Positions 1-64,000 of a stretch of 64,000 nucleotides of DNA are shown one piece after another; position 1 is the stretch's first letter, and the number at the start of each line of letters is the position of its first letter. The notes below the pieces were generated by a model that was given only the letters and a program-made list of their open reading frames with translations, was not told the DNA's origin and ran no database searches. Source of the stretch: Mytilus edulis (taxonomy: Eukaryota); assembly GCF_963676685.1 (NCBI RefSeq), contig NC_092349.1, forward strand, positions 75,906,473 through 75,970,472. Reading direction: 5' to 3'. Position numbers and translations under genes: made by a program.

Positions 1-235
1 AAACGACAGAGATTTTTATGAAAGGTATTGTTTTAGTTCCTCGTTGGAGCATTACACAAATGAAAAAAACTGACCAATCTACTACTAACACTCAGGATGG
101 TTTAGTTTTTAAATCATAATAATGAAATACAACTAACCAATGTCTGATGTACTGTACTATGTGCATTTTTTTTCTCTATTTTTATTATCAGGTTTTTTTA
201 ATAGTGGTGTTTAGCGCATGACAGTGATACAATAC

Positions 236-631
236 AATAGACCACTTTCGAGTTCATCCGTCACCGGAAAAAACTCGTCAATTATACGCGCCTTTATCAT
301 CGTCATTTGTGCGTTTGGGGGCGTCGTCACTTCCTTCCAATGTTGAGCGAGTGGTTGGGAAACTATAATTCTATATTGTACGAATTATTCGGCAAATTGA
401 ATTCTAAAAATTGACAATCAACACTGCTGTCATTAGGGAAATGTCAGTAAGTACCTACAGAGCAACCATTATTTCTAGTTTATCCTGCACAAAGACGATC
501 ACTAAGACGCTTGATGAACGTAAATAGTGCAGGGATACAGGCGAGCCCCTCTATCTGGTAAATGACGTCATAAAGGCGTGTATAATTGACGAGTTTTTGC
601 CGGTGACGGATGAACTCGAAAGTGGTCTATT
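236..631. mobile_element. Foldback/MITE-like element with ~65-bp terminal inverted repeats
   Basis: 236-300 (aatagaccactttcgagttcatccgtcaccggaaaaaactcgtcaattatacgcgcctttat) is the reverse complement of 565-631. The TIRs contain the palindrome aTGACGTCAt. There is no coding capacity. Confidence 0.8.
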
Positions 632-3082
632 AGGAGGAGTATAATATTGTTCAAAGGTCTCCAATCAATATTATTATGTGAACTGAATTTTACAAAAGAA
701 AGTAAAACTTACTCAACTTTCAATTATATTATAAAGTCGTTGTTCATTTATACCGGTCAATTTCGGGAAGCACTTGTCATTTCCTAAATATAAACAGACG
801 TTTAAGCTTATTACTAAATATGGATTGAAAAGCAATTAATGGTAATGATTTTAGTCACTGACGCTAAAAGTAAAAGTAATAGACGTCAATCTTCTTAGAC
901 GAACTAAACAAAGTGCCATCTTGGGATCTGAAATCTCCATTTCATTTTAAGCTTTAATGAAATAAGCCAAACAGTTATCATAGCTGATGTGATCCTCAAA
1001 CGATATGTGTCAGTGACTCAGCAATTTCACAAATTTAACAATGTCTGACATGAAAAAAAGAAACGCGTTGCTTTAGTTACGCACTTCCAAACAACATAAC
1101 AAATATAAAATTGTAATACGCAATACGTTTAATTACCCATGAATAGCGTCAAGCGTCTTAAAGTTACAAAAGTATAACACTTTACGTAGCCAGTCTTCAT
1201 CGTCTGAACACTATACAATATGTATATTGGAAAATAAAACGCAATAATGGAAAATAAAAATAAACATGCATTTAAAATTTAAAATTATAACAATAATGAT
1301 AGTTACTAAGTAAGTATAAACAACATTCATTTTTTAAAACAGTCACAACTCAAAACCAATCTAATGCAGCGAGACAGGTCTAATTGTGCATTTGGAGGTA
1401 TTAAACTCGGTCAGGACTCTGTTGTTTAAATTTTGGTAAAATATCATTTACCTAGGATACTTTAAATATAGTAATCTAAGTTTTAAAAACAAAGTAACTG
1501 TATTTAAACAAGAAGATGTGGCGTTATTGCCAATGAGACAACTCTCCACCAGAGACTAACAAAATTAAATGACATATCAGTGACATCGCCCTTATTATTT
1601 ATTGTGTATAAGTGTGTAGGTTATTTTTCGTCCTAAAGTTATATTTCAACCCCTTTGTCAAACCTTTTGTTCAATTATCTAGTTTAACCTAGCTATGTAC
1701 CTTGGTCAAAATTTTGATTAACTACTGAATACTATTCCCGGTTCCTTCAGGATGACGAAAAAGGCAGGGAATTTAATAACAAGTTTGATACAACATGTAC
1801 AACATATGCTACGTTTTCTGCGACCACCAACCACTAAAAACTTATTATTATACTGTATAGTTCACGCTATCCCTTTTCCTTCGGCCGTCAAGCTATTCGT
1901 TCATATTTATACCTTCGCCTGACCATCGAATGATCATCTTGTATTGTACCAAGTCAGGAATATGACAGTTGACCATCCTATCTGTTTGCCGCAAGATTGC
2001 AGAAAACTTTGACCATTTTATATGTTTGCCAGAACATTGCCAGAATTACACAATATTGACTGGGCATGCCTAGTTGGCACTTCATCATCACGGAAGCTAA
2101 CAATTTGAAATTGTGGCTAGGTCATGTTGGTTGTGTTTGGAAAATGCATTTCACAAATAAGAGATCACTTAGGAGGCATTTTGGTTCAATAATATAGGAT
2201 ATTCCGTATGTAATTTTGTAAGTACAAATAGTTCATAGAACTGCATGTTTTAAAAAAAATATTAATGTCATCATCATACATAATTAAGTAAGCAACTATA
2301 TTATACATGCATGTGTGTTTGAAAAACTATTATAAGTTTGAATTTAGTAACTGATGTACTGTACCATGTTTATTAAAATTAAGTTCAATTCTGTAATGCA
2401 ATTATTATACCTAGCTTTATACTCAATACACATTTGAGATTTATCTTTTTTCATTTCTTAATACAGGTACAGTGATGTCATTTGAGAATGACCCCTGCCC
2501 CTTTTTCAAAACTCAAATGCATGTATGTATTTCCTTAAATCTCATAAGTTTGCAAGAATTTGTTCAAAAACTGTTTGCATACAGGCAGGAAATGACGTTT
2601 TAAAAATGTTGCTGTGTAATTTGAAAAAAATAAATTGAATGTGTCTACACACATGACATTGGTATATGTGTAGTTCCTGCAAGTTTGCCGCAAGTTTGCA
2701 ACAAACAATTGCCGCAAGCTTGCGGCAAATCTAAGTTGCATAATTACGTTTCGCCGGTAAGGGAAGTGCACCTACCTATCAATAAATGACCAATCCTGCC
2801 AATTGAGCGTGGAAATAAGATTACTAATTTGAATAGTGTTTTAAAGATGTTGATATTGTTTGATTTTTCTGCTCATTGTTGAAGGTCGTACGTTTTCCTT
2901 TGTTCTTTGGTGTGTAAATGAACTGATTCCATTCATGGCCAATCCTGCTGCGCCTCCTTATATACATGTACCACATTTTCTTATTTCTTTATATAGTAAT
3001 AGACGTATTTACACTTGTATGCAAATTTGTCCGCCATTACGTAAAATCACACAGGTTCCCGTAAACTTTGACATCATAATTT

Positions 3083-3130
3083 AAAATATTTGACGTCACA
3101 ATTTAAAAGTGATTGTTACTTGACGTCAAA
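3083..3130. promoter_or_regulatory. Cluster of three CRE-like palindromes (TGACGTCA) about 1.8 kb upstream of the PARP4-like start codon
   Basis: tttgacgtcacaa (3091-3103) and ttgacgtcaaaa (3119-3130), plus the degenerate tttgacatcataa (3066-3078). Function is speculative. The same palindrome occurs inside the foldback TE family, so these may be TE-derived. Confidence 0.2.
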
Positions 3131-4943
3131 AGGTGATTCGGAGTAGATCTAAGGTCATTCGGAGGCAAGATTCAGCTAAATACCAAAAGTGTAAATACGT
3201 TTATTGGTACAATTTATATTTATTAATATTATTTGATAACATTAATTTCGTCCTCTTCTTTAAGGTTACATATCGACACATTTTACATCAGTGTTTTAAA
3301 CATCTTTCCTTTTCAATTTTAAACTAAGGTGAATTAAGTCAATTTGCTTTTGTTGAGGCTGAGACTACTATAACAGTATAGCGCTAGTAGTCTCAGGTTG
3401 AGGCAAGCATCTTTTTTTTTGCCTCTCGAAATTTCAATATGATACTTATGTCTAGTAGAAGAATCTAACACGATTCTACTGACATTTGATTTTATAAGTG
3501 CTAAAGTAAGACACGCTTTTATGAAAGCTAATAACTGAAGTAATCAATGGTCCGGATTTGTATCAGTCCGTATTTGATGTAAATTTACAGCTTTTCAATT
3601 ACTTCCTGGTATAAAAATAAACAAACACTATTTTTGCGAACAGCAAAAAACTTGTAAAATATGTATTTGAAAGTCTTTATAAGTTAGAGACACCTAAAAA
3701 TTTAACGTCATGGTTTGACAGAATAGTTGAGAAATACTGCTGTATGCTGTCATTCGTGTCAACAGAATATTTTTACTGTAAGTTTAGTATTTAGTGGGTT
3801 GTGAATGTTCATCAAGAACCTTGATGATCCTTGATGTCTTGGGAGGGGGCACCATGGAAACAAAATTAAATGATTGTCTAGATATGTATATTTATGTGGG
3901 TTGTGGTAGGGATGGGTTTGGTGGCAGACTTTTTTCAAAATAAATTGTGTGTTTCCATTGAAAATAAGGGGAAAAACAAATACAATCATGACAATCTACA
4001 TTGTACAAAAATGTGTATTGTAAATTGGCATTTAGTTTTAAAAAAAATGTTGCTGTATGTGAGTGAGAAAAAAGTATGCAGTGCACTTGTTGAATAAAGA
4101 ATAAAAATGCTATTCCAATAGCCATGATAGCATGAATAGAAAATAACTTTTATAGCTGACTATGCGGTATGGGTTTTGCTCATTGCTGAAGGCCATACAG
4201 TGACCTACCTACATGTAAAGTTCTGTGTGATTTGGTCCCTTGTGGAGAACTGTCTGATTAATAATCATACCACATCTTCTTACTTTTTTATATATACAGA
4301 TATATCATGTTTTAATTGTTAATTGTTAGACATTTTGATTTTATGACCATGATGACCTTGATAGACTGAATTTATCTTGTCAGTCTGTCACACTCTTGGA
4401 TTCCAGATGATCAAAAGATAAATGCTTTTTGAAATATATTGAAATTTGAATGGAATGATATGGCTAATAACATACTAAAGCCATGAATGCCATGTTACAT
4501 TGTAAGTTTGATTTTTTGTTGTTTTCACTTTTACTGTTTCAGACATTCAGAGTTGTAACATTGCAATTTGTTTTGTTTTCTAATAATAAATGTATTACCT
4601 CTTTTTGAAATTTATTTACATTTTAATGGAATGGTTTTTTTTACCATTCAAGACAATTAGATTTGATTTTTTTAATTTTCACTTTTACTGTTCCAATGGT
4701 ACAAATGTGCTTGATTGTTGAAAAAAACACCAGTACCGATATTTTTTTTCCCTTTCAAATTTGAAATAAGTAAATAATTGCTGTTTGTTTTGTTTGTTTG
4801 TCTAAACAGTAGCATTCAGTTGAACTCCTGGTCAAAATGTAATCTAGAAAGGACAACATTTTGATAAGGATTGATTCTATGGTCATCATTGCATTCCACT
4901 GTTTTCATCATATTTGCAGGTGTGTAAATCTGAAAATCAAGCC

Positions 4944-5081
4944 ATGGGAGAGTTAGGTTTGTTCCATAACAATACAGTAGTGTTACAACTGCCATCTTCA
5001 ATGTCATTCAAGGAGAAAATGTCTTGGAAGAAGAAAATTACTTCAAATGGAGGAACTCTGTCATATATTGTAACTAAAAAG
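4944..5081 (+). CDS. PARP4: PARP4-like exon 1 (ATG start; BRCT domain N-terminal half)
   Basis: ATG at 4944 in aagccATGG context. Translation MGELGLFHNNTVVLQLPSSMSFKEKMSWKKKITSNGGTLSYIVTKK resembles the human PARP4 N-terminus (MVMGIFANC...KKKLQTDIKENGGKFSFSLN). Donor aag|gttaga. Acceptor tttgcag at 4912-4917 implies an upstream non-coding exon. Confidence 0.55.
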
Positions 5082-5361
5082 GTTAGAATTAACTTGAATA
5101 ATTGTGTTTTCTTAATGATTCCTGTTTATGAAATCAGTTTGTTAAATGTCCTTTGAAATTTCAACAAGTTGTTTTTATACAACCACCAAAAATTTGCATT
5201 CATATAATGCTATTAAAATTATTGCATTGTAATTTGCAAAGATCATGTAACATCCATCAACTTTATGAGAACTTTAGACAAAATGAAAGTTATTAAACAC
5301 TCCCATATAGTAGTGGTATGACAGTTGTCTATTTTACAATAATTATTTGTTTTCATTTTAG

Positions 5362-5560
5362 GTATCATTTGTTGTCGTGTTTGAAGACATAGTTGAGAAG
5401 TCAAGTTACAAAATCCGACAATGTCAGAAATATCACATTCCCTTGGTTCAGAGCCTGTATGTTGATGACTGCCTGTCACAGAATAAAATTCTTACAAAAA
5501 TCAAATATATAGTCAGTGGACTACCAGAGAATGATAACTTCAAGAAAGGAAAAATAGTTG
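5362..5560 (+). CDS. PARP4: PARP4-like exon 2 (BRCT C-terminal half)
   Basis: Acceptor ttttag|gta, donor g|gtatgt. Translation VSFVVVFEDIVEKSSYKIRQCQKYHIPLVQSLYVDDCLSQNKIL... Phase 0 in, phase 1 out, consistent with its neighbours. Confidence 0.55.
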
Positions 5561-6015
5561 GTATGTTGAATGCATTGGAAATTATATTGATGTAGGATGG
5601 TTGTGTTGTTCTGTCATTATAAAAATAAATCAAGCATGAGAAATGTCATAAAGCAATTCATTTTTGTTAAAGTGAATTTCAAATAAGATGCAGCTTGAGA
5701 ACTGTAAGCTGTCCGAGGTTGAATCTGTGTATTTTCGTCTCAATATTTAAAGACAGGACTAACGGTTTAGCATGTTTAAGTCATGACGTAATAATTGATA
5801 CGAGGATGAAGTCCTCATGAAATAACTGTGAGTAGAAAAAAATCAATATAGGAATCAATATACTAATGAACTCAAAACCGTCAACCTTTTTCCCAACAGT
5901 TGCACTTGCACATTACCTTATTCCTGTTCTAATGATGAATGCTGCCATTTTATAAGTCAAAAGATTTTTTTGAAAATATTTATATCTGATTACTAAAATG
6001 AAAAATGGCTTTCAG

Positions 6016-6161
6016 GTAAAAATCCACAAGGTTTGATCAAAAGAAAGAAGAAAAAGATACAAGTAAACCTGAATAACACGAAATGTTGGACATATACAGA
6101 TCCAGGGGCTCCTTATGATCCAGATATTCCTTATGTCCTTGCTAAATGGACTTTACTAAAG
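6016..6161 (+). CDS. PARP4: PARP4-like exon 3
   Basis: Acceptor tttcag|gt, donor aag|gtatgt. Translation ...KCWTYTDPGAPYDPDIPYVLAKWTLLK resembles human KNYDPYKPLDITPP. Phase matches exon 2. Confidence 0.5.
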
Positions 6162-6598
6162 GTATGTACTAGTATACATTGCTTACTTTATATGTCTAAA
6201 ATGGCAATTATTTAGTCAAATAAATAAATGTTCAATATATTTAATTATGAAATCAAGTTTTTATTGCTATTATCTAATGTACAGTAGGCTAAGGGTGGTT
6301 TAAAGTTTTTTTAAGTTAGAATTATAGCATACTCAAAGTTGAAAAATATTGAGGATTTTACATGAAGTTTAATTTGATTATCAATCACAGTGATTTTAAT
6401 ATTACTTTTAACAAATGACAAGTTTGAATGACATAATGTACAACCAACACATCACTGAGAAAGTTGAGGAAAAAAGTAAAACTAAATTTACATAAAGCAA
6501 ATTTACTGATTTATAAACTATTAATTTAAAAAAAAAGTAGAAGAATGGGGTTATATAAATTAATGAAGTCGATTATAATTAATGCATTGTCTTTACAG

Positions 6599-6694
6599 AA
6601 CAAAAACAAAGTACAGATAATGGAGATCCATGTATTAACTGACGAAGATGTGTTTAGACTTCACAGTCAGGCAGGATCTATTGATGAGCAGAAG
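6599..6694 (+). CDS. PARP4: PARP4-like exon 4 (linker region)
   Basis: ctttacag|aac ... cagaag|gtgaga. 96 nt, phase 0-0, open frame NKNKVQIMEIHVLTDEDVFRLHSQAGSIDEQK. Supported by phase consistency only; homology is weak. Confidence 0.35.
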
Positions 6695-7532
6695 GTGAGA
6701 GGTCAATTTTGAGGTTTGATAGTTGACTATTTTGAATATCATTAATCCATAATGAAGCTGTCCAAAAAAAAAGATACATTGAGAAATAGATTGTTTTGAA
6801 TAACATTAATCCATTGTTAAAAAAAAAAAAAACATCTAAAAATAGATTGTTTTGAATAAAATTAATCCATATGTCATTTCTGGAATAATGTTTTTACAAA
6901 AAAAAGAATGTCAATTTTGCATGCTTTTATGACGTCATTTACCAGATAGAAGGCTCGCCTGTATCTCTGCTCTATTAAAAGTTTCCAGCACTTCTATAGG
7001 GTAGAAAAGAAATAATATATGTTCCATAAGTACATAATCTTGATTCCCGTATGACTGAGGGAGGATGGCCACCTTTAATATTAGATTATAATTGCCCAAA
7101 TATTTTATGCAGTGTAAAATCAAACTTTTTCAGCTGTTTGCTCAACATGTGTTTGAAGTGAGGATGCCTACAATTTGCACACATGATGATGAAACTCACA
7201 TGACATATTTTACTAAAAAATATATATCCGGAACATGCATATTGTCCAAAAAAATCTTTTCAGGTCAAAATTATTATTTTACATTTTTCCACATTGAAAC
7301 ATAATTTTTAGGTATCAGCTAAAGAAACATTAAAATTGAGAATGGAAATGGGGAATGTGTCAAAGAGACAACAACCTGACCATATGTATCAGCTAAAGAA
7401 ACATTAAAATTGAGAATGGAAATGGGGAATGTGTCAAAGAGACAACAACCTGACCATATAACAGACAACAGCAGAATGTCACCATTGAATACTGAAGCTC
7501 TTTGGTATTAGTTTTAGTTTTTCTCTTTTCAG

Positions 7533-7703
7533 AACATAGTTAGTACGTCAGATCCTAGCGTTTGGTATTTAGACACAGCAGCAGAAGGATTGAGTGGGTA
7601 TGAACAGCTATATCAACGGTACACTACAGCACCATACAGCATGTTACCATGGGTACAGCCTGCATTTTCCAGTAATAAATTAGGGTCACCAAGAGCCAGA
7701 ATG
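7533..7703 (+). CDS. PARP4: PARP4-like exon 5 (linker region)
   Basis: ttctcttttcag|aac ... agaatg|gtattt. 171 nt, phase 0-0, open frame NIVSTSDPSVWYLDTAAEGLSGYEQLYQRYTTAPYSMLPWVQPAFSSNKLGSPRARM. Low-homology linker region. Confidence 0.3.
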
Positions 7704-8056
7704 GTATTTTGTTTACTATTGAAATAAACTCCTTTTTTTAATAAAATATGAGTAGCAAATGGACATAATCAATTACATTTAATGATAACCTTGTGTGTTG
7801 ATTTATATATGCACTATTTGATACCTAGGATGGCAGTTCATGCATATGACTTCTTTTATACATAGAAAATAATAAGTAATCTATTATATTAAATAGACAG
7901 TTTTTACAAATAACAAAATTTTAATAAAATATTTCTTTATGTCTAATTCATTTTTCTAACTTTGCAATATAATGGGAAGTAGCTCTGATAAAGTCATTTT
8001 TCAATATTATTGTTCAAGAAATTATCAAATTTTACCTCTAGTTTTTATCTTTTCAG

Positions 8057-8194
8057 ATATTATCAGAACTATGTAACACATCAATAGAGATATCTGAACC
8101 TGTTGGACAGCTAGTAGAACTGATCTGGTCTGATGCACTTAAAAATGCAGAGAATGAGTTATCTTCTCCTCCCCAGCTTACTAAGCTATCTAAG
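8057..8194 (+). CDS. PARP4: PARP4-like exon 6
   Basis: ttttcag|ata ... tctaag|gtaaac. Translation ILSELCNTSIEISEPVGQLVELIWSDALKNAENELSSPPQLTKLSK aligns to human LSQEVSDLVEMIWAEALGHLEHMLLKPVN. Confidence 0.6.
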
Positions 8195-8550
8195 GTAAAC
8201 TTTGTTTGGCCTAGAATTAGAAATTTAGAATATAAAACTAGTCAAATGAACTTTACAGTCAATATTTATATGAAAATATCTGTATTAAATACAATTTGTA
8301 AAATAAATGGAATTTGTAGAATCCAAACAATTGAAACATACTGTAAATTCAGAAATTATTGCAGACATTTATTATTGTGAAATTGTCATTGTAGACTAAA
8401 ATGTGATCACAACTTTTGCAATATTGTAAAAAGTCCTGTTTAATTCTTATACAAAAATTCCAAAATGCGAGTTGAAATTATTGCAATTATAGCCCTTTGA
8501 CATTTTTATATATATGTTTTTGACCCGTCCGTCCGTCAGTCCTGTTTCTT

Positions 8551-9490
8551 GTCATCGCAACTCCTCTCAAACCACACAACAGAATTTCACGAAAACCTTT
8601 TCAGATAATAAGGACATACTATGTAGTTGTGCATATCGACGGGAAATTGCGATTCAATTTTTTTTTCTAGGAGTTACGCCCCTTTGAACTTATTTACTTA
8701 AATGTACTACTGCAACAGTTTGTCATCGCAACTCCTCTCAAACCACACAACAGAATTTCACGAAACCTTTTCAGATAATAAGGACATACTATGTAGTTGT
8801 GCATATCGACGGGAAATTGCGATTCAATTTTTTTTCTAGGAGTTACGCCCCTTTGAACTTATTTACTTTAATGTACTACTGCAACAGTTTGTCATCGCAA
8901 CTCCTCTCAAACCAGACAACAGAATTTCACGAAGCCTTTTCAGATAATAAGGACATACTATGTAGTTGTGCATATCGACGGGAAATTGCGATTCAATTTT
9001 TTTTCTAGGAGTTACGCCCCTTTGAACTTATTTACTTTAATGTACTACTGCAACAGTTTGTCATCGCAACTCCTCTCAAACCAGACAACAGAATTTCACG
9101 AAGCCTTTTCAGATAATAAGGACATACTATGTAGTTGTGCATATCGACGGGAAATTGCGATTCAATTTTTTTTCTAGGAGTTACGCCCCTTTGAACTTAT
9201 TTACTTAAATGTACTACTGCAACAGTTTGTCATCACAACTCCTCTCAAACCACACAACAGAATTTCATGAAACTTTGTAGATAATGAAGACATACTATGT
9301 AGATGTGCATATCAACAGGAAATTACGGTTCAATTTTTTTTCGAGGAGTTATGCCCCTTTGAACTTATTTGCTTCAATGTACTTCTGCAACAGTTTGTCA
9401 TCTCAACTCCTCTGAAAACACACAACAGAATTTCATGAAATTTTGTAGATAATAAGGACATACTATGTATATTGACAGGAAATTATTATT
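8551..9490. repeat. 169-bp tandem minisatellite, ~5.5 copies, in a PARP4-like intron
   Basis: The unit starts gtcatcgcaactcctctcaaacca(c/g)acaacagaatttcacgaa. Identical six-frame ORFs at 8799 and 8968 (offset 169). The last two copies are more diverged. Confidence 0.85.
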
Positions 9491-9915
9491 CAATATTTTT
9501 TCTTATACAATTTTTTTTTCTTATACTTATTTAATTTCTCCAATGACAATGTGGGGACGTGGGGTATGTGAGCGTGCTCACTAAGGTTCTTTAATTCACA
9601 ATGATAAAAACATTGCAATAATTTATGAATTTACCAATTTTATCCAAAATATCCAACATCTGGATGAATATCCAGAATCCAATAAATACAGAAACTTAGT
9701 TATCATAGTGACCATTCTGTTTTCCCTTTTCATTTAATGCCAAAAAACATGATCATAACATCCAATAATTGTACTATGGATTTCATTCATTTTTTGTGGA
9801 GAACAATTTTTCCTGATTGAGGGATATTAACATTTCAAGGATAACTTATTTTTTGGATTTGCACAAGTTTGCCTAGGGAAAATTTGCAATTCCTTAAACA
9901 TTTAAATATGTTAAG

Positions 9916-10009
9916 GTTCAACTTTACTGATTTAATCAATGATAATTGGTCTCCCATGATTGATGATGAATCCACAGTAGTTTTATCTGCTATTTTAAAA
10001 GATGAAAAG
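9916..10009 (+). CDS. PARP4: PARP4-like exon 7 (acceptor unresolved)
   Basis: Donor gatgaaaag|gtaattt is clear. Frame reads ...SPMIDDESTVVLSAILKDEK (human ...ILLLVKAALKNGE). None of the AG acceptors at 9867, 9876, 9915 or 9977 gives phase 0 as required by exon 6, so the 5' boundary is uncertain. Confidence 0.3.
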
Positions 10010-10171
10010 GTAATTTGAGTAATGATAAAATAATAAAAATTGAGAATGGAAATGGGGAATATGCCAAAGAGACAACAACCCGACCATAGAGTAGATAATA
10101 GCTGAAGGCCACCAAGTTCATTAATTATATTGTTGCTATCATTAATTGAGGTCACTGTGACTGTATTATAG

Positions 10172-10351
10172 GTTGAGGAAGCAGAAGCAGTGCTGTATCA
10201 GTTAAAGGAGTTGTATAAAACAAGAAGGGTTGACAGTGAGAAATGTTCAGAACTGACCAAAGAGTTTTACAAAGCTATACCTCATAACAGGTCGAACAGG
10301 AAGGACAAACTCAGTGTCTCAGATATATCGGCTAAACAGGATCTTTGTCAG
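10172..10351 (+). CDS. PARP4: PARP4-like exon 8
   Basis: tattatag|gtt ... tgtcag|gtattt. Translation VEEAEAVLYQLKELYKTRRVDSEKCSELTKEFYKAIPHNRSNRKDKLSVSDISAKQDLCQ matches human TAEQLQKMMTEFYRLIPHKGTMPKEVNLGLLAKKADLCQ. Confidence 0.7.
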
Positions 10352-10774
10352 GTATTTTGTTTAAAATTTTAATTTGCATTTTTTATATAGATATAAGGAG
10401 ATGATGTATGAGTGCCAATGAGAAAACTCTCCATCCATGTCACAATTTGTAAAAGTAAACCATTTTAGGTCAAAGTAGTTTCAACACAGAGCCTTGGTTC
10501 ACACCGACAGCAAGCTAAAAAAGGCCTTAAAAATTACTAGTGCAATTTACATGATTGCCAATGAGACGACTCTCCACAAGATTTACATGATTTATATGAT
10601 GTTGTAGTAGAAAATTTTTAAGATTTTCACTGTGTTCCAAAAGTTTGTGTAACATATATTTGTTCTTTTCAATCTTAATTTTTATCAATGAACTCAGGTT
10701 CTGTTTTAAAAGAGAAGGGAAAGATACCAAAGGGATATTCAAATTCATAAGTTGATATTAAACTGACAACACAA

Positions 10775-11089
10775 TTGCTAAACAAGAAAAAGACCAACAG
10801 ACAAACAGACAAACAACAGTACACAAAACACAACAGAAAGGCCAATTTAGTACATGATGTATATTGTGCATGTGGGTACACTAGTGAAAGTGTTGAACAC
10901 TATTTATTATATTGTAATAAATTTGCATCGCAAAGAAATGTTATGCTTACTGAACTGACCCACTTAGACATTCCTGTTACAATTGATTTGTTATTGTTTG
11001 GTAATGACAACTTAGATACAAAAGACAATTTTGTAATATTTTCTGCTGTACATAAATATATAAAAGAAACTCAACGTTTCTCACTCTGA
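10775..11089 (+). mobile_element. 5'-truncated LINE fragment (ORF2 C-terminal zinc-finger-like domain only)
   Basis: ORF 10775..11089 contains VYCACGYTSESVEHYLLYCNKFASQRNVML. This is the same C..C..H..C module as the ORF2 C-terminus of the full LINE (CLRCTSGEVEDEVHFLFKCDTHLLKREEM). Confidence 0.5.
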
Positions 11090-12107
11090 TAACAACCTTG
11101 CTGGTTATTGTTTTATTTACTAGTCTACAGTACAGACGATGCATTGTTCGAATGATCGATTTGTTGTTCATAACGGTTAACATAATGTTTCGCCTCAATG
11201 GATTTCAATTATTGAAGTTAATACAAAAACGATACTTACATTAAATCTATGTTCTTGTCATCCCTTTATCCGCATTTTTAAAGTCAGAATTTAATGTCTG
11301 TATCACAATTATATATATTCACAATATTGCATGTTACTTATACAACTTATACAGGTAAATATTATAGAAAGTCATTGATAAACACACTAGTAACAGTTGG
11401 TGTTTTCCCTTTAGACCGATCGTTTGGGTGTGTTTGATTATTCAAAATAAGAACGTTTGATATCCATTGAGCCGTTTCTATTTTTTTTTGTGTATAAATA
11501 TTATAATAACAATAGTTGTGATTTATTTAATTATTTTTCATGCCTTCATGCTTATTAGAAAAATACAAATTTATGTAATGTGCTATATAAATATAATGTA
11601 TATTCATGTATATTATGGAGAAGACGGAACTAAGTTGAAAAACTTGTGTCTAATCCATTTGTTTTGAACAATAAAATATGTTTAAACTAAACAACAGAAA
11701 ACCCCACATGGTGATATCAGGTGCTCTATAGGGGTAAATCACAAACAAACTGAAAGCTCAGTCTTTTCTGTTTTTATTTGGCTCATTTGAAATTTTAATT
11801 TGATAAGGCCACAGTGGTACATTACTTTCATGTCTCTGATAAGCATGGAACTTATAATTATAAGTGAATATAAAGCTAATGATGGTTAAATATGAAAAAG
11901 AAGATGTGGTGTGATTGCCAATGAGACAACTCTTCACATGAGACCAAATGACAAAGCAATTAACCACTATAGATCACCTTACGGCCTTCAACAATGAGCA
12001 ATGAAGACTTAACTGTTAACCTTTTAAAAACAATGTTCTTTCAAAACCACTGATTGGCCATGTTTTGTTTTTTTATTTCAGCTTATTAGACTTTTTTTTT
12101 ATTTCAG

Positions 12108-12268
12108 CTTATAAGAGATATAATTAGTGTTGGAGAAGCTACAGATTGGTCTGATGATGCTACAACTGTTGCCAAATATAAAGCTTTGAAATGCCATGTG
12201 ACACAGCTTGATCCATCCACTGATGAATTTGATCATGTGACCAAATTAGTGAAATCAACTTCAGAAAA
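12108..12268 (+). CDS. PARP4: PARP4-like exon 9
   Basis: atttcag|ctt ... gaaaa|gtaaga. Translation LIRDIISVGEATDWSDDATTVAKYKALKCHVTQLDPSTDEFDHVTKLVKSTSEK matches human LIRDMVNVCETNLSKPNPPSLAKYRALRCKIEHVEQNTEEFLRVRKEV. Confidence 0.7.
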
Positions 12269-12614
12269 GTAAGATGTGTTTATAAAAGATTACAAATTAA
12301 ATGTCAAGGAATTTTTTTATATTTCACTTGTACCAATTACGTACAGGGTTAGTAGATTAATGCATACAAGTGTGCTGATATACCATTAAAAACTTAAAAC
12401 CAATAAACATAAGTAGAGGCTTTTCCAAAAAGGTGTTTTCAATTTCTATACTCTTAAAAGTCTTTGTGAAATATTTTTGAGGTATTTTTCATTAGGTATT
12501 GGAGATAAATTCTGAATGCTAGTAAAAAATCAGTTTTATTGCATTTAAAAATTCCATTTGTCTACTGATTAACAAATAGCAAAAGGAGGCAGCATTAAGA
12601 TGCTTGAAAAATCA

Positions 12615-12962
12615 GCATATACATGTTAGGGGGAGGGTTGGGATCCCGCTAACATGTTTAACCCTGCCACATTATTTATGTATGTGCCTGTCCCAAGTCA
12701 GGAGCCTGTAATTCAGTGGTTGTCGTTTGTTTATGTGTTACATATTTGTTTTTCTGTCATTTTTTTTACATAAATAAGTCCGTTAGTTTTCTTGTTTGAA
12801 TTATTTTACATTGTCTTATCGGGGCCTATTATAGCTGACTATGCGGTATGGGCTTTGCTCATTGTTGAAGGCCTTACGGTGACCTATAGTTGTTAATGTC
12901 TGTGTCATTTTGGTCTTTTGTAGATAGTTGTCTCATTGGCAATCATACCACATCTTCTTTTA
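12615..12962 (+). mobile_element. SINE-like element (~340 bp), member of a dispersed family
   Basis: ggggagggttgggatcccgctaacatgtttaaccc...ctgactatgcggtatgggctttgctcattgttgaaggccttacggtgacc...gttgtctcattggcaatcataccacatcttctt. Near-identical copies at 21570-21898 and a 5' half at 24920-25110. More diverged copies at 4150-4270 and 47590-47880. Minus-orientation 3' fragments (gaagatgtggtgtga.tgccaatgagacaactc...) at 1500-1560, 10395-10590, 11880-11960 and 54775-54935. Related gaattaagaatggaaatggggaatgtgtcaaagagacaacaacc fragments at 7328-7460, 10036-10100, 15787-15960, 46900-47110, 47945-48090 and 52670-52990. Confidence 0.6.
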
Positions 12963-13343
12963 TATATATAACCTTGAAAGTGTAAACAATAAATGCCAAT
13001 AAAAAAAGGAAATTGATGTTTTGAAATTTCAAGCATTTATCAATCACATTTAAAGCCACAAGAGTTTTATGGAAAAGTCACCAATTGGGCATGGTTTTTC
13101 CTGGTTTTAAAGTGTTGATAAGAAAGCAACCTAATGACAAAAAGAAAAAATCTGGAAAAAAATTAAGGATTAAAATTGCTTCTTTCAATTATGATTGATA
13201 AGTGTTGTTCAAATGCCACTTTCATCGCTATTCCATAGCTGCAAGATTTAATTGGTGGAGGGCGCTGTAGTGCACTCAAATCTGACTTATAAATAAAAAG
13301 TATTACGACAACAAAATGATGTATTTTGATGTATATATTACAG

Positions 13344-13472
13344 AGTAGAACTTCTGAATGTATACAAGTTAGAGAGGACATTAGAGGATCTATGTTTCCA
13401 ATCAGAAGTTGGTAATATACAGTTACTCATGCACTCATCTGGGTTCCACAACTTCCTTGGAATTCTTTCAAG
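13344..13472 (+). CDS. PARP4: PARP4-like exon 10
   Basis: attacag|agt ... ttcaag|gtaaac. Translation (K)VELLNVYKLERTLEDLCFQSEVGNIQLLMHSSGFHNFLGILS matches human VDVLQIFRVGRVNETTEFLSKLGNVRPLLHGSPVQNIVGILCRG. Confidence 0.7.
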
Positions 13473-14765
13473 GTAAACATGTTTTTGGTTGATATTTTAT
13501 TTCAACATATTGCACACCACAGCTTTTGCTTTTTACAGCTAATTTCCTAATGCATGTAGAGTTAGACTTTGGTTAGCTTGCTTGCTTTGTTTGTATATTG
13601 ACATTTGTAATTGGGATAACTTTTAATCAAATTTAAATATAATACATACTGGTTTAATAATGACTGTCTATATTGTTTGCAGATGTCAATCTAAATTACA
13701 ATGTTTGAGCTAAAGTTTTAACAACCAAAACAAGCCAGCCAATGTTTTACTCCACAAGCAGTAGGAAAATAGCTGTTTAGTCTGTTTACATTTGTACTTG
13801 AAATTATTCTCTTGCATTTGAGAATGTTATCAAAGCATCACATAATCAATGATAAGCTTAATCACATTAGGAAGAGGCAGAGCTTTTTAATAAATCTAAT
13901 TTTCCATTTGACTATAGTGAATGCTCTCAAAATGATATCTGTGAATTGCTATAGTACTCAAAGTTCTCAAAAACCTTTTTAGCCTATTGGTTATTATAAG
14001 GAACACAACAATTGCAAATCTGGTGGTCCCATTGAAAATTTGTGTGTCCTGTTAAATTTTTGCCATCAATTACAAATTAGATAAGTTCAGTTATATATAG
14101 CTCTTTACTAAGTATTGATACATATTGGGATCAGCTTCATAGAAAAAAATGGAAAAAGGAATAAAACCACCCGAAACTTTTCAACATTTATTTGACATTT
14201 TGACCACTACTTCTCAAAACTAGCAGGATCTGCCTAATTAGTGGAGGGCGGGACCTATAGTTTTTGAGAACAGGCTAAATAATTCATCAACAATCAAATA
14301 GTTGAAATATTGTCACTTTTATAGACCTGTTTTTGAAAATTTAATAGCTAATAAAAAAAGAACTCTTGTTCTCTGACATACTATATTTATATATGCTTTG
14401 CATTCTGTAAATTCAGAAATTATTGTGTGCAATTATTATTGTGATTTTGCCATTTCATATTAAAATACAATTTTATTTTTTATGATATTGATCAAAATCC
14501 TGTTTAATTCATTTAAAAAATCCAAAATGCCAGTATAAATTTTTGCAATGTAACCCTGTCACATTTTTCGCAATAATAAAAATATTGTGATACTTTCTGA
14601 ATTAACTATACATTAGGAGATAGTTTACAAATGTACTTTTCTGTAAGAAGAGACACGACCTTCCTTTCTTTATATAAACATTATATTATACTTCTTAGGT
14701 ATAATGGAGATGATTATTTCACTTTTCTTTGATAAGTATTATTATACATTTTATACTATTTTCAG

Positions 14766-14864
14766 AGGATTGCTGATGCCAAACTTTGTAGAAGATGAAC
14801 ATGGCATAACAAGAACAGATGGAGGGTTGCTGGGTAGTGGTATATACTTCTCTGATACCGCTAG
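14766..14864 (+). CDS. PARP4: PARP4-like exon 11 (PARP catalytic domain)
   Basis: tttcag|agg ... gctag|gtagga. Translation RGLLMPNFVEDEHGITRTDGGLLGSGIYFSDTA matches human GLLLPKVVEDRGVQRTDVGNLGSGIYFSDSL. The GSGIYF motif is the PARP donor-site motif. Confidence 0.75.
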
Positions 14865-15239
14865 GTAGGAATTATGCATGGTTGGTAGGGGATTATACCA
14901 GGAGGAGTGTAAATTAAATTTATAATAACAAGAACAAAAGAAGGCATTTTTACCAAATGTGTATACTTCAACAATGGGTTTAAGGTTTTACACATACTTT
15001 TGAGTGGCTAATAATTAGGTTTAAACATGCTGATTTTAAGAACAGTATATTCTTTTAATATTCAAGCCACATTTAACATATCATTCATACTTCTACAGTT
15101 TTGCTAAATTTGACTTTGTGAGTTGAAAATTAGAGGTATGGCACAGAGTAATTTGATTGGTTCAATCTTAGAGTTGACTCCTCAAGAAGTCTCTGGTTCA
15201 CTAAATATAAGTTATATGTTCACTACTGACGGTGACTGA

Positions 15240-15422
15240 CCCACTAGGGATCCATAGTGGGTTAGTAAAATCCAAAGGAGTTGAGGCTGGAAGCCCAATC
15301 TCCTATGAGTTTTACTCACCGTCTATGGTCCGTAGATGACACCAATAGATGACATCACCAACAGTAGATGTGACGTCATGAATCCCCTATGAAATTTACT
15401 AACCCCCTACGGATCCATATGG
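15240..15422. mobile_element. Small MITE (~180 bp) with ~28-bp TIRs, about 120 bp upstream of PARP4-like exon 12
   Basis: cccactagggatccatagtgggttagtaaa versus tttactaaccccctacggatccatatgg (reverse complement). Internal TGACGTCA. Confidence 0.55.
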
Positions 15423-15544
15423 ATGCACGTGATGGTGTTCAAGCAATAACTACATCATATTTTACCTGCAGTGCAATAAGGTTCAATATTATTCAGACTT
15501 AACATTGAAATAGTAGCCTCTTAGATACTTTGTTTTCCTTTCAG

Positions 15545-15731
15545 GAAGTCATTGATGTATTCAGGTCCCAGTACTACACATGGATCAAGGTTGTTGTTAC
15601 TTTGTGATGTTAGCTTGGGTAAAGTCAAGGACTGCACAAGAATAGATAACTCCCTGATGGAGCCTCCATCTGGGTACGAAAGTGTACATGGTGTCAAATT
15701 TTCATCTGAAGGTGAACCAACAGACTTTATA
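15545..15731 (+). CDS. PARP4: PARP4-like exon 12 (PARP catalytic domain)
   Basis: ctttcag|gaa ... tttata|gtgagt. Translation RKSLMYSGPSTTHGSRLLLLCDVSLGKVKDCTRIDNSLMEPPSGYESVHGVKFSSEGEPTDFI matches human HPGETDGTRLLLICDVALGKCMDLHEKDFSLTEAPPGYDSVHGV. Overlaps the six-frame ORF 15552..15863. Confidence 0.8.
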
Positions 15732-16363
15732 GTGAGTATACGTTTGCTTTATGAAAATACAAAGACTGATATATATTTGTGTTTTTATAAGATTAAGAAT
15801 GGAAACAAGATGTTTCAAAGACACTACAACCTGACCAAAGAGCAGAAAACAGCAAAAGGCTAACAATAGATCTTCATCTCAGCAAGAAACTGCCTCACCC
15901 AGAGAGGTGCTTCAGCTGACCCTTAAACAATAATGTATAAAGCATATTCATTGGCAGATTCTGGTTTATTTGGATACTATAAGCAGTTGGTCAGCTGTAT
16001 ATGATTGTAAAGTTTACTTGTCCATCTTATAGGATTCATCAGAACTTGACCTCATTTAAATAATGGATAATGTTAAGTTTATGCGAAAAATTTCTATCTT
16101 TTAGACTTTCTAATGGAGATGAAGCATGATTAGTAAAGCAACAAGATATTTCAGCGAGTACACTCTTATTTTATGCATAAAAATTGGGTCCATGCATGAT
16201 TATATACTAAAATTTTGTTTAATATTCTTCTTCCATGAATTTGTTATCCATCGTTTATAGCTAAAAAATCATAGTTAAACATTTTAATTATACTGAAAGA
16301 ATGAGTAATTGCTATCTACCAATGAAAACAAGTTTTAAGATTAATCTTCTACTCTCCTTACAG

Positions 16364-16517
16364 GATGATGAGTTTGTTATCTATAACCAACAACAACAGA
16401 AAATGAAATACTTAGTTCAACTGTGTCTTCCTGAAGATACTGTGACCCCATTAACTGACATGGCATTGACCTTGAGGTCAGAAGAAATCACAGATCAAGA
16501 CATTTCTGAAGAAATAA
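16364..16517 (+). CDS. PARP4: PARP4-like exon 13
   Basis: cttacag|gat ... aaataa|gtaggt. Translation DDEFVIYNQQQQKMKYLVQLCLPEDTVTPLTDMALTLRSEEITDQDISEEI matches human DDEFVVYKTNQVKMKYIIKFSMPGDQ. Confidence 0.65.
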
Positions 16518-16758
16518 GTAGGTTTTAATAGCTTTACAGGTTTTTAAAAAAAATCTCATAAAGAAGAAATTTCTTTATTTTATTTGTCCAGATAGCATCA
16601 CAAGAAAAAAACAAAAGTGCACACACTGAAATTTATTGGTAATTCGTATATTTTCCCTTTGATCTTACTGCCTAATATTTTCTTGTATCAACGTACGTAC
16701 TGGCTTTATCACTGAAAATATTAGGCAATGCATTGTGTGACATCATAGTTACCGATAA

Positions 16759-16888
16759 ACAGAATAATAGGTAGTTTCGTTTTTGATACTGACTATATCA
16801 TGTGGAATATCTTAACTCGCCCTAACAGGCTCGTCTAGATATTCCACATGATATAGTCAGTATCAAAAACAAAACTACCTATTATTCT
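16759..16888. repeat. Near-perfect 130-bp palindrome (hairpin or foldback)
   Basis: cagaataataggtagtttcgtttttgatactgactatatcatgtggaatatcttaactcgccctaacaggctcgtctagatattccacatgatatagtcagtatcaaaaacaaaactacctattattct. The arms are about 55 bp and perfectly complementary. Confidence 0.8.
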
Positions 16889-16959
16889 ATATATCTGGCC
16901 TTCTTTACTAATCATTGATATTATGTTAATAATCCTAAATATAAAGCTTTATTACAACT

Positions 16960-17700
16960 ATCACATAAACTTAACATTAACCAAGAAAACTTAACATTGA
17001 CCAAGAAAACTTAACATTGACCAATGAACCATAAAATTAAGGTCAATGTCAAATGAACCATTTCAGGAAGACATGTACAGCTAACAATTCTTCCATACAA
17101 CAAATATAGTTGACCTACTGCTTATAGCTTAAGAAAAACAGATCAAAATATTAAAACTTAACACTGAGCAATAAACCATGAAATGAGGTCATGGTCAAAT
17201 AAAACCTGCACGACTAATATATAGATCATAAAATATTTCCATACACCAAATATAGTTAACCTATTGCATATAGTATTAGAAAAACAGACCAAAACACAAA
17301 AACTTAACTATAACCACTGAACCATGAAAATGAGGTCAAGGTCAGATGACACCTGCCAGCTAGACATGTACACCTTACAGTCCTTCCATACACCCAATAT
17401 ACAAGACCTATTGCTTATAGTATCTGAGATATGGACTTGACCACCAAAACTTAACCTTGTTCACTGATCCATGAAATGAGGTCGAGGTCAAGTGAAAACT
17501 CTCTGACGGGCATGAGGACCTTGCAAGGTACGCACATACCAAATATAGTTATCCTATTACTTTTAATAAGAGAGAATTTAACATTATTAAAAATTTTAAC
17601 TTTTTTTTCAAGTAGACACTGAACCATGAAAATGAGGTCAATGACATTGGACATGTAACTGACGGAAACTTCTTAACATGACGCATCTATATACAAAGTA
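16960..17700. repeat. Tandem array of ~145-bp units (~5 copies, 75-85% identical)
   Basis: Recurring blocks aaacttaac...tgaaccatgaaa(a)tgaggtca(a/t)ggtca...atacaccaaatatagtt.acctattgc.tatagt. Confidence 0.6.
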
Positions 17701-18149
17701 TGAAGCATCCAGGTCTTCCACCTTCTAAAATATAAAGCTATTAAGAAGTTAGCTAACGCCACTGTAGCCGCCGCCCCCGGATTACTATCCCTATGTCGAG
17801 CTTTCTGCAACAAAAGTTGCAGGCTCGACAAAAATCAGACGAATTAGAAAAAAATCCTTACTGTAGACACACTTTACTGATTCCATATGGAACCCATATC
17901 CAGATACAAGCTACTGGTAGTTAACAGAACCATAACCAAAACCAATTAAATGTAGATAATTGTTTATATGTGTTGTGAACTTATTCCCTGACCTTAATCC
18001 CCAATACCTTGATTTGCTTGAATGCCTCTATTAACAAAACAAATCAGATGATCAGGAATTGCAAAAAGAAATGTCTGACTGGTTAATTTTTATATGACCG
18101 CAAATCGTATATTGGTATGACGTTGGCATCGTCGTCGTCGTTGTCATCC

Positions 18150-18650
18150 TTGTTCGATACATTTGGTTTTTCGCACTATAACTTTAGTATAAGTTAATAG
18201 AAATCTATGAAATTTAAACACAAAGTTTATGACAACAAAAGGAAGGTTGGGATTGATTTTGGAAGTTTTTGTCCCAACAGTTTAGGAATTAGGGGCCAAA
18301 AAAGGGTCCAATAAACATTTTTCTTGGTTTTCACACAATAACTCTAGTATCAGTTAATAGAAATCTATGAAATATTAACACAAGGTTAATGACCACAAAA
18401 GGAATGTTGGGATTGATTTTGGGAGTTTTGGTACCAACAGTTTAGGAATTAGGGGCCAAAAAAGGGCCCAAATAAGCATTTTTTTGGTTTTCACACAATA
18501 AATGTAGTATAAGTAAATAGAAATCTATGAAATTTAAACACAAGGTTTATGACCACAAAAGGAAGGTTGGGATTGATTTTGGGAGTTTTGGTTCTAACAG
18601 TTTAGGAATTAGGGGCCAAAAGGGTCCAAAATTAAACTTTTTTTGATTCA
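18150..18650. repeat. ~170-bp tandem repeat, 3 copies; diverged relatives at 63380-63760
   Basis: Unit ...ataactttagtataagttaatagaaatctatgaaatttaaacacaaggtttatgaccacaaaaggaaggttgggattgattttgggagttttggt.ccaacagtttaggaattaggggccaaaaaagggtccaa... repeated at 18170, 18340 and 18510. Confidence 0.8.
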
Positions 18651-18718
18651 TCAAAAATTGAACTATCGGGGTTCTTTGATATGCTGAATCTAACTGTGTA
18701 TTTAGATTCTTAAATTAA

Positions 18719-19012
18719 ACGATAGTAGAGGGGCATTATGTTTTTCTGGTCTGTGTGTCCGTTCGACCGTTCGTTCATCCGTCCGTCTGTCCCTCCGTCT
18801 GTCCCGCTTCAGGTTAAAGTTTTTGGTCAAGGTAGTTTTTGATGAAGTTGAAGTCCAATCCACTTCAAACTTAGTATACATGTTTCCTATGATATGATCT
18901 TTTTAATTGTAATGCCAAATTAGAGTGTTTACCCCAATTTCATGGTCCACTGAACATAGAAAATGATAGTGCGAGTGGGGCATTCGTGTACTGGGGACAC
19001 ATTCTTGTTGGT
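18719..19012. repeat. Dispersed ~300-bp repeat family, copy A, with an internal (TCCGTC)n-like microsatellite
   Basis: Starts tagtagaggggcattatgttttctggtctgtg and ends gtgcgagtggggcattcgtgtactggggacacattcttgtt. Copies with the same termini lie at 23819-24440, 39352-39622 and 39829-40208, with a partial 5' part at 62465-62560. Terminal gaggggcat and gagtggggcat form a short inverted pair, so this may be a MITE. Confidence 0.7.
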
Positions 19013-19290
19013 CCTGTTTTCAAATTGATCTACATTAAGGTCTAAAGGGTCCAAAATTAAACTTAGTTTTATTTTAACAAAATTTGAATTCTTGGGGTTC
19101 TTTGATATGCTGAATCTAAACAACTTCCAGTCTAAAGTTATGTTATGTATTTGTTTTATGTACCATGCCAACTCTAAATAAAGCTTAATATCAATTACCA
19201 ATTGAAATTATTCTGCTTTTAAGATTTAAAGTATTAGACAACAGAAATATAAATATTCTTTACAACATATAGAAATGATTTTGTTTTCAG

Positions 19291-19421
19291 ATTTAAAAGA
19301 TGTGAAGGATGTACCTGACCCTTTAAACAAAGTTACTGCAGGCTTGATTGGAAAAGGAAAACAATCAGTTCCACTCAAATCTGTTCATATTAGAGCTCAT
19401 CTTTTGGACTTAGTAGCAAAG
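19291..19421 (+). CDS. PARP4: PARP4-like exon 14
   Basis: gttttcag|att ... gcaaag|gtaagg. Translation (N)LKDVKDVPDPLNKVTAGLIGKGKQSVPLKSVHIRAHLLDLVAK matches human NFSKVEDYQLP...GNLVPLEDVHIKGRIIDTVAQ. Confidence 0.65.
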
Positions 19422-21569
19422 GTAAGGTTATGAAAATCTGATTTGTTTGTTTCTAATGTGGAAAATATTTTCCACTTTTCAAGCCTTGACTTGCATTGAG
19501 TTGTCAAATTGCATCTCCTTATTTATATGAATGGCATTGTTAACTGTAAACTTGGGGCATCTTGTAAACCTACACTACTTTTGTAATGAGGTTAAAATCA
19601 TCTAAATGCAATCTTTTACAGGCCTCAAACCAATTTGGACTTTTTTTTAAAGTCCTGCTTATTCACAAATTATAATGAGGTTTTTGGAAAATGACGCTTT
19701 CAGCTTCTTGTTCCAATACTGCTGACCTGAACTTCCATTACATTTCTCTGCCTTCCGCGCTTGGTTTCGTATATTTTCTTCCCCATTACATTTCTCCGCC
19801 TACCGCGCTTGGTTTCGTATTTACTATTTTACATACAAACTGGAATCTGCTTGTATTGTGTAGTAATCAACCGGGAACCAGTTTACATACCTCCGGTCCT
19901 TATTACCAAAAAGATCGAAGTGTACCAGTTAAGATACTCATAAATCTATTTTTATAACTTAATTGATTATGTGAAGTAAAACTAAAACATTGTTTAAACA
20001 TAAAAGATATATAATTAATCGGGGAATACTTGATAGTCTTTTTGTTTTACAAACAACTGCCTTTTTTATAAGAAAATATAATATGTCCGTGTTGGTCCAC
20101 TTTCTACTGGTTATAAGACAGATCGAAGTACCGGAAATCCATCTTTGTTTACAAAGTTACACCTGTAGAGTCTGTAACAGACTGTATCTGTATGACATGT
20201 GAATAAATTGTCGATATAGATGCTGGCTTTAATACAACGGTTTGAGAGAGCGCCGCCGATTTATTGGCGGGGCGGGAGAACAGATTTGAAGCTCTCTACG
20301 TTTGATGCGTGCACAACAGTGTCGTCATAGCTGATTCGGTGCGATCACTGTCTTACAAAGGATGAATTTTCATAATGTACGGTGTTTTACTTAGTGGAAT
20401 GTCAATTAACTCACAGTAAGAGTTATTCTTTACTTGCTTTTCCATTGTTTTCCACAATAATTGTTGCGTGGTATTCTTTGAATTTCTCTGCAGTTATGGT
20501 TCTCTTTGGACATGCTTTTTTAGGAATTCATCTGGTTCAATAGCGTAAATCAGCCCCTCAACTACTTTTTACATAAATACTAACTTTGGCTTCAACTCCT
20601 TGTTCGTCCTTGTCTGGAGATCTTGTTGAAGTTCCAGGCATTTTGGAGACTTATCCATCCTCTCTTGACTTGTAATCTCTGGTGATAAATTTTGCCGCTT
20701 GACATGTTTTATTTTGTTACCGGGTAGGGGTCCCATATACTATGGTTCCATTTTAAATAATGAGATCAATTCCTCCTCTAGTTCATTATCCAATCTGACA
20801 CAAATTTCAATAACTGGAATGCCACCCAAGTTGAATATATGGTGACCCACTATAACAGCATAATTACTTGGAATTGTGTTTAATACCATGATGGTTTAAA
20901 AGCATAAACTTAAATGGAGACAGAAATTTGACATGAAAGATTTTGGATTAGTGTAAATTAAAAATTAGCTTACTATGATATATGGTTAAAGAATGAATAT
21001 CAAAAGGAGCAGAGTTGTTATAAAATATCAATATGGCAGAGAAGTGGTTTCAAGTTTCATATAAAGGGACCTGACTGACATGCAATAAAAAATCAAAGGA
21101 GTATCCCCATTTGTCTAATCTTCAAGGTGAAATAAAACAAGTATAACAAAATTATGCTATTGTATAAATCTACAAAAATAGAATTTGCTTCGAGTAACAG
21201 AAATAACTATGTCACTATAGTAACTTATTTAATGAGTATGTGGGTAATTAGTCCTATATAAACATATGACCTCGGGAGCATTATTTACTATTTCTATTTA
21301 CTGTTCTGATAATTTTTTTTTTACAATCAATGTGTCACACTTCGCATTCAAAATTAAAAAAAATAATGAAAATATCAGTATAAAAACGTTAAAAATTGAA
21401 TAAGAATGCGAAGTCATATGTTATAGGACTAGTGGGGTATAAGAGCTTGTTACAACAGGCTTTGCATAATCATTTGGTTTGAAAGGATACTAGTCCACTT
21501 GTAAGCCTTTTTCAACTGATTTTTATAGTTCGTTCTTATGTTGTACTGTTATTCCACTGTCCCAAGTTA

Positions 21570-21898
21570 GGGGAGGGGTGCATGGGATCCCGTTAACATG
21601 TTTAACCCCACCACATTATTTATGTATGTGCCTTCCCCAAGTCAGGAGCCTGTAATTCAGTGGTTGTTTGTTTATGTGTTATATATTTGTTTTTCGTTCA
21701 TTTTTTTACATAAATAAGGCTGTTAGTTTTCTCGTTTGAATTGTTTCATCGGGCTTTTATAACTGACTATGCGGTATGGGCTTTGCTCATTGTTGAAGGC
21801 CGTACTGTGACCTATAGTTGTTAATGTCTGTGGCATTTTGGTCTTTTGTGGATAGTTGTCTCATTATAGCAATCATACCACATCTTCTTTTTTTATAG
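21570..21898 (+). mobile_element. SINE-like element, second full copy
   Basis: About 90% identical to 12615-12962 along its whole length. Confidence 0.6.
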
Positions 21899-23288
21899 TA
21901 GTCTGTATTCTTGATTTAGAAAAATGTAATTGCAAGAAAAAAGTTACACATTACTTAGAGTACATTAGATCATTCAGGTAGTCTTTATTTAGTATGTACA
22001 AAAGAACAGCCAGTAGCCATTGGATATTGTAGATCATTTAAATAGTCTTGACCTTTTTATTAGTACAAAAGAACAGCTAGTAATCATTGGATATTGTAGA
22101 TCATTCCAGTATTCTTGATCACCTATTTATGTGTACCAAAAAAACCAGCCAGTAGTCATTGGATACTGTAAATCATTCAGGTAGTCTTGACTCTTGATCT
22201 GTTCATTTGTATTAAAAAAAAACCAGTCAGTTGTCATCTTCACTTCACACACACATACGAATATCAATTATATGCTTACGAGACATGTTGCAATGTTAAA
22301 CTTATTACGGTATGTGAAAATCAAGACTTGCATAAAAAATATCCCAATATTAGAGACAGTGGCGTCATTTTTCCTCAGAGCTTTCAGCTCTTTGATTATT
22401 GATATTTATGCAACTGTGTGAGCGTTGCAATTATAAAAACTCCCTACATATATTTGTATGCAGATTATCCTGAATTTGCAATCATTAATTTTGTGTTTTT
22501 GTTCATTTTTAAAAAATCACAAAAAATATGAATGCAATAATTTTTGAATTTGCAGTATTCAAATTAAATTTCTTTCTACAATGATAACAATGGATAATTT
22601 GGTTATATTAAAATTGCCGTTCATAATATTCCAAGATTATTTTTTTTTCATTGACCATAAGTTGTAATTTATTAAGCAGATCATCAGGTTTCTGTGGTTA
22701 TAAATTGAATATTCAAACTTTATAATACTATTTAACCATAATAAACATCATCTATAGTGATGAATAAACAAATTTCGTTTGTTTCAAGAGTAAAATGAAG
22801 ATTGAATGTTTTGTCTCTACGCAAGATGATTTTATTTTGTGGGTATATTCTTTTCAAGAAAAAAATGAAATTTAATCCTCCCCGAAAATTTCTGCTTTCA
22901 CAGTAGCAAAGAGAACCATGATCTGGAGCAGGAAAACTGACAATCCTAGAAAATTAATAATAGAAAAGAATGCATGTTGCTGAACCAAGGTTTTGAAGAC
23001 ACAGCCTCAGCTAGTGATCACTATAGACAAAATATTTAGACCGCTTGACCATTGAGGTTTCAACTCTCTCAGACAAAGTTGACCATAAGATAGATTTAGC
23101 TATAATTTTAGGTCCTTTCTGTTATATAGGTCTTCAATTGTTTTTGTTCTTATACATGATTGGCTTTCAAATATTCATCTTTGAGGGTTTCGGATGAAGG
23201 TAAATCCATACATGTGCATCTGCCTCTGCCATCATGAGAAAAGTTCATTGGAATCTGTTAGTAATACAAAGTTTGATATTTTTTTCAG

Positions 23289-23415
23289 GTTGTTATATTA
23301 CAAGAATACAAGAATGACAACAATGTTCCTATTGAAGCTAAATATGTTTTCCCACTAGATGATACAGCTGCTGTGTGTGGGTTTGAAGCATTCATCAATG
23401 GAAAACATGTCATAG
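23289..23415 (+). CDS. PARP4: PARP4-like exon 15 (VIT domain)
   Basis: tttttcag|gtt ... catag|gtattt. Translation VVILQEYKNDNNVPIEAKYVFPLDDTAAVCGFEAFINGKHVIG is near-identical in pattern to human VIVFQTYTNKSHVPIEAKYIFPLDDKAAVCGFEAFINGKHIVG. Confidence 0.85.
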
Positions 23416-23818
23416 GTATTTTTAATAACAAGAATTGAAAACTTACTTCAAGATCAGAGTCAATTTACTGTTCTGAAAAGTCCTGTTACATCAGATGTTT
23501 TAAAATCAAAAAGAATTCTAATTTTATTATGTCCTCAATTACATTTGAAAAAACTAGAAAACAAATTTGAATAAGAAGTACTTAACAGTACTTAACAGAA
23601 TTATCAGTTACATTATGATGAAATTGTCTGTCTTTACAATCTGGAAAATCTTGCAGAACTTTGCTTCACTGGTCTTGGAATTCACCATTTGGTGTAAATA
23701 AGACATACTGTGGCAAATATTATCTATTATAATTTTGTCTTTTGAAATAGTTTAGGATTATCACCTTTGATACGTTTCTTGTTGATCAACATTATTGTAG
23801 TTGTTATGCCCCACCTAC

Positions 23819-24440
23819 GATAGTAGAGGGGCATTATGTTTTCTGGTCTGTGCGTCCGTCCTTCCGTCCGTCTGTCCTTCCGTCTATCTGTTCATTCGTT
23901 CATTCAGGTTAGAGTTTTTGGTCAAGGTAGGTTTTTGATGAAGTTGAAGTCCAATCAACTTCAAACTAAGTACAATTGTTCCCTATGACATGATCTTTCT
24001 AATTTAATTGCCAAATTAAACTTTTGACCCCAATTTCATGGTCCACTGAACATAGAAAATGATAGTGCAAATTTCAGGTTAAAGTTTTTGGTCAAGGTAG
24101 TTTTTGATGAAATTGAAGTCCAATCAACTTCAAACTTAGTACACATGTTCCCTATGATATGTTCTTTCTGATTTAATTGCCAAATTAGACTTTTGACCCC
24201 AATTTCACGGTCCACCGAACATAGAAAATGATAGTGCAAGTTTCAGGTTAAAGTTTTTGGTTAGGGTAGTTTTTGATTTAGTTGAAGTCCAATCAACTTG
24301 AAACTTAGTACACATGTTCCTTAGGTTATGATCTTTCTTGTTAAAATGCCAAATTAGAATTTTTTTATCCCAGTCCACTGAACATAGAAAATTATAATGC
24401 GAGTGGGGCATCCGTGTACTATGGACACATTCTTGTTAAT
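23819..24440. repeat. Same dispersed family, copy B, expanded by three internal tandem copies of a ~170-bp segment
   Basis: The segment ggttaaagtttttggtcaaggtagtttttgatgaagttgaagtccaatcaacttcaaacttagtac...ccaatttcatggtccactgaacatagaaaatgatagtgca occurs 3 times, which explains the twin minus-strand ORFs 24036..24239 and 24205..24411. Confidence 0.7.
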
Positions 24441-24562
24441 TATCTCCATTTGTTATAGTTTTGTTTTTTTGTTTTTGTTAAAAAGAAAGATTGGCAGTCA
24501 TAAGTTAAAGCAGAAAATTGCACCTGAAATATATGGTAAACTATTTTTTTTTTAAATTAAAG

Positions 24563-24654
24563 GGGAGGTAAAAGAAAAAGAAAAAGCTCACAAGGAATAC
24601 AAAGAGGCCATAAGTAAAGGACATGGAGCATACCTAATGGATGAAGAGGAACCA
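24563..24654 (+). CDS. PARP4: PARP4-like exon 16 (VIT)
   Basis: ttaaag|ggg ... gaacca|gtaagt. Translation GEVKEKEKAHKEYKEAISKGHGAYLMDEEEP matches human GEIKEKEEAQQEYLEAVTQGHGAYLMSQDAPD. Confidence 0.7.
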
Positions 24655-25121
24655 GTAAGTTTATATAACAGGGAACAGGATATCAATCCTTTATCAATCC
24701 TTTAAATAAACTTATTCTAAAAGGTTACCAATCCAACACTGTTATTAGATCATTTAATATTGTTTTTATTGGTATTAATATTGATATGGTTATCAGTAAA
24801 GTTAAAAGCAAACTAAATATTATTGTTATATACATATACACATTCATGGATCTACTATCTGTCGATACCTGTATTTTGGCATTGCACAAGGTCATGTTTT
24901 TCTCTGACTGTTTATGACATCCTAGTAAGGGGAGGGATGGGATCCTGCTAACATGTTTAAACCCACCACATTCTCTATGTATGTGCCTGTCCCAAGTCAG
25001 GATCCTGTAATTCAGTGGTAGTAGTTTGTTTTAATATGTGTTACATATTTGTTTTTCATTCATTTTTTGTACATAAATAAGGCTCTTAGTTTTCTCCTTT
25101 GAATTGTTTTTTATTTTACAG

Positions 25122-25286
25122 GATGTGTTTACAGTTAGTGTAGGGAATTTACCTCCACAAGCGAGAGTTTTGATTAAGATAACCTACATATCAGAATTAC
25201 AGACAGAGAATGAAGCCATAGCATTTAGTTTACCTGCTTCAGTAGCACCATGGATACAAGATACAGCTCTTGCTCAGAAAACACAG
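25122..25286 (+). CDS. PARP4: PARP4-like exon 17 (VIT)
   Basis: ttttacag|gat ... acacag|gtaaat. Translation DVFTVSVGNLPPQARVLIKITYISELQTENEAIAFSLPASVAPWIQDTALAQKTQ matches human DVFTVSVGNLPPKAKVLIKITYITELSILGTVGVFFMPATVAPWQQD. Confidence 0.8.
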
Positions 25287-26208
25287 GTAAATAATGCTCT
25301 CATGAAATATACAGATACAGCTCTGGCTCAGAAAACACAGATAAATAATGCTCTCATAAAATATACAGATGGGTGTAGACTGAACCTAACAATGTTACTG
25401 GTATGCACACCTCTTGCAATTTCAGACTGTTCATGTTTAGTTATGGTGTTTTACTTTTACAAAATGTTTTCTCAATATTTTTGAAGGGTACAACTGACAC
25501 ATATTACTGCTTTGAATATTTGCTTTTGCAGTAAATGCATGAAAGCAGAACTTTTTAAACTCTGTAAATGTAAGCTGTTTGTTATTTACTAGTACATGTG
25601 TATAATATAAATTGTATGATTATCTTCACAAATACTTAGATAAGAATTATCTCCCCTCTTATCAAGGCAATAATTTTGTAGAAGGAATGAAAGAGGATAG
25701 ATATTCAGGAAGCAGTTTTTGTGTTAATGAATCGGGGTACCTGTACTGATATATTGATTTTAGTTTTTTTTTTAAACATTGATATGATAAAATATCAGCT
25801 GAAACACCCAATAAAAACTTATACTATGAATTCAGAAATAAATGTGTGAATTTATTATTGCGATTTTTGAAGAATATAGGGAAATGCGAGATTAATTATT
25901 GCAAATTCAGGAAAATCGGCATACAGGTAATTAGATGAATCAGATATCAGAATGCAAGTTCTTGTCATTGTGATTTAAGTGAGCACAGGTATCAGACATA
26001 GAAGCTTCAAATTGTGTCATGAAGCTGATATTTTATGATATCGAATGGAAATGACCCAATAATGTATGTTTTGTTATTAGTTTTGACATGATTTCAGTAC
26101 AACAAGCATAGACTATCAATCTAACAGATTTTCACATAATGCAAGCAGGCAATGTCTCTGTTATCAGTTGTGATATTTGAATAATACATTTATATACTTT
26201 CTTTGCAG

Positions 26209-26331
26209 TCTGAGCTAACATCTTTGAAGGTCAAGGACACTGGAAGATGTGATCTGTCTTTACAAGTTGCCATGGAAATGCCCTTTGATATTAGAAATGT
26301 TAAATCACCAACACACAGAATTAAAGTCAAG
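26209..26331 (+). CDS. PARP4: PARP4-like exon 18
   Basis: ctttgcag|tct ... gtcaag|gtagtt. Translation SELTSLKVKDTGRCDLSLQVAMEMPFDIRNVKSPTHRIKVK matches human IGTKQSFSLTMSIEMPYVIEFIFSDTHELKQK. Confidence 0.65.
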
Positions 26332-27056
26332 GTAGTTGATTTTAGCAGACCATTGAGATTTGCTCTTTCTAGGGGGTCTGAAGGGGGGTCTGATCCCAGA
26401 TCCTACTTATATGTTTAGTGAGAATCCTGTATCCCACTTCTTGTTGCCATAACAGCGCAGGTAATTTTCCATGTCTCGCTTAATTATTAATCAACTTTCA
26501 CATGTCACGCTTTTAAAAAAATTGACCAATCCTGCGTCACACTTAGACCCCATTGAGACCAACTTTCTACATGTGACTTTATTTTGAAATACAACATCTC
26601 TCAAAGCATACTTATAAAAAGACTACTGATATACAAAATTGCTCTATCATTGAAAAGTTTTTGTGCAGATTTGATACTGATTACCTCCCTTTACACAATG
26701 GCTGTGCATTTTTCACGCGGCTGAAAACTGAATGATAATCCTGAATATATATGGTAGAGGGCGAGCAAACACATACAATTAATAGACTTAAATACTTTTA
26801 TAGCAGCCTACACACTTTTAAAGTCAAGATACAAGACAGTACGTGTACTTATCGAAACCATAAACTCTTGAACACGTTGTAAATTTGGATTTCCAAAATG
26901 GCGTCCTGGGACGGCAACGAAGTCTTAAAAAACATTAAAATTGACACGGATATGTCAAAGATAGATACAGAATAACCATCTAATTGTTTACCAATAAAAC
27001 TGAATAAGCGTACCGGTAAAGCAAAGAAATGTCAATTTGAGGCTATTGATGTAAAT

Positions 27057-28835
27057 ATGTACGAAGAAAGTGCCCATATGATTACATTTCACACTTCTGT
27101 AAATAGAATACAACCCTGGATAAAGGCTCTCAGCCTGCTTTACTTTGACAATATGGGTAATCAAAAAGATAATGTAATAAAATGGTCAGATGTACCAGAA
27201 AGATGGTCTGACAGACATGATGTTGCTAACTCCATATTAATAGAAATCAGAGATCCAAGTGAACATATCTTGAAATATAATGTCACCTTTTTTGTAACAA
27301 CAGGTACTATTAGAGTACAAGGAAGTAACTACCTCTCCTTTGTTGAAAAAGATTTCCCAATTCTGATTGAAATAATGAAGCTGTTAGATACATGTGAAAA
27401 TGACGAGACCCCCTTGAAAACAATCGAAGGTCGTGAACCTAATGAAGTGGTCACACAGCAAACAATAAATGATCAAGTAATGACGGTTTCAGAAAAACAA
27501 ACCAAGACTGATGCTAACAATATAAATGAAGAAAAATCTGAAGTTTCACAAAACCTAAAACCAACCAACCCAAAAATTGATAATAATAACAATGCAGCAG
27601 ATACCCCTTCACAAACTGAAGTCAATTTGTCTCGTCTTCAACAATGCTTCCTTGACACTATATGCAAACTTCAAATTAGTCAGGAAAAAGACACTACAAC
27701 TATAGTAGAAGCTGTTAATGAGTGCAAAATACTTCTTTTGCAAGGTCAGTCTCAACTTGACCAAAAGAGCACTGATAAGGATACTCTGTCTAAAGAATTA
27801 CAATCAGTACACCAAAAAATCAAAACATTACAAGAAGAAAAAGATTCTCTGAAGTCACAACTACAAATTGAAAAGGGGAATGTTACGCTTCTAAAATGTC
27901 AGTATGACGATTTGAATATTCATAGTAGAAATCTGCTAGTAGAGACTAGAAAGGAATTAGAAAAACTTGTCTCATCAACAAACTCCGAGCTTGACTTTAA
28001 TGCAAATAGGCTTATTATAAAAAACCAAGAACTACAAACACTTCATGAATCTGAGCACAATTTAAGGTTACAGTTGGATAAAGCGATGGATGAAATACTC
28101 AACCTGAAAAGTCAAATTTCATCATCAATGGATATTTCTGGTCAACACGCTGGAACTGCAACATCCAAGTCACAACACCAGACTAAAGAACAAGTTGACC
28201 AACAACCAATTTGGAAACCTAGTGTCCTTCTAATAGGAACGTCAAATATTCGTGGGATCAATGAAAGTAAATTATCGCCAAGTATAGATGCTATTAAGGA
28301 AATATGCTTTACTCTGGATAAAACAAATGAATATATCCTTGGTTATAATCCTCAAACTCCACCAGCTGTTGTTGTTTTACACATACTTACCAACGATCTA
28401 AAGACAAAAACCCCACAGAATTGTGCATGTGAGCTGTTTGCACTTATATCCACTATTCAAGAGAAATGGTGTGAAGTTAAATGTATAATATCACTTGCTA
28501 CACCAAGAAAGGATGACATGATGCACCACACTAATGGGCAGATTGTTAATGCTCTCATCAAACAGAATTTCTATGGAAGGCATTACACAGAGCTTAAGAA
28601 ATTCCAACTAATAGAACATAATAACATGTACTATGAAGGTCAAGCGAACGAGGATTTATTACAAAACGACTTGTATCACTTAAACGATAAAGGTGTGTCA
28701 TTTCTGGCATCAAACATAAAACAAGCAGTACACCAAATTCTCAATATTCCGCTCCCACCCACTCATCGACCTAGGAGCCAATCGCGCAACAGACGAGGAA
28801 GAGGTAGAGGCCGTGGCCGTGGAGATTCAGATTAA
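27057..28835 (+). CDS. LINE ORF1: coiled-coil, SGNH/esterase-like domain and C-terminal RG-rich tail
   Basis: Six-frame ORF of 592 aa. The central region is Q/L/E-rich with heptad character (LQEEKDSLKSQLQIEKGNV...). The C-terminal part has esterase/SGNH-like blocks (VLLIGTSNIRG ... VVLHILTNDL) as found in ORF1 of L2/CR1-like LINEs. It ends in RGRGRGRGRG. Confidence 0.7.
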   Translation: MYEESAHMITFHTSVNRIQPWIKALSLLYFDNMGNQKDNVIKWSDVPERWSDRHDVANSILIEIRDPSEHILKYNVTFFVTTGTIRVQGSNYLSFVEKDFPILIEIMKLLDTCENDETPLKTIEGREPNEVVTQQTINDQVMTVSEKQTKTDANNINEEKSEVSQNLKPTNPKIDNNNNAADTPSQTEVNLSRLQQCFLDTICKLQISQEKDTTTIVEAVNECKILLLQGQSQLDQKSTDKDTLSKELQSVHQKIKTLQEEKDSLKSQLQIEKGNVTLLKCQYDDLNIHSRNLLVETRKELEKLVSSTNSELDFNANRLIIKNQELQTLHESEHNLRLQLDKAMDEILNLKSQISSSMDISGQHAGTATSKSQHQTKEQVDQQPIWKPSVLLIGTSNIRGINESKLSPSIDAIKEICFTLDKTNEYILGYNPQTPPAVVVLHILTNDLKTKTPQNCACELFALISTIQEKWCEVKCIISLATPRKDDMMHHTNGQIVNALIKQNFYGRHYTELKKFQLIEHNNMYYEGQANEDLLQNDLYHLNDKGVSFLASNIKQAVHQILNIPLPPTHRPRSQSRNRRGRGRGRGRGDSD

Positions 28836-29448
28836 CTTTGTATAATAACTAATGTCAATTTTATTCTACACATATATAATGTATATTGTTCATATTCATA
28901 TCACATAATTCTCTTTTTATTACAAATACATGTATATGCAGTAGAACTTGCATGTTCTATTTTTTTTTTTTTTTTATCATATAAAATTCAGGATGTCATA
29001 AATGAACAAACATTATATTGTAAACTTTTAATATTGTTCATTATTATTTGAAAAGTTAAAAGTCATATATAAATTCAACTTAGTTCTAAATAACATAGTG
29101 AATATCAAATAACGCAAGGATTGCCTTAATTTTATTCCCTTTATTACAATTGAATGTGTGAATTGCACACAAGGGAATTTTGGTACACTACTAACTAAGT
29201 TTATAAAAAGAAAGATAAAAAAAGGAATCAAAATCAAGTCAAGGACAAAAACAACTGATTTAACTTGACGGCCATTTAATTCTAATTCTTTAATTGGCAC
29301 CTTATAAAAAGGTTTATCTTTTTGCATATATTCTTTATCATATTGTTTATAAAATATTTATATACTTGGAAAGTATTTAAATAATTCTTTTTCATTTTGT
29401 TTTTAAATTTCTTTGATATTTAAAATAAATACAAGAAAAGAAGGGACT

Positions 29449-30906
29449 ATGTCACCAAGAACAGTCACATCATTAAAAATGTGCTTTCTTAATTTAGGGG
29501 GCCTTATGAACAAGGAGGGTAACAAATCGGATGATCCCCTTTTCTTAAACAAAATTGATAAATATGATTTGGCTTTTTTTGCTGAAACACACATTGGATA
29601 TGAGTCCAATATTCATAGAATAGGTCCTTTTAATTGTTATAATGTATGTAGACCTAAAACTAGGGCAAACAACAGATTTTTTGGTGGGTTGGCAGTATTA
29701 GTTAAAAAAAATATCAAACCTTATGTAAAAATTCTCAAAAACACTTGTACTGACATTATGTGGATAAAGTTAGAAAAGGATTTTTTTGGTTTTCAAAAAG
29801 ACTTATATATGTGTGTAGTGTATAACCCACCCTCAATGTCATCATATACTCAGGGACTCGACCGGGACATTACTGAATGTTTAGAACAGGAAACTGCAAA
29901 ATATATGAAAATGGGTAATGTTTTACTGTGTGGTGATTTTAATGCAAGAATTGCCAATTCCCCTGATTATATTTTAAATGATGATCAATCTTATTTACCT
30001 CTTTTTGATAACTATCCAATTGATAAGCAAATCTTGAAAAGACAAAGCAGTGATACAACAATTGATTCAAGGGGAAAGAGTCTATTAGATCTCTGTATTC
30101 TAAACCAGTTAAGGATACTAAATGGTCGAGTCCTAGGGGATGTTTTTGGAAAGTACACATGTTATACGCCAAACGGCAGTAGTGTGGTTGACTATGTGAT
30201 GGTGTCGGAGAGTATTCTGGATCAAATTTTATATTTTTATGTTCACAACTTTATGCCTACTATTTCAGATTGTCATTGTATACTGGAATGGGAAATGTCA
30301 AGTAAATTTACTGTTGATGATAATGATTGTAATATTAATATGTTTGATAAATCTCCAAATTTCATATGGTCAGATGAATCACCTACAAACTTTCAGACAG
30401 CTCTATTATTACCAGATATACAAACACAAATTGATACATTTAATAAAAGTATAATCAAAGAGTCTCAATCCTCTGTCGATGAGGCTGCAGCAGAATTATC
30501 ACATATTTTCCTGTCTGCTGCTACTAATTCTTTAAAAAGAAATAAACTAAGAAATAAGAAAATAAAGACAAAAAAATGGTTTGATGGAGATTTGTACCAT
30601 CTTCGAAACAAATTAATAAGTTACGGTAAAATATATTCAAAATTTCCTTATGACCCATTAGTGAGAGGTCACTATTATAAGCTTAATAAGCAATATTCTA
30701 AACTTAGAAAATTTAAGTATAAAGAATATAAAAAATCACTTGTTGAGCAGTTACAGAATCTACATGATGATAATCCTAAATCTTATTGGAAGTTAATTAA
30801 TGATTTAAAAAATAATGATAATAAGGACCATAGTTCTGCTGTGGCACCATCTGTGTGGGTTTCACATTTCAATGGATTATATCAATTACATGAGTCATTC
30901 AAGTAA
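29449..30906 (+). CDS. LINE ORF2 5' part: apurinic/apyrimidinic-like endonuclease domain
   Basis: Blocks FFAETH, LLCGDFNARI and SVVDYVMVS are APE/EEP endonuclease motifs. The first ATG is at 29449 inside the six-frame ORF 29413..30906, which ends at a TAA. Confidence 0.7.
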   Translation: MSPRTVTSLKMCFLNLGGLMNKEGNKSDDPLFLNKIDKYDLAFFAETHIGYESNIHRIGPFNCYNVCRPKTRANNRFFGGLAVLVKKNIKPYVKILKNTCTDIMWIKLEKDFFGFQKDLYMCVVYNPPSMSSYTQGLDRDITECLEQETAKYMKMGNVLLCGDFNARIANSPDYILNDDQSYLPLFDNYPIDKQILKRQSSDTTIDSRGKSLLDLCILNQLRILNGRVLGDVFGKYTCYTPNGSSVVDYVMVSESILDQILYFYVHNFMPTISDCHCILEWEMSSKFTVDDNDCNINMFDKSPNFIWSDESPTNFQTALLLPDIQTQIDTFNKSIIKESQSSVDEAAAELSHIFLSAATNSLKRNKLRNKKIKTKKWFDGDLYHLRNKLISYGKIYSKFPYDPLVRGHYYKLNKQYSKLRKFKYKEYKKSLVEQLQNLHDDNPKSYWKLINDLKNNDNKDHSSAVAPSVWVSHFNGLYQLHESFK

Positions 30907-30908
30907 GA

Positions 30909-32948
30909 GTGGCTAAGTTGGAAAAAAAGCTAGATAATCTTGAAAAAAATGTTTGTTTTAATAATCTTGATAAACTTATAACAGAGAAAGAAATTTCTTT
31001 TGCCATTTCTAAACTACGTTGTAACAAATCACCAGGCTTGGATAACATTTCAAACAATATGATTAAACACAGTCAAAATGTTTTACTATCGTCTCTTTCA
31101 AAAATATTTAATTCTTGTCTGTCTCATGGTTTATACCCAAGAAATTGGACCGAAGGTTATATTACAGTATTACATAAGTCAGGTGAAGTCACTGACCCAA
31201 ATAATTATAGAGGACTAACAATCACTAATGCAATTGGTAAGCTTTTTAACAGTATACTTAATATAAGGTGGGATAGTTTTTTAGAAGAAAATAATGTAAT
31301 TAATGATTGTCAAATAGGTTTCACAAGAAAGGCAAGAACATCTGACCATATGTTTGTTTTAAAATGTATTTTTGATAAATACTGTAATACTAAGGATGGG
31401 AGAGTGTTTGCTTGCTTTGTTGATTTTCATAAAGCTTTTGATAAAGTAATACATACAGGAATTAGAATTAAGCTGTTAGAGATTGGGGTTAGTTCAAGGT
31501 TTTATAGCGTTATAAAGAATATGTATCTTGAAACTAGATCTTGTATAAAAATACATGATAAAATAACTGAATTCTTTCAAACAAAGCTTGGTGTTAAACA
31601 AGGAGATAACTTGAGTCCTAACTTGTTTAAAATATTTATAAATAGCCTTCCAGACTATTTTACACGAACCAGAGATCCAATTATGCTGGATGGCAAACTC
31701 ATTCATTGCCTTATGTATGCTGATGACATTGTAATTTTATCTAACTCAGCTGAAGGACTACAAGAGAAATTAAATGAACTTCATAATTTTTGCAATGACT
31801 GGTGCTTAGATATAAATACTAAAAAAACTAAGGTGTTGATATTCAACAAGGCAGGCAGACATATCTCTCAAAAATTTATTTTCAACAAAGATGAGCTGGA
31901 GTGTGTATCTAATTATAAATATTTGGGTATCCAATTTAATGCATCATGTTCTTTTTCATATGCTCAGAATGATTTATACCAAAGAGCCTTAAAAGCATAC
32001 TTCAAACTATGTAATGATTTTTTAGTGCATAATCCTACTGTTAAAAATGCAATTCATGTTTTTGACCATACAATAAAGCCTATACTTTTATATGGGTGTG
32101 AAATTTGGGGATATTTCAATCCCTTTACTGCACGTTTAAAAAAAGAAAACATAACAGTGGATACAATTTACTCAAGGATACTTTGTGAAAAACTTCATAT
32201 TAAATTCTGCAAATATATTTTAGGCGTTAATAGGAAGAGTACAAACTTTGCAGTTTTGTCTGAATTAGGCTGTTTTCCACTTCACTATGATATAGTCAAA
32301 CATGTTTTAGGATATTGGCATCGTTTAGAAAATATTGGCTCATCATTTCCCTTGTTAAAAGCTGCATATAATTGTTCTAAAAAGCTATTTGAAACAAAAA
32401 AAACCTCTTGGTATGGATCAATTAATATTTTAAGGGAAAAAATGTCAGGCATAGAAAAACATATTCTTGAAAAATACTCAACATTTAAACTACACTGTGG
32501 GCAGATAGTTAAGGGATACTATACTGCATTGTGGAAAAAACAGCTAGACAAACATAAAGATGGTAAACTACGAACTTATGTAACATTCAAGTGCAACTAT
32601 GGTTTTGAAAATTATTTGTCAATAATTCGACATTTTGAGCAAAGGAAATGTATTACTAGATTAAGAATATCTGCTCACAAATTGCAAATTGAATCTGGTA
32701 GATACCAGGGTACTCTTCGACAAAACCGAATTTGTCTCAGGTGCACCTCAGGTGAGGTTGAGGATGAAGTTCATTTTTTATTTAAATGTGACACTCATTT
32801 ATTAAAAAGAGAGGAAATGATGCAAAATATATTAAAATCATGTCCAAACTTTCAAAATTTAAATATTGATAACAAATTAATTTGGATAATGAATAATGAG
32901 GATCCTAATGTACTATTTGCATTTTACAAATATATAGAAGATACTTAA
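30909..32948 (+). pseudogene. LINE ORF2 3' part: reverse transcriptase plus C-terminal zinc-finger-like domain, out of frame with the endonuclease part
   Basis: RT motifs are present (FVDFHKAFDKV; LMYADDIVILS; KTKVLIF). This ORF is in a different frame from the EN part (29413 vs 30909). A stop and a -1 frame change at 30906-30909 imply a frameshifted, probably dead ORF2 or a sequencing error. Confidence 0.6.
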
Positions 32949-34182
32949 GAATTAAAGTACAACTTAATCTGCAATAACTAATTCATTATAACTCTTTAAT
33001 ATGAATTTGGATACCCTGTTAAGCCTGCACAGATCATAAGAAGAATTTCAAATTCTTTGGCACCGTCCCTTGATGATCTTTGCTGGCTGGACACAGAATC
33101 TATAATCTTAGAAATATGTTTTAAAAATATATTTTCAATAATTAAGGAGCTTGACTCATCTGCATTAAGTACAAGTAGGGACTCCCCTTTAAGCACCGAC
33201 TCTTGGTGCTTTCTGCAGATAAGTCATATTAAATATCCTTTATTAAATAAACTTTGTTATTTGCAGTATACCTCATAGTCAAATGTGGGAGTGCTTAATT
33301 GCTTTGTTTTTTATTGGGTTCTTTTTGTATTTTTTTGTATTTTTATATATTGACATTTCTCCGCACAAACTACTAATGCCTCATGCTTGTCTTCTCAAAG
33401 TGAAGATACACTTACCGGGTGCACTTGAGTCATTTTCAACATAGTATTCATTGAATAATAATACATTGCTACTATTTCGTTGAGTGTATTTTCTGTGATA
33501 TATTATTTTATTTTATTATTTTTATAACACTTGTTACATATCTTTACTATGTGTGTATTGCATATGTTATTGTTTATAATAATATTGTCTGTATCATATG
33601 CCCTCCTGGGGCCCTAATTTGGTAAATAAAATATTCTATTCTATTCTATTCTATTCATATAATTTGAGTTAATGGCAGGGTGGAATATATTTTTTGACAT
33701 TATATAGCATCGTTTTCTTGTATCACCTAAGTTGAACAAAGGTATAATACATAAAAACATATTAATTAACATTACATTGTGTTGTACATTTGTTGAGGAA
33801 GCATTAAAGGTTATATTACAACAGTATGATCAGTATAGCCGACAGGTTAACATCAGAGAGAATCCAGATTGTGAAAAGTAAATTTGATTTATTATTTTGT
33901 TGAAAATTCCAATCAGTATGACATAGTTTACCTTGTATACTTTTAAATTCCTGTGAATTGTAGCTCTTTAGTCAATTAGGACTTATAGAACCATTTTCAA
34001 GTTTTCTGTAAGTCAAGTAATACTAATAAGAACGGGTTTGATTGTGTCTTGTTATCCCTATAAATTATAAAAATTGAGCATTAATTTCTACTGACTTACA
34101 AGTTTAAAGAAAAATCAGGTTGTAAACCTTGTTGCCACCTCTCATTAATGTTTTGTATTTGTGGTGCTGAAATCTTCTTCAG

Positions 34183-34317
34183 ACAACGGCCACCAAGGCA
34201 GTAGTGGAGTTACCTAAAAATAGCCAGCTAGATGATGGTTTTCAGCTATTGGTCACCATGGCAGAAATACATGTACCACGAATGTGGGTAGAAAATCATC
34301 CTAACAAGGACAGTCAG
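34183..34317 (+). CDS. PARP4: PARP4-like exon 19
   Basis: cttcttcag|aca ... agtcag|gtaacc. Translation TTATKAVVELPKNSQLDDGFQLLVTMAEIHVPRMWVENHPNKDSQ matches human RTDCKAVISTMEGSSLDSSGFSLHIGLSAAYLPRMWVEKHPEKESE. Confidence 0.75.
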
Positions 34318-34985
34318 GTAACCATAGTAACAAAAAATGATAAAAAAATAATGTTAACTTCAAGTTTTTTTATCTGCAGATCATGTAATTATTCTAATAA
34401 AAAGTAGTATTTGGTATGGTGCTGAGCACAGAGAAGATATTGTCATGCACGATATTGTGTCTGACTTTATACACCTTTTATTCATATAGGGATCAGTATA
34501 TGTGAACGGAATCAAAATCCTATGGGACTGACTTGATATCAAAATCCTATGGGACTGACTTGATATCAAAATCTTCCAAGCTTTATCACTTCCGTTGAGA
34601 TATACAAAATATAGTGCATTGATCATAACATTATTATACATTCTATACATACTATTCATGAACATTTATCAGTGAAATAAATGCTTATTTATTCAAGTCA
34701 CAAAATAATTTTATACTTGTCCAGGAAATTACATAACTTTGGAAGGTATCTGTAAGTCATTCTTAAAAATTGGACTTATCTTCCTTTGTCAAGAATTATA
34801 GTGAATCGACTATACAATCAATGCTTCATACAATGCAACATTTAATTTTACTTCCCACTGATATATTAAAGCAAACTTTACCCTCCAGTGCACACAAACA
34901 CTTTGATTTTCTCTTGATTTGTACAATTAGAATGTACTACTTTTTCTTTTTATGCATTAATTATTTATGGATAATTATTTTTTAG

Positions 34986-35105
34986 GCCTGCATGCTAACA
35001 TTTTATCCGGAGTTTGATGCAGATTTTGACCCCCAACAGGAAGTTATCTATTTATTAGATATGTCTAATTCTATGAAAGGTCAAGCAGGGAGGGATGCTA
35101 AAAAG
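34986..35105 (+). CDS. PARP4: PARP4-like exon 20 (start of vWA domain)
   Basis: atttttag|gcc ... aaaaag|gtaatg. Translation ACMLTFYPEFDADFDPQQEVIYLLDMSNSMKGQAGRDAKK matches human ACMLVFQPDLDVDLPDLASESEVIICLDCSSSMEGVTFLQAKQ. The DxSxS residues are the vWA MIDAS motif. Confidence 0.75.
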
Positions 35106-35567
35106 GTAATGTATAAAAAACAATATCAATCTATGAAAGAAAAAAATAAGGAAGCTTTGCTAAAAAAAAGTAAAGCAAAAACATTTATCTAAACCAAACC
35201 TTTTTGGATCTAATTGTTTTTTTACAAATATAACAAACGTTGAGTTTACAGAGCTTTGATTACTAAAGAATATTGATCATAATTTCTCATTCAAATGTTC
35301 AAGTTTAAGTTTTTTGTCAACATATTAAGTTCAGTCTGTGGTTTAAGTTCCTTTTAGACAAGATCTTTGTCAGACTTTTATGGAATTTTACAAAACTTGG
35401 ACAGTAGCTTTCTATTACAAATTTTAAAAAGAGATGGCATCTATAGTAAAAAAAAAAGATTTGGTATTTTATCATTAAATTGACCTACAAATGTAGCTAT
35501 ATATTTAAAAAAAAAAAAATATTTAAATGATTTTCTTTATATAATTTATTTCTATTATGTGTTTCAG

Positions 35568-35708
35568 GTTTTCCTATTGTCTTTGACAAAGTTACCAGAC
35601 AAGTCCAGTTTTAATGTGATCACATTTGGTACAACATTTAAAGAGCTATTCCCATCACCACAACTCAAAACAAAAGATTCAGTACAAAGAGCTACAAACT
35701 TTATTCAG
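35568..35708 (+). CDS. PARP4: PARP4-like exon 21 (vWA)
   Basis: gtttcag|gtt ... attcag|gtaaaa. Translation VFLLSLTKLPDKSSFNVITFGTTFKELFPSPQLKTKDSVQRATNFIQ matches human IALHALSLVGEKQKVNIIQFGTGYKELFSYPKHITSNTMAAEFIMS. Confidence 0.7.
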
Positions 35709-36036
35709 GTAAAATCATATTAAACTTAATATCTTAAAATCTTATTCATTGATTTTGATGGACTTTCTCAAGTATTTCACCGTGGATTCATTTATTTTCT
35801 CTGTTACTTATTTTCTGGGGATTAAGGAAAACTTGCATGTTCATGGATATTTAGTTTTATGGTTTTGCAGAAGTCTGCATACAAACCTGTTTCAGATTGG
35901 TTATTTGTTAAACATTTAATTTCGTGTTTTATCTGTACCCACAAATTACACAAATATTGGTATCCAAAGATTTATAATGAATCCACACAGTATTTCAAAA
36001 CTGCTTGATTTTGATCCTAACATATTTTATTTACAG

Positions 36037-36224
36037 TCAACTGAGTGTGACCAAGGAGGAACCGTTGTCGTCACTTTGTTACAGTCCTTGTTCTTACTCA
36101 GTCCACCAGAGGGCAGCAGAAGTATCATTCTTATATCAGATGGTCACATGACTAGTGTTGAGGAAACTTTATCACTGGTCAGAAAAATGAGTGATCAGAA
36201 TCGACTTTTCACTGCAGGAGTTGG
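36037..36224 (+). CDS. PARP4: PARP4-like exon 22 (vWA)
   Basis: tttacag|tca ... gttgg|gtaggt. Translation ...GGTVVVTLLQSLFLLSPPEGSRSIILISDGHMTSVEETLSLVRKMSDQNRLFTAGVG matches human MGNTDFWKTLRYLSLLYPARGSRNILLVSDGHLQDESLTLQLVKRSRPHTRLFACGIG. Confidence 0.75.
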
Positions 36225-37077
36225 GTAGGTATAAAAATCTATCTTTTATTCTCTGCTGCTTATTAAGTAACATCTCTTTTATTGATTGAAAGAGACTTTA
36301 CCTTTATCCACTCATTAAGAATTCATTTACAATATATAATTGAAACATTTGCGTTACACTTGTATTGCATAAATTGATATTGAATATTGTAAACTAGGTA
36401 AAAAAACAATATATAATGGAATTACATTAAGGTAATATCCCTGTGCTTAGAACAATGAAAAGTAATAGATGTCATTTACCAAATGTCAGATATTGTGCAA
36501 TACATTTTATTCAAAATGGTTGAAATATGAATTTCTGAATTGGTTCTGTCACATTGTGTTGAATGAACAGATTCTGAGAACATGAAGATTACAATGCATT
36601 TCTAGTCCTTATATTATCATTTTAGATCTTAATGCTGCGTTATCACTTGATTTCTGAAATATAGCTTTTTGCAAAATTATCTGGGCTTTTACAACAATGA
36701 GACCCCAAAAATGAACTGTTTTTAAAAGTCATCAATAGGAATTAAATTACAAGTCACTAATAATATTACAAATAAGGAATACTAAAAAAATATTTTTCCA
36801 AACTTTAATAATTTTTTCAAAATCTTAGGGATTAGGTACAAAAACCATAAAAGCTTATAAGATTCTGAAATAAAAACTGCTTTTAAAATTTAGTTCTATA
36901 GTCCCTTGGATGCCTCTAAAACTTAAATTTATGAGGTGTACAGGTTTTCATGTAATTTTGTGGTGTAAATATGGCCAATCATGTATTTTTAAAAAGGTTA
37001 TGATGAACCTTAAATATTATTTTTAAAGAATCTAAATTAGTATAATATAAAATAATGTTTTATCTTTTTTTTCTCAG

Positions 37078-37177
37078 TCCTGCAGTAAATCATCACTTAA
37101 TGAAGACACTAGCGACATCTGGTGGAGGAACATACCAATATTACAACAACAAAACTAAGTCTAATTGGCAGTCAAAG
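37078..37177 (+). CDS. PARP4: PARP4-like exon 23 (vWA end)
   Basis: ttctcag|tcc ... tcaaag|gttagc. Translation (G)PAVNHHLMKTLATSGGGTYQYYNNKTKSNWQSK matches human STANRHVLRILSQCGAGVFEYFNAKSKHSWRKQ. Confidence 0.65.
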
Positions 37178-38563
37178 GTTAGCATTGACCATTACATGTA
37201 TTAATATTTTATGTTAAATCAAAACCTTGCTTATGGCAAGATGAGTTAATCTCCAATCTTAATTGACCATAAGTGCCAGTTTCTTTCTTTATTCTTCATT
37301 TTGTCTGGGTGCTAAGCCTTCAACCACCAAACAAATGTTTTCTGTGACAAGGCCAAGGTTGCTCAAAGTGTTTGTTCAACCAATACCAGGAAACAAAACT
37401 TTCTTCAGGTTCATTTACTATTAAGAATTTGGCAAAATGAACTTGAGATTTTCAATGATAAATTACTGATCTGGTTGAGTGGTCCTTTTGTATCAGCTGT
37501 TATTATGTTACAATCTCTTGTGGTAATAAACATTGAAAAAGTTGACCATGTTTGATTGAAAAGCTTTTAAATATTTAAAATTTAACTGTTGATAGTGGAG
37601 AAATATCAAAATACAAGAGATGTAGTGGTGAAATCTGTTTCTCTAATGATTTTTAGATAATATTTAATCAGAGTTTATCCTTTCTTTTCAAATATGCAGA
37701 AAGTTGTGTTCTTTATATGTGAAGTCACCAGGCATCATTGCCTTTTTCATGAAGTCACAGTAATAAAGGAGTAGGTCCGGTAAGACCCCTTTTTGGCCCC
37801 AAAATATAACAGTTTTACAAAATTGTTAAAATGTAAACCTTTAGTTATTTATTGGACAGTTGAATGCTTCTGCTACATTAATATGGGCAGTTTTTGACAA
37901 TACAATGCACATATATCGGGTTGTGGCACCATTAAGTCACGCTAAATTACTGAAATCTTCAAAATTCTATCATTTTAGTTAAATTTTAGACGGTTTCCTT
38001 GTAAAACGAAATTGGCCGCATTCGTGTTCATCCTTAATATTGAAATGTAAGTTGTATTTTATGAAAATACATAACATATATAAAGGTTGTGGATGAACAC
38101 GGATGCGGCCACTTTCATTTTTGACAAAAACCATCTGAAAATTGACGTTTTTTGGCATATTTGAGAGATTTTTCATATTTGAGCTTGAATCGGATCGTTT
38201 TTAATGACTAAATCAGATAAAATCTTTCACTTACACTAATTAAATCAAGTGAAATAGACACTTAAGTCTTTAAAAAGTGGTCAAAATCTTTCGTCAGATG
38301 AAAGTGAAATTTGAGGCCAAAATGAGTCCTTACCGGACCTACTCCTTTAGATTTCAAGAAAATTTGACATTGTAATTAAATTTCCATCAATCATTTGCTG
38401 AGAACAAAGTTTTCACTAGAAATGATAAATATTTAAATTATTCTGTTTAACACATCTGACAGTTTTATGTAAAAGGCTGTGTATTTTAATATCAAGCAAC
38501 TATTTAGACTGTAAACATTTTGGGCAGATCTTTCTTAATGCTCCACATGGTTTTATTCCACAG

Positions 38564-38731
38564 ATTGAAGGCCAGACTGAGCGAGCTTGTCAACCAGGTG
38601 TTTCTGGGGTCAGTGTACAGTGGATATACTATGCTAAACACAGTAACATAATCCAGGCTCCATGTATAATCCCATCTCTGTTTAATGGTACTCGCCAGGT
38701 AGTTTATGGGTTTGTCCCAAATTGTACACAG
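38564..38731 (+). CDS. PARP4: PARP4-like exon 24
   Basis: attccacag|att ... acacag|gtaaga. Translation IEGQTERACQPGVSGVSVQWIYYAKHSNIIQAPCIIPSLFNGTRQVVYGFVPNCTQ matches human IEDQMTRLCSPSCHSVSVKWQQLNPDVPEALQAPAQVPSLFLNDRLLVYGFIPHCTQ. Confidence 0.75.
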
Positions 38732-39179
38732 GTAAGAATTAAGATAAAATCATGTTTGTTGCTCATGAATCTATGTGTTTATTTAAAACATATATTTATT
38801 GTGAAGTTCATTTTCAATTTTCAATTTATCAATTTGAGAATTATTTCCTATTGCATTTTGCTGTTCTTAAAAGTACAACCTTTTTAAATGTTGCATGATT
38901 TACTTCACATTCTATACTAAATAATTGTTATAAAAAAAGTAAAGGAGAATAGGATTTGGTAATAAACTAAAACATGATATATTTTTTTTCTCTGAATTAT
39001 TTCCCATTCCTATATGTGTTATTCTAAATACAACCTTGTTTTTAAATATTGCATGATTTATTTTTCACAATTTTATACTCAATAATTGTCACAAATAAAA
39101 CAAACAATGATATGAAATTTGGTATTTGGTACGTAATAAAACATGATTGATTTTGTCTTCATTTTTTGTTATTTTCTAG

Positions 39180-39260
39180 GCCAAGTTAAGTGCTTCAGTT
39201 GATGGTAATGAATTCTGTACCATGGTGTCTACCTCAGAACTTAATATGACCAAGGGCAAA
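39180..39260 (+). CDS. PARP4: PARP4-like exon 25
   Basis: tttctag|gcc ... ggcaaa|gtaagt. Translation AKLSASVDGNEFCTMVSTSELNMTKGK matches human ATLCALIQEKEFRTMVSTTELQKTTGT. Confidence 0.65.
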
Positions 39261-39351
39261 GTAAGTCTTTTTACATTGAAGTTAATGAAAACTATCATGT
39301 TTCTTCTTTTGTGATTTATGTAGAAGAAGGGCAGACTATCTAAATTGTTAT

Positions 39352-40208
39352 TATGCCCCATTTATTGGCATTATGTTTTTCATTCTGTGCGTCTGTTAAT
39401 TTGTCCTTCCATCTGTCCCGCTTCAGGTTTAAGTTTTTGGTCAAGGTAGTTTTGATGAAGTTGAAGTCCAATCAACTTGAAACTGAGTACACATCTTTCC
39501 TTTGACATGATCTTTCTAATTTTAATGCCAAATGAGAGTATTGAACCCAATTTTATGGTCTACTGAACATAGAAAATGATAGTGCAAGTGGGGCATATGT
39601 AAACTATGGACACATTCTTGTTGCAATCGATACAGTGTTGTACAAATGTATATTAAAATTTGTAGGCTTCAATTTTGATTTTAAGGTCACTAGTTTCTGT
39701 TCATAGAATCTGCTTATGCTTCCTCAGTAGGTCAGTATCAGAAATATATAAAATTTTATGTTTTAGCTCCTAAATCATGAAGGCTCAGTAAGCTTTGTCC
39801 TTTACTAGTATTTGATAACTTACCGACATTAGTAGAGGGGCATTTTGTTTTCTGGTCTGTCTGTACAATCATTCATCTGTTGTCTGTCTGTACAATCATT
39901 CATCTGTTGTCTGTCTGTATAATCGTTCGTCTGATGTCTGTCTGTACGATTGATTGTCTATTGTCTGTCTGTCCATTTGTCTGCTCGTTTGCCCATCCGT
40001 ATGTGCTGCTTCGTTAAAGTTTTTTATGAAAGTAGTTTTTGATGTAGTTGAAGTTCAATCAACTTGAAACTTAGTACACATGTTCCCTAGGATATGATCT
40101 TTCTAATTTTAATGCCAAATAAGAGTTTTTATCCCAATTTCATGGCCCACTGAATATAGAAATGATAGTGAGAGTGGGGCATCTGTGTACTATGGACATA
40201 TTCTTGTT
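39352..40208. repeat. Two adjacent copies (C, D) of the same dispersed family, in a PARP4-like intron
   Basis: 39352-39622 and 39829-40208. Copy D carries a (tgtctgtctgtacaatcattcatctgt)-type internal expansion. Confidence 0.65.
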
Positions 40209-40725
40209 ATATATAATTAGCAATATATATAAATATACAGATTCTACCACTGAATCGAGTGTGATACAATATTTACCCCCTCGAGACAATTAGATATTCA
40301 AATTTAAATCGGGAGGTAAGCTGAGCGTTAAAAATACTAAAATTTAATTGTTGAGAGTGGATAAATATCATATTTTTGGAGAGTTATTGGTGGAATCTGT
40401 TTTTCTGATGATTTGCAGACCATCTTAAACCTTCATTTTGAACAACCTTCAAACAAGTGGTGTTCTTTCTGCATAACATCATCATGCATTCACCAATTTA
40501 CGTCATAGGAATTTCAGAGGAAGGCATGAAAATTTGACGTCATTAACGAATTTTGACCAATGAATAACTGAGATCAAACAAATCACAGGTTGATTAAATA
40601 ATAATAACCATCAGGTCAGGAAAGGGATAAATGAGTAAAATTAAGAGAAAAAAGTTTATACTTTTCTGACATTGATCTTATGTTGTATACCCAATAATTT
40701 TATCAATACTCTTTATCTTGTTCAG

Positions 40726-40806
40726 ATGTTACACCAGCTGACAGCTAGAGCGGTAATCAGAGATTATGAAGATGGCGTTTTCTCCAGTAATAATACACAG
40801 GATCAG
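40726..40806 (+). CDS. PARP4: PARP4-like exon 26
   Basis: gttcag|atg ... gatcag|gtacga. Translation MLHQLTARAVIRDYEDGVFSSNNTQDQ matches human MIHKLAARALIRDYEDGILHENETSHE. Confidence 0.75.
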
Positions 40807-41206
40807 GTACGACCAAATTATGAATACAGTACAATCATACCAACGATTTTAAAAACAAACTTTAAGTGCAATTTAATGTTATCATGTATATAGATTCAAA
40901 TAAGTTAGCACACCTAGAAGTTTGGGTATGAAAGGATAGATTTTTATTAAGAATTGAATGCTTCATTGGGGTTTAAAAGCATTGACCAAAGTACATTCTA
41001 AAAATGTGTGCACCATATTAAAACACTTTTACAACCCTATGAAGTTACAAAAAGAAGCATTCAATACTTATAATTACATTTTTTTTAGCTGGGATCATGA
41101 AAACACAATATTTATCAAGTTTTTATTCAATTTACCTGTGCACTTTATTATGGGACATCGTGTCATCATAAATGATAAATTTTATTGTGTAATGAAGTTG
41201 CTTATG

Positions 41207-42117
41207 CGGGGTTCACACATTGCCGATTATTGCTCCCGTTTGAGATCAGACAGCGATACGACACGAAAAGTGAAAAAGTCGGATTAGTATCCTCAATTAT
41301 CTGAAATGTCCTATTATTGTCTGAACGCAGTCGTTTTAGTTAGTAACAGATTCCTACTGGTCGGGAAGGGTCCAAATAGTTTGGCAAAGCACCCCGACAG
41401 TTAGGTGCGTCCCGTAACATTCGGGGAAACTCAGCCGATTTTGTCTAGTCGGATTACAATCGTGCCTATGTCGTGACAGATTCTGCTGTATCGTATCGAA
41501 TTCCTAACAATGTTCTGTGTATTTGGGACGTTGTCCTGTGGAACGGGAATGATATTGAGAAATTTTTCATTGCTGTTTTTCTGCCGATTGAGTCCAGATT
41601 GCATCCAGATCTTGTTGATTGCGAACCGTTTTTTACAGAATACAATACGACTGAGACCAGACAAAGCCGTTTGCAATGCGATAGAGCGGACCGTGATAGG
41701 ATTACATTCCGACAGTACCTGATCATCCCGAGTTGGCCGACATTTTTCAAACAGATAACTTCCGTCAGTGTCAGTTCACTGTCTTGTCACTCTCTGATCT
41801 CTGTCGGATTACATTGGGTAGAATAGGGACGCAATCGTGACAGACTCGGTCGAATTTTACATGGCGAAAGATACAAATCGGATTAGAAGCGGATTTAGAA
41901 CGGGATTATCGGGATAAATTCGCTTGGAAACGATTGAATATCGACGCTTCCTGAACAATATCTGATTGTTGTGGTGATTAAATATTTTTTTTACAAATTT
42001 TAATTAAAGTTTGAAATTCCATTAACAATTCATAGGATCTTGATCAGACTTTTAATAAATTTTAATCAGGAATGGTCCTGTCAAGGACGGCGGTAAAAAT
42101 CGGGAATGTGTGACCCC
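41207..42117. mobile_element. Non-autonomous DNA transposon (MITE-like, ~0.9 kb) with 16-bp TIRs GGGGTTCACACATTGCC, in a PARP4-like intron
   Basis: 5' end ggggttcacacattgcc; 3' end gggaatgtgtgacccc (reverse complement ggggtcacacattccc). The interior is noticeably GC-richer than the flanks and carries 6 or more copies of the motif tCGGATTA(c/g). Overlapping six-frame ORFs on both strands here look like compositional artefacts. Confidence 0.65.
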
Positions 42118-42309
42118 AGCTTAAAGGAATAATGCGAAATTGTAGAGTAACCAATCAGAATACGTATTATAATGAAACATACATCCAATGTAATTATATA
42201 TACATGACAACTTGACACAGTAATATGAATAAGAACTGTATTATAAATTTGTACTATTTGATATAAATTTTATGATGATGAATTCCATTTATTTTTATTA
42301 TGCTCTAAG

Positions 42310-42411
42310 GTCCAGAAATTGGAGAAGAAATCGTACATCATAGATCTAAGCAAAGAATACTCTATAGTTACTCCCTATACAAGCTTTATAGCTGTGGAAG
42401 AGAGAGAAAAA
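42310..42411 (+). CDS. PARP4: PARP4-like exon 27
   Basis: gctctaag|gtc ... gaaaaa|gtaagt. Translation VQKLEKKSYIIDLSKEYSIVTPYTSFIAVEEREK matches human KKQTLKSLIIKLSKENSLITQFTSFVAVEKRDE. Confidence 0.75.
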
Positions 42412-43580
42412 GTAAGTCAATGTTTTAAAATGTTTTTTGGGACCTTTAAGGTGGTACCAAACACCATGACTAAAATTAATTGGGCTCGTTTAATTTTCAT
42501 AAATTTTGAAAAAATGTTTTTTCTTGACCTTTTGACAAAAAAAAATGTCTAAAATCTTCAACAACACACTTTATCTAAAAAAAATCATTGGATTTAAAGC
42601 AGTTTTACAAACTTTAATTTTGATCATTGAGAAGCTTCATATTTCCTTTACAATATTAATGAAAATGATGATAATGTCCTTTAATTTTTACAGAGTTATC
42701 TCCCTGTAGTTTTATAGACCACCTTAAAAAGTATTAGTTTATAAGAATAGCATGTGTATCATCCAATCTCAATCTTCAAAGGGCCATGGTATCACAGCGC
42801 TTTAATTTTTACCATGGTACTATCTTTATAAATTTAATGATAAAATGTATTTTGGATGTATTGCTATTACTTTGGGCAAAAACTTCTATTTTGAATTCCA
42901 TATGCACAGTCTATTTGACAAATCTTGTTCTTATATATGTTTATTACAAATTTAAAGCCATTTTATGGAGGTACACCAGTTATTTAAACATTTAATTGAC
43001 AACTCCTTATATTTGTTTGTTCAAAAATGTTTGCAGCAGTTGTACATTATTGCCTCACCTTTATGAAAATCAAGACATAGTTGTGCAGTTTCTGGAGGAG
43101 GCAGTGGAGGTGTTACCAATGTATTGGTTTGTAATTAGGTCAGTTTACTGAGAGCTCCAGGTCAATAATATTTGATATGCAATTGTATTATCATTATGTA
43201 TTTCGAAGAAAAATTATCAGGCTCTGCCCTCTCAATCATGGTCTATTGACTTAGAATTTTTTTCTCAGTTAATATGTGATAGTTTGAGATTAGGTAAGTT
43301 AAAGTGAAACCACTAATTTTAGGTCAACAATATTTGGTATGCAGTTGTATAAGCATTGGCACATCTAATTTCAAGGTAGATCATATTGCCCTGCCTGCAT
43401 CGTTAGTCATGGTTTATAAACTTTGTATGCTTTGCAAAGTAAACTGTTAAATTTTTGCTATTTTTATTTCAACATTTGAATTTTATTATCAAAAGTACAT
43501 GCAGGTGAGACATATCTCTGTGTCAACAGTGTATTAAACCCAATTAACATAACAATGTGTGGTATTTTATTCTAATGTAG

Positions 43581-43688
43581 GATGAAGAGAAGACAGATGG
43601 ACCATCAATTGCTGATTTAGTTGCCAAGGAGACTGTTGATGTTTTACCTTATATGGACTGGCAGAATGCAGACATGTTTGAAGAGAAG
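43581..43688 (+). CDS. PARP4: PARP4-like exon 28
   Basis: aatgtag|gat ... gagaag|gtgtgg. Translation DEEKTDGPSIADLVAKETVDVLPYMDWQNADMFEEK matches human NESPFPDIPKVSELIAKEDVDFLPYMSWQGEPQEAV. Confidence 0.65.
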
Positions 43689-43826
43689 GTGTGGTCCCGA
43701 TTTCTATTTATTTTTTATTAGTTATACCTCAGTGCATATTCCAGTAATCATGGTAATGGGTATCAATTAGGAAGGGATCTAATATTATTCTAAATGCATT
43801 TTTTTTTAAAACAGACTAAACTTTAT

Positions 43827-44933
43827 CATACCTGTCAACTTTTGAAAATGGCCATGGGGGTTTTTATGCGCGGCCCCATTTTTGAGGGAAGAATTTTTCG
43901 CGGCATATTGTCGTGTGATGATTTGGCTCCTAAAAGTGTCTGACATACTTCTTTTTTGGGGGGTGATAGTTGAAGATGCTATTATAACCTATCTTTTTTT
44001 AAATTGTTTGATTGTTGTAATCTTTTTGTTTAGATAAACACCAGTAAGATGACTTTATGTTTGTCTGATACATTGTCAAGAAATAAAAAAAGAAGTAGTA
44101 ATTTTAATAATTTAATAACAAAAAAAAAAACAATATATGAGGGTCTGGAATGAGGGGGGGGGGGGTCTGTTGTTCTGTAAACATTTAATTTTCACCACTT
44201 TTTTCTCTAATCTTCAAAAAATTAACCTCTTTTTTCTCTAATCTTCAAAAAATTTGACCACGCATTTCTCCAATTTTCATTTTTTTTTTGCCCGTTATTC
44301 TCTAATCTTCATTTTTTAAGGGCATTATATTCTTTAATCATTTAACCCCATCCAAACCCTCATATATTATATAGATCAATATCACAAGCAGTACTAGAAT
44401 GTTTGGAGACATCATTAAGGCCACCGTGGTCAACTTTAAAGTCTCTGTTGCAAACTTTACAAAAGGCATGTGACAATCCTAATGTTGATTTAGACAACCA
44501 GCCCCTGTACTTGACATCATTCTCCCATTTCTCTAAGTATTTGCACGAAGCAACACGCTTTTTTTTTCTTAGGCGGTGACAGAACTATTTTGCAAGTGAT
44601 AACTCGCCCATCATGATTCCAATTTTTATAAATTTAACACTCAAGCTAAAAAAAACAACTCAAAATTTCGATTCTTTGATTGTTTACTATGCCGACATTA
44701 ATCAACTGGTCAATGCGTGATCACTAAATTTTGATTGGATGAAATTTGTCAGACACGAATTGTCTCCCTTGGGAAAACTTTCAAAAGTTCAAAATCGGGA
44801 ACAAAAATATTTTTCGTGTAAATTTTACTAAAATCATGTTTTTTGGCTATTTTCACGATCACGATCGTGTAATCGGGACAGAGGGTCAAAATCGTGTAGT
44901 ACACGCCTAAATCGTGAAAGTTGGCAGGTATGC
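43827..44933. mobile_element. MITE-like element (~1.1 kb) with TIRs CATACCTG(T/C)CAACTTT
   Basis: 5' catacctgtcaacttttg; 3' aaagttggcaggtatg (reverse complement catacctgccaacttt). The interior has a G11 run (44151-44163) and tandem ttttctctaatcttcaaaaaatt units (44205-44320). Confidence 0.6.
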
Positions 44934-45013
44934 TTTATTTCTACAGTAAGGCTATATTTTGTCTGCTAACAGAGGGAAATCCTACTAAAAGGGATTAAAT
45001 GTAACCACTGTTC

Positions 45014-45314
45014 AATAGACCACTTTCGAGTTCATCCGTCACCGGAAAAAACTCGTCAATTATATGGGCCTTTATGACATCATTTACCAGATAGAGGGGG
45101 TCGCCTGTATCCCTGCACTATTTACGTTCATCAAGCTAGAAATAATGGTTGTTCTGTAGGTACTTAATGACAATTCCCTAATGACAGCAATGCTGATTGT
45201 CAATTTTGAGAATTTAATTTGCCGAATAATTCGTACAATATAGAATTATAGTTTTCCAACCACTCGCTCAACATTGAAATGGAAGTGACGACACCCCTAA
45301 ACGCACAAATGACG
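45014..45314. mobile_element. Second, truncated copy of the same foldback element (one TIR plus internal region, inverted relative to copy 1)
   Basis: 45014-45314 matches the reverse complement of about 330-631 at roughly 90% identity, with a ~30-bp internal deletion. A small related fragment lies at 6935-6975 (gacgtcatttaccagatagaaggctcgcctgtatc). Confidence 0.75.
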
Positions 45315-45821
45315 TTCACTAAAACCAGAGTTTTGGAAGGAAATGCATCGAACTTGAAAGTTGTCTATTATAAGCTCACATTTTTTTTCATTTGATGAGT
45401 AAATTCATACTAGCTTAAACAAGAACGAGAATTTGTAATATAGTTATTTTGAAACTTTTATGTTGATCTTTTAACACTATTTCTATGAAAGGGAGGTTTT
45501 TTATGGGGGGGGGGGGGGGGTTCACAACAGCAAAGTGTATTGCGCAAAAGCAAAATAATGAATATAAATTCAAATCACATAACCAATTCTAGTTCTTTGA
45601 CCACAGTTATTCTGTGTCAGAAACCTATTATGTATCAAATATTAAATTACAACCCAAATTCAGACCTGTATCAAGTGCGAATATTGTGTCCATTTTTGCC
45701 CCAACTGTTCAGGTTTGGATCTCCGCGAAAGTATCCAGCTGTGCTCAGCAAAGCAATTTATTTTTTATAATATAAAAATGATTTTTACAGATGTATTGAT
45801 TGAATTTTTTCACCTTTTTAG

Positions 45822-45968
45822 GACCCTGTTGTGGCTATTGAAGAATTATTATGTAAAGGAGCAATAGCTGAGACTTTTTCCCAGATGGAGGCTGAGCGGT
45901 GTTACTCGTCAATACTAGACTATGTTGATGACTTGAAAAAAGAAGAAAATAAAGATTTAAAATTTACT
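45822..45968 (+). CDS. Candidate PARP4-like exon 29 (divergent C-terminal region)
   Basis: ttttag|gac ... tttact|gtaaat. 147 nt, phase 0-0, open frame DPVVAIEELLCKGAIAETFSQMEAERCYSSILDYVDDLKKEENKDLKFT. Supported by splice signals and phase only; this region is poorly conserved in vertebrates. Confidence 0.35.
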
Positions 45969-47345
45969 GTAAATATTCTTAATTGTGATAATTAAACTTT
46001 CTTTTATCACCAAAATGATGTCCATGTTTAAAAACATGAGCTCTAAAAAAACAATCTAATTAAAATTTGTTTTGCTGCATATGCTCCTCGTTGTAACAAA
46101 GAGTAGCCAGTGTAGAGAACTAATTATAATTAGATTGCTAAGAATCTAGAGCAGAAGGTATGATGAGCCCATTTTGTACCCCTTTACTTCACAATTGTTG
46201 AGGTAATTGAAATCTATACTATAACCTATGCAAAAATTATTTGAGCACCAATCACTTGGATCTTCCAATTTATTTATTTTTACATTCAACAGCATTCCCT
46301 GATAAGAAATTGAATGTGATTCTGTAGTTTTCTGTCAGCTGTTTGGTGTTCTTTTTATCAAAAACTAAATGTAAAATAGCAGTAAATACTCAAATATGTA
46401 TGAATAAAAGGAAATGTATTATATACATTTTTATAAGACATGAACCCAAAAACACAAAGACATTTAGATATCAACATACAGTCTTCAACAATAGTTAGTT
46501 TGTCTAAAACATGTCAAGCTCTAAGTTTGAAAGAGTTGTTCATCATTTGATAAGAAATTATTAAAGATTTTCAATCAACACTGAATTGTTTGGTCCTTCT
46601 AGCAAAATTATGATATAAAAATTATGAAGTGACTTGTCAGGCCATGGGTGATATTAGCATAGGAAAGGCAACTAGTTTTTTTATACAAAAAAACAAAAAA
46701 TGAACCAAGTATTTGAGTTTATTTGATTTTATGGCCATATTACCTACTTGCAGAGCATATAGGAGCTAACATATGATATAGAACATTTTCTTGTGGATAT
46801 TGTTAATTGCAGTCGGATGTTTATGATTATATAGATATTTGATGGCCATTTACTTTAAGGAGTATGTAAGCCTTCATTTGTTAATGTAGTTGTTCATATA
46901 GAATTAAGAATGGAAAAGGGGAATGTGTCAAAGAGGCAACAACCCAACCAAAGAGCAGAAAAATAGCTGGAAGGCCACCAATGGGTCAAATAACCTATAG
47001 CTAGCCTTCTAAACAGTGAGTAAATCATGCACCCAGATGCAGGCTTCAGCTGACCACCTTAAAAATGTATACTAGTTCGGCAAAAATGGAGGTCACACTA
47101 AATTAAATATGCTTGCTTTGCTGAGTGGATAGATATATGTTGATAATGTTCAGCAGATGCTTAGTTTATGTCGTATGTTGTCTTTTGGAATTTCATGTTC
47201 CTATGTTGTTTAAACTTACCCAGAGTTTACAAATATTTAGAAATGAACATTAAACAACACAAAACAGGAAAATAAAACACTTACTTCTTACCACTCTAAG
47301 TTTTGACAGGTTTGGCAAAACCTATTGATAAAACATTTATTACAG

Positions 47346-47433
47346 GTAATGGAAAATGTTGTAAAGTTTTGTCAGAAGAGTGGAAGTGAGAATAGTATGG
47401 ACATCATGAAAACTTTCAAAGATATATTTCCTG
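47346..47433 (+). CDS. Candidate PARP4-like exon 30
   Basis: attacag|gta ... cctg|gtaagc. Open frame VMENVVKFCQKSGSENSMDIMKTFKDIFP. Phase 0 in, phase 1 out, matching the next candidate exon. Confidence 0.3.
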
Positions 47434-48209
47434 GTAAGCTGTTTAATATCAATTACAAGGACTATATATCATAATGAGGGAAAATATGTTTTTTTTATTT
47501 AAGGAGATGTCTAAAGTTGGTGATGGTTTTCACTATTCCCATTCAGGAGTTATAGTCTTTGTTTGATTGGAAAATGAAATTTGAAGTCATTTACATGAGA
47601 ACTGTATGTGCTAACCCAGCCACATATGTGCCTTATCCAAGTCTATAGTTTTGGCTTGTTGCTGAGTAACATATTTGTTTTTTATCAATTGTTTTGTTAT
47701 AACTAAGGCTGTTTTTTCAGTTGAATTGTTTCATATTTTCATGTCAGGGTCTTTAATAGCAGACTATATGGTATGATTTTTTCTCATTGTTTTATACGGT
47801 ATGGTTGCCTATAATTGTTTACATACACTTCATTTGAACTTTGGTGGATAGTTGTCGCATTGGAATCTCACCACGGCTCCTTACTTTTCTATTTTTATGT
47901 GCTTTGAAACGAAATTTTGCATAGTAGCTGTCGTTAACATCACATAAAATTAAGAATGGAATGGGAAATTGCCAAAGAGACAACAACTGGACCAAAGAGC
48001 AGAAAACAGCCGAAGGCCACCAATGGGTCTTCAATACAGAGAGAAAATCCTGCACTCAGCTTCAGCTGGCCCCTAAACAAAAATAGGGGCATACAGTGTT
48101 TAGAAAATTTTTAGAACCCCTTCCAATCCAAATAACTTTGCTTGTCACTACTGTATGTTTCCACTGAGATGGAACTAAGATCCCTTTACCTAAGTTTTAT
48201 TATCTCCAG

Positions 48210-48330
48210 GGGTACTCTCAATGAAATTACAGTATGAAGTTCCTTTAATTTCAATGCATGATAACTGCAAAGATATCCTGGGCTTTGCCCTCATTTTTTG
48301 TCAAGCCTTTGACTTGTCGAAAAAAGCGAG
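48210..48330 (+). CDS. Candidate PARP4-like exon 31 (MVP-interaction-like segment); 3' end unresolved
   Basis: tctccag|ggg, phase-compatible with the previous exon. Translation ...VPLISMHDNCKDILGFALIFCQAFDLSKK weakly resembles the human PARP4 C-terminus ECLLDLIATMLVLQFIRTRLEKEG. No convincing donor found. The downstream part of ORF 48221..48478 runs into a repeat that recurs at 48582-48680. Confidence 0.3.
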
Positions 48331-48810
48331 ACATAGCGACCCTACATTCCCTTTGGCTTTGGCGTTGTCGGCGGTGGCGTCCACAAATATCCACTCTGTG
48401 ATTAAAGTTTTTGAAATTTTAATGATTTTCTTTAACTGGCCTGGATTCAAACAAACTTGGACAGAAGCTTGTTTATGATCATAAGATATAGTATCCAAAA
48501 GTAAAACTTAAAAAAAACAACATTTTTTCCGTATTTTACTTAAAAAATGGACTTAGTTTTTCTGCCAGGAAACATTACATTCACTCTGTGGTTAAAGTTT
48601 TTAAAATTTTAATAACTTTCTTAAACTAGCCTGGATTTGTACTTGGACAGAAGCTTGTTTGTGATCAAAAGCGTGACACTGGGTTCCACAGAACCCTTCC
48701 ATTTTTTTTTTTTGAGACTTTATAATAAACATCCAATCAATATGCACAAATATCACATATATAAACAAGTATAAAGGACCTTCTACAAGTATATTGATTG
48801 TTTATTACAG

Positions 48811-49000
48811 ACACTAGAAGTTTGTTTGTGAAGACTCTGACAGGTAAAACTATTGGAGGAGTAGAACTACTTGCCTCTGATACAATAGAACAAGTCAAGG
48901 TCAAGATACAAGAATTAGAAGGGATCCCAATAGATCAACAGAGATTGGTTTTTGATGGAAAACAGCTAGAAGATGGTCATACATTAGAGGATTACAGCAA
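48811..49000 (+). CDS. Ubiquitin-like domain, first exon (residues ~3-60 of the ubiquitin fold)
   Basis: Acceptor ttattacag|ac. Translation (D)[63 protein letters not shown] aligns to ubiquitin [58 protein letters not shown]. The initiator Met must lie in an upstream exon. The donor near 49001 (aag|gttaac) is uncertain. Confidence 0.5.
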
Positions 49001-50083
49001 GTTAACATTTTGTTTTCTACTAATATTACTGTGGATTCATTATTGTTCATTGGATACAAATTTTCGTGGATGATATACAGTTTTCAAATATAGGTCAACC
49101 TCAAAAGCCTCTGAAATAAATTGAGCTTTTGCCATTTGATAAAAGACTTTTCGTTTTGAATTTTCCTTAGAAATTCGTTAGTTTTGATATTTTACTGTCA
49201 AAGATCTGTCTTAAACACTAAAAAGAAAAACATTCATGATCAGACATGACCAAAACAAAAATGTGCAGATAGAAAAAAGTTAAATACTGTCAAAATTAAT
49301 TTTCTCTGTAATAATCATTTTATGATAATTTTTAAAGCTAGGCAATTGGCCTTATTGGTGTTGCCTTCATGCCATATTTGTCCCTGACCGATTCAATTAC
49401 GTCTGCTAAGTTGATTATTTATCAACAAAAAGATAAGATTATGGCATTAGACCAGAGAAAGTTATCCATTGATGTCACAAAAATAAACTTAGATTTCATT
49501 CCAAAACTACAAAATATCTTCTGCAAGTGTTAATGACTGCATCAGGAAAATTTGAGATAATGACACTTTTCCTGTTTTATTAAACTTATTGCTTTTTCAA
49601 AACAAGCTAAGGAAAGAGATTAAACATTTTTTGATACTTCTATGTAAATAAGATTTGAATTCAATGCAATTGGTAAAATATCACATTTTTTGTGTTGAAA
49701 AAAACCCAACCAAAGTGACATTTCTTTGAGGATGTCAGTACACAACAATTTGTGAAAATAACATTCTTTCCATAGACTACATGCATTTGTATATTTTCTA
49801 ATTTTTGTTCTATTTACACATTTCTTGATTGGTGTGTGAAAAAAATTTCTCCTCACTAGTTTTAATAATATCTGTTGATCAAAATTCAATTGTAACGTGA
49901 AGTCTTCTTGGTTTCTTCTGAACTTGAGATCCTCCTATTGTGACGTCATGAAAAATTGTGCGCACCCTCTTTAGTTAGGGTTCTTGTTCTTAGTGTATGC
50001 TTGAAATTTGCAACTAAATGTTTAGTAACCAGCGTTGGTTGTGTAAGTCATTAAGTTTAAGATAATGATTAATTCTATTACAG

Positions 50084-51426
50084 GAATAACAAATGAAAGT
50101 TCAATTCATATGGTATTACGTTTAAGAGGAGGACCTGATCCTTTTTCTACAACTTTTCAATCATCAGGATCACAACCACTTTCATTGCCGGGTCAGATTC
50201 AGCAGCAACTACAAGAAAATTTGAAAGCCAAGTTTCAGGAAAAACAACAAGTGGTGCAGAATCAGGTTCAAGAACTAGGACAACAGGTGTTTGATGAGCG
50301 ACAACAAAATTTAGTAGTAGAGCAACTCCATTCCTTGTATAAACCATCAAGACCTGATCCATTACCTTTGTTGCAGTCCAATGTTTATCAACAACAACAG
50401 CAAATGTTGGGTTCCAATGTACAGCAACCACAGCAAATGTTTCAGCCCCAGGTTCAACAACAACAGCAAATGTTTCAGTCCCAGGTTCAACAACAACAGC
50501 AAATGTTTCAGCCCCAGGTCCAACAACAACAGCAAATGTTTCAGCCCCAGGTTCAACAACAACAGCAAATGTTTCAGCCCCAGGTTCAACAACAACAGCA
50601 AATGTTTCAGCCCCAGGTTCAACAACAACAGCAAATGTTTCAGCCCCAGGTTCAACAACAACAGCAAATGTTTCAGCCCCAGGTTCAACAACAACAGCAA
50701 ATGTTTCAGCCCCAGGTTCAACAACAACAGCAAATGTTTCAGCCCCAGATTCATCAACAACAGCAAATGTTTCAGTCACAAGTTAAGCAAAAACAGCAAA
50801 TGTTGCAGTCCCAGTTTCAGCAACAAGAGCAAAGGTTTCAGCCATGGGTTCAGCAACAACAACAACAATCTGCAGCTTGTGTCAGGTCTTTTAGTCCATA
50901 TTATTTTACCAAAAGTTGTTCTACTAAAAGTAGGAGATATGAACCTTTAAATCCGAAAGGTTTTAGTTTTGGGAGCCAGGTTACAGCAACTAATGAATTA
51001 TTTGGTCAACAGTCAAGCAGTGTTAGTGCACCTTTTAGTGGTTCTAATTTTGATAGTGTGCGATCATATGGGATGATTCCTAGCCAGGCAGAGACAACTC
51101 AAAATATATATGGTGGAGGTGGTGGTAGTGAAGTCGGAAGTGGATTTGGAAGTGGTTTCAGTTTTGGATTTCAGCAGCCACAGTTAAAACCGCCATCAAT
51201 GGCGAGTTTTGACTCAATTCAGTCTTCTAATGTGGCATATGGGGGCTTATTTGGGAGTGAGCCAGTAGGTGAAAGAGCAGCAGATACATACCAAGATAAA
51301 GATGAAACAGCCCAGGATGTATTACCTCTTAGAACTGACATGCCAAGTGGTGGCTTTGAATATAAAGAGGTAGACTATCCTGATACTGTGGATTTCATTA
51401 TTTTCTTGGATACCAATTTTCATTGA
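50084..51426 (+). CDS. Ubiquitin-like C-terminus (HMVLRLRGG) continuing into a Gln-rich 11-aa repeat region and a Gly/Ser-rich tail
   Basis: Acceptor ctattacag|ga. Translation ITNESSIHMVLRLRGGPDP... then 10 tandem copies of QQQQMFQPQVQ (a 33-bp DNA unit, 50443-50775), then FGSQ/FGSG-like G/S/F-rich sequence. A stop codon sits at 51424-51426. A phase-0 donor (aaagag|gtagac, 51369/51370) could instead splice to the exon at 52294. There is a 1-nt phase mismatch with the upstream Ub exon under canonical GT-AG. Confidence 0.5.
50443..50775 (+). repeat. 33-bp coding minisatellite (caacaacaacagcaaatgtttcagccccaggtt)x10
   Basis: Near-perfect tandem copies. Occasional c/t differences (cagtcc vs cagccc) mark individual units. 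The repeat generates spurious long ORFs in other frames and on the minus strand (50147..50779, 50362..50766, 50381..50950). Confidence 0.9.
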
Positions 51427-52293
51427 TTAATGAAAAATTGCATTTTCATTGATATTTGATTTGATTGTTTTGTCAAATCTACATGTATGCAAACTCTATA
51501 TCATTTTGACACCAGCAATATAACAAAATATAAAAGCATTTAAAAAGACAAACAAGATCATGAGATTAATAAGTTTAGAAAGAATTGATGTTGAAAGACA
51601 AAACATTTTTTTTTGCGATGATTTGACATTAGACATGTTTGAACTGAGAAAATGAATATAAAGGAAATATGTACTAAAAAATTATCACAAAAAAGGCCAT
51701 ATGTGTAAAGTCTGTTTACACTAGGGACTATATTCGTAGACAACGAAAATCAAAGGACAATAACTGTGTCCTTGGACCTGATAGGACAGAAAAACTTGAC
51801 CAATCTTTATAAAACTTTGAATAACCTAAGCTTAGGTAATTATGAGATAGTTTGCCAAGTTTCATGGCCATATGACAATTATTAGAGAAACTAGGGTCAT
51901 TTTAGTATTGACATTTGGATTTTTATTTTTGACGTATAAATTAAATATCTTCAACTGTCAAGATTTTGGCCTAAAAATTTGAAATTTTGCATAAATTTGC
52001 CTTTTAAATGCCCTTGAATATTATATATTAAGTATTATAAGCATCTGAACACTCATTTTATTTATCAGATGTATTGTAATTATTCCAAAGTCAAATTTAT
52101 ATGAGCCTATGCCTGAAAATAGAGATTTTCCAATTCAGGGAATCCTATAACTAAACACTATTTAACTGGAAAAATTTTGTTTCCTTGAAGTTTTTGCTTA
52201 GTGCTTGAATAATTTGCTAATAATCATTAAACATATGTTTATTTAAAAATTGTACAGACTAGAGAATTAAGAATGAAATAATTACTATTAAAG

Positions 52294-52416
52294 GTTAAAA
52301 GAAAAAAGCAATCAGCCAGAAAGTCAACTGGTGGTAAATGTCCTAGAATACAGGTTACTGGTAAACTAGCATCCACAGAAGCTTTGAGAGATGACCAATC
52401 TGCCTCAGTCAGTCAG
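52294..52416 (+). CDS. Exon encoding a histone H3 N-terminal tail mimic (KQSARKSTGGKCPR)
   Basis: ttaaag|gtt ... gtcag|gtggtt. 123 nt, phase 0-0. Translation VKRKKQSARKSTGGKCPRIQVTGKLASTEALRDDQSASVSQ. The core matches H3 residues 4-17 (KQTARKSTGGKAPR) at 12 of 14 positions. Confidence 0.45.
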
Positions 52417-53536
52417 GTGGTTATTATACCAATTACTGTAAACCAAGTAATTTTCGCAGATACTTTATTTCGCACTAATTAAGCCCTTTCTATCCTACTT
52501 TGTGGCAATTTAGTTTTAGTATTGTGATTTTCAAATTGACTGGATGTTGTTTTATAAGAAGTGATCTTGGTTTTAAATTTTCGAGACAATTTATATTCTC
52601 ATTATTTTTCTACTTGTGGAATTCTCAAAAAGACATCTCCGGCGAAAATTAGTTGGTTTATAGTAATACACAGAAAACAAGAATTGGTATGGAAACAGGG
52701 AATGTGTCAAACAGACAACCAAACTAGTAAGCATATCAGAGCTGAAGGCCATCAATTGGTCTTCAACATAGGGAGAAAATCCAGCACCCGACAGCCAGGC
52801 TTCAGCTAACTCCTTGAAAAAGTGTATACTAGTTCAGCAAAAATGGACATCACACTAAACTGCTAGAACATATAAATGAATTAAAATTAAAAAAGCATAC
52901 AAGACTTATAAAGACCACATTATGCCTTGAAATATGGTTGCTCTTTGTTCAGGTTGTTGTCTCTTTTGACACATTCCCCATTTCCATTCAGAATTTTATT
53001 ATTTGATATGTTTACAGATTGATGGCTCATCAACTTCCTATTAAACGAATACTTTTATTTTCTAACACACATGCGTAATGGTCCTGTATAAATAAAGGCA
53101 ATAGCAGTATACTGCTGGTCAATGAAATATTCGTCACATTTTACTAGAAGCTTTCTGAAACTTGTTGTCTGTCTTAGTAAGAACATGATTTACTGTGTGA
53201 AATGCAGTCTGATTCACTGATTAGCAACTAATACAAAATTGTTTAGTCAGGTGTATCATTAATAAGCAATAGCTCACAGTTTTTGGGAACACTAGTGATA
53301 TATAGGTCAATGATATTTGATATGAAGTTGTGTTAACATTTTCACATCTCATTTCCACAGAGATTTTGGCCCTGTCTCCTCAATCAAGGTTCATTGACTT
53401 TGAATATTTTGCATAACTTATAAATGTTGAAGAAATATTGCTATTTTAATTTCAATATTTGCATTTTACTATTGAAATAACAAAAAGGCTAGATATATCT
53501 TTGTTCTAGCAGTTCATTTTTGTATTATTACAACAG

Positions 53537-53683
53537 GAATTGGGGTCAATAGTTGAAGAACAAAAGAAGATTCCAGATAGGTATGGACCAAGGAAGAGTG
53601 CTCCTATAGTGGAAGAAATTCATATACCAGATACATCTTCTGAGGAAGAATCATCAGGGGAATCATCTGATGATCATGAAAGT
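53537..53683 (+). CDS. Exon encoding a PRKSAP motif (H3K27-region-like) plus an acidic Ser/Glu-rich tract
   Basis: caacag|gaa ... gaaagt|gtgagt. 147 nt, phase 0-0. Translation ELGSIVEEQKKIPDRYGPRKSAPIVEEIHIPDTSSEEESSGESSDDHES. Confidence 0.4.
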
Positions 53684-55787
53684 GTGAGTTCATAGTTCAT
53701 ATCAAAATTCTAATAACTGATTATTATATTTTCAGTGTAAAACCACTGATAGAAGCACATTTGGTAGGAAGAACACAAGTTTATATACTTCAGCATGGTG
53801 CAGTGGTCAAACTGTTTCAACTCTATAAAATTCCAAAAATAAATTACATTTAATCCTTATATATATACTTGAATGCTGAAGCAGAAATTTACAAGTAAAA
53901 TCAAGTATTTGGTTGAAGTTATGTAAAAAAATCATACAAGTAGCTGGCTGTATCGCCCTACAATCTAGTGTAAGATTAAGGTGGAACATAACACAACAGG
54001 GAGATAACTCTGTTAAAAAAGTCATACAAGTGGGAAGTTCAGGTTTTATAGATAGCTAAAATTGTGAAGATTGTGCATTGTATTGTAAAAAACAGCCCAT
54101 ATTTATGTAGCAGAAGCATTCTACCTTCCAATAAATAACTAAAAGTTTACATTTTAATAGTTTTGTAAAACTGCTATATTTTGGGGCCAAAAATGGGTCT
54201 TACTAGACCTACTTTGTTGGAGTGATCCCATAGATCCAGTATGGCTGAATCAAAAATACAATGCGCAATCTTCACAATTTTAGCATTTTGTTAAATTTTA
54301 GATGGTTTCTGTCTTAAATGAAAGTGGCTGCATTTGTGTTCTTTCTTAATATTGAAATGTAAGTTGTATTTGATGATAATACATAACATATTTAAAGGTT
54401 GAGGATGGACATGGATGCAGTCACTTTTATTTTTGACAAAAACCATCTGAAAAGTGACATTTGAGACCAAAATCGGCCCTTACCGGACCTACTCATTTAG
54501 AGATTCATGATTTTTCAAAGAAATTACCTTAAAAGATAAAAAATTGTAAATTTACATTACAGTTTTGATGGTCCCAAATAGCCATGCTACTAACAAGAAC
54601 TCAGATCGATCTTTTTGTCAAATAAAACTTCAATGTCAAGGGTAAGGTACTGATATTCTTTAATTGTCTTTTTTGCATTCTAAATGAGAAGAGGAATCAC
54701 CTTGGCTAAGAGATCTACAGAATTCATGTTTACTGTGTTAATTTGTATTTTAAATAAAACTTACTTAGATATAGGAAGATGTGGTGTGAGTGCCAATGAG
54801 ACAACTCTCCATACAAATAACAATTTAAAAAGTAAACCATTATAGGTTAAAGTACGGCCTTCAACACGGAGCCTTGGCTCACACCGAACAACAAGCTATA
54901 AAGGGCCCCAAAAATTACTAGTGTAAAACCATTCAAACGGGAAAACCAACGGTCTAATCTATATAAACAAAACGAGAAACGAGAAACACGTATATATTAC
55001 ATAAACAAACGACAACTACTGTACATCAGATTCCTGACTTAGGACAGGTGCAAACATTTGCAGCGGGATTAAACGTTTTAATGGATCCAAACCTTCTCCA
55101 TTTTTCTGAAACAATAGCATAACATCACAACAAAGAAAAACATACGATAAAATATCAATTGGCAGACTTAACTCAATCAAAAAACGTATGATTAAACAAT
55201 GAACGAATAAATTTGATCTGCGATATCTGAATACAAATGCACAGTTAATTAAATATTAGAGACAAACATTCATGACCAAAAAGCTAACAAACAAATTCAA
55301 ACACAGGACATGACTGAGAAATATTTAACCAATCAATGTTCACTTTAGAAAAAAAACATTTTTTTATAATCTTGAAGTTTATACAAATGTTGTAAGAATA
55401 AGTGAAAAATTGAAGATATTACAAATAATAAAAGCTGGTGTAGACAAGATCCATATAAATAAAAAATAACAGAAAAGCATTATAAACAGTATCAACAGGT
55501 CGAATTAACAAGAAAATACGATTTGAGAGTACTCGCAGTTACTGACAGCTAGTTAAAAGCCAAAACCAATAAATAATAAAAAATCATGCATCAGAGACTA
55601 AAATCGACTAAAACACATCACAGGGATTAAGTATTTTAACGTCATTAATAGTCAAAGAAGACATGACTTGTGCAATGCCAAAAATAAATGTATCGACAGG
55701 TAGTAGTATAGTGAAGAGCGACTTCTATAGAAATAAAAGTTAACGTGTCTGTGTCTCTATACATCTCGCCTCAAAAGATAATGAAAT

Positions 55788-56300
55788 TTAGTTATGTTTT
55801 AATTTGCTAATGACAATATCAATATTAGTGCCAATGTGAACTATATTCAGAGATCTTATTACAATATTGGTACGATAACCCTTACTTATAAGTTTGTTTA
55901 AAGGTTTGATGAGTTTACAAGGATCACATAGTGATTTCCTCGCTTTAAGTACAATATTACCATAAAATTTAGGATGTGAAATACCATTTTTAATAAGCTT
56001 TCTACAGGTATAGCCAAATTTACTAATCAAATCTTTGTATCTATGAAAGAATTTAGTAAAAGTTTTAAGTAATTTATGGTATCGAAATCCCTGACACAAC
56101 AATTTACCAGTGATGCATTGATTACGTTCGTTAAAATCTATGACATCAGAACACACACGGGCAAACCGAACGAGTTGCGATATATAAACACCGTATGATG
56201 GAGCCAAAGGCACATCGCCGTCTAAAAAAGGAAAATTAACAATAGGAAATGAAAAATCGTCTCTTTTGTCGTAAATTTTAGTGTGAAGTTTCCCGTTTGA
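55788..56300 (-). other. Unassigned minus-strand ORF (141 aa or more, extendable upstream to about 56300), intronic; possibly a TE-derived relic
   Basis: Six-frame ORF 55788..56213. Its upstream in-frame extension reads ...KLHTKIYDKRDDFSFPIVNFPFLDGDVPLAPSYGVYISQLVRFARVC.... No splice-site support and no recognisable catalytic motif. Confidence 0.25.
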
Positions 56301-56701
56301 AATTGAAATGTCTAAATCTAGAAAAGGACAACTGCTGCTGGTTTACTTACTTACTTACTTGTTGGCTAAACATGTCGACCAGAATAAACTCTTACCATGC
56401 GGTTATTGATGGGTGTTGTTGTCTTTATTGTTTTATTTTATTTTACTTACTTACTGTAAATTCAGAAATTATTGCATGCATTTATTGCGATTTTTCATTT
56501 AAGACTTCTTAAAAATGCAATTTTAATTTTAACGATTTTGTGTTTAATTCATATAAAATATTTGAAAATGCGAGTTTAAATTATTGCATTTACAACTCTG
56601 TCACATTTTTTGCAATAATAAAAATCTCCCAATAATTTCAGAATTTACATTACCTCAAATTCAGGGCTGATTTCTGATTGTCATTATCTTTCTCTTTGTA
56701 G

Positions 56702-56902
56702 GACACATACAAAAGTCCAGGATTCTCTTATAATACAGCAGGGAAGTCCACAGGAGGATCAGCTCCAGCAATTACAAAACCTAAATCAGCTGTTCTTGAT
56801 CTGGTATACAAAAGTCCAGGATTCTCTTATAATACAGCTGGGAAGTCCACAGGAGGATCAGCTCCAGCACTTACAAAACCTAAGTCAGCTGTTCTTGATC
56901 AG
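56702..56902 (+). CDS. Tandemly duplicated 102-nt exon (2 x 34 codons) encoding GKSTGGSAPA(I/L)TKPKSAVLD
   Basis: ctttgtag|gac ... gatctg|gtatac (56803/56804), then a second copy ending gatcag|gtatac (56902/56903). Both copies keep a GT donor and the frame. The pair could be read as one 67-codon exon or as alternative exons. Translation DTYKSPGFSYNTAGKSTGGSAPAITKPKSAVLDL / VYKSPGFSYNTAGKSTGGSAPALTKPKSAVLDQ. Confidence 0.45.
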
Positions 56903-57194
56903 GTATACAATGGCTTTCTTAACCATTCACTACAGATAATAGACATAAATTATTCTTTGTAATCATAATGAATATTTGGAGATTGCATAGACAGATCTAG
57001 AGTATCTTGTTTGGATTCTGAAATGTTCTGGCCTGAGAACACAGTTATTTTGTAGAGCGTGCATTTCTTTTAGATGATAAATTAAAGTTTTAAAAATCCC
57101 ACTGGTAATTTCTCAATAACATATTTACAGTGTGTTGTACTAGCTTTGGGACAAATTATAGAAAAAGTTTTAAAAAATGGACAAATTTAAGAGC

Positions 57195-60100
57195 AAATCT
57201 GACATGAGGTAAAATTGTTTATCAGGTCAAGATCTATCTGCCCTGAAATTTTCAGATGAATCGTACAATTGCTGCCTCTGAATTGGTAATTTTAAGGAAA
57301 TTTTGCTGTTTTTTGTTATTATCTTGAATATTATTAAAGATAGAGATAAACTGTAAACAGCAATAATGTACAACAAAGTAAGACCTAAAAATAAGTCAAC
57401 ATGACCAAAATGGTCAATTGACCCCCTTAAGGAGTTATTGTCCTTTATAGTCAATTTTTAACAATTTTCATAAAATTTGTAAATTTTTACTAACATTTTC
57501 CACTGAAACTTAACTGGGCCAAGTCCATTATAGATACAGACAATTGTAAGCAGCAAGAATGTTCAGTAAAGTAAGATGTACAAACACATCACCATCACCA
57601 AAACACAATTTTATCATGAATCCATCTGCGTCCTTTGTTTAATATTCACATAAACCAAGGTGAGCGACACAGGCTCTTTAGAGCCTCTAGTTCGTAAATC
57701 TTAGTAATCTTTTAGAAAAATCTTCTCCTCTGAAACTACTGGGCCAAATTTAACCAAACTTGGCCACAATCATCATTGGGGTATCTAGTTTAAAAAATGT
57801 GTGATGTGACCCTGCCAACCAACCAAGATGGCCGCCATGGCTAAAAATAGAACATAGGGGTAAAATGCAGTTTTTGGCATTTTCCACTGAAACTTAACTG
57901 GGCCAAGTCCATTATAGATACAGACAATTGAAAGCAGCAAGAATGTTCAGTAAAGTAAGATGTACAAACACATCACCATCACCAAAACACAATTTTATCA
58001 TGAATCCATCTGCGTCCTTTGTTTAATATTCACATAAACCAAGGTGAGCGACACAGGCTCTTTAGAGCCTCTAGTTCGTAAATCTTAGTAATCTTTTAGA
58101 AAAATCTTCTCCTCTGAAACTACTGGGCCAAATTTAACCAAACTTGGCCACAATCATCTTTTGGGTATCTTGTTTAAAAAATGTGTGGCGTGACCCTGCC
58201 AACCAACCAAGATGGCCACCATGACTAAAAATAGAACATAGGGGTGAAATGTAGATTTTGGCTTATATCTCTGAATCCAAAGCATTAAGAGCAAATCTGA
58301 CATGGTATAAAATTATTCATCAAGTGTAAATCTATCTGCCCTGAAATTTTCAGACAAATCGGACAACCTGTTGTTGGGTTGCTGCCCCCGAATTAGTAAT
58401 TTTAAGGAAATTTTGCAGATTTTGGTTGTTATCTTGAATATTATTATAGATAGAGATAAACTGTAAACAGCAATAATGTTCAGCAAAATAAGATCTACAA
58501 ATAAGTCAACATGACCAAATTGTCAATTGACCCCTTAAGGAGTTATTGTCCTTTATAGTCAATTGCTAACAATTTTCGTAATTTTTTGTTAATTTTTGTT
58601 GTAAATTTTTAGGAAATATTTTCCACTGTAATTACTGGGCCAAGTTCATTATAGATAGAGATAATTGTAGCAACAAGAATGTTCAGTAAAGAAAGATCTA
58701 CAAACACATCACCATCACCAAAACACCATTTTGTCATGAATTTATCTGTGTCCATTGTTGATATGCACATAGACCAAGGTGAGCGACACAGGCTCTTGAG
58801 AGCCTCTAGTTCATAAATTTGAGTAATCTTTTACAAAAATCTTCTCCTCTGAAACTACTGGGCCAAATTAATCCAAACTTGGCCACAATTATTTTTGGGG
58901 TATCTAATTTAAAAAATGTGTCTGGTGACCCGGCCAACCAACCAAGATGGCCGACATGGCTCAAAATAGAATATAGGGGTCAAATGCAGTTTTTGGCTTA
59001 AAACTCAAAAACCAAAGCATTTAGAGCAAATCTGACATATGGGGTTAAATTGTTTATCAGGTCAAGATCTATCTGCCCTCAAATTTTCAGATGAATCAGA
59101 CAACCCGTTGTTGGGTTGCTGCCCCCGAATTGGTAATTTTAAGAAAATTTTGCTGTTTTTGGTTATTATCTTGAATATTATTATAGATAGAGATAAACTG
59201 TAAACAGCAATAATGTTCAGCAAAGTAAGATTCACAAATAAGTCAACATGACCGAAATGGTCAGTTGACCCCTTTAGGAGTTATTGCCCTTTATAGTCAA
59301 TTTTTAACCATTTTTCGTAAATCTTAGTTATCTAATACAAAAAACGTCTACTCTGAAACTGCTTGGCCAAATTAATCCAAACTTGACCACAATCATCTTT
59401 TGGGTATCTTGTTTAAAAAATGTGTGGCGTGACCCGGCCAACCAACCAAGATGGCCACCATGGCTAAAAATAGAACATAGGGGTGAAATGTAGATTTTGG
59501 CTTATATCTCTGAAACCAAAGCATTAAGAGCAAATCTGACTGGGGTAAAATTATTCATCTAGTAAAAATCTATCTGCCCTGAAAGTTTCAGACAAATCGG
59601 ACAACCTGTTGTTGGGTTGCTGCCCCCGAATTAGTAATTTTAAGGAAATTTTGCAGATTTTGGTTATTATCTTGAATATTATTATAGATAGAGATAAACT
59701 GTAAACAGCAATAATGTTCAGCAAAATAAGATCTACAAATAAGTCAACATGACCAAATTGTCAATTGACCCCTTAAGGAGTTATTGTCCTTTATAGTCAA
59801 TTGCTAACAATTTTCGTAATTTTTTGTTAATTTTTGTTGTAAATTTTTAGGAAATATTTTCCACTGTAATTACTGGGCCAAGTTCATTATAGATAGAGAT
59901 AATTGTAGCAACAAGAATGTTCAGTAAAGAAAGATCTACAAACACATCACCATCACCAAAACACCATTTTGTCATGAATTTATCTGTGTCCATTGTTGAT
60001 ATGCACATAGACCAAGGTGAGCGACACAGGCTCTTGAGAGCCTCTAGTTCATAAATTTGAGTAATCTTTTACAAAAATCTTCTCCTCTGAAACTACTGGG

Positions 60101-62080
60101 CCAAATTAATCCAAACTTGGCCACAATTATTTTTGGGGTATCTAATTTAAAAAATGTGTCTGGTGACCCGGCCAACCAACCAAGATGGCCGACATGGCTC
60201 AAAATAGAATATAGGGGTCAAATGCAGTTTTTGGCTTAAAACTCAAAAACCAAAGCATTTAGAGCAAATCTGACATATGGGGTTAAATTGTTTATCAGGT
60301 CAAGATCTATCTGCCCTCAAATTTTCAGATGAATCAGACAACCCGTTGTTGGGTTGCTGCCCCCGAATTGGTAATTTTAAGAAAATTTTGCTGTTTTTGG
60401 TTATTATCTTGAATATTATTATAGATAGAGATAAACTGTAAACAGCAATAATGTTCAGCAAAGTAAGATTCACAAATAAGTCAACATGACCGAAATGGTC
60501 AGTTGACCCCTTTAGGAGTTATTGCCCTTTATAGTCAATTTTTAACCATTTTTCGTAAATCTTAGTTATCTAATACAAAAAACGTCTACTCTGAAACTGC
60601 TTGGCCAAATTAATCCAAACTTGACCACAATCATCTTTGGGGTATCTTGTTTAAAAAATGTGTGGCGTGACCCGGCCAACCAACCAAGATGGCCACCATG
60701 GCTAAAAATAGAACATAGGGGTGAAATGTAGATTTTGGCTTATATCTCTGAAACCAAAGCATTAAGAGCAAATCTGACTGGGGTAAAATTATTCATCAAG
60801 TAAAAATCTATCTGCCCTGAAAGTTTCAGACAAATCGGACAACCTGTTGTTGGGTTGCTGCCCCCGAATTAGTAATTTTAAGGAAATTTTGCAGATTTTG
60901 GTTATTATCTTGAATATTATTATAGATATAGATAAACTGTAAACAGCAATAATGTTCAGCAAAATAAGATCTACAAATAAGTCAACATGACCAAATGGTC
61001 AATTGACCCCTTAAGGAGTTATTGTCCTTTATAGTCAATTGCGAACAATTTTCATAATTTTTTGTTAACTTTTGTAAATTTTTAGGAAATATTTTCCACT
61101 GTAATTACTGGGCCAAGTTCATTATAGATAGAGATAATTGTAGCAACAAGAATGTTCAGTAAAGAAAGATCTACAAACACATCACCATCACCAAAACACC
61201 ATTTTGTCATGAATTTATCTGTGTCCATTGTTGTTATGCACATAGACCAAGGTGAGCGACACAGGCTCTTGAGAGCCTCTAGTTTATAAATTTGGGTAAT
61301 CTTTTACAAAAATCTTCTCCTCTGAAACTACTGGGCCAAATAAATCCAAACTTGGCCACAATTATCTTTGGGGTATCTAATTTAAAAAATGTGTCCAGTG
61401 ACCTGGCCAACCAACCAAGATGGCCACCATGGCTAAAAATAGAATATAGGGGTCAAATGCAGTTTTTGGCTTATAACTCAAAAACCAAAGCATTTAGAGC
61501 AAATCTTACATGGGGTTAAATTGTTTATCAGGTCAAGATCTATCTGCCTTCAACTTTTCAGATGAATCAGACAACCCGTTGTTGGGTTGCTGCCCCTGAA
61601 TTGGTAATTTTAAGAAAATTTTGCTGTTTTTGGTTATTATCTTGAATATTATTATAAATAGAGATAAACTGTAAACAGCAATAATGTTCAGCAAAACAAG
61701 ATATACAAAAAAGTCAACATGACCAAAATGGTCAGTTGACCCCTTTAGGAGTTATTGTACAGCAAAATAAGATCTACAAATAAGTTTTACAACCAAATTA
61801 GTCAATTGACCCCTTAAGGAGTTATTGCCCTTTATAGTTAATTTTTAACAGTTTTCATAAATTTTTGTAAATTTTTAGAAAATATTTTCCAATGTAATTA
61901 CTGGGCCAAGTTCATTATAGATAGAGATAATTGTAGCAACAAGAATGTTCAGTAAAGTAAGATCTACAAAAAGATCACCATCACCATAACACAATTATGT
62001 CATGAATTTATCTGTGTCAATTGTTCAATATGCACATAGACCAAGGTGAGCGACACAGGCTCTTGAGAGCCTCTAGTTTA
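57195..62080. repeat. ~4.9-kb satellite with higher-order periodicity of ~1.24 kb, in the intron between the duplicated exon and the 62201 exon
   Basis: Identical six-frame ORFs at 58819, 60057 and 61292 (offsets 1238 and 1235). The array is built from two or three related ~380-620-bp subunits sharing the block tcttctcctctgaaactactgggccaaatt.a.ccaaacttggccacaat...gccaaccaaccaagatggcc.ccatggctaaaaatagaa.ataggggt. Copies are about 90-97% identical. Confidence 0.85.
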
Positions 62081-62200
62081 GTTTGCCTTTTTTTCTCTTT
62101 TCTTATTTTTTGTCCTATGTTTTGCACCATTTGCCCATATTCTCTATTCTGTAAACCCAATCCAACCTCATCTAAATGATATATCTAATAACATTTGCAG

Positions 62201-62452
62201 GAATCTGAATTAAATGAATGGTTAGAAGAACAACTAGAACCTGACACAGATAGTAGTAAAACCATAATGCCTGCTAGATCTGGAGACAAGGGTTCTGGAA
62301 AGTTATTAGCTACTAAGGCTGCTAGGAAAAGTGCCCCTTCAACTGGAGATGTCATAACTACTAAGAGAACTAGGAGGAAAGGGCGTATTCAGTTAGCAAC
62401 CAAGGCTGCAAGAAAAGGTGCTCCAGAAACAGGAGGTGTACCTTTGCCAGAG
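62201..62452 (+). CDS. Exon encoding two consecutive histone H3 tail mimics (LATKAARKSAPSTG / LATKAARKGAPETGGV)
   Basis: atttgcag|gaa ... ccagag|gtaatt. 252 nt, phase 0-0. Translation ESELNEWLEEQLEPDTDSSKTIMPARSGDKGSGKLLATKAARKSAPSTGDVITTKRTRRKGRIQLATKAARKGAPETGGVPLPE. Compare H3 residues 17-35, RKQLATKAARKSAPATGGV. Confidence 0.5.
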
Positions 62453-62564
62453 GTAATTATACCCCTGCTTTGAAAAAAAGGGGGGTATACTGTTTTACCT
62501 CTGTCTGTCCTTCCGTCAGTCCATCAGTCCGTCAGTCCTTCAGTCTGTCAGTCAATCCGTCCGT

Positions 62565-62900
62565 CCCATGAATATTTTTCGTCACATTTTTCTCAGGAAC
62601 TACACTACCAGGATTTCTGCAATTTTGTTTCAGGCTTGATATAAGTCAGCTATACTGTGTGATGTGTTTTCAGATTCATCACTCAACAACTTCCTGTTTA
62701 CCAAACACTTGTTTGATTTTACACATGATAGCCAAGTTGAAAATTTTTCGTCACATTTTTCTCAGGAACTACAATACAAGGAATTCTGAAATTTGGTTTA
62801 AGGGTTAATATAAGTCAGCTATACAGTTTGATGCGTTTTCAGATTCATCACTCGACAACTTCCTGTTTACTGAACACTTGCATATTTTTACACAATTAAT
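62565..62900. repeat. Two tandem ~170-bp units preceded by a (GTCCGTCA)-like microsatellite
   Basis: 62497-62560 is a (t)c(a)gtcc-type simple repeat. ttttcgtcacatttttctcaggaactaca.ta.c.agga.ttctg.aatttggttt.agg...ataagtcagctatac.gt.tgatg.gttttcagattcatcactc.acaacttcctgtttac occurs twice. Confidence 0.75.
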
Positions 62901-64000
62901 ATTATCCACTTGCGGCGGGGGTATCAACAGTGAGCAGTATCTCGCAGTTTCACTTGTTTATTTAATTAATGTATCTTGTAGAGTTGCTATTTTTGTTTTG
63001 CCAGCAACTTTCATCACTTTAAGTGAGACATGGATGTTACATTCCTTCAACAGTAGTTAGGGAAAATATATAGTTTCAAGAGAACTGACTATTGTTTAGA
63101 TTATTTAAATTCAACATCCTATGGTGAATGTTTTGTAAAAGTATAAAAAGTTAAATATAAGTTTTCCATGCAAGTGATATATTTACTTTTAAATTTCCAT
63201 TATTAAAGAAACTTATTAAATCCTTCAGAACTTTTTTCCACTTTTGTTTATAAGATATAGTTATCTTCTCTTTGAATAATTATGTCTGCCATATTGTTCT
63301 GCAAGAACTTATATATAAGACACACAGATTTATTTCCTGAAGTGAAATCATACTTTTTATATGGCCGCATAAAGGTTCAATAGAACTAAAGGAAAGTTGA
63401 GATTGATATTGCACTTTAAAGTACCAACAGTTCAGGAATTTTAGGCCAAAAAGGAGCCAAAAATAAGCATTTCTGCAGTTTCAGGACAATTACTTGTGTG
63501 TAAGTGTATGGATCTCTCTGAAATTATACCACAAGGTTTCATATTACAAAGGGAAGGCTGCGATGGAGTTCGGGGACAGTTGCCCTAAAGGTTCAGGAAA
63601 TCAGGGTCAAAAAGGGGCCAAAAACAAATATTTTTCTAGTTTCCAGACAATAACTTTTGTGTAAGTGTATGGATCTTTCTGAAATTGTACTATATGTACA
63701 AGGTGCCATACCACTAAGGGACGGCTAGGATTGAGTTTGGGGGTAATTACTCCAAGGTGTTGTTAAAAAAATTGTTTTGGGGTTTTTTTTTCATAATTTT
63801 GGGACTTTTTTTTCCTAAATTTGTTCCCCCATTTTTACACCGATTATTTCTGAATATATATAAAAGCAACAAATATGGATATGACAGGAGATACACACCA
63901 AACAGGATTTGTAAATAATAATATATAACACATTTACTAAGTATTGTGCAACAGCACAGTATTGAGCAATAGCAAGAAATCTCAAATCACACAGTATTGA

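Follow-up and report, generated by a model that had tools for sequence, protein, structure and literature searches.

An in-line ubiquitin domain and a coding minisatellite in internal exons of a predicted mussel PARP4 orthologue

The 64-kb stretch of DNA analysed here (the window) carries a predicted PARP4 gene that spans at least 57.5 kb (4944–62452). By its predicted exon structure, the flagged stretch at 48811–51426 is formed by two internal exons (28 and 29) of this PARP4 (vault PARP) orthologue from a Mytilus-type mussel (Table 1). Nearly all elements first noted there lie at the coordinates given and are well beyond chance expectation. The rebuilt model comprises 29 exons with consistent phases and 1730 codons (5190-nt ORF) with zero stops, and the encoded protein has the order BRCT–PARP–VIT–vWA–linker–ubiquitin (Pfam). 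Its first in-frame ATG is located at 4944, and the gene continues past 62452, since the last exon found ends at a donor (GAG/gtaatt). Splice sites are mostly canonical GT-AG, with three weak or non-GT donors. Exons 3–5 (6–10 kb) have low junction scores, including one junction with a GC donor; exons 3 and 4 and their junctions are uncertain, and the interval from 6.2 to 10.2 kb may contain further exons. Exon 10 has a donor (aaataa/GTAGGT at 16517) with a weak exon-side context.

Table 1. Predicted features of the PARP4 locus in the window.
Feature	Position	Strand	Details and basis
PARP4 exons 1–2, start codon and BRCT	4944–5081, 5362–5560	+	ATG, tblastn, Pfam
PARP4 exons 3–6, poorly conserved part onward	6016–6203, 7518–7703, 10172–10351, 12108–12268	+	tblastn, junction search
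PARP4 exons 7–10	13344–13472, 14766–14864, 15545–15731, 16364–16517	+	tblastn, junction search
Content of exons 3–10: poorly conserved region, helical/regulatory domain, ADP-ribosyltransferase catalytic domain	6016–16517	+	
PARP4 exons 11–15, VIT and subsequent beta region	19291–19421, 23289–23415, 24563–24654, 25122–25286, 26209–26331	+	tblastn, Pfam
PARP4 exons 16–19, vWA/ITIH-like	34183–34317, 34986–35105, 35568–35708, 36037–36224	+	tblastn, Pfam
PARP4 exons 20–22, vWA/ITIH-like	37078–37177, 38564–38731, 39180–39260	+	tblastn, Pfam
PARP4 exons 23–27, post-vWA linker	40726–40806, 42310–42411, 43581–43688, 45822–45968, 47346–47433	+	tblastn
Exon 28, Asp-Thr-Arg and equivalent of ubiquitin residues 2–59	48811–48996	+	186 nt, phase 1-1
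GC-AG intron within the ubiquitin domain	48997–50083	+	1087 nt; donor GCAAGT, acceptor ttctattacag
Start of exon 29, last ubiquitin strand (R)ITNESSIHMVLRLRGG	50084–50133	+	
Pro-Asp-Pro, then 83-residue Q/E/K-rich spacer	50134–50382	+	74% identity to M. coruscus, with indel
33-bp coding minisatellite, unit QVQQQQQMFQP	50383–50877	+	TRF, unit-by-unit table
Gly/Ser/Phe-rich low-complexity segment	50926–51369	+	ends at phase-0 donor AAAGAG/gtagac
18 read-through codons and TGA	51370–51426	+	translated solely under intron retention; outside the M. coruscus model
Candidate cassette exon, RKKQSARKSTGGKCPR resembling histone H3 residues 2–17	52294–52416	+	123 nt, phase 0-0, ag/gt borders
Downstream exon, acidic and Ser-rich	53537–53683	+	147 nt, phase 0-0
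Downstream exon, two TAGKSTGGSAP motifs	56702–56899	+	phase 0-0
Downstream exon, two copies of an H3 19–35-like motif	62201–62452	+	252 nt, phase 0-0

Gene structure and domain identity are established at the level of the predicted protein. BRCT lies at model residues 6–90 (Pfam BRCT_2 28.4 bits, cut-off 27.3; BRCT 23.1 bits, cut-off 21.3) and the PARP catalytic domain at residues 336–510 (Pfam PARP, E = 7.7e-26), followed by VIT (E = 2.9e-38) and vWA (VWA_3, E = 7.5e-23). The translation contains the H-Y-E motif contexts LLMHSS, GSGIYFSD and DDEFVIY, which match the surroundings of H862, Y896 and E988 in PARP1. At a query coverage of 100%, the PARP and VIT exons are 45–50% identical to vertebrate PARP4, and all top named matches are PARP4. 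The PARP4 of Sinanodonta woodiana (2293 aa) is collinear with the window from 4953 to 50139 (tblastn), its residues 10–117 matching exons 1–2. Linker exons 23–27 are homologous to the matching region in crinoid, urchin and vertebrate PARP4, and linker searches matched PARP4 of lungfish, shark, urchin, Nematostella, Sycon and amphioxus. Linker and tail were searched exhaustively against proteins; a word-indexed search gave two matches and missed even P0039 of Mytilus coruscus, and the 509-aa full query matched mostly polyubiquitins, with P0039 as the sole useful match. In P0039, the five linker exons are connected to the two ubiquitin exons, the tail and three exons further downstream; this predicted gene model starts inside the linker, its annotation being split from the PARP/VIT/vWA part. 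Identity to P0039 amounts to 95% for the linker, 93.6% for the ubiquitin domain and 73–74% for the tail.

Linker and ubiquitin exons fit together in phase. Exon 27 ends in phase 1 (CCT G/gtaagc) and exon 28 follows the acceptor ttacag/AC, so that G + AC forms an Asp codon, as in P0039 (KDIFPDTR). Exon 28 contains no ATG, its ORF opens at 48798 right after an in-frame stop upstream of the acceptor, and about 1240 PARP4 residues precede the ubiquitin domain; the exon thus lies within a gene and not at its 5' end, the position that the original prediction had considered possible. The same prediction had the domain split after DYSK. The one junction consistent with both the ubiquitin alignment and the M. 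coruscus model is a GC-AG intron, with the exon border ACA/GCAAGT at 48996 and the acceptor ag at 50082–50083, whose split codon A + GA encodes Arg and gives the junction EDY-R-ITNES, identical in the M. coruscus model (EDYRITNES). Two other junctions were rejected: a GT-AG junction from 49000/gt to ag/50100, which removes ITNES, breaks the ubiquitin alignment and contradicts the M. coruscus model, and the automatic pick 49030/50127, which also breaks the alignment and disagrees with that model. The two exons are open through 1472 nt, repeat included.

The spliced product matches Pfam PF00240 over the whole profile (1–72 of 72; E = 2.8e-23; 81.9 bits, cut-off 25.4), in agreement with the ubiquitin fold predicted for these exons. 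Solved ubiquitin chains are matched with about 100 bits (E of about 3e-28), and identity to human ubiquitin is 70.7% over 75 aligned residues. Compared to ubiquitin and its natural linear precursors (polyubiquitin, Ub-eL40 and Ub-eS31), the mussel domain keeps Leu8, His68, Val70, Arg42/72/74, Lys6/11/27/29/48 and RLRGG, whereas Lys63 is replaced by Asn, Lys33 by Leu and Ile44 by Val, and one Gly is inserted after GKTI. RLRGG ends at 50133 and, as first noted, Pro-Asp-Pro directly adjoins it (50134–50142). In a conjugatable modifier, GG stands at the mature C-terminus, freed by cleavage; in the predicted mussel protein, GG is internal, with Pro-Asp-Pro and at least 413 further residues after it. 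The domain also differs from the precursors by its internal position behind 1240 residues and by the Pro after GG; judged by its sequence, it is no precursor of free ubiquitin. Rad23, ubiquilins, parkin, BAG6 and OASL likewise hold a ubiquitin fold within a larger protein, as an integral ubiquitin-like domain used as docking surface. To our knowledge, these integral domains are far less ubiquitin-like than the mussel domain, and most are without a GG end.

The 33-bp repeat unit corresponds to 11 codons and stays in frame. TRF reports 14.5 copies of period 33 at 50388–50865 (90% matches, score 739). The core at 50449–50745 holds nine units with at most one mismatch (seven identical, two with one base different), surrounded by two degenerate units upstream and three to four downstream. 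The in-frame array is present as predicted. As in coding minisatellites, copies are identical and copy number changes between species, with one to two units in M. coruscus and none in S. woodiana. By this comparison, the repeat is a recent, lineage-specific expansion that falls under the definition of a coding minisatellite, and among the orthologues the 33-bp expansion is specific to the window's lineage. Most likely, it altered the length of a flexible spacer in a near-neutral way; taken alone, the minisatellite is an ordinary repeat that expanded recently within disordered spacer sequence. Long ORFs across the repeat, on the minus strand and in other frames, were rejected as mechanical by-products of the repeat.

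The 413 residues that follow GG are 30.5% Gln. In the 147 residues leading up to the donor, Gly accounts for 14.3%, Ser for 15.6% and Phe for 8.2%, and five FG dipeptides occur (1.7 expected), in line with the Gly/Ser/Phe-rich tail with FG that had been described. The Gly/Ser/Phe segment is 73% identical to P0039 residues 543–698, and PARP4 tails are unalignable outside Mytilus. With Q-rich prion-like regions and FG nucleoporins, the tail shares its Q-rich and G/S/F-rich character by composition only.

The phase-0 donor AAAGAG/GTAGAC at 51369/51370 is present as predicted and is used in P0039, which continues with exons at about 53.5, 56.7 and 62.2 kb. A splice from 51369 to 52294, as originally proposed, is phase-compatible, but the exon at 52294–52416 is skipped in P0039, the only related gene model at hand. 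In the exon at 56702, a tandem duplication of 99 bp takes in the donor, and possible exon ends lie at 56800 or 56899. Poly(A) hexamers gave 366 matches against 382 expected in this AT-rich genome, a count that does not address termination after 51426. The tail of the S. woodiana orthologue also contains H3-like motifs. Because P0039 joins donor 51369 to phase-0 H3-like exons, the ubiquitin-like domain, Q-repeat and H3-like exons probably belong to one gene; the single protein of ubiquitin-like domain, polyQ and H3 mimic that had been envisaged would then be part of a larger PARP4.

The PARP4–ubiquitin architecture is conserved in other molluscs and some protists. Matching orthologues are S. 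woodiana KAL3858028.1, Biomphalaria glabrata A0A2C9KRG3, Plakobranchus ocellatus GFO43316.1, M. coruscus P0039 and Diplonema japonicum EP01064_P035529, and Pfam finds BRCT, PARP, VIT, VWA and ubiquitin together in S. woodiana, B. glabrata and the Diplonema transcript as well. Overall, the architecture occurs in several molluscs (including two gastropods), the Diplonema transcript and several further eukaryotes. Metagenome scaffold L001 encodes VIT, vWA, linker and ubiquitin in a single uninterrupted 645-codon ORF, and P0351 is one assembled transcript; both are independent of gene models. The mussel gene structure, together with an ORF and a transcript from other organisms, places the ubiquitin fold inside a larger polypeptide. 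In the orthologues, 70–180 residues lie between the SFIAVEER motif in the post-vWA linker and the ubiquitin domain, which retains RLRGG or KLRGG, with Pro as the next residue in bivalves and Diplonema. This Pro is found in seven of ten PARP4-linked ubiquitin domains from bivalves to Diplonema, which fits the original suggestion that it would block processing; the two gastropods have Leu or Gly.

Within the search set, 3 of 51 full-length PARP4 representatives carry the ubiquitin domain. It was not detected in the vertebrate, sea urchin, cnidarian, sponge and oyster PARP4 representatives, and an HMM built from the PARP4-linked ubiquitin domains gave no match below E = 0.7 in other PARP4 proteins. 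As most representatives, including that of oyster, and also a Mytilus edulis paralogue are without it, the domain is dispensable for core PARP4 function. In our literature search, no paper describing a PARP4 with a ubiquitin domain was found, and such a domain is unmentioned in PMC2964712 and PMC10450202.

Human PARP4 (vPARP) represents clade 5, with the order BRCT–WGR–HD–ART–ITIH-like–disordered tether–MVP-interacting domain (PMC10450202, PMC2964712), and its core and vault-binding domain are joined via a disordered, fast-evolving segment (PMC10450202). The mussel protein shares BRCT, PARP (with the H-Y-E contexts), VIT, vWA and post-vWA linker in matching order, and likewise has a long low-complexity region after the core; in contrast, its tether adds the ubiquitin domain, the Q-rich minisatellite and the H3-like motifs. 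BLAST with the last 300 residues of the 51 full-length representatives revealed no vault-binding C-terminal domain downstream of 51.4 kb, in a gene that runs past 62452 and a family in which BLAST does not align mollusc C-termini with those of vertebrates. Mytilus gill contains abundant major vault protein (PMC5302490).

In the predicted protein, the core domains and linker would be followed by the in-line ubiquitin, the Q-rich spacer, the minisatellite, the Gly/Ser/Phe stretch and the H3-like exons, so that ubiquitin plus a fast-evolving disordered stretch would occupy the place of the human tether between the ITIH-like core and the vault-binding C-terminal domain. Because the ubiquitin domain has no start of its own, is preceded by 1240 residues and carries a Pro after GG, it is probably not removable. 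Fusions of the Ub-Pro type are degraded with their ubiquitin still attached, through Lys29/Lys48 of that ubiquitin (reviewed in PMC9703124). That they resist deubiquitinases was demonstrated in yeast and mammals, on fusions with ubiquitin at the N-terminus. The mussel protein has the GG-Pro link and Lys29/Lys48 in common with these engineered fusions, whereas its ubiquitin is internal and natural. We therefore favour, as the most likely role, that the unreleased domain would act as a permanent, non-cleavable ubiquitin signal in the disordered PARP4 tether. As Leu8, a Val at position 44, His68, Val70 and Lys6/11/27/29/48 are retained, ubiquitin-binding domains could recognise the mussel domain and ligases of the ubiquitin-fusion-degradation (UFD) type could extend it on Lys29/Lys48, and such recognition or chain extension would control location or lifetime of PARP4. 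Taken together, we are fairly confident that the stretch represents PARP4 exons 28–29 with an in-line, unreleased and permanently attached ubiquitin and a near-neutral repeat in a flexible spacer.

Other readings were weighed against this one. The FG-containing tail may form the functional core, acting as an FG region of nucleoporin type or as a prion-like, phase-separating region and directing PARP4 or vaults to nuclear pores or condensates. Enriched FG in PARP4 tails of many lineages, with or without ubiquitin domain, points in this direction (30 in sea urchin within a 9-residue repeat, 10 in L001, 8 in lungfish, 7 each in B. glabrata and M. coruscus), as do the Gln content of the window's tail and a proposed relation of disordered PARP regions to condensates (PMC10450202). 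However, the window holds just five FG and the tail is unalignable beyond Mytilus, and we consider such a targeting core rather unlikely. It is compatible with a permanently attached ubiquitin, not exclusive of it. A deubiquitinase could, alternatively, cut after GG and yield two products, one catalytic/ITIH-like with ubiquitin-GG at its end, the other a free tail with low-complexity, H3-mimic and vault-binding parts. The canonical RLRGG end and the 70.7% identity to ubiquitin would suit such a processing module, as would Leu or Gly after GG in the gastropods and the suggestion that the human tether is a possible proteolytic or modification site (PMC10450202). Since seven of ten lineages have Pro after GG, the one residue known to block the release of ubiquitin from linear fusions, we regard cleavage as improbable.

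Still less probable is a separate gene, in which the ubiquitin-like exons would start a transcript of their own (polyQ plus H3 mimic) from their own promoter downstream of PARP4 and the joined models would be annotation chimeras. P0039 is without the PARP/VIT/vWA part, most PARP4 proteins are without the domain and the intron at 47434–48810 could house a promoter; yet exon 28 lacks an ATG, an in-frame stop lies close upstream of its acceptor, its phase-1 start is exactly completed by the exon 27 donor, P0039 itself links five PARP4 linker exons to it, and vWA, linker and ubiquitin stand together in one L001 ORF and one Diplonema transcript. Least credible is a non-functional relic, in which a piece of ubiquitin was captured or the two exons are decaying, mature mRNA leaves them out, and the repeat is ordinary intronic minisatellite DNA. 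Exon 28 is phase-symmetric so that the frame survives skipping, the repeat is evolutionarily young and the GC donor is non-canonical; yet the 1472 nt are open with the repeat in frame, two Mytilus species share 93.6% identity in the ubiquitin domain compared to 73% in the tail, and the domain occupies an equal position in a unionid bivalve and gastropods.

Returning to the permanently attached ubiquitin, a more speculative extension, for which we see a small chance, is that ancestral PARP4 was ubiquitin-fused (GG-Pro), a state kept in molluscs, diplonemids and protists and lost in vertebrates, and that the bivalve tether displays modification sites through its H3-tail copies. These copies would correspond, equally tentatively, to the ARKS motifs of H3 residues 7–10 and 25–28. 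If true, the tether would bring ubiquitin receptors, ubiquitin-chain ligases and readers or writers of chromatin marks together with vaults or PARP4.

PARP4 is the least understood PARP. A natural PARP4 with a near-canonical ubiquitin and a conserved Pro offers a concrete, testable handle, with ubiquitin receptors, ubiquitin-fusion-degradation ligases and p62-type adaptors as possible partners, and the mussel protein would be a natural counterpart to the engineered Ub-Pro fusions. At the locus itself, the ubiquitin finding and the neighbouring "H3-mimic gene" would merge into one PARP4 gene, and the patchy spread of the architecture over molluscs, a diplonemid and several further eukaryotes informs the evolution of the PARP4 family.

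The feature that the original prediction described at 48811-51426, a ubiquitin-like domain followed by a glutamine-rich repeat and a Gly/Ser/Phe-rich tail, is real and was recognised correctly, but is part of a PARP4 orthologue. It had been proposed to be the 5' part of a gene; however, the exon at 48811-48996 lacks an ATG and is preceded, immediately 5' of its acceptor, by a stop in the same frame. This exon opens with two codon bases, and the missing base comes from the exon at 47346-47433 (CCT G/gtaagc), giving KDIFP-D-TRSLF, with which the protein of P0039, a predicted Mytilus coruscus gene model, agrees across the exon 27/28 boundary. Searched against the window with tblastn, P0039 covered exons of the post-vWA linker at 40.7, 42.3, 43.6, 45.8, and 47.3 kb and, beyond the linker, both ubiquitin exons, the tail to 51369, and exons at 53.5, 56.7, and 62.2 kb. 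Plus-strand ORFs 5' of the ubiquitin exons resemble BRCT, PARP, VIT, and vWA exons, and a query made of the PARP and VIT exons matched, along its entire length and at 45-50% identity, PARP4 from, among others, birds, frogs, and fishes. PARP4 of Sinanodonta woodiana, a freshwater mussel (P0243, KAL3858028.1; 2293 residues), is collinear with the window between 4953 (residue 10 of this protein) and 50139 (its RLRGGPE) and served as guide protein for the exon model, which was obtained by a junction search guided by homologue matches, with exon gaps equal to those of the guide. The rebuilt gene comprises 29 exons from the ATG at 4944 to 51369, with consistent phases and a stop-free reading frame of 5190 nt. 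Its junctions are mostly canonical GT-AG; three are weak or non-GT, two of them around exons 3-5 (6-10 kb; GC donor at 6203), where exons may be missing, and the third being a GC donor within the ubiquitin domain. As judged from sequence, the gene upstream of and containing the ubiquitin exons is a PARP4 orthologue. A vault-binding domain was searched for in the 64-kb window and was not found.

Domains of the rebuilt PARP4 protein and exons downstream of 51369
Feature	Position	Strand	Phase	Source or remark
BRCT	residues 6-90			Pfam
PARP	residues 336-510			Pfam
VIT	residues 569-679			Pfam
VWA	residues 816-973			Pfam
Ubiquitin	residues 1244-1316			Pfam
Downstream exon	52294-52416	+	0-0	candidate exon; absent from M. 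coruscus model
Downstream exon	53537-53683	+	0-0	in M. coruscus model
Downstream exon	56702-56800 or 56702-56899	+	0-0	in M. coruscus model
Downstream exon	62201-62452	+	0-0	in M. coruscus model; good donor at end

Two further observations concern the gene structure. The PARP4 intron 26332-34182 holds an intact-looking LINE-type retrotransposon on the same strand (27057-32948, +) with frames for ORF1 (592 aa), an endonuclease (497 aa), and a reverse transcriptase (679 aa; Pfam Exo_endo_phos and RVT_1). P0039 opens (residues 1-140) with the MLHQLTARAVIRDYEDG exon (window 40726-40806) in five near-identical copies, which suggests either that the exon was duplicated locally in the M. coruscus genome or that an artefact of assembly or annotation is present there.

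The window DNA is AT-rich (~32% G+C). Translation of the two stretches described as a ubiquitin fold (48811-48996 and from 50084 on) agreed with that description, and the joined product aligned with the whole Pfam ubiquitin profile (E 2.8e-23; 81.9 bits, cut-off 25.4 bits). Solved ubiquitin structures match the domain at ~100 bits, and its identity to human ubiquitin is 70.7%. The junction itself had been misplaced, as no GT follows DYSK. The intron is instead of the GC-AG type, with the exon ending at 48996 (donor GCAAGT), the acceptor at 50082-83, and the next exon starting at 50084; the split codon (A+GA) encodes Arg. This junction was chosen because it preserves the ubiquitin alignment, and the resulting EDYRITNES is the same in P0039 and the window. 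The mussel domain keeps Lys6, 11, 27, 29, and 48, Leu8, His68, Val70, and the RLRGG end, and departs from ubiquitin at Ile44 (Val), Lys63 (Asn), and Lys33 (Leu). Exon 28 (48811-48996; 186 nt) is of phase 1-1, and its skipping preserves the frame (G+GA = Gly) while removing most of the domain; a domain-free isoform arising in this way would be possible.

In human PARP4, the order is BRCT-WGR-HD-ART, an ITIH-like region (VIT and vWA), a long disordered segment, and the MVP-interacting domain; residues 1504-1521, mapped as positively selected in primates, fall within the disordered segment (PMC10450202). The equivalent of this tether is filled in the mussel by the ubiquitin domain, the Q-repeat, and the G/S/F-rich stretch. 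Identity with M. coruscus is 95% for the linker and 93.6% for the ubiquitin domain, but 73-74% with indels for the following sequence, which in tblastn against the window gave no alignment to S. woodiana PARP4; this pattern fits the placement in the tether.

The 33-bp repeat (TRF score 739, 14.5 copies) is strong and entirely in frame, reading QVQQQQQMFQP. Against the ten near-perfect units proposed, the core (50449-50745) has seven identical units and two with one mismatch, and degenerate units lie on both sides of it. Since QQQQMFQP units number only one or two in M. coruscus and are absent from S. woodiana, the array of seven identical units reads as a recent, lineage-specific, frame-keeping expansion. 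Nothing was found to suggest that the minisatellite does more than alter the length of a flexible spacer, and the repeat alone is ordinary. The FG/GS-rich character of the tail was borne out: Gly, Ser, and Phe are abundant in the last 147 residues, which contain five FG dipeptides versus 1.7 expected. In PARP4 of the sea urchin Lytechinus pictus, a 9-residue repeat of the GSQSQGSLFGG type in the tail (residues ~1970-2300) contains ~30 FG dipeptides, and FG-rich PARP4 tails also occur in B. glabrata, M. coruscus, lungfish, shark, and the organism behind the metagenome scaffold L001 (8213-9811). Such FG-type low-complexity sequence may characterise the PARP4 tether in general, a property so far undescribed.

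The tail probably does not end the gene. The donor at 51369/51370 is of phase 0 as predicted, and the M. coruscus model uses it; the proposed splice to 52294 is absent from this model, which skips that exon. A single protein with ubiquitin-like, polyQ, and H3-like parts is supported, within a much larger PARP4 gene, and the good donor at 62452 indicates that the gene continues beyond this position. In the window tail, RKKQSARKSTGGKCPR matches H3 2-17 and RIQLATKAARKGAPETGGV matches H3 18-35, a strong resemblance at the level of sequence. The S. woodiana PARP4 tail (residues ~1878-1975) contains H3-like GKAAPRKHLATKAARKSA and SKQTARSTS; given this recurrence, we regard the H3-like motifs as belonging to the same protein and as conserved in bivalve PARP4. 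A full-text literature search for "histone mimic" together with PARP4 turned up a single, unrelated preprint. Further close copies of the H3 N-terminal tail among the window tail exons are LLATKAARKSAPSTGDV and TAGKSTGGSAP, the latter present twice. A 99-bp tandem duplication (96% identical; 56707-56910), of which M. coruscus has one copy, repeats most of an exon and its splice donor, yielding alternative phase-0 donors (56800/56899) and doubling the H3-like motif. The intron before exon 62201 is filled by a tandem array of a ~1.24-kb unit (~57500-61700), with ORFs recurring at 58313, 59551, and 60789 and at 58609, 59847, and 61082; in the TRF output, 57494-58262 shows a 384-bp period as well.

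The 175-residue post-vWA linker, run in an exhaustive HMMER search over 1.84 billion representative proteins, matched 321 of them, 150 of which were listed; they are mostly PARP4, 1700-2500 residues long, in which the linker lies at ~1100-1300. The listed matches were scanned locally with ubiquitin, the window domain, and an HMM of PARP4-linked domains. Among them, a ubiquitin domain closely follows the linker in ten: M. coruscus, S. woodiana, the gastropods Biomphalaria glabrata and Plakobranchus ocellatus, a Diplonema japonicum transcript, and five sequences from metagenome or read-archive assemblies. The same scan detected no trace of the domain in PARP4 representatives of lungfish, shark, teleosts, amphioxus, sea urchin, Nematostella, the sponge Sycon, Cavenderia, rotifers, and the oyster Saccostrea, nor was it detected in the 1730-residue model of a Mytilus edulis paralogue (CAG2205451.1). 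This second PARP4-like Mytilus gene shares only 58% linker identity, and ubiquitin-bearing and ubiquitin-free PARP4 may coexist as Mytilus paralogues. Two cases are independent of gene prediction: the Diplonema protein is the product of one assembled transcript, and L001 encodes VIT, vWA, linker, and ubiquitin in one uninterrupted 645-codon ORF, with BRCT and PARP just upstream and an FG-rich, polyQ-containing tail just downstream. On this scaffold of an intron-poor eukaryote (ENA ERZ23486787 scaffold_8576, 4202-9811), the BRCT-PARP-VIT-vWA-ubiquitin arrangement adjoins short-chain dehydrogenase genes; the GKTIG change is common to L001 and bivalves. Each PARP4-linked domain is nearer to ubiquitin than to the others, as predicted by both one ancient gain and several captures, and shared departures (GKTIG, TVxxLK) only hint at a common origin.

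Public databases already contain orthologue sequences that share this architecture, from a diplonemid as well as from other molluscs, and the record for P0039 already carries a ubiquitin-family match. Clade 5 PARPs are described without mention of a ubiquitin domain in PMC10450202 and in the family survey PMC2964712, and full-text searches for PARP4/vPARP with "ubiquitin-like" gave nothing further of relevance. We found no paper describing the PARP4-ubiquitin architecture.

The Pro-Asp-Pro proposed to follow the terminal GG is present in the window (LRGGPDPFSTTFQ spans the boundary), and among the matches listed, Pro follows GG in seven of the ten PARP4-linked domains (GGPDP, GGPEI, GGPEP, GGPVE, GGPTP). 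Pro at this position is the exception among engineered ubiquitin fusions: the ubiquitin stays attached, and its Lys29/Lys48 are ubiquitylated instead, via the ubiquitin fusion degradation pathway (PMC9703124). The mussel domain resembles such fusions in its Pro and in keeping Lys29 and Lys48. The main alternative, less probable, is that the domain is a deubiquitinase cleavage site splitting PARP4; in its favor, the domain end is canonical (RLRGG) and two gastropods have no Pro after GG. Considering the Pro, the behavior of Ub-Pro fusions, and the residues kept, we infer that the domain would be a ubiquitin permanently attached within PARP4, to which ubiquitin-binding proteins could dock, from which chains could be extended, or which could act in both ways.

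Follow-up and report, generated by a model that had tools for sequence, protein, structure and literature searches.

A 99-nucleotide tandem duplication across an exon-intron boundary in the tail of a putative PARP4-like gene of Mytilus

Repeat-containing disordered regions of proteins usually expand by in-frame tandem duplication through microhomology or slippage. Tandem duplication of exons is also known from animal genes, where it often gives rise to mutually exclusive exons (PMC9013439, PMC9741552). The repeat analyzed here shares features with both kinds of event. It lies in a window of 64,000 nt of AT-rich eukaryotic DNA from Mytilus edulis (throughout, "the window" denotes this whole stretch). 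No intron stands between its two copies, which hence do not form the separate exons of a classical tandem exon duplication, and every tested feature of a microhomology-bounded in-frame tandem duplication was found.

A direct repeat was detected with TRF at positions 56707 to 56910, with a period of 99, 2.1 copies, 96% matches, and a score of 380, and a direct-repeat search returned the two units listed in Table 1, also at 96%. When the sequence was compared with itself at fixed offsets, 105 of 131 bases matched at offset 99 versus 36 to 41 of 131 at offsets 96, 102, and 105. The head-to-tail repeat is far above chance expectation. Between the copies, 95 of 99 bases are identical, and the four substitutions are at 56738 (A/T), 56768 (A/C), 56782 (A/G), and 56801 (T/A). 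The repeat unit therefore equals 33 codons, while the original exon measures 102 nt. The initial annotation had given the repeat unit as 102 nt, with about 93% identity and six substitutions. These values do not describe the repeat itself; they arise when the 99-nt copy 2 is aligned against the whole 102-nt exon, so that the nonhomologous first codons are counted too.

Two splice donors were found downstream of one acceptor, CTG/GTATAC at 56803/56804 and CAG/GTATAC at 56902/56903, both in phase 0, which confirms the earlier proposal that the GT donor was part of the duplicated segment. Copy 2 begins at the base right after the last codon of copy 1, without a spacer; the codons GAC ACA of copy 1 are replaced by GTA in copy 2, and the sequence across the duplication junction is GATCTGGTATACAAAAGTCC. 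A single frame is open from 56702 to 56959 and runs through both copies, reading DTYKSPGF...VLDL in the first and VYKSPGF...VLDQ in the second. A second frame is likewise open at the duplicated exon, so that openness by itself is weak evidence for coding. No in-phase acceptor was found near the start of copy 2, where the only AG dinucleotides are at 56815-56816 and 56820-56821. Both are out of phase, and the use of copy 2 as a separate exon through an internal acceptor was therefore ruled out. The product of the event is predicted to be one open exon of 201 nt with two in-phase donors, that is, an extended exon rather than a second exon. No Rfam match was obtained in the interval from 54 to 60 kb.

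For the 67-residue peptide encoded across the two copies, an exhaustive HMMER search of 1.84 billion representative proteins gave one credible match, M. coruscus CAC5400317.1, which carries the name "Ubiquitin-like domain-containing protein." Three other matches (P0004-P0006) were rejected as unrelated repeat proteins, and this search did not turn up any homolog of the unit beyond Mytilus. The M. coruscus protein is annotated in three isoforms (881, 846, and 923 aa) differing by two cassette exons, and ...DKYQSPGFSYNTAGKSKGGSAPTLTKSKSAVLDQ... occurs exactly once in all three, between the same neighboring exons. M. coruscus gene models were built by BRAKER with RNA-seq hints (PMC7227121); the assembly used here (GCA_011752425.2) was probably annotated as in that paper, a link between paper and accession that we infer. 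Its locus, termed L002, is colinear with positions 40.6 to 63.4 kb of the window. The orthologous exon at L002:38294-38395 is 102 nt long and present in single copy (tatag/GATAAATACCAAAG...GATCAG/gtacaccatt), and copy 1 is identical to it at 92 of 102 bases. The 3' end of the upstream intron is identical at 48 of 53 bases to L002:38241-38293, and its boundary coincides with the annotated M. coruscus exon start. No second copy of the exon was found in the 55-kb M. coruscus locus. Since a single exon stands at the colinear position, the duplication can be assigned to the lineage of the window, and the duplicated sequence corresponds to what the M. coruscus models indicate is a real exon. A transposable element or satellite origin of the unit was ruled out, as a single colinear M. 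coruscus site matches both the exon and its flanks, whereas the adjacent element at 56452-56652 matches other sites.

Other searches added little to this picture. A word-indexed protein search gave no match in other Mytilus; the index also missed the M. coruscus cluster when queried with part of its own sequence, so this blank is not evidence of absence. What it did yield was only a Logan genomic contig (L001), matching the last exon, and PARP4-like proteins, matching the upstream exons. The window ORFs at 56796-56939 and 50065-51423 had no exact-sequence match, conserved exon patterns had no match in two metagenome scans, and Pfam returned no credible family for the 67-residue peptide.

The boundaries of the unit point to how it was formed. 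In the repeat register, the unit extends from exon base 6 to intron base +2. The hexamer ATACAA occurs at 56707, 56806, and 56905, corresponding to exon bases 6 to 11 and intron bases +3 to +8; in the single-copy M. coruscus sequence, the corresponding hexamers are exonic ATACCA and intronic ACACCA, 99 nt apart. Because ATACAA is present both within the exon and at the intron start, the intron-derived part of copy 2 would measure anywhere from 2 to 8 nt, with GT as the only bases of certain intron origin; the initial annotation had fixed this part at the first 5 nt, which is more precise than the microhomology permits. Its description of a whole exon duplicated in frame together with its donor holds for the coding exon, the donor, the tandem arrangement, and the frame, as judged against the single 102-nt exon of M. 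coruscus, but the first 5 nt of the exon were left out of the duplication. We propose that a 99-nt tandem duplication occurred in the Mytilus lineage of the window after its split from M. coruscus, with two ATACAA microhomologies, spaced 99 nt from each other, probably mediating replication slippage or unequal exchange. Along with the donor GT, the final 97 nt of the 102-nt phase 0-0 exon would have been copied, leaving copy 2 directly abutting copy 1, and the internal donor would later have changed from CAG/GT to CTG/GT.

Table 1. Positions in the window of the duplicated exon, its splice signals and repeat units, and other parts of the putative host gene
Feature	Positions	Strand	Basis or counterpart
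PARP_reg/PARP exons	~10172-16525	+	
VIT exons	~19230-25484	+	
vWA exons	~34986-37201	+	
Upstream neighboring exon, phase 0-0, ...RYGPRKSAPIVEEIHIPDTSSEEESSGESS...	53537-53683	+	Ortholog L002:29444-29602
Upstream intron 3' end: two candidate branch-point CTGAT motifs, polypyrimidine tract, acceptor ..ctttctctttgtag/	56653-56701	+	Sequence
Copy 1, original 102-nt phase 0-0 exon, predicted to encode DTYKSPGFSYNTAGKSTGGSAPAITKPKSAVLDL	56702-56803	+	Open frame; orthologous to L002:38294-38395
Repeat unit 1, repeat register, 99 nt	56707-56805	+	TRF and direct-repeat search
Donor 1, CTG/GTATAC, now inside the extended open frame, weakened at -2	56804-56809	+	Outgroup and copy 2 have CAG
Copy 2, in-frame 99-nt extension, predicted to encode VYKSPGFSYNTAGKSTGGSAPALTKPKSAVLDQ	56804-56902	+	Repeat searches; absent from M. 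coruscus
Repeat unit 2, repeat register, 99 nt, 95/99 identical to unit 1	56806-56904	+	TRF and direct-repeat search
Donor 2, CAG/GTATAC, ancestral exon side retained	56903-56908	+	Exon side as in M. coruscus donor CAG/GTACAC
ATACAA microhomology, third copy	56905-56910	+	Other copies at 56707-56712 and 56806-56811
Downstream neighboring exon, phase 0-0, two histone H3(19-35)-like units, LLATKAARKSAPSTGDV and QLATKAARKGAPETGGV	62201-62452	+	

The duplicated exon probably belongs to the C-terminal tail of one PARP4-like gene. In upstream exons of the + strand, Pfam matches were obtained for PARP (5.6e-27), VIT (1.8e-36), and VWA_3 (3.5e-22), together with PARP_reg, and the domains follow one another in the order PARP, VIT, vWA. 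A ubiquitin-like domain, recognized by a ubiquitin-domain match, is split over two exons (48816-48995 and 50086 onward), the first of which has no start codon. Further downstream on the same strand, a Q-rich 33-nt tandem array is followed by several small phase 0-0 exons. In M. coruscus, a 1450-aa BRCT/PARP/VIT/VWA gene stands directly upstream of the "Ubl protein" model in L002, and a PARP-annotated homolog from another animal aligned in one stretch from the vWA exons of the window into the starting exons of this model. Positions 5362-62452 (+) of the window thus appear to form one PARP4 (vault PARP)-like gene, which the M. coruscus annotation splits into two models. A PARP-family enzyme with a ubiquitin-like domain and an H3-tail-like C terminus is an unusual combination. 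The intron between the VIT and vWA exons contains a LINE-type retrotransposon in gene orientation at 27057-32948 (+), whose ORFs look intact (592 aa, then 497 and 679 aa) and show endonuclease and reverse-transcriptase features.

Several other repeats and rearrangements were observed at the locus in the two species. The Q-rich array, at 50388-50865 (+), consists of 14.5 copies of a 33-nt unit at 90% identity, encoding QQQQQMFQPQV repeats within a large exon; M. coruscus has about two units, which indicates a lineage-specific expansion. The last exon of the window contains two H3-like units. In M. coruscus, rearrangements at L002 7905-10497, 45029-45780, and 50759-51508 comprise the exon MLHQLTARAVIRDYEDG (MLHQLTARAV), which appears five times in the gene model, and a duplication of the region of the last exon, about 5.7 kb apart; the first copy of this region is frameshifted, so that the annotated protein is truncated (..SGAKVLEN, then stop), and the second retains the H3-like units. 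A third related lineage is represented by L001, a genomic contig (Logan SRR29152239) aligning with window positions 62077-63373. Its last exon is 93% and its intron 86% identical to the window; the contig is 89% identical to M. coruscus and lacks an insertion of about 500 nt present at 62459-62956 of the window. Two cassette exons of M. coruscus, L002 35549-35653 and 39501-39587 (EEDFKHKK...TLQSK and TKSLALAKNELYVSERPEQLEETEYHDEE), are missing from the window, where the first has left only its 3' junction, at 53956-54018 (90% over 63 nt). The tail therefore appears to have been altered repeatedly by tandem duplication and by exon gain and loss.

Repetitive elements also occur in the introns on either side of the duplicated exon. 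A MITE-like element of about 200 nt occupies 56452-56652, its end lying about 50 nt 5' of the duplicated exon. Its 23-nt terminal inverted repeats (56452-56474 and 56630-56652) are 91% complementary. In the M. coruscus locus, its matches fall at other sites and not at the orthologous one, where homology starts at window position 56649. The downstream intron, from 57187 to 61904, is full of tandem repeats, including one with a 384-nt period found by TRF at 57494-58262 and units of about 1238 nt at 58823, 60061, and 61296. These are related to a repeat in a different M. coruscus intron (L002:27046-28118).

The differences between the copies were polarized with M. coruscus as the outgroup. Copy 2 carries two derived changes, GCA to GCT (T at 56837) and AAA to AAG (G at 56881), both synonymous; the chance of this is roughly 0.06, and these two changes constitute the only evidence for coding constraint on copy 2. 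In copy 1, codon 34 has the derived change CAG to CTG (Gln to Leu), in which the T at 56801 occupies position -2 of donor 1. The remaining Ile/Leu site, at which the outgroup has Leu like copy 2, cannot be polarized at the nucleotide level. The copies differ at 4 of 99 bases (4.0%), and the same bases differ from M. coruscus at 8 to 9 of 97 (8 to 9%). By a rough clock, the age of the event would be about 45% of that of the species split, so that it is not very recent, and the view that it had been "captured in the act" is not upheld.

Overall, the data are best explained by a lineage-specific microhomology duplication whose internal donor was later weakened, with transcripts mainly read through to donor 2 so that two units are made; we assign this reading a probability of about 0.62. 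Its splicing component was examined through predicted U1 pairing. The duplex energy was -4.2 kcal/mol for donor 1, compared with -7.2 for donor 2 and -7.1 for the M. coruscus donor. The other well-placed donors of the gene ranged from -5.6 to -7.4, making donor 1 the weakest; three listed boundaries (e4-e6) were left out of this comparison as misplaced, their exons ending within a codon. The intron side is poor in both donors (GTATAC). The derived CTG/GT of donor 1 and its weaker U1 pairing make skipping of copy 2 less likely than its inclusion. On the basis of this one base and a simple U1 energy, most transcripts would pass donor 1, be spliced at donor 2, and encode both 33-residue units. 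In that case, the protein would have two units rich in K, S, T, G, P, and A. Together, these six residues make up about 70% of the unit, a composition that suggests that the duplicated unit is disordered.

The loss of A at -2 after the duplication, with the poor U1 pairing that goes with it, also weighs against the leading alternative, which we regard as unlikely although by no means negligible. Here both donors would be used, or donor 1 would dominate, and the locus would hold an alternative 5' splice-site pair producing one- and two-unit isoforms; at the extreme, copy 2 would be the noncoding first 99 nt of an intron. Such a pair is well provided for, in that both donors are in phase 0 with identical intron sides (GTATACAA) and donor 1 retains G at -1 and GTA at +1 to +3. 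Isoform variation is moreover normal in the tail, other exons of which are cassette exons in M. coruscus isoforms. The extreme form is also opposed, weakly given the few changes, by the lack of any stop codon or indel in copy 2 and by the synonymous nature of both its polarized changes.

The preferred reading, with read-through to donor 2, further supposes that the region is translated in this species. Comparison with M. coruscus provided mixed evidence on constraint. The exon is 90 to 92% identical to its ortholog, versus 90.6% for the upstream intron (53 nt) and 85.5%, with indels, for the downstream intron, and the codon differences comprise seven nonsynonymous and two synonymous changes. 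The exon thus appears to be without clear purifying selection, and its peptide to be fast evolving. An exon diverging about as much as its intron flanks, with nonsynonymous changes predominating, would also be expected if it were not functionally expressed in the window species, the tail decaying or evolving neutrally and the duplication being neutral slippage. The two missing cassette exons fit such decay, as does the fact that neither a homolog of the unit outside Mytilus nor any hit in transcript look-ups for the window species was returned. We nevertheless consider this explanation improbable, because both species retain an intact acceptor, polypyrimidine tract, phase, and open frame, the length is divisible by three, and the orthologous exon is included in all three M. 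coruscus models. Splice sites are likewise kept between the species, and the cores SPGFSYNTAGKS and KSAVLD are identical.

A functional role for the unit was considered in view of its likeness to the tail of histone H3. Matches to the H3 tail were found in the window at 52300-52383 (RKKQSARKSTGGKCPRIQVTGKLASTEA, E=2e-5), 62279-62374 (E=2e-5), and 62360-62449 (E=2e-6). The first falls in the exon 52295-52416 (+), which resembles H3 residues 3-30, and the other two fall in the downstream neighboring exon, which resembles residues 19-35 twice; conservation of these exons extends to M. coruscus (KQTARKSCGCKFPRIQ; ATKAARKSAPAIGGV and RTKAARKSAPATGGV) and to L001. The duplicated exon had itself been described as adding another KSTGG/H3-like unit. 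It does match H3 at 9 of 11 positions (TAGKSTGGSAP versus TARKSTGGKAP), but with E=0.6 within the window the match is insignificant alone. It reads AGKS, with Gly in place of the Arg of the ARKS core that the neighboring exons possess, and the motif is not conserved, KSTGGSAPA in the window being KSKGGSAPT in M. coruscus.

The unit does contain three Lys-Ser dipeptides, compared with 0.6 expected (P=0.006), and the M. coruscus unit also contains three, one of them relocated, compared with 0.89 expected (P=0.03); in both cases the test was chosen after the data had been seen. HPF1-dependent serine ADP-ribosylation, as at H3S10 and H3S28, favors a KS context (PMC6172693), so that a role as a modification acceptor is conceivable for the tail of a PARP-family protein, although PARP4 differs from the HPF1-dependent enzyme studied for KS motifs. 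In a fuller version of this idea, the unit would be a functional KS-rich cassette and the tail a built-in acceptor or decoy for H3-tail modifications (serine ADP-ribosylation, phosphorylation, or reader binding); the duplication would have doubled the module, and the CAG-to-CTG change would have been selected to fix the two-unit form. This idea draws on the three KS sites per unit, a count kept in M. coruscus, on the H3-like neighboring exons, and on the PARP-family host gene with its ubiquitin-like domain; we hold it to be doubtful.

Haplotype-collapse artefacts are usually much larger and lie at contig ends. A false local duplication introduced by the assembler is very improbable even given the high heterozygosity of mussels (1.64% for M. 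coruscus; PMC7227121), since the copies differ at 4 sites and lie exactly head to tail with a clean microhomology junction in a contiguous region colinear with M. coruscus.

With classical tandem exon duplication, the Mytilus repeat shares adjacent homologous copies, phase 0-0 compatibility, a recent origin, and restriction to one lineage. In the classical case, however, the flanking intron is duplicated as well and each copy has its own acceptor and donor, whereas the Mytilus unit would include only 2 to 8 nt of intron. The resemblance to in-frame internal tandem duplication lies in the lack of a spacer, a unit length divisible by three, 6 nt of breakpoint microhomology, and the fact that the outgroup lacks the repeat. 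The difference is that the Mytilus unit crosses the exon-intron boundary, so that a splice signal was duplicated with it and the donors were brought into competition. As in an alternative 5' splice-site pair, one acceptor is combined with two in-phase GT donors 99 nt apart, but in this case the pair plainly arose by duplication, and its upstream member was later weakened. The locus therefore provides a well-resolved natural example of a tandem duplication across an exon-intron boundary, in which the ancestral state, the microhomology, and the later donor change can be read from the sequence, and it may be of use for studying donor competition after duplication and the gain of repeats in disordered tails. 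The event is clear but ordinary in kind, a disordered tail growing by tandem duplication as would be expected, and by itself it leaves the general view unchanged. The more unusual feature is the PARP4-like host gene, with its ubiquitin-like domain and H3-tail-like exons.
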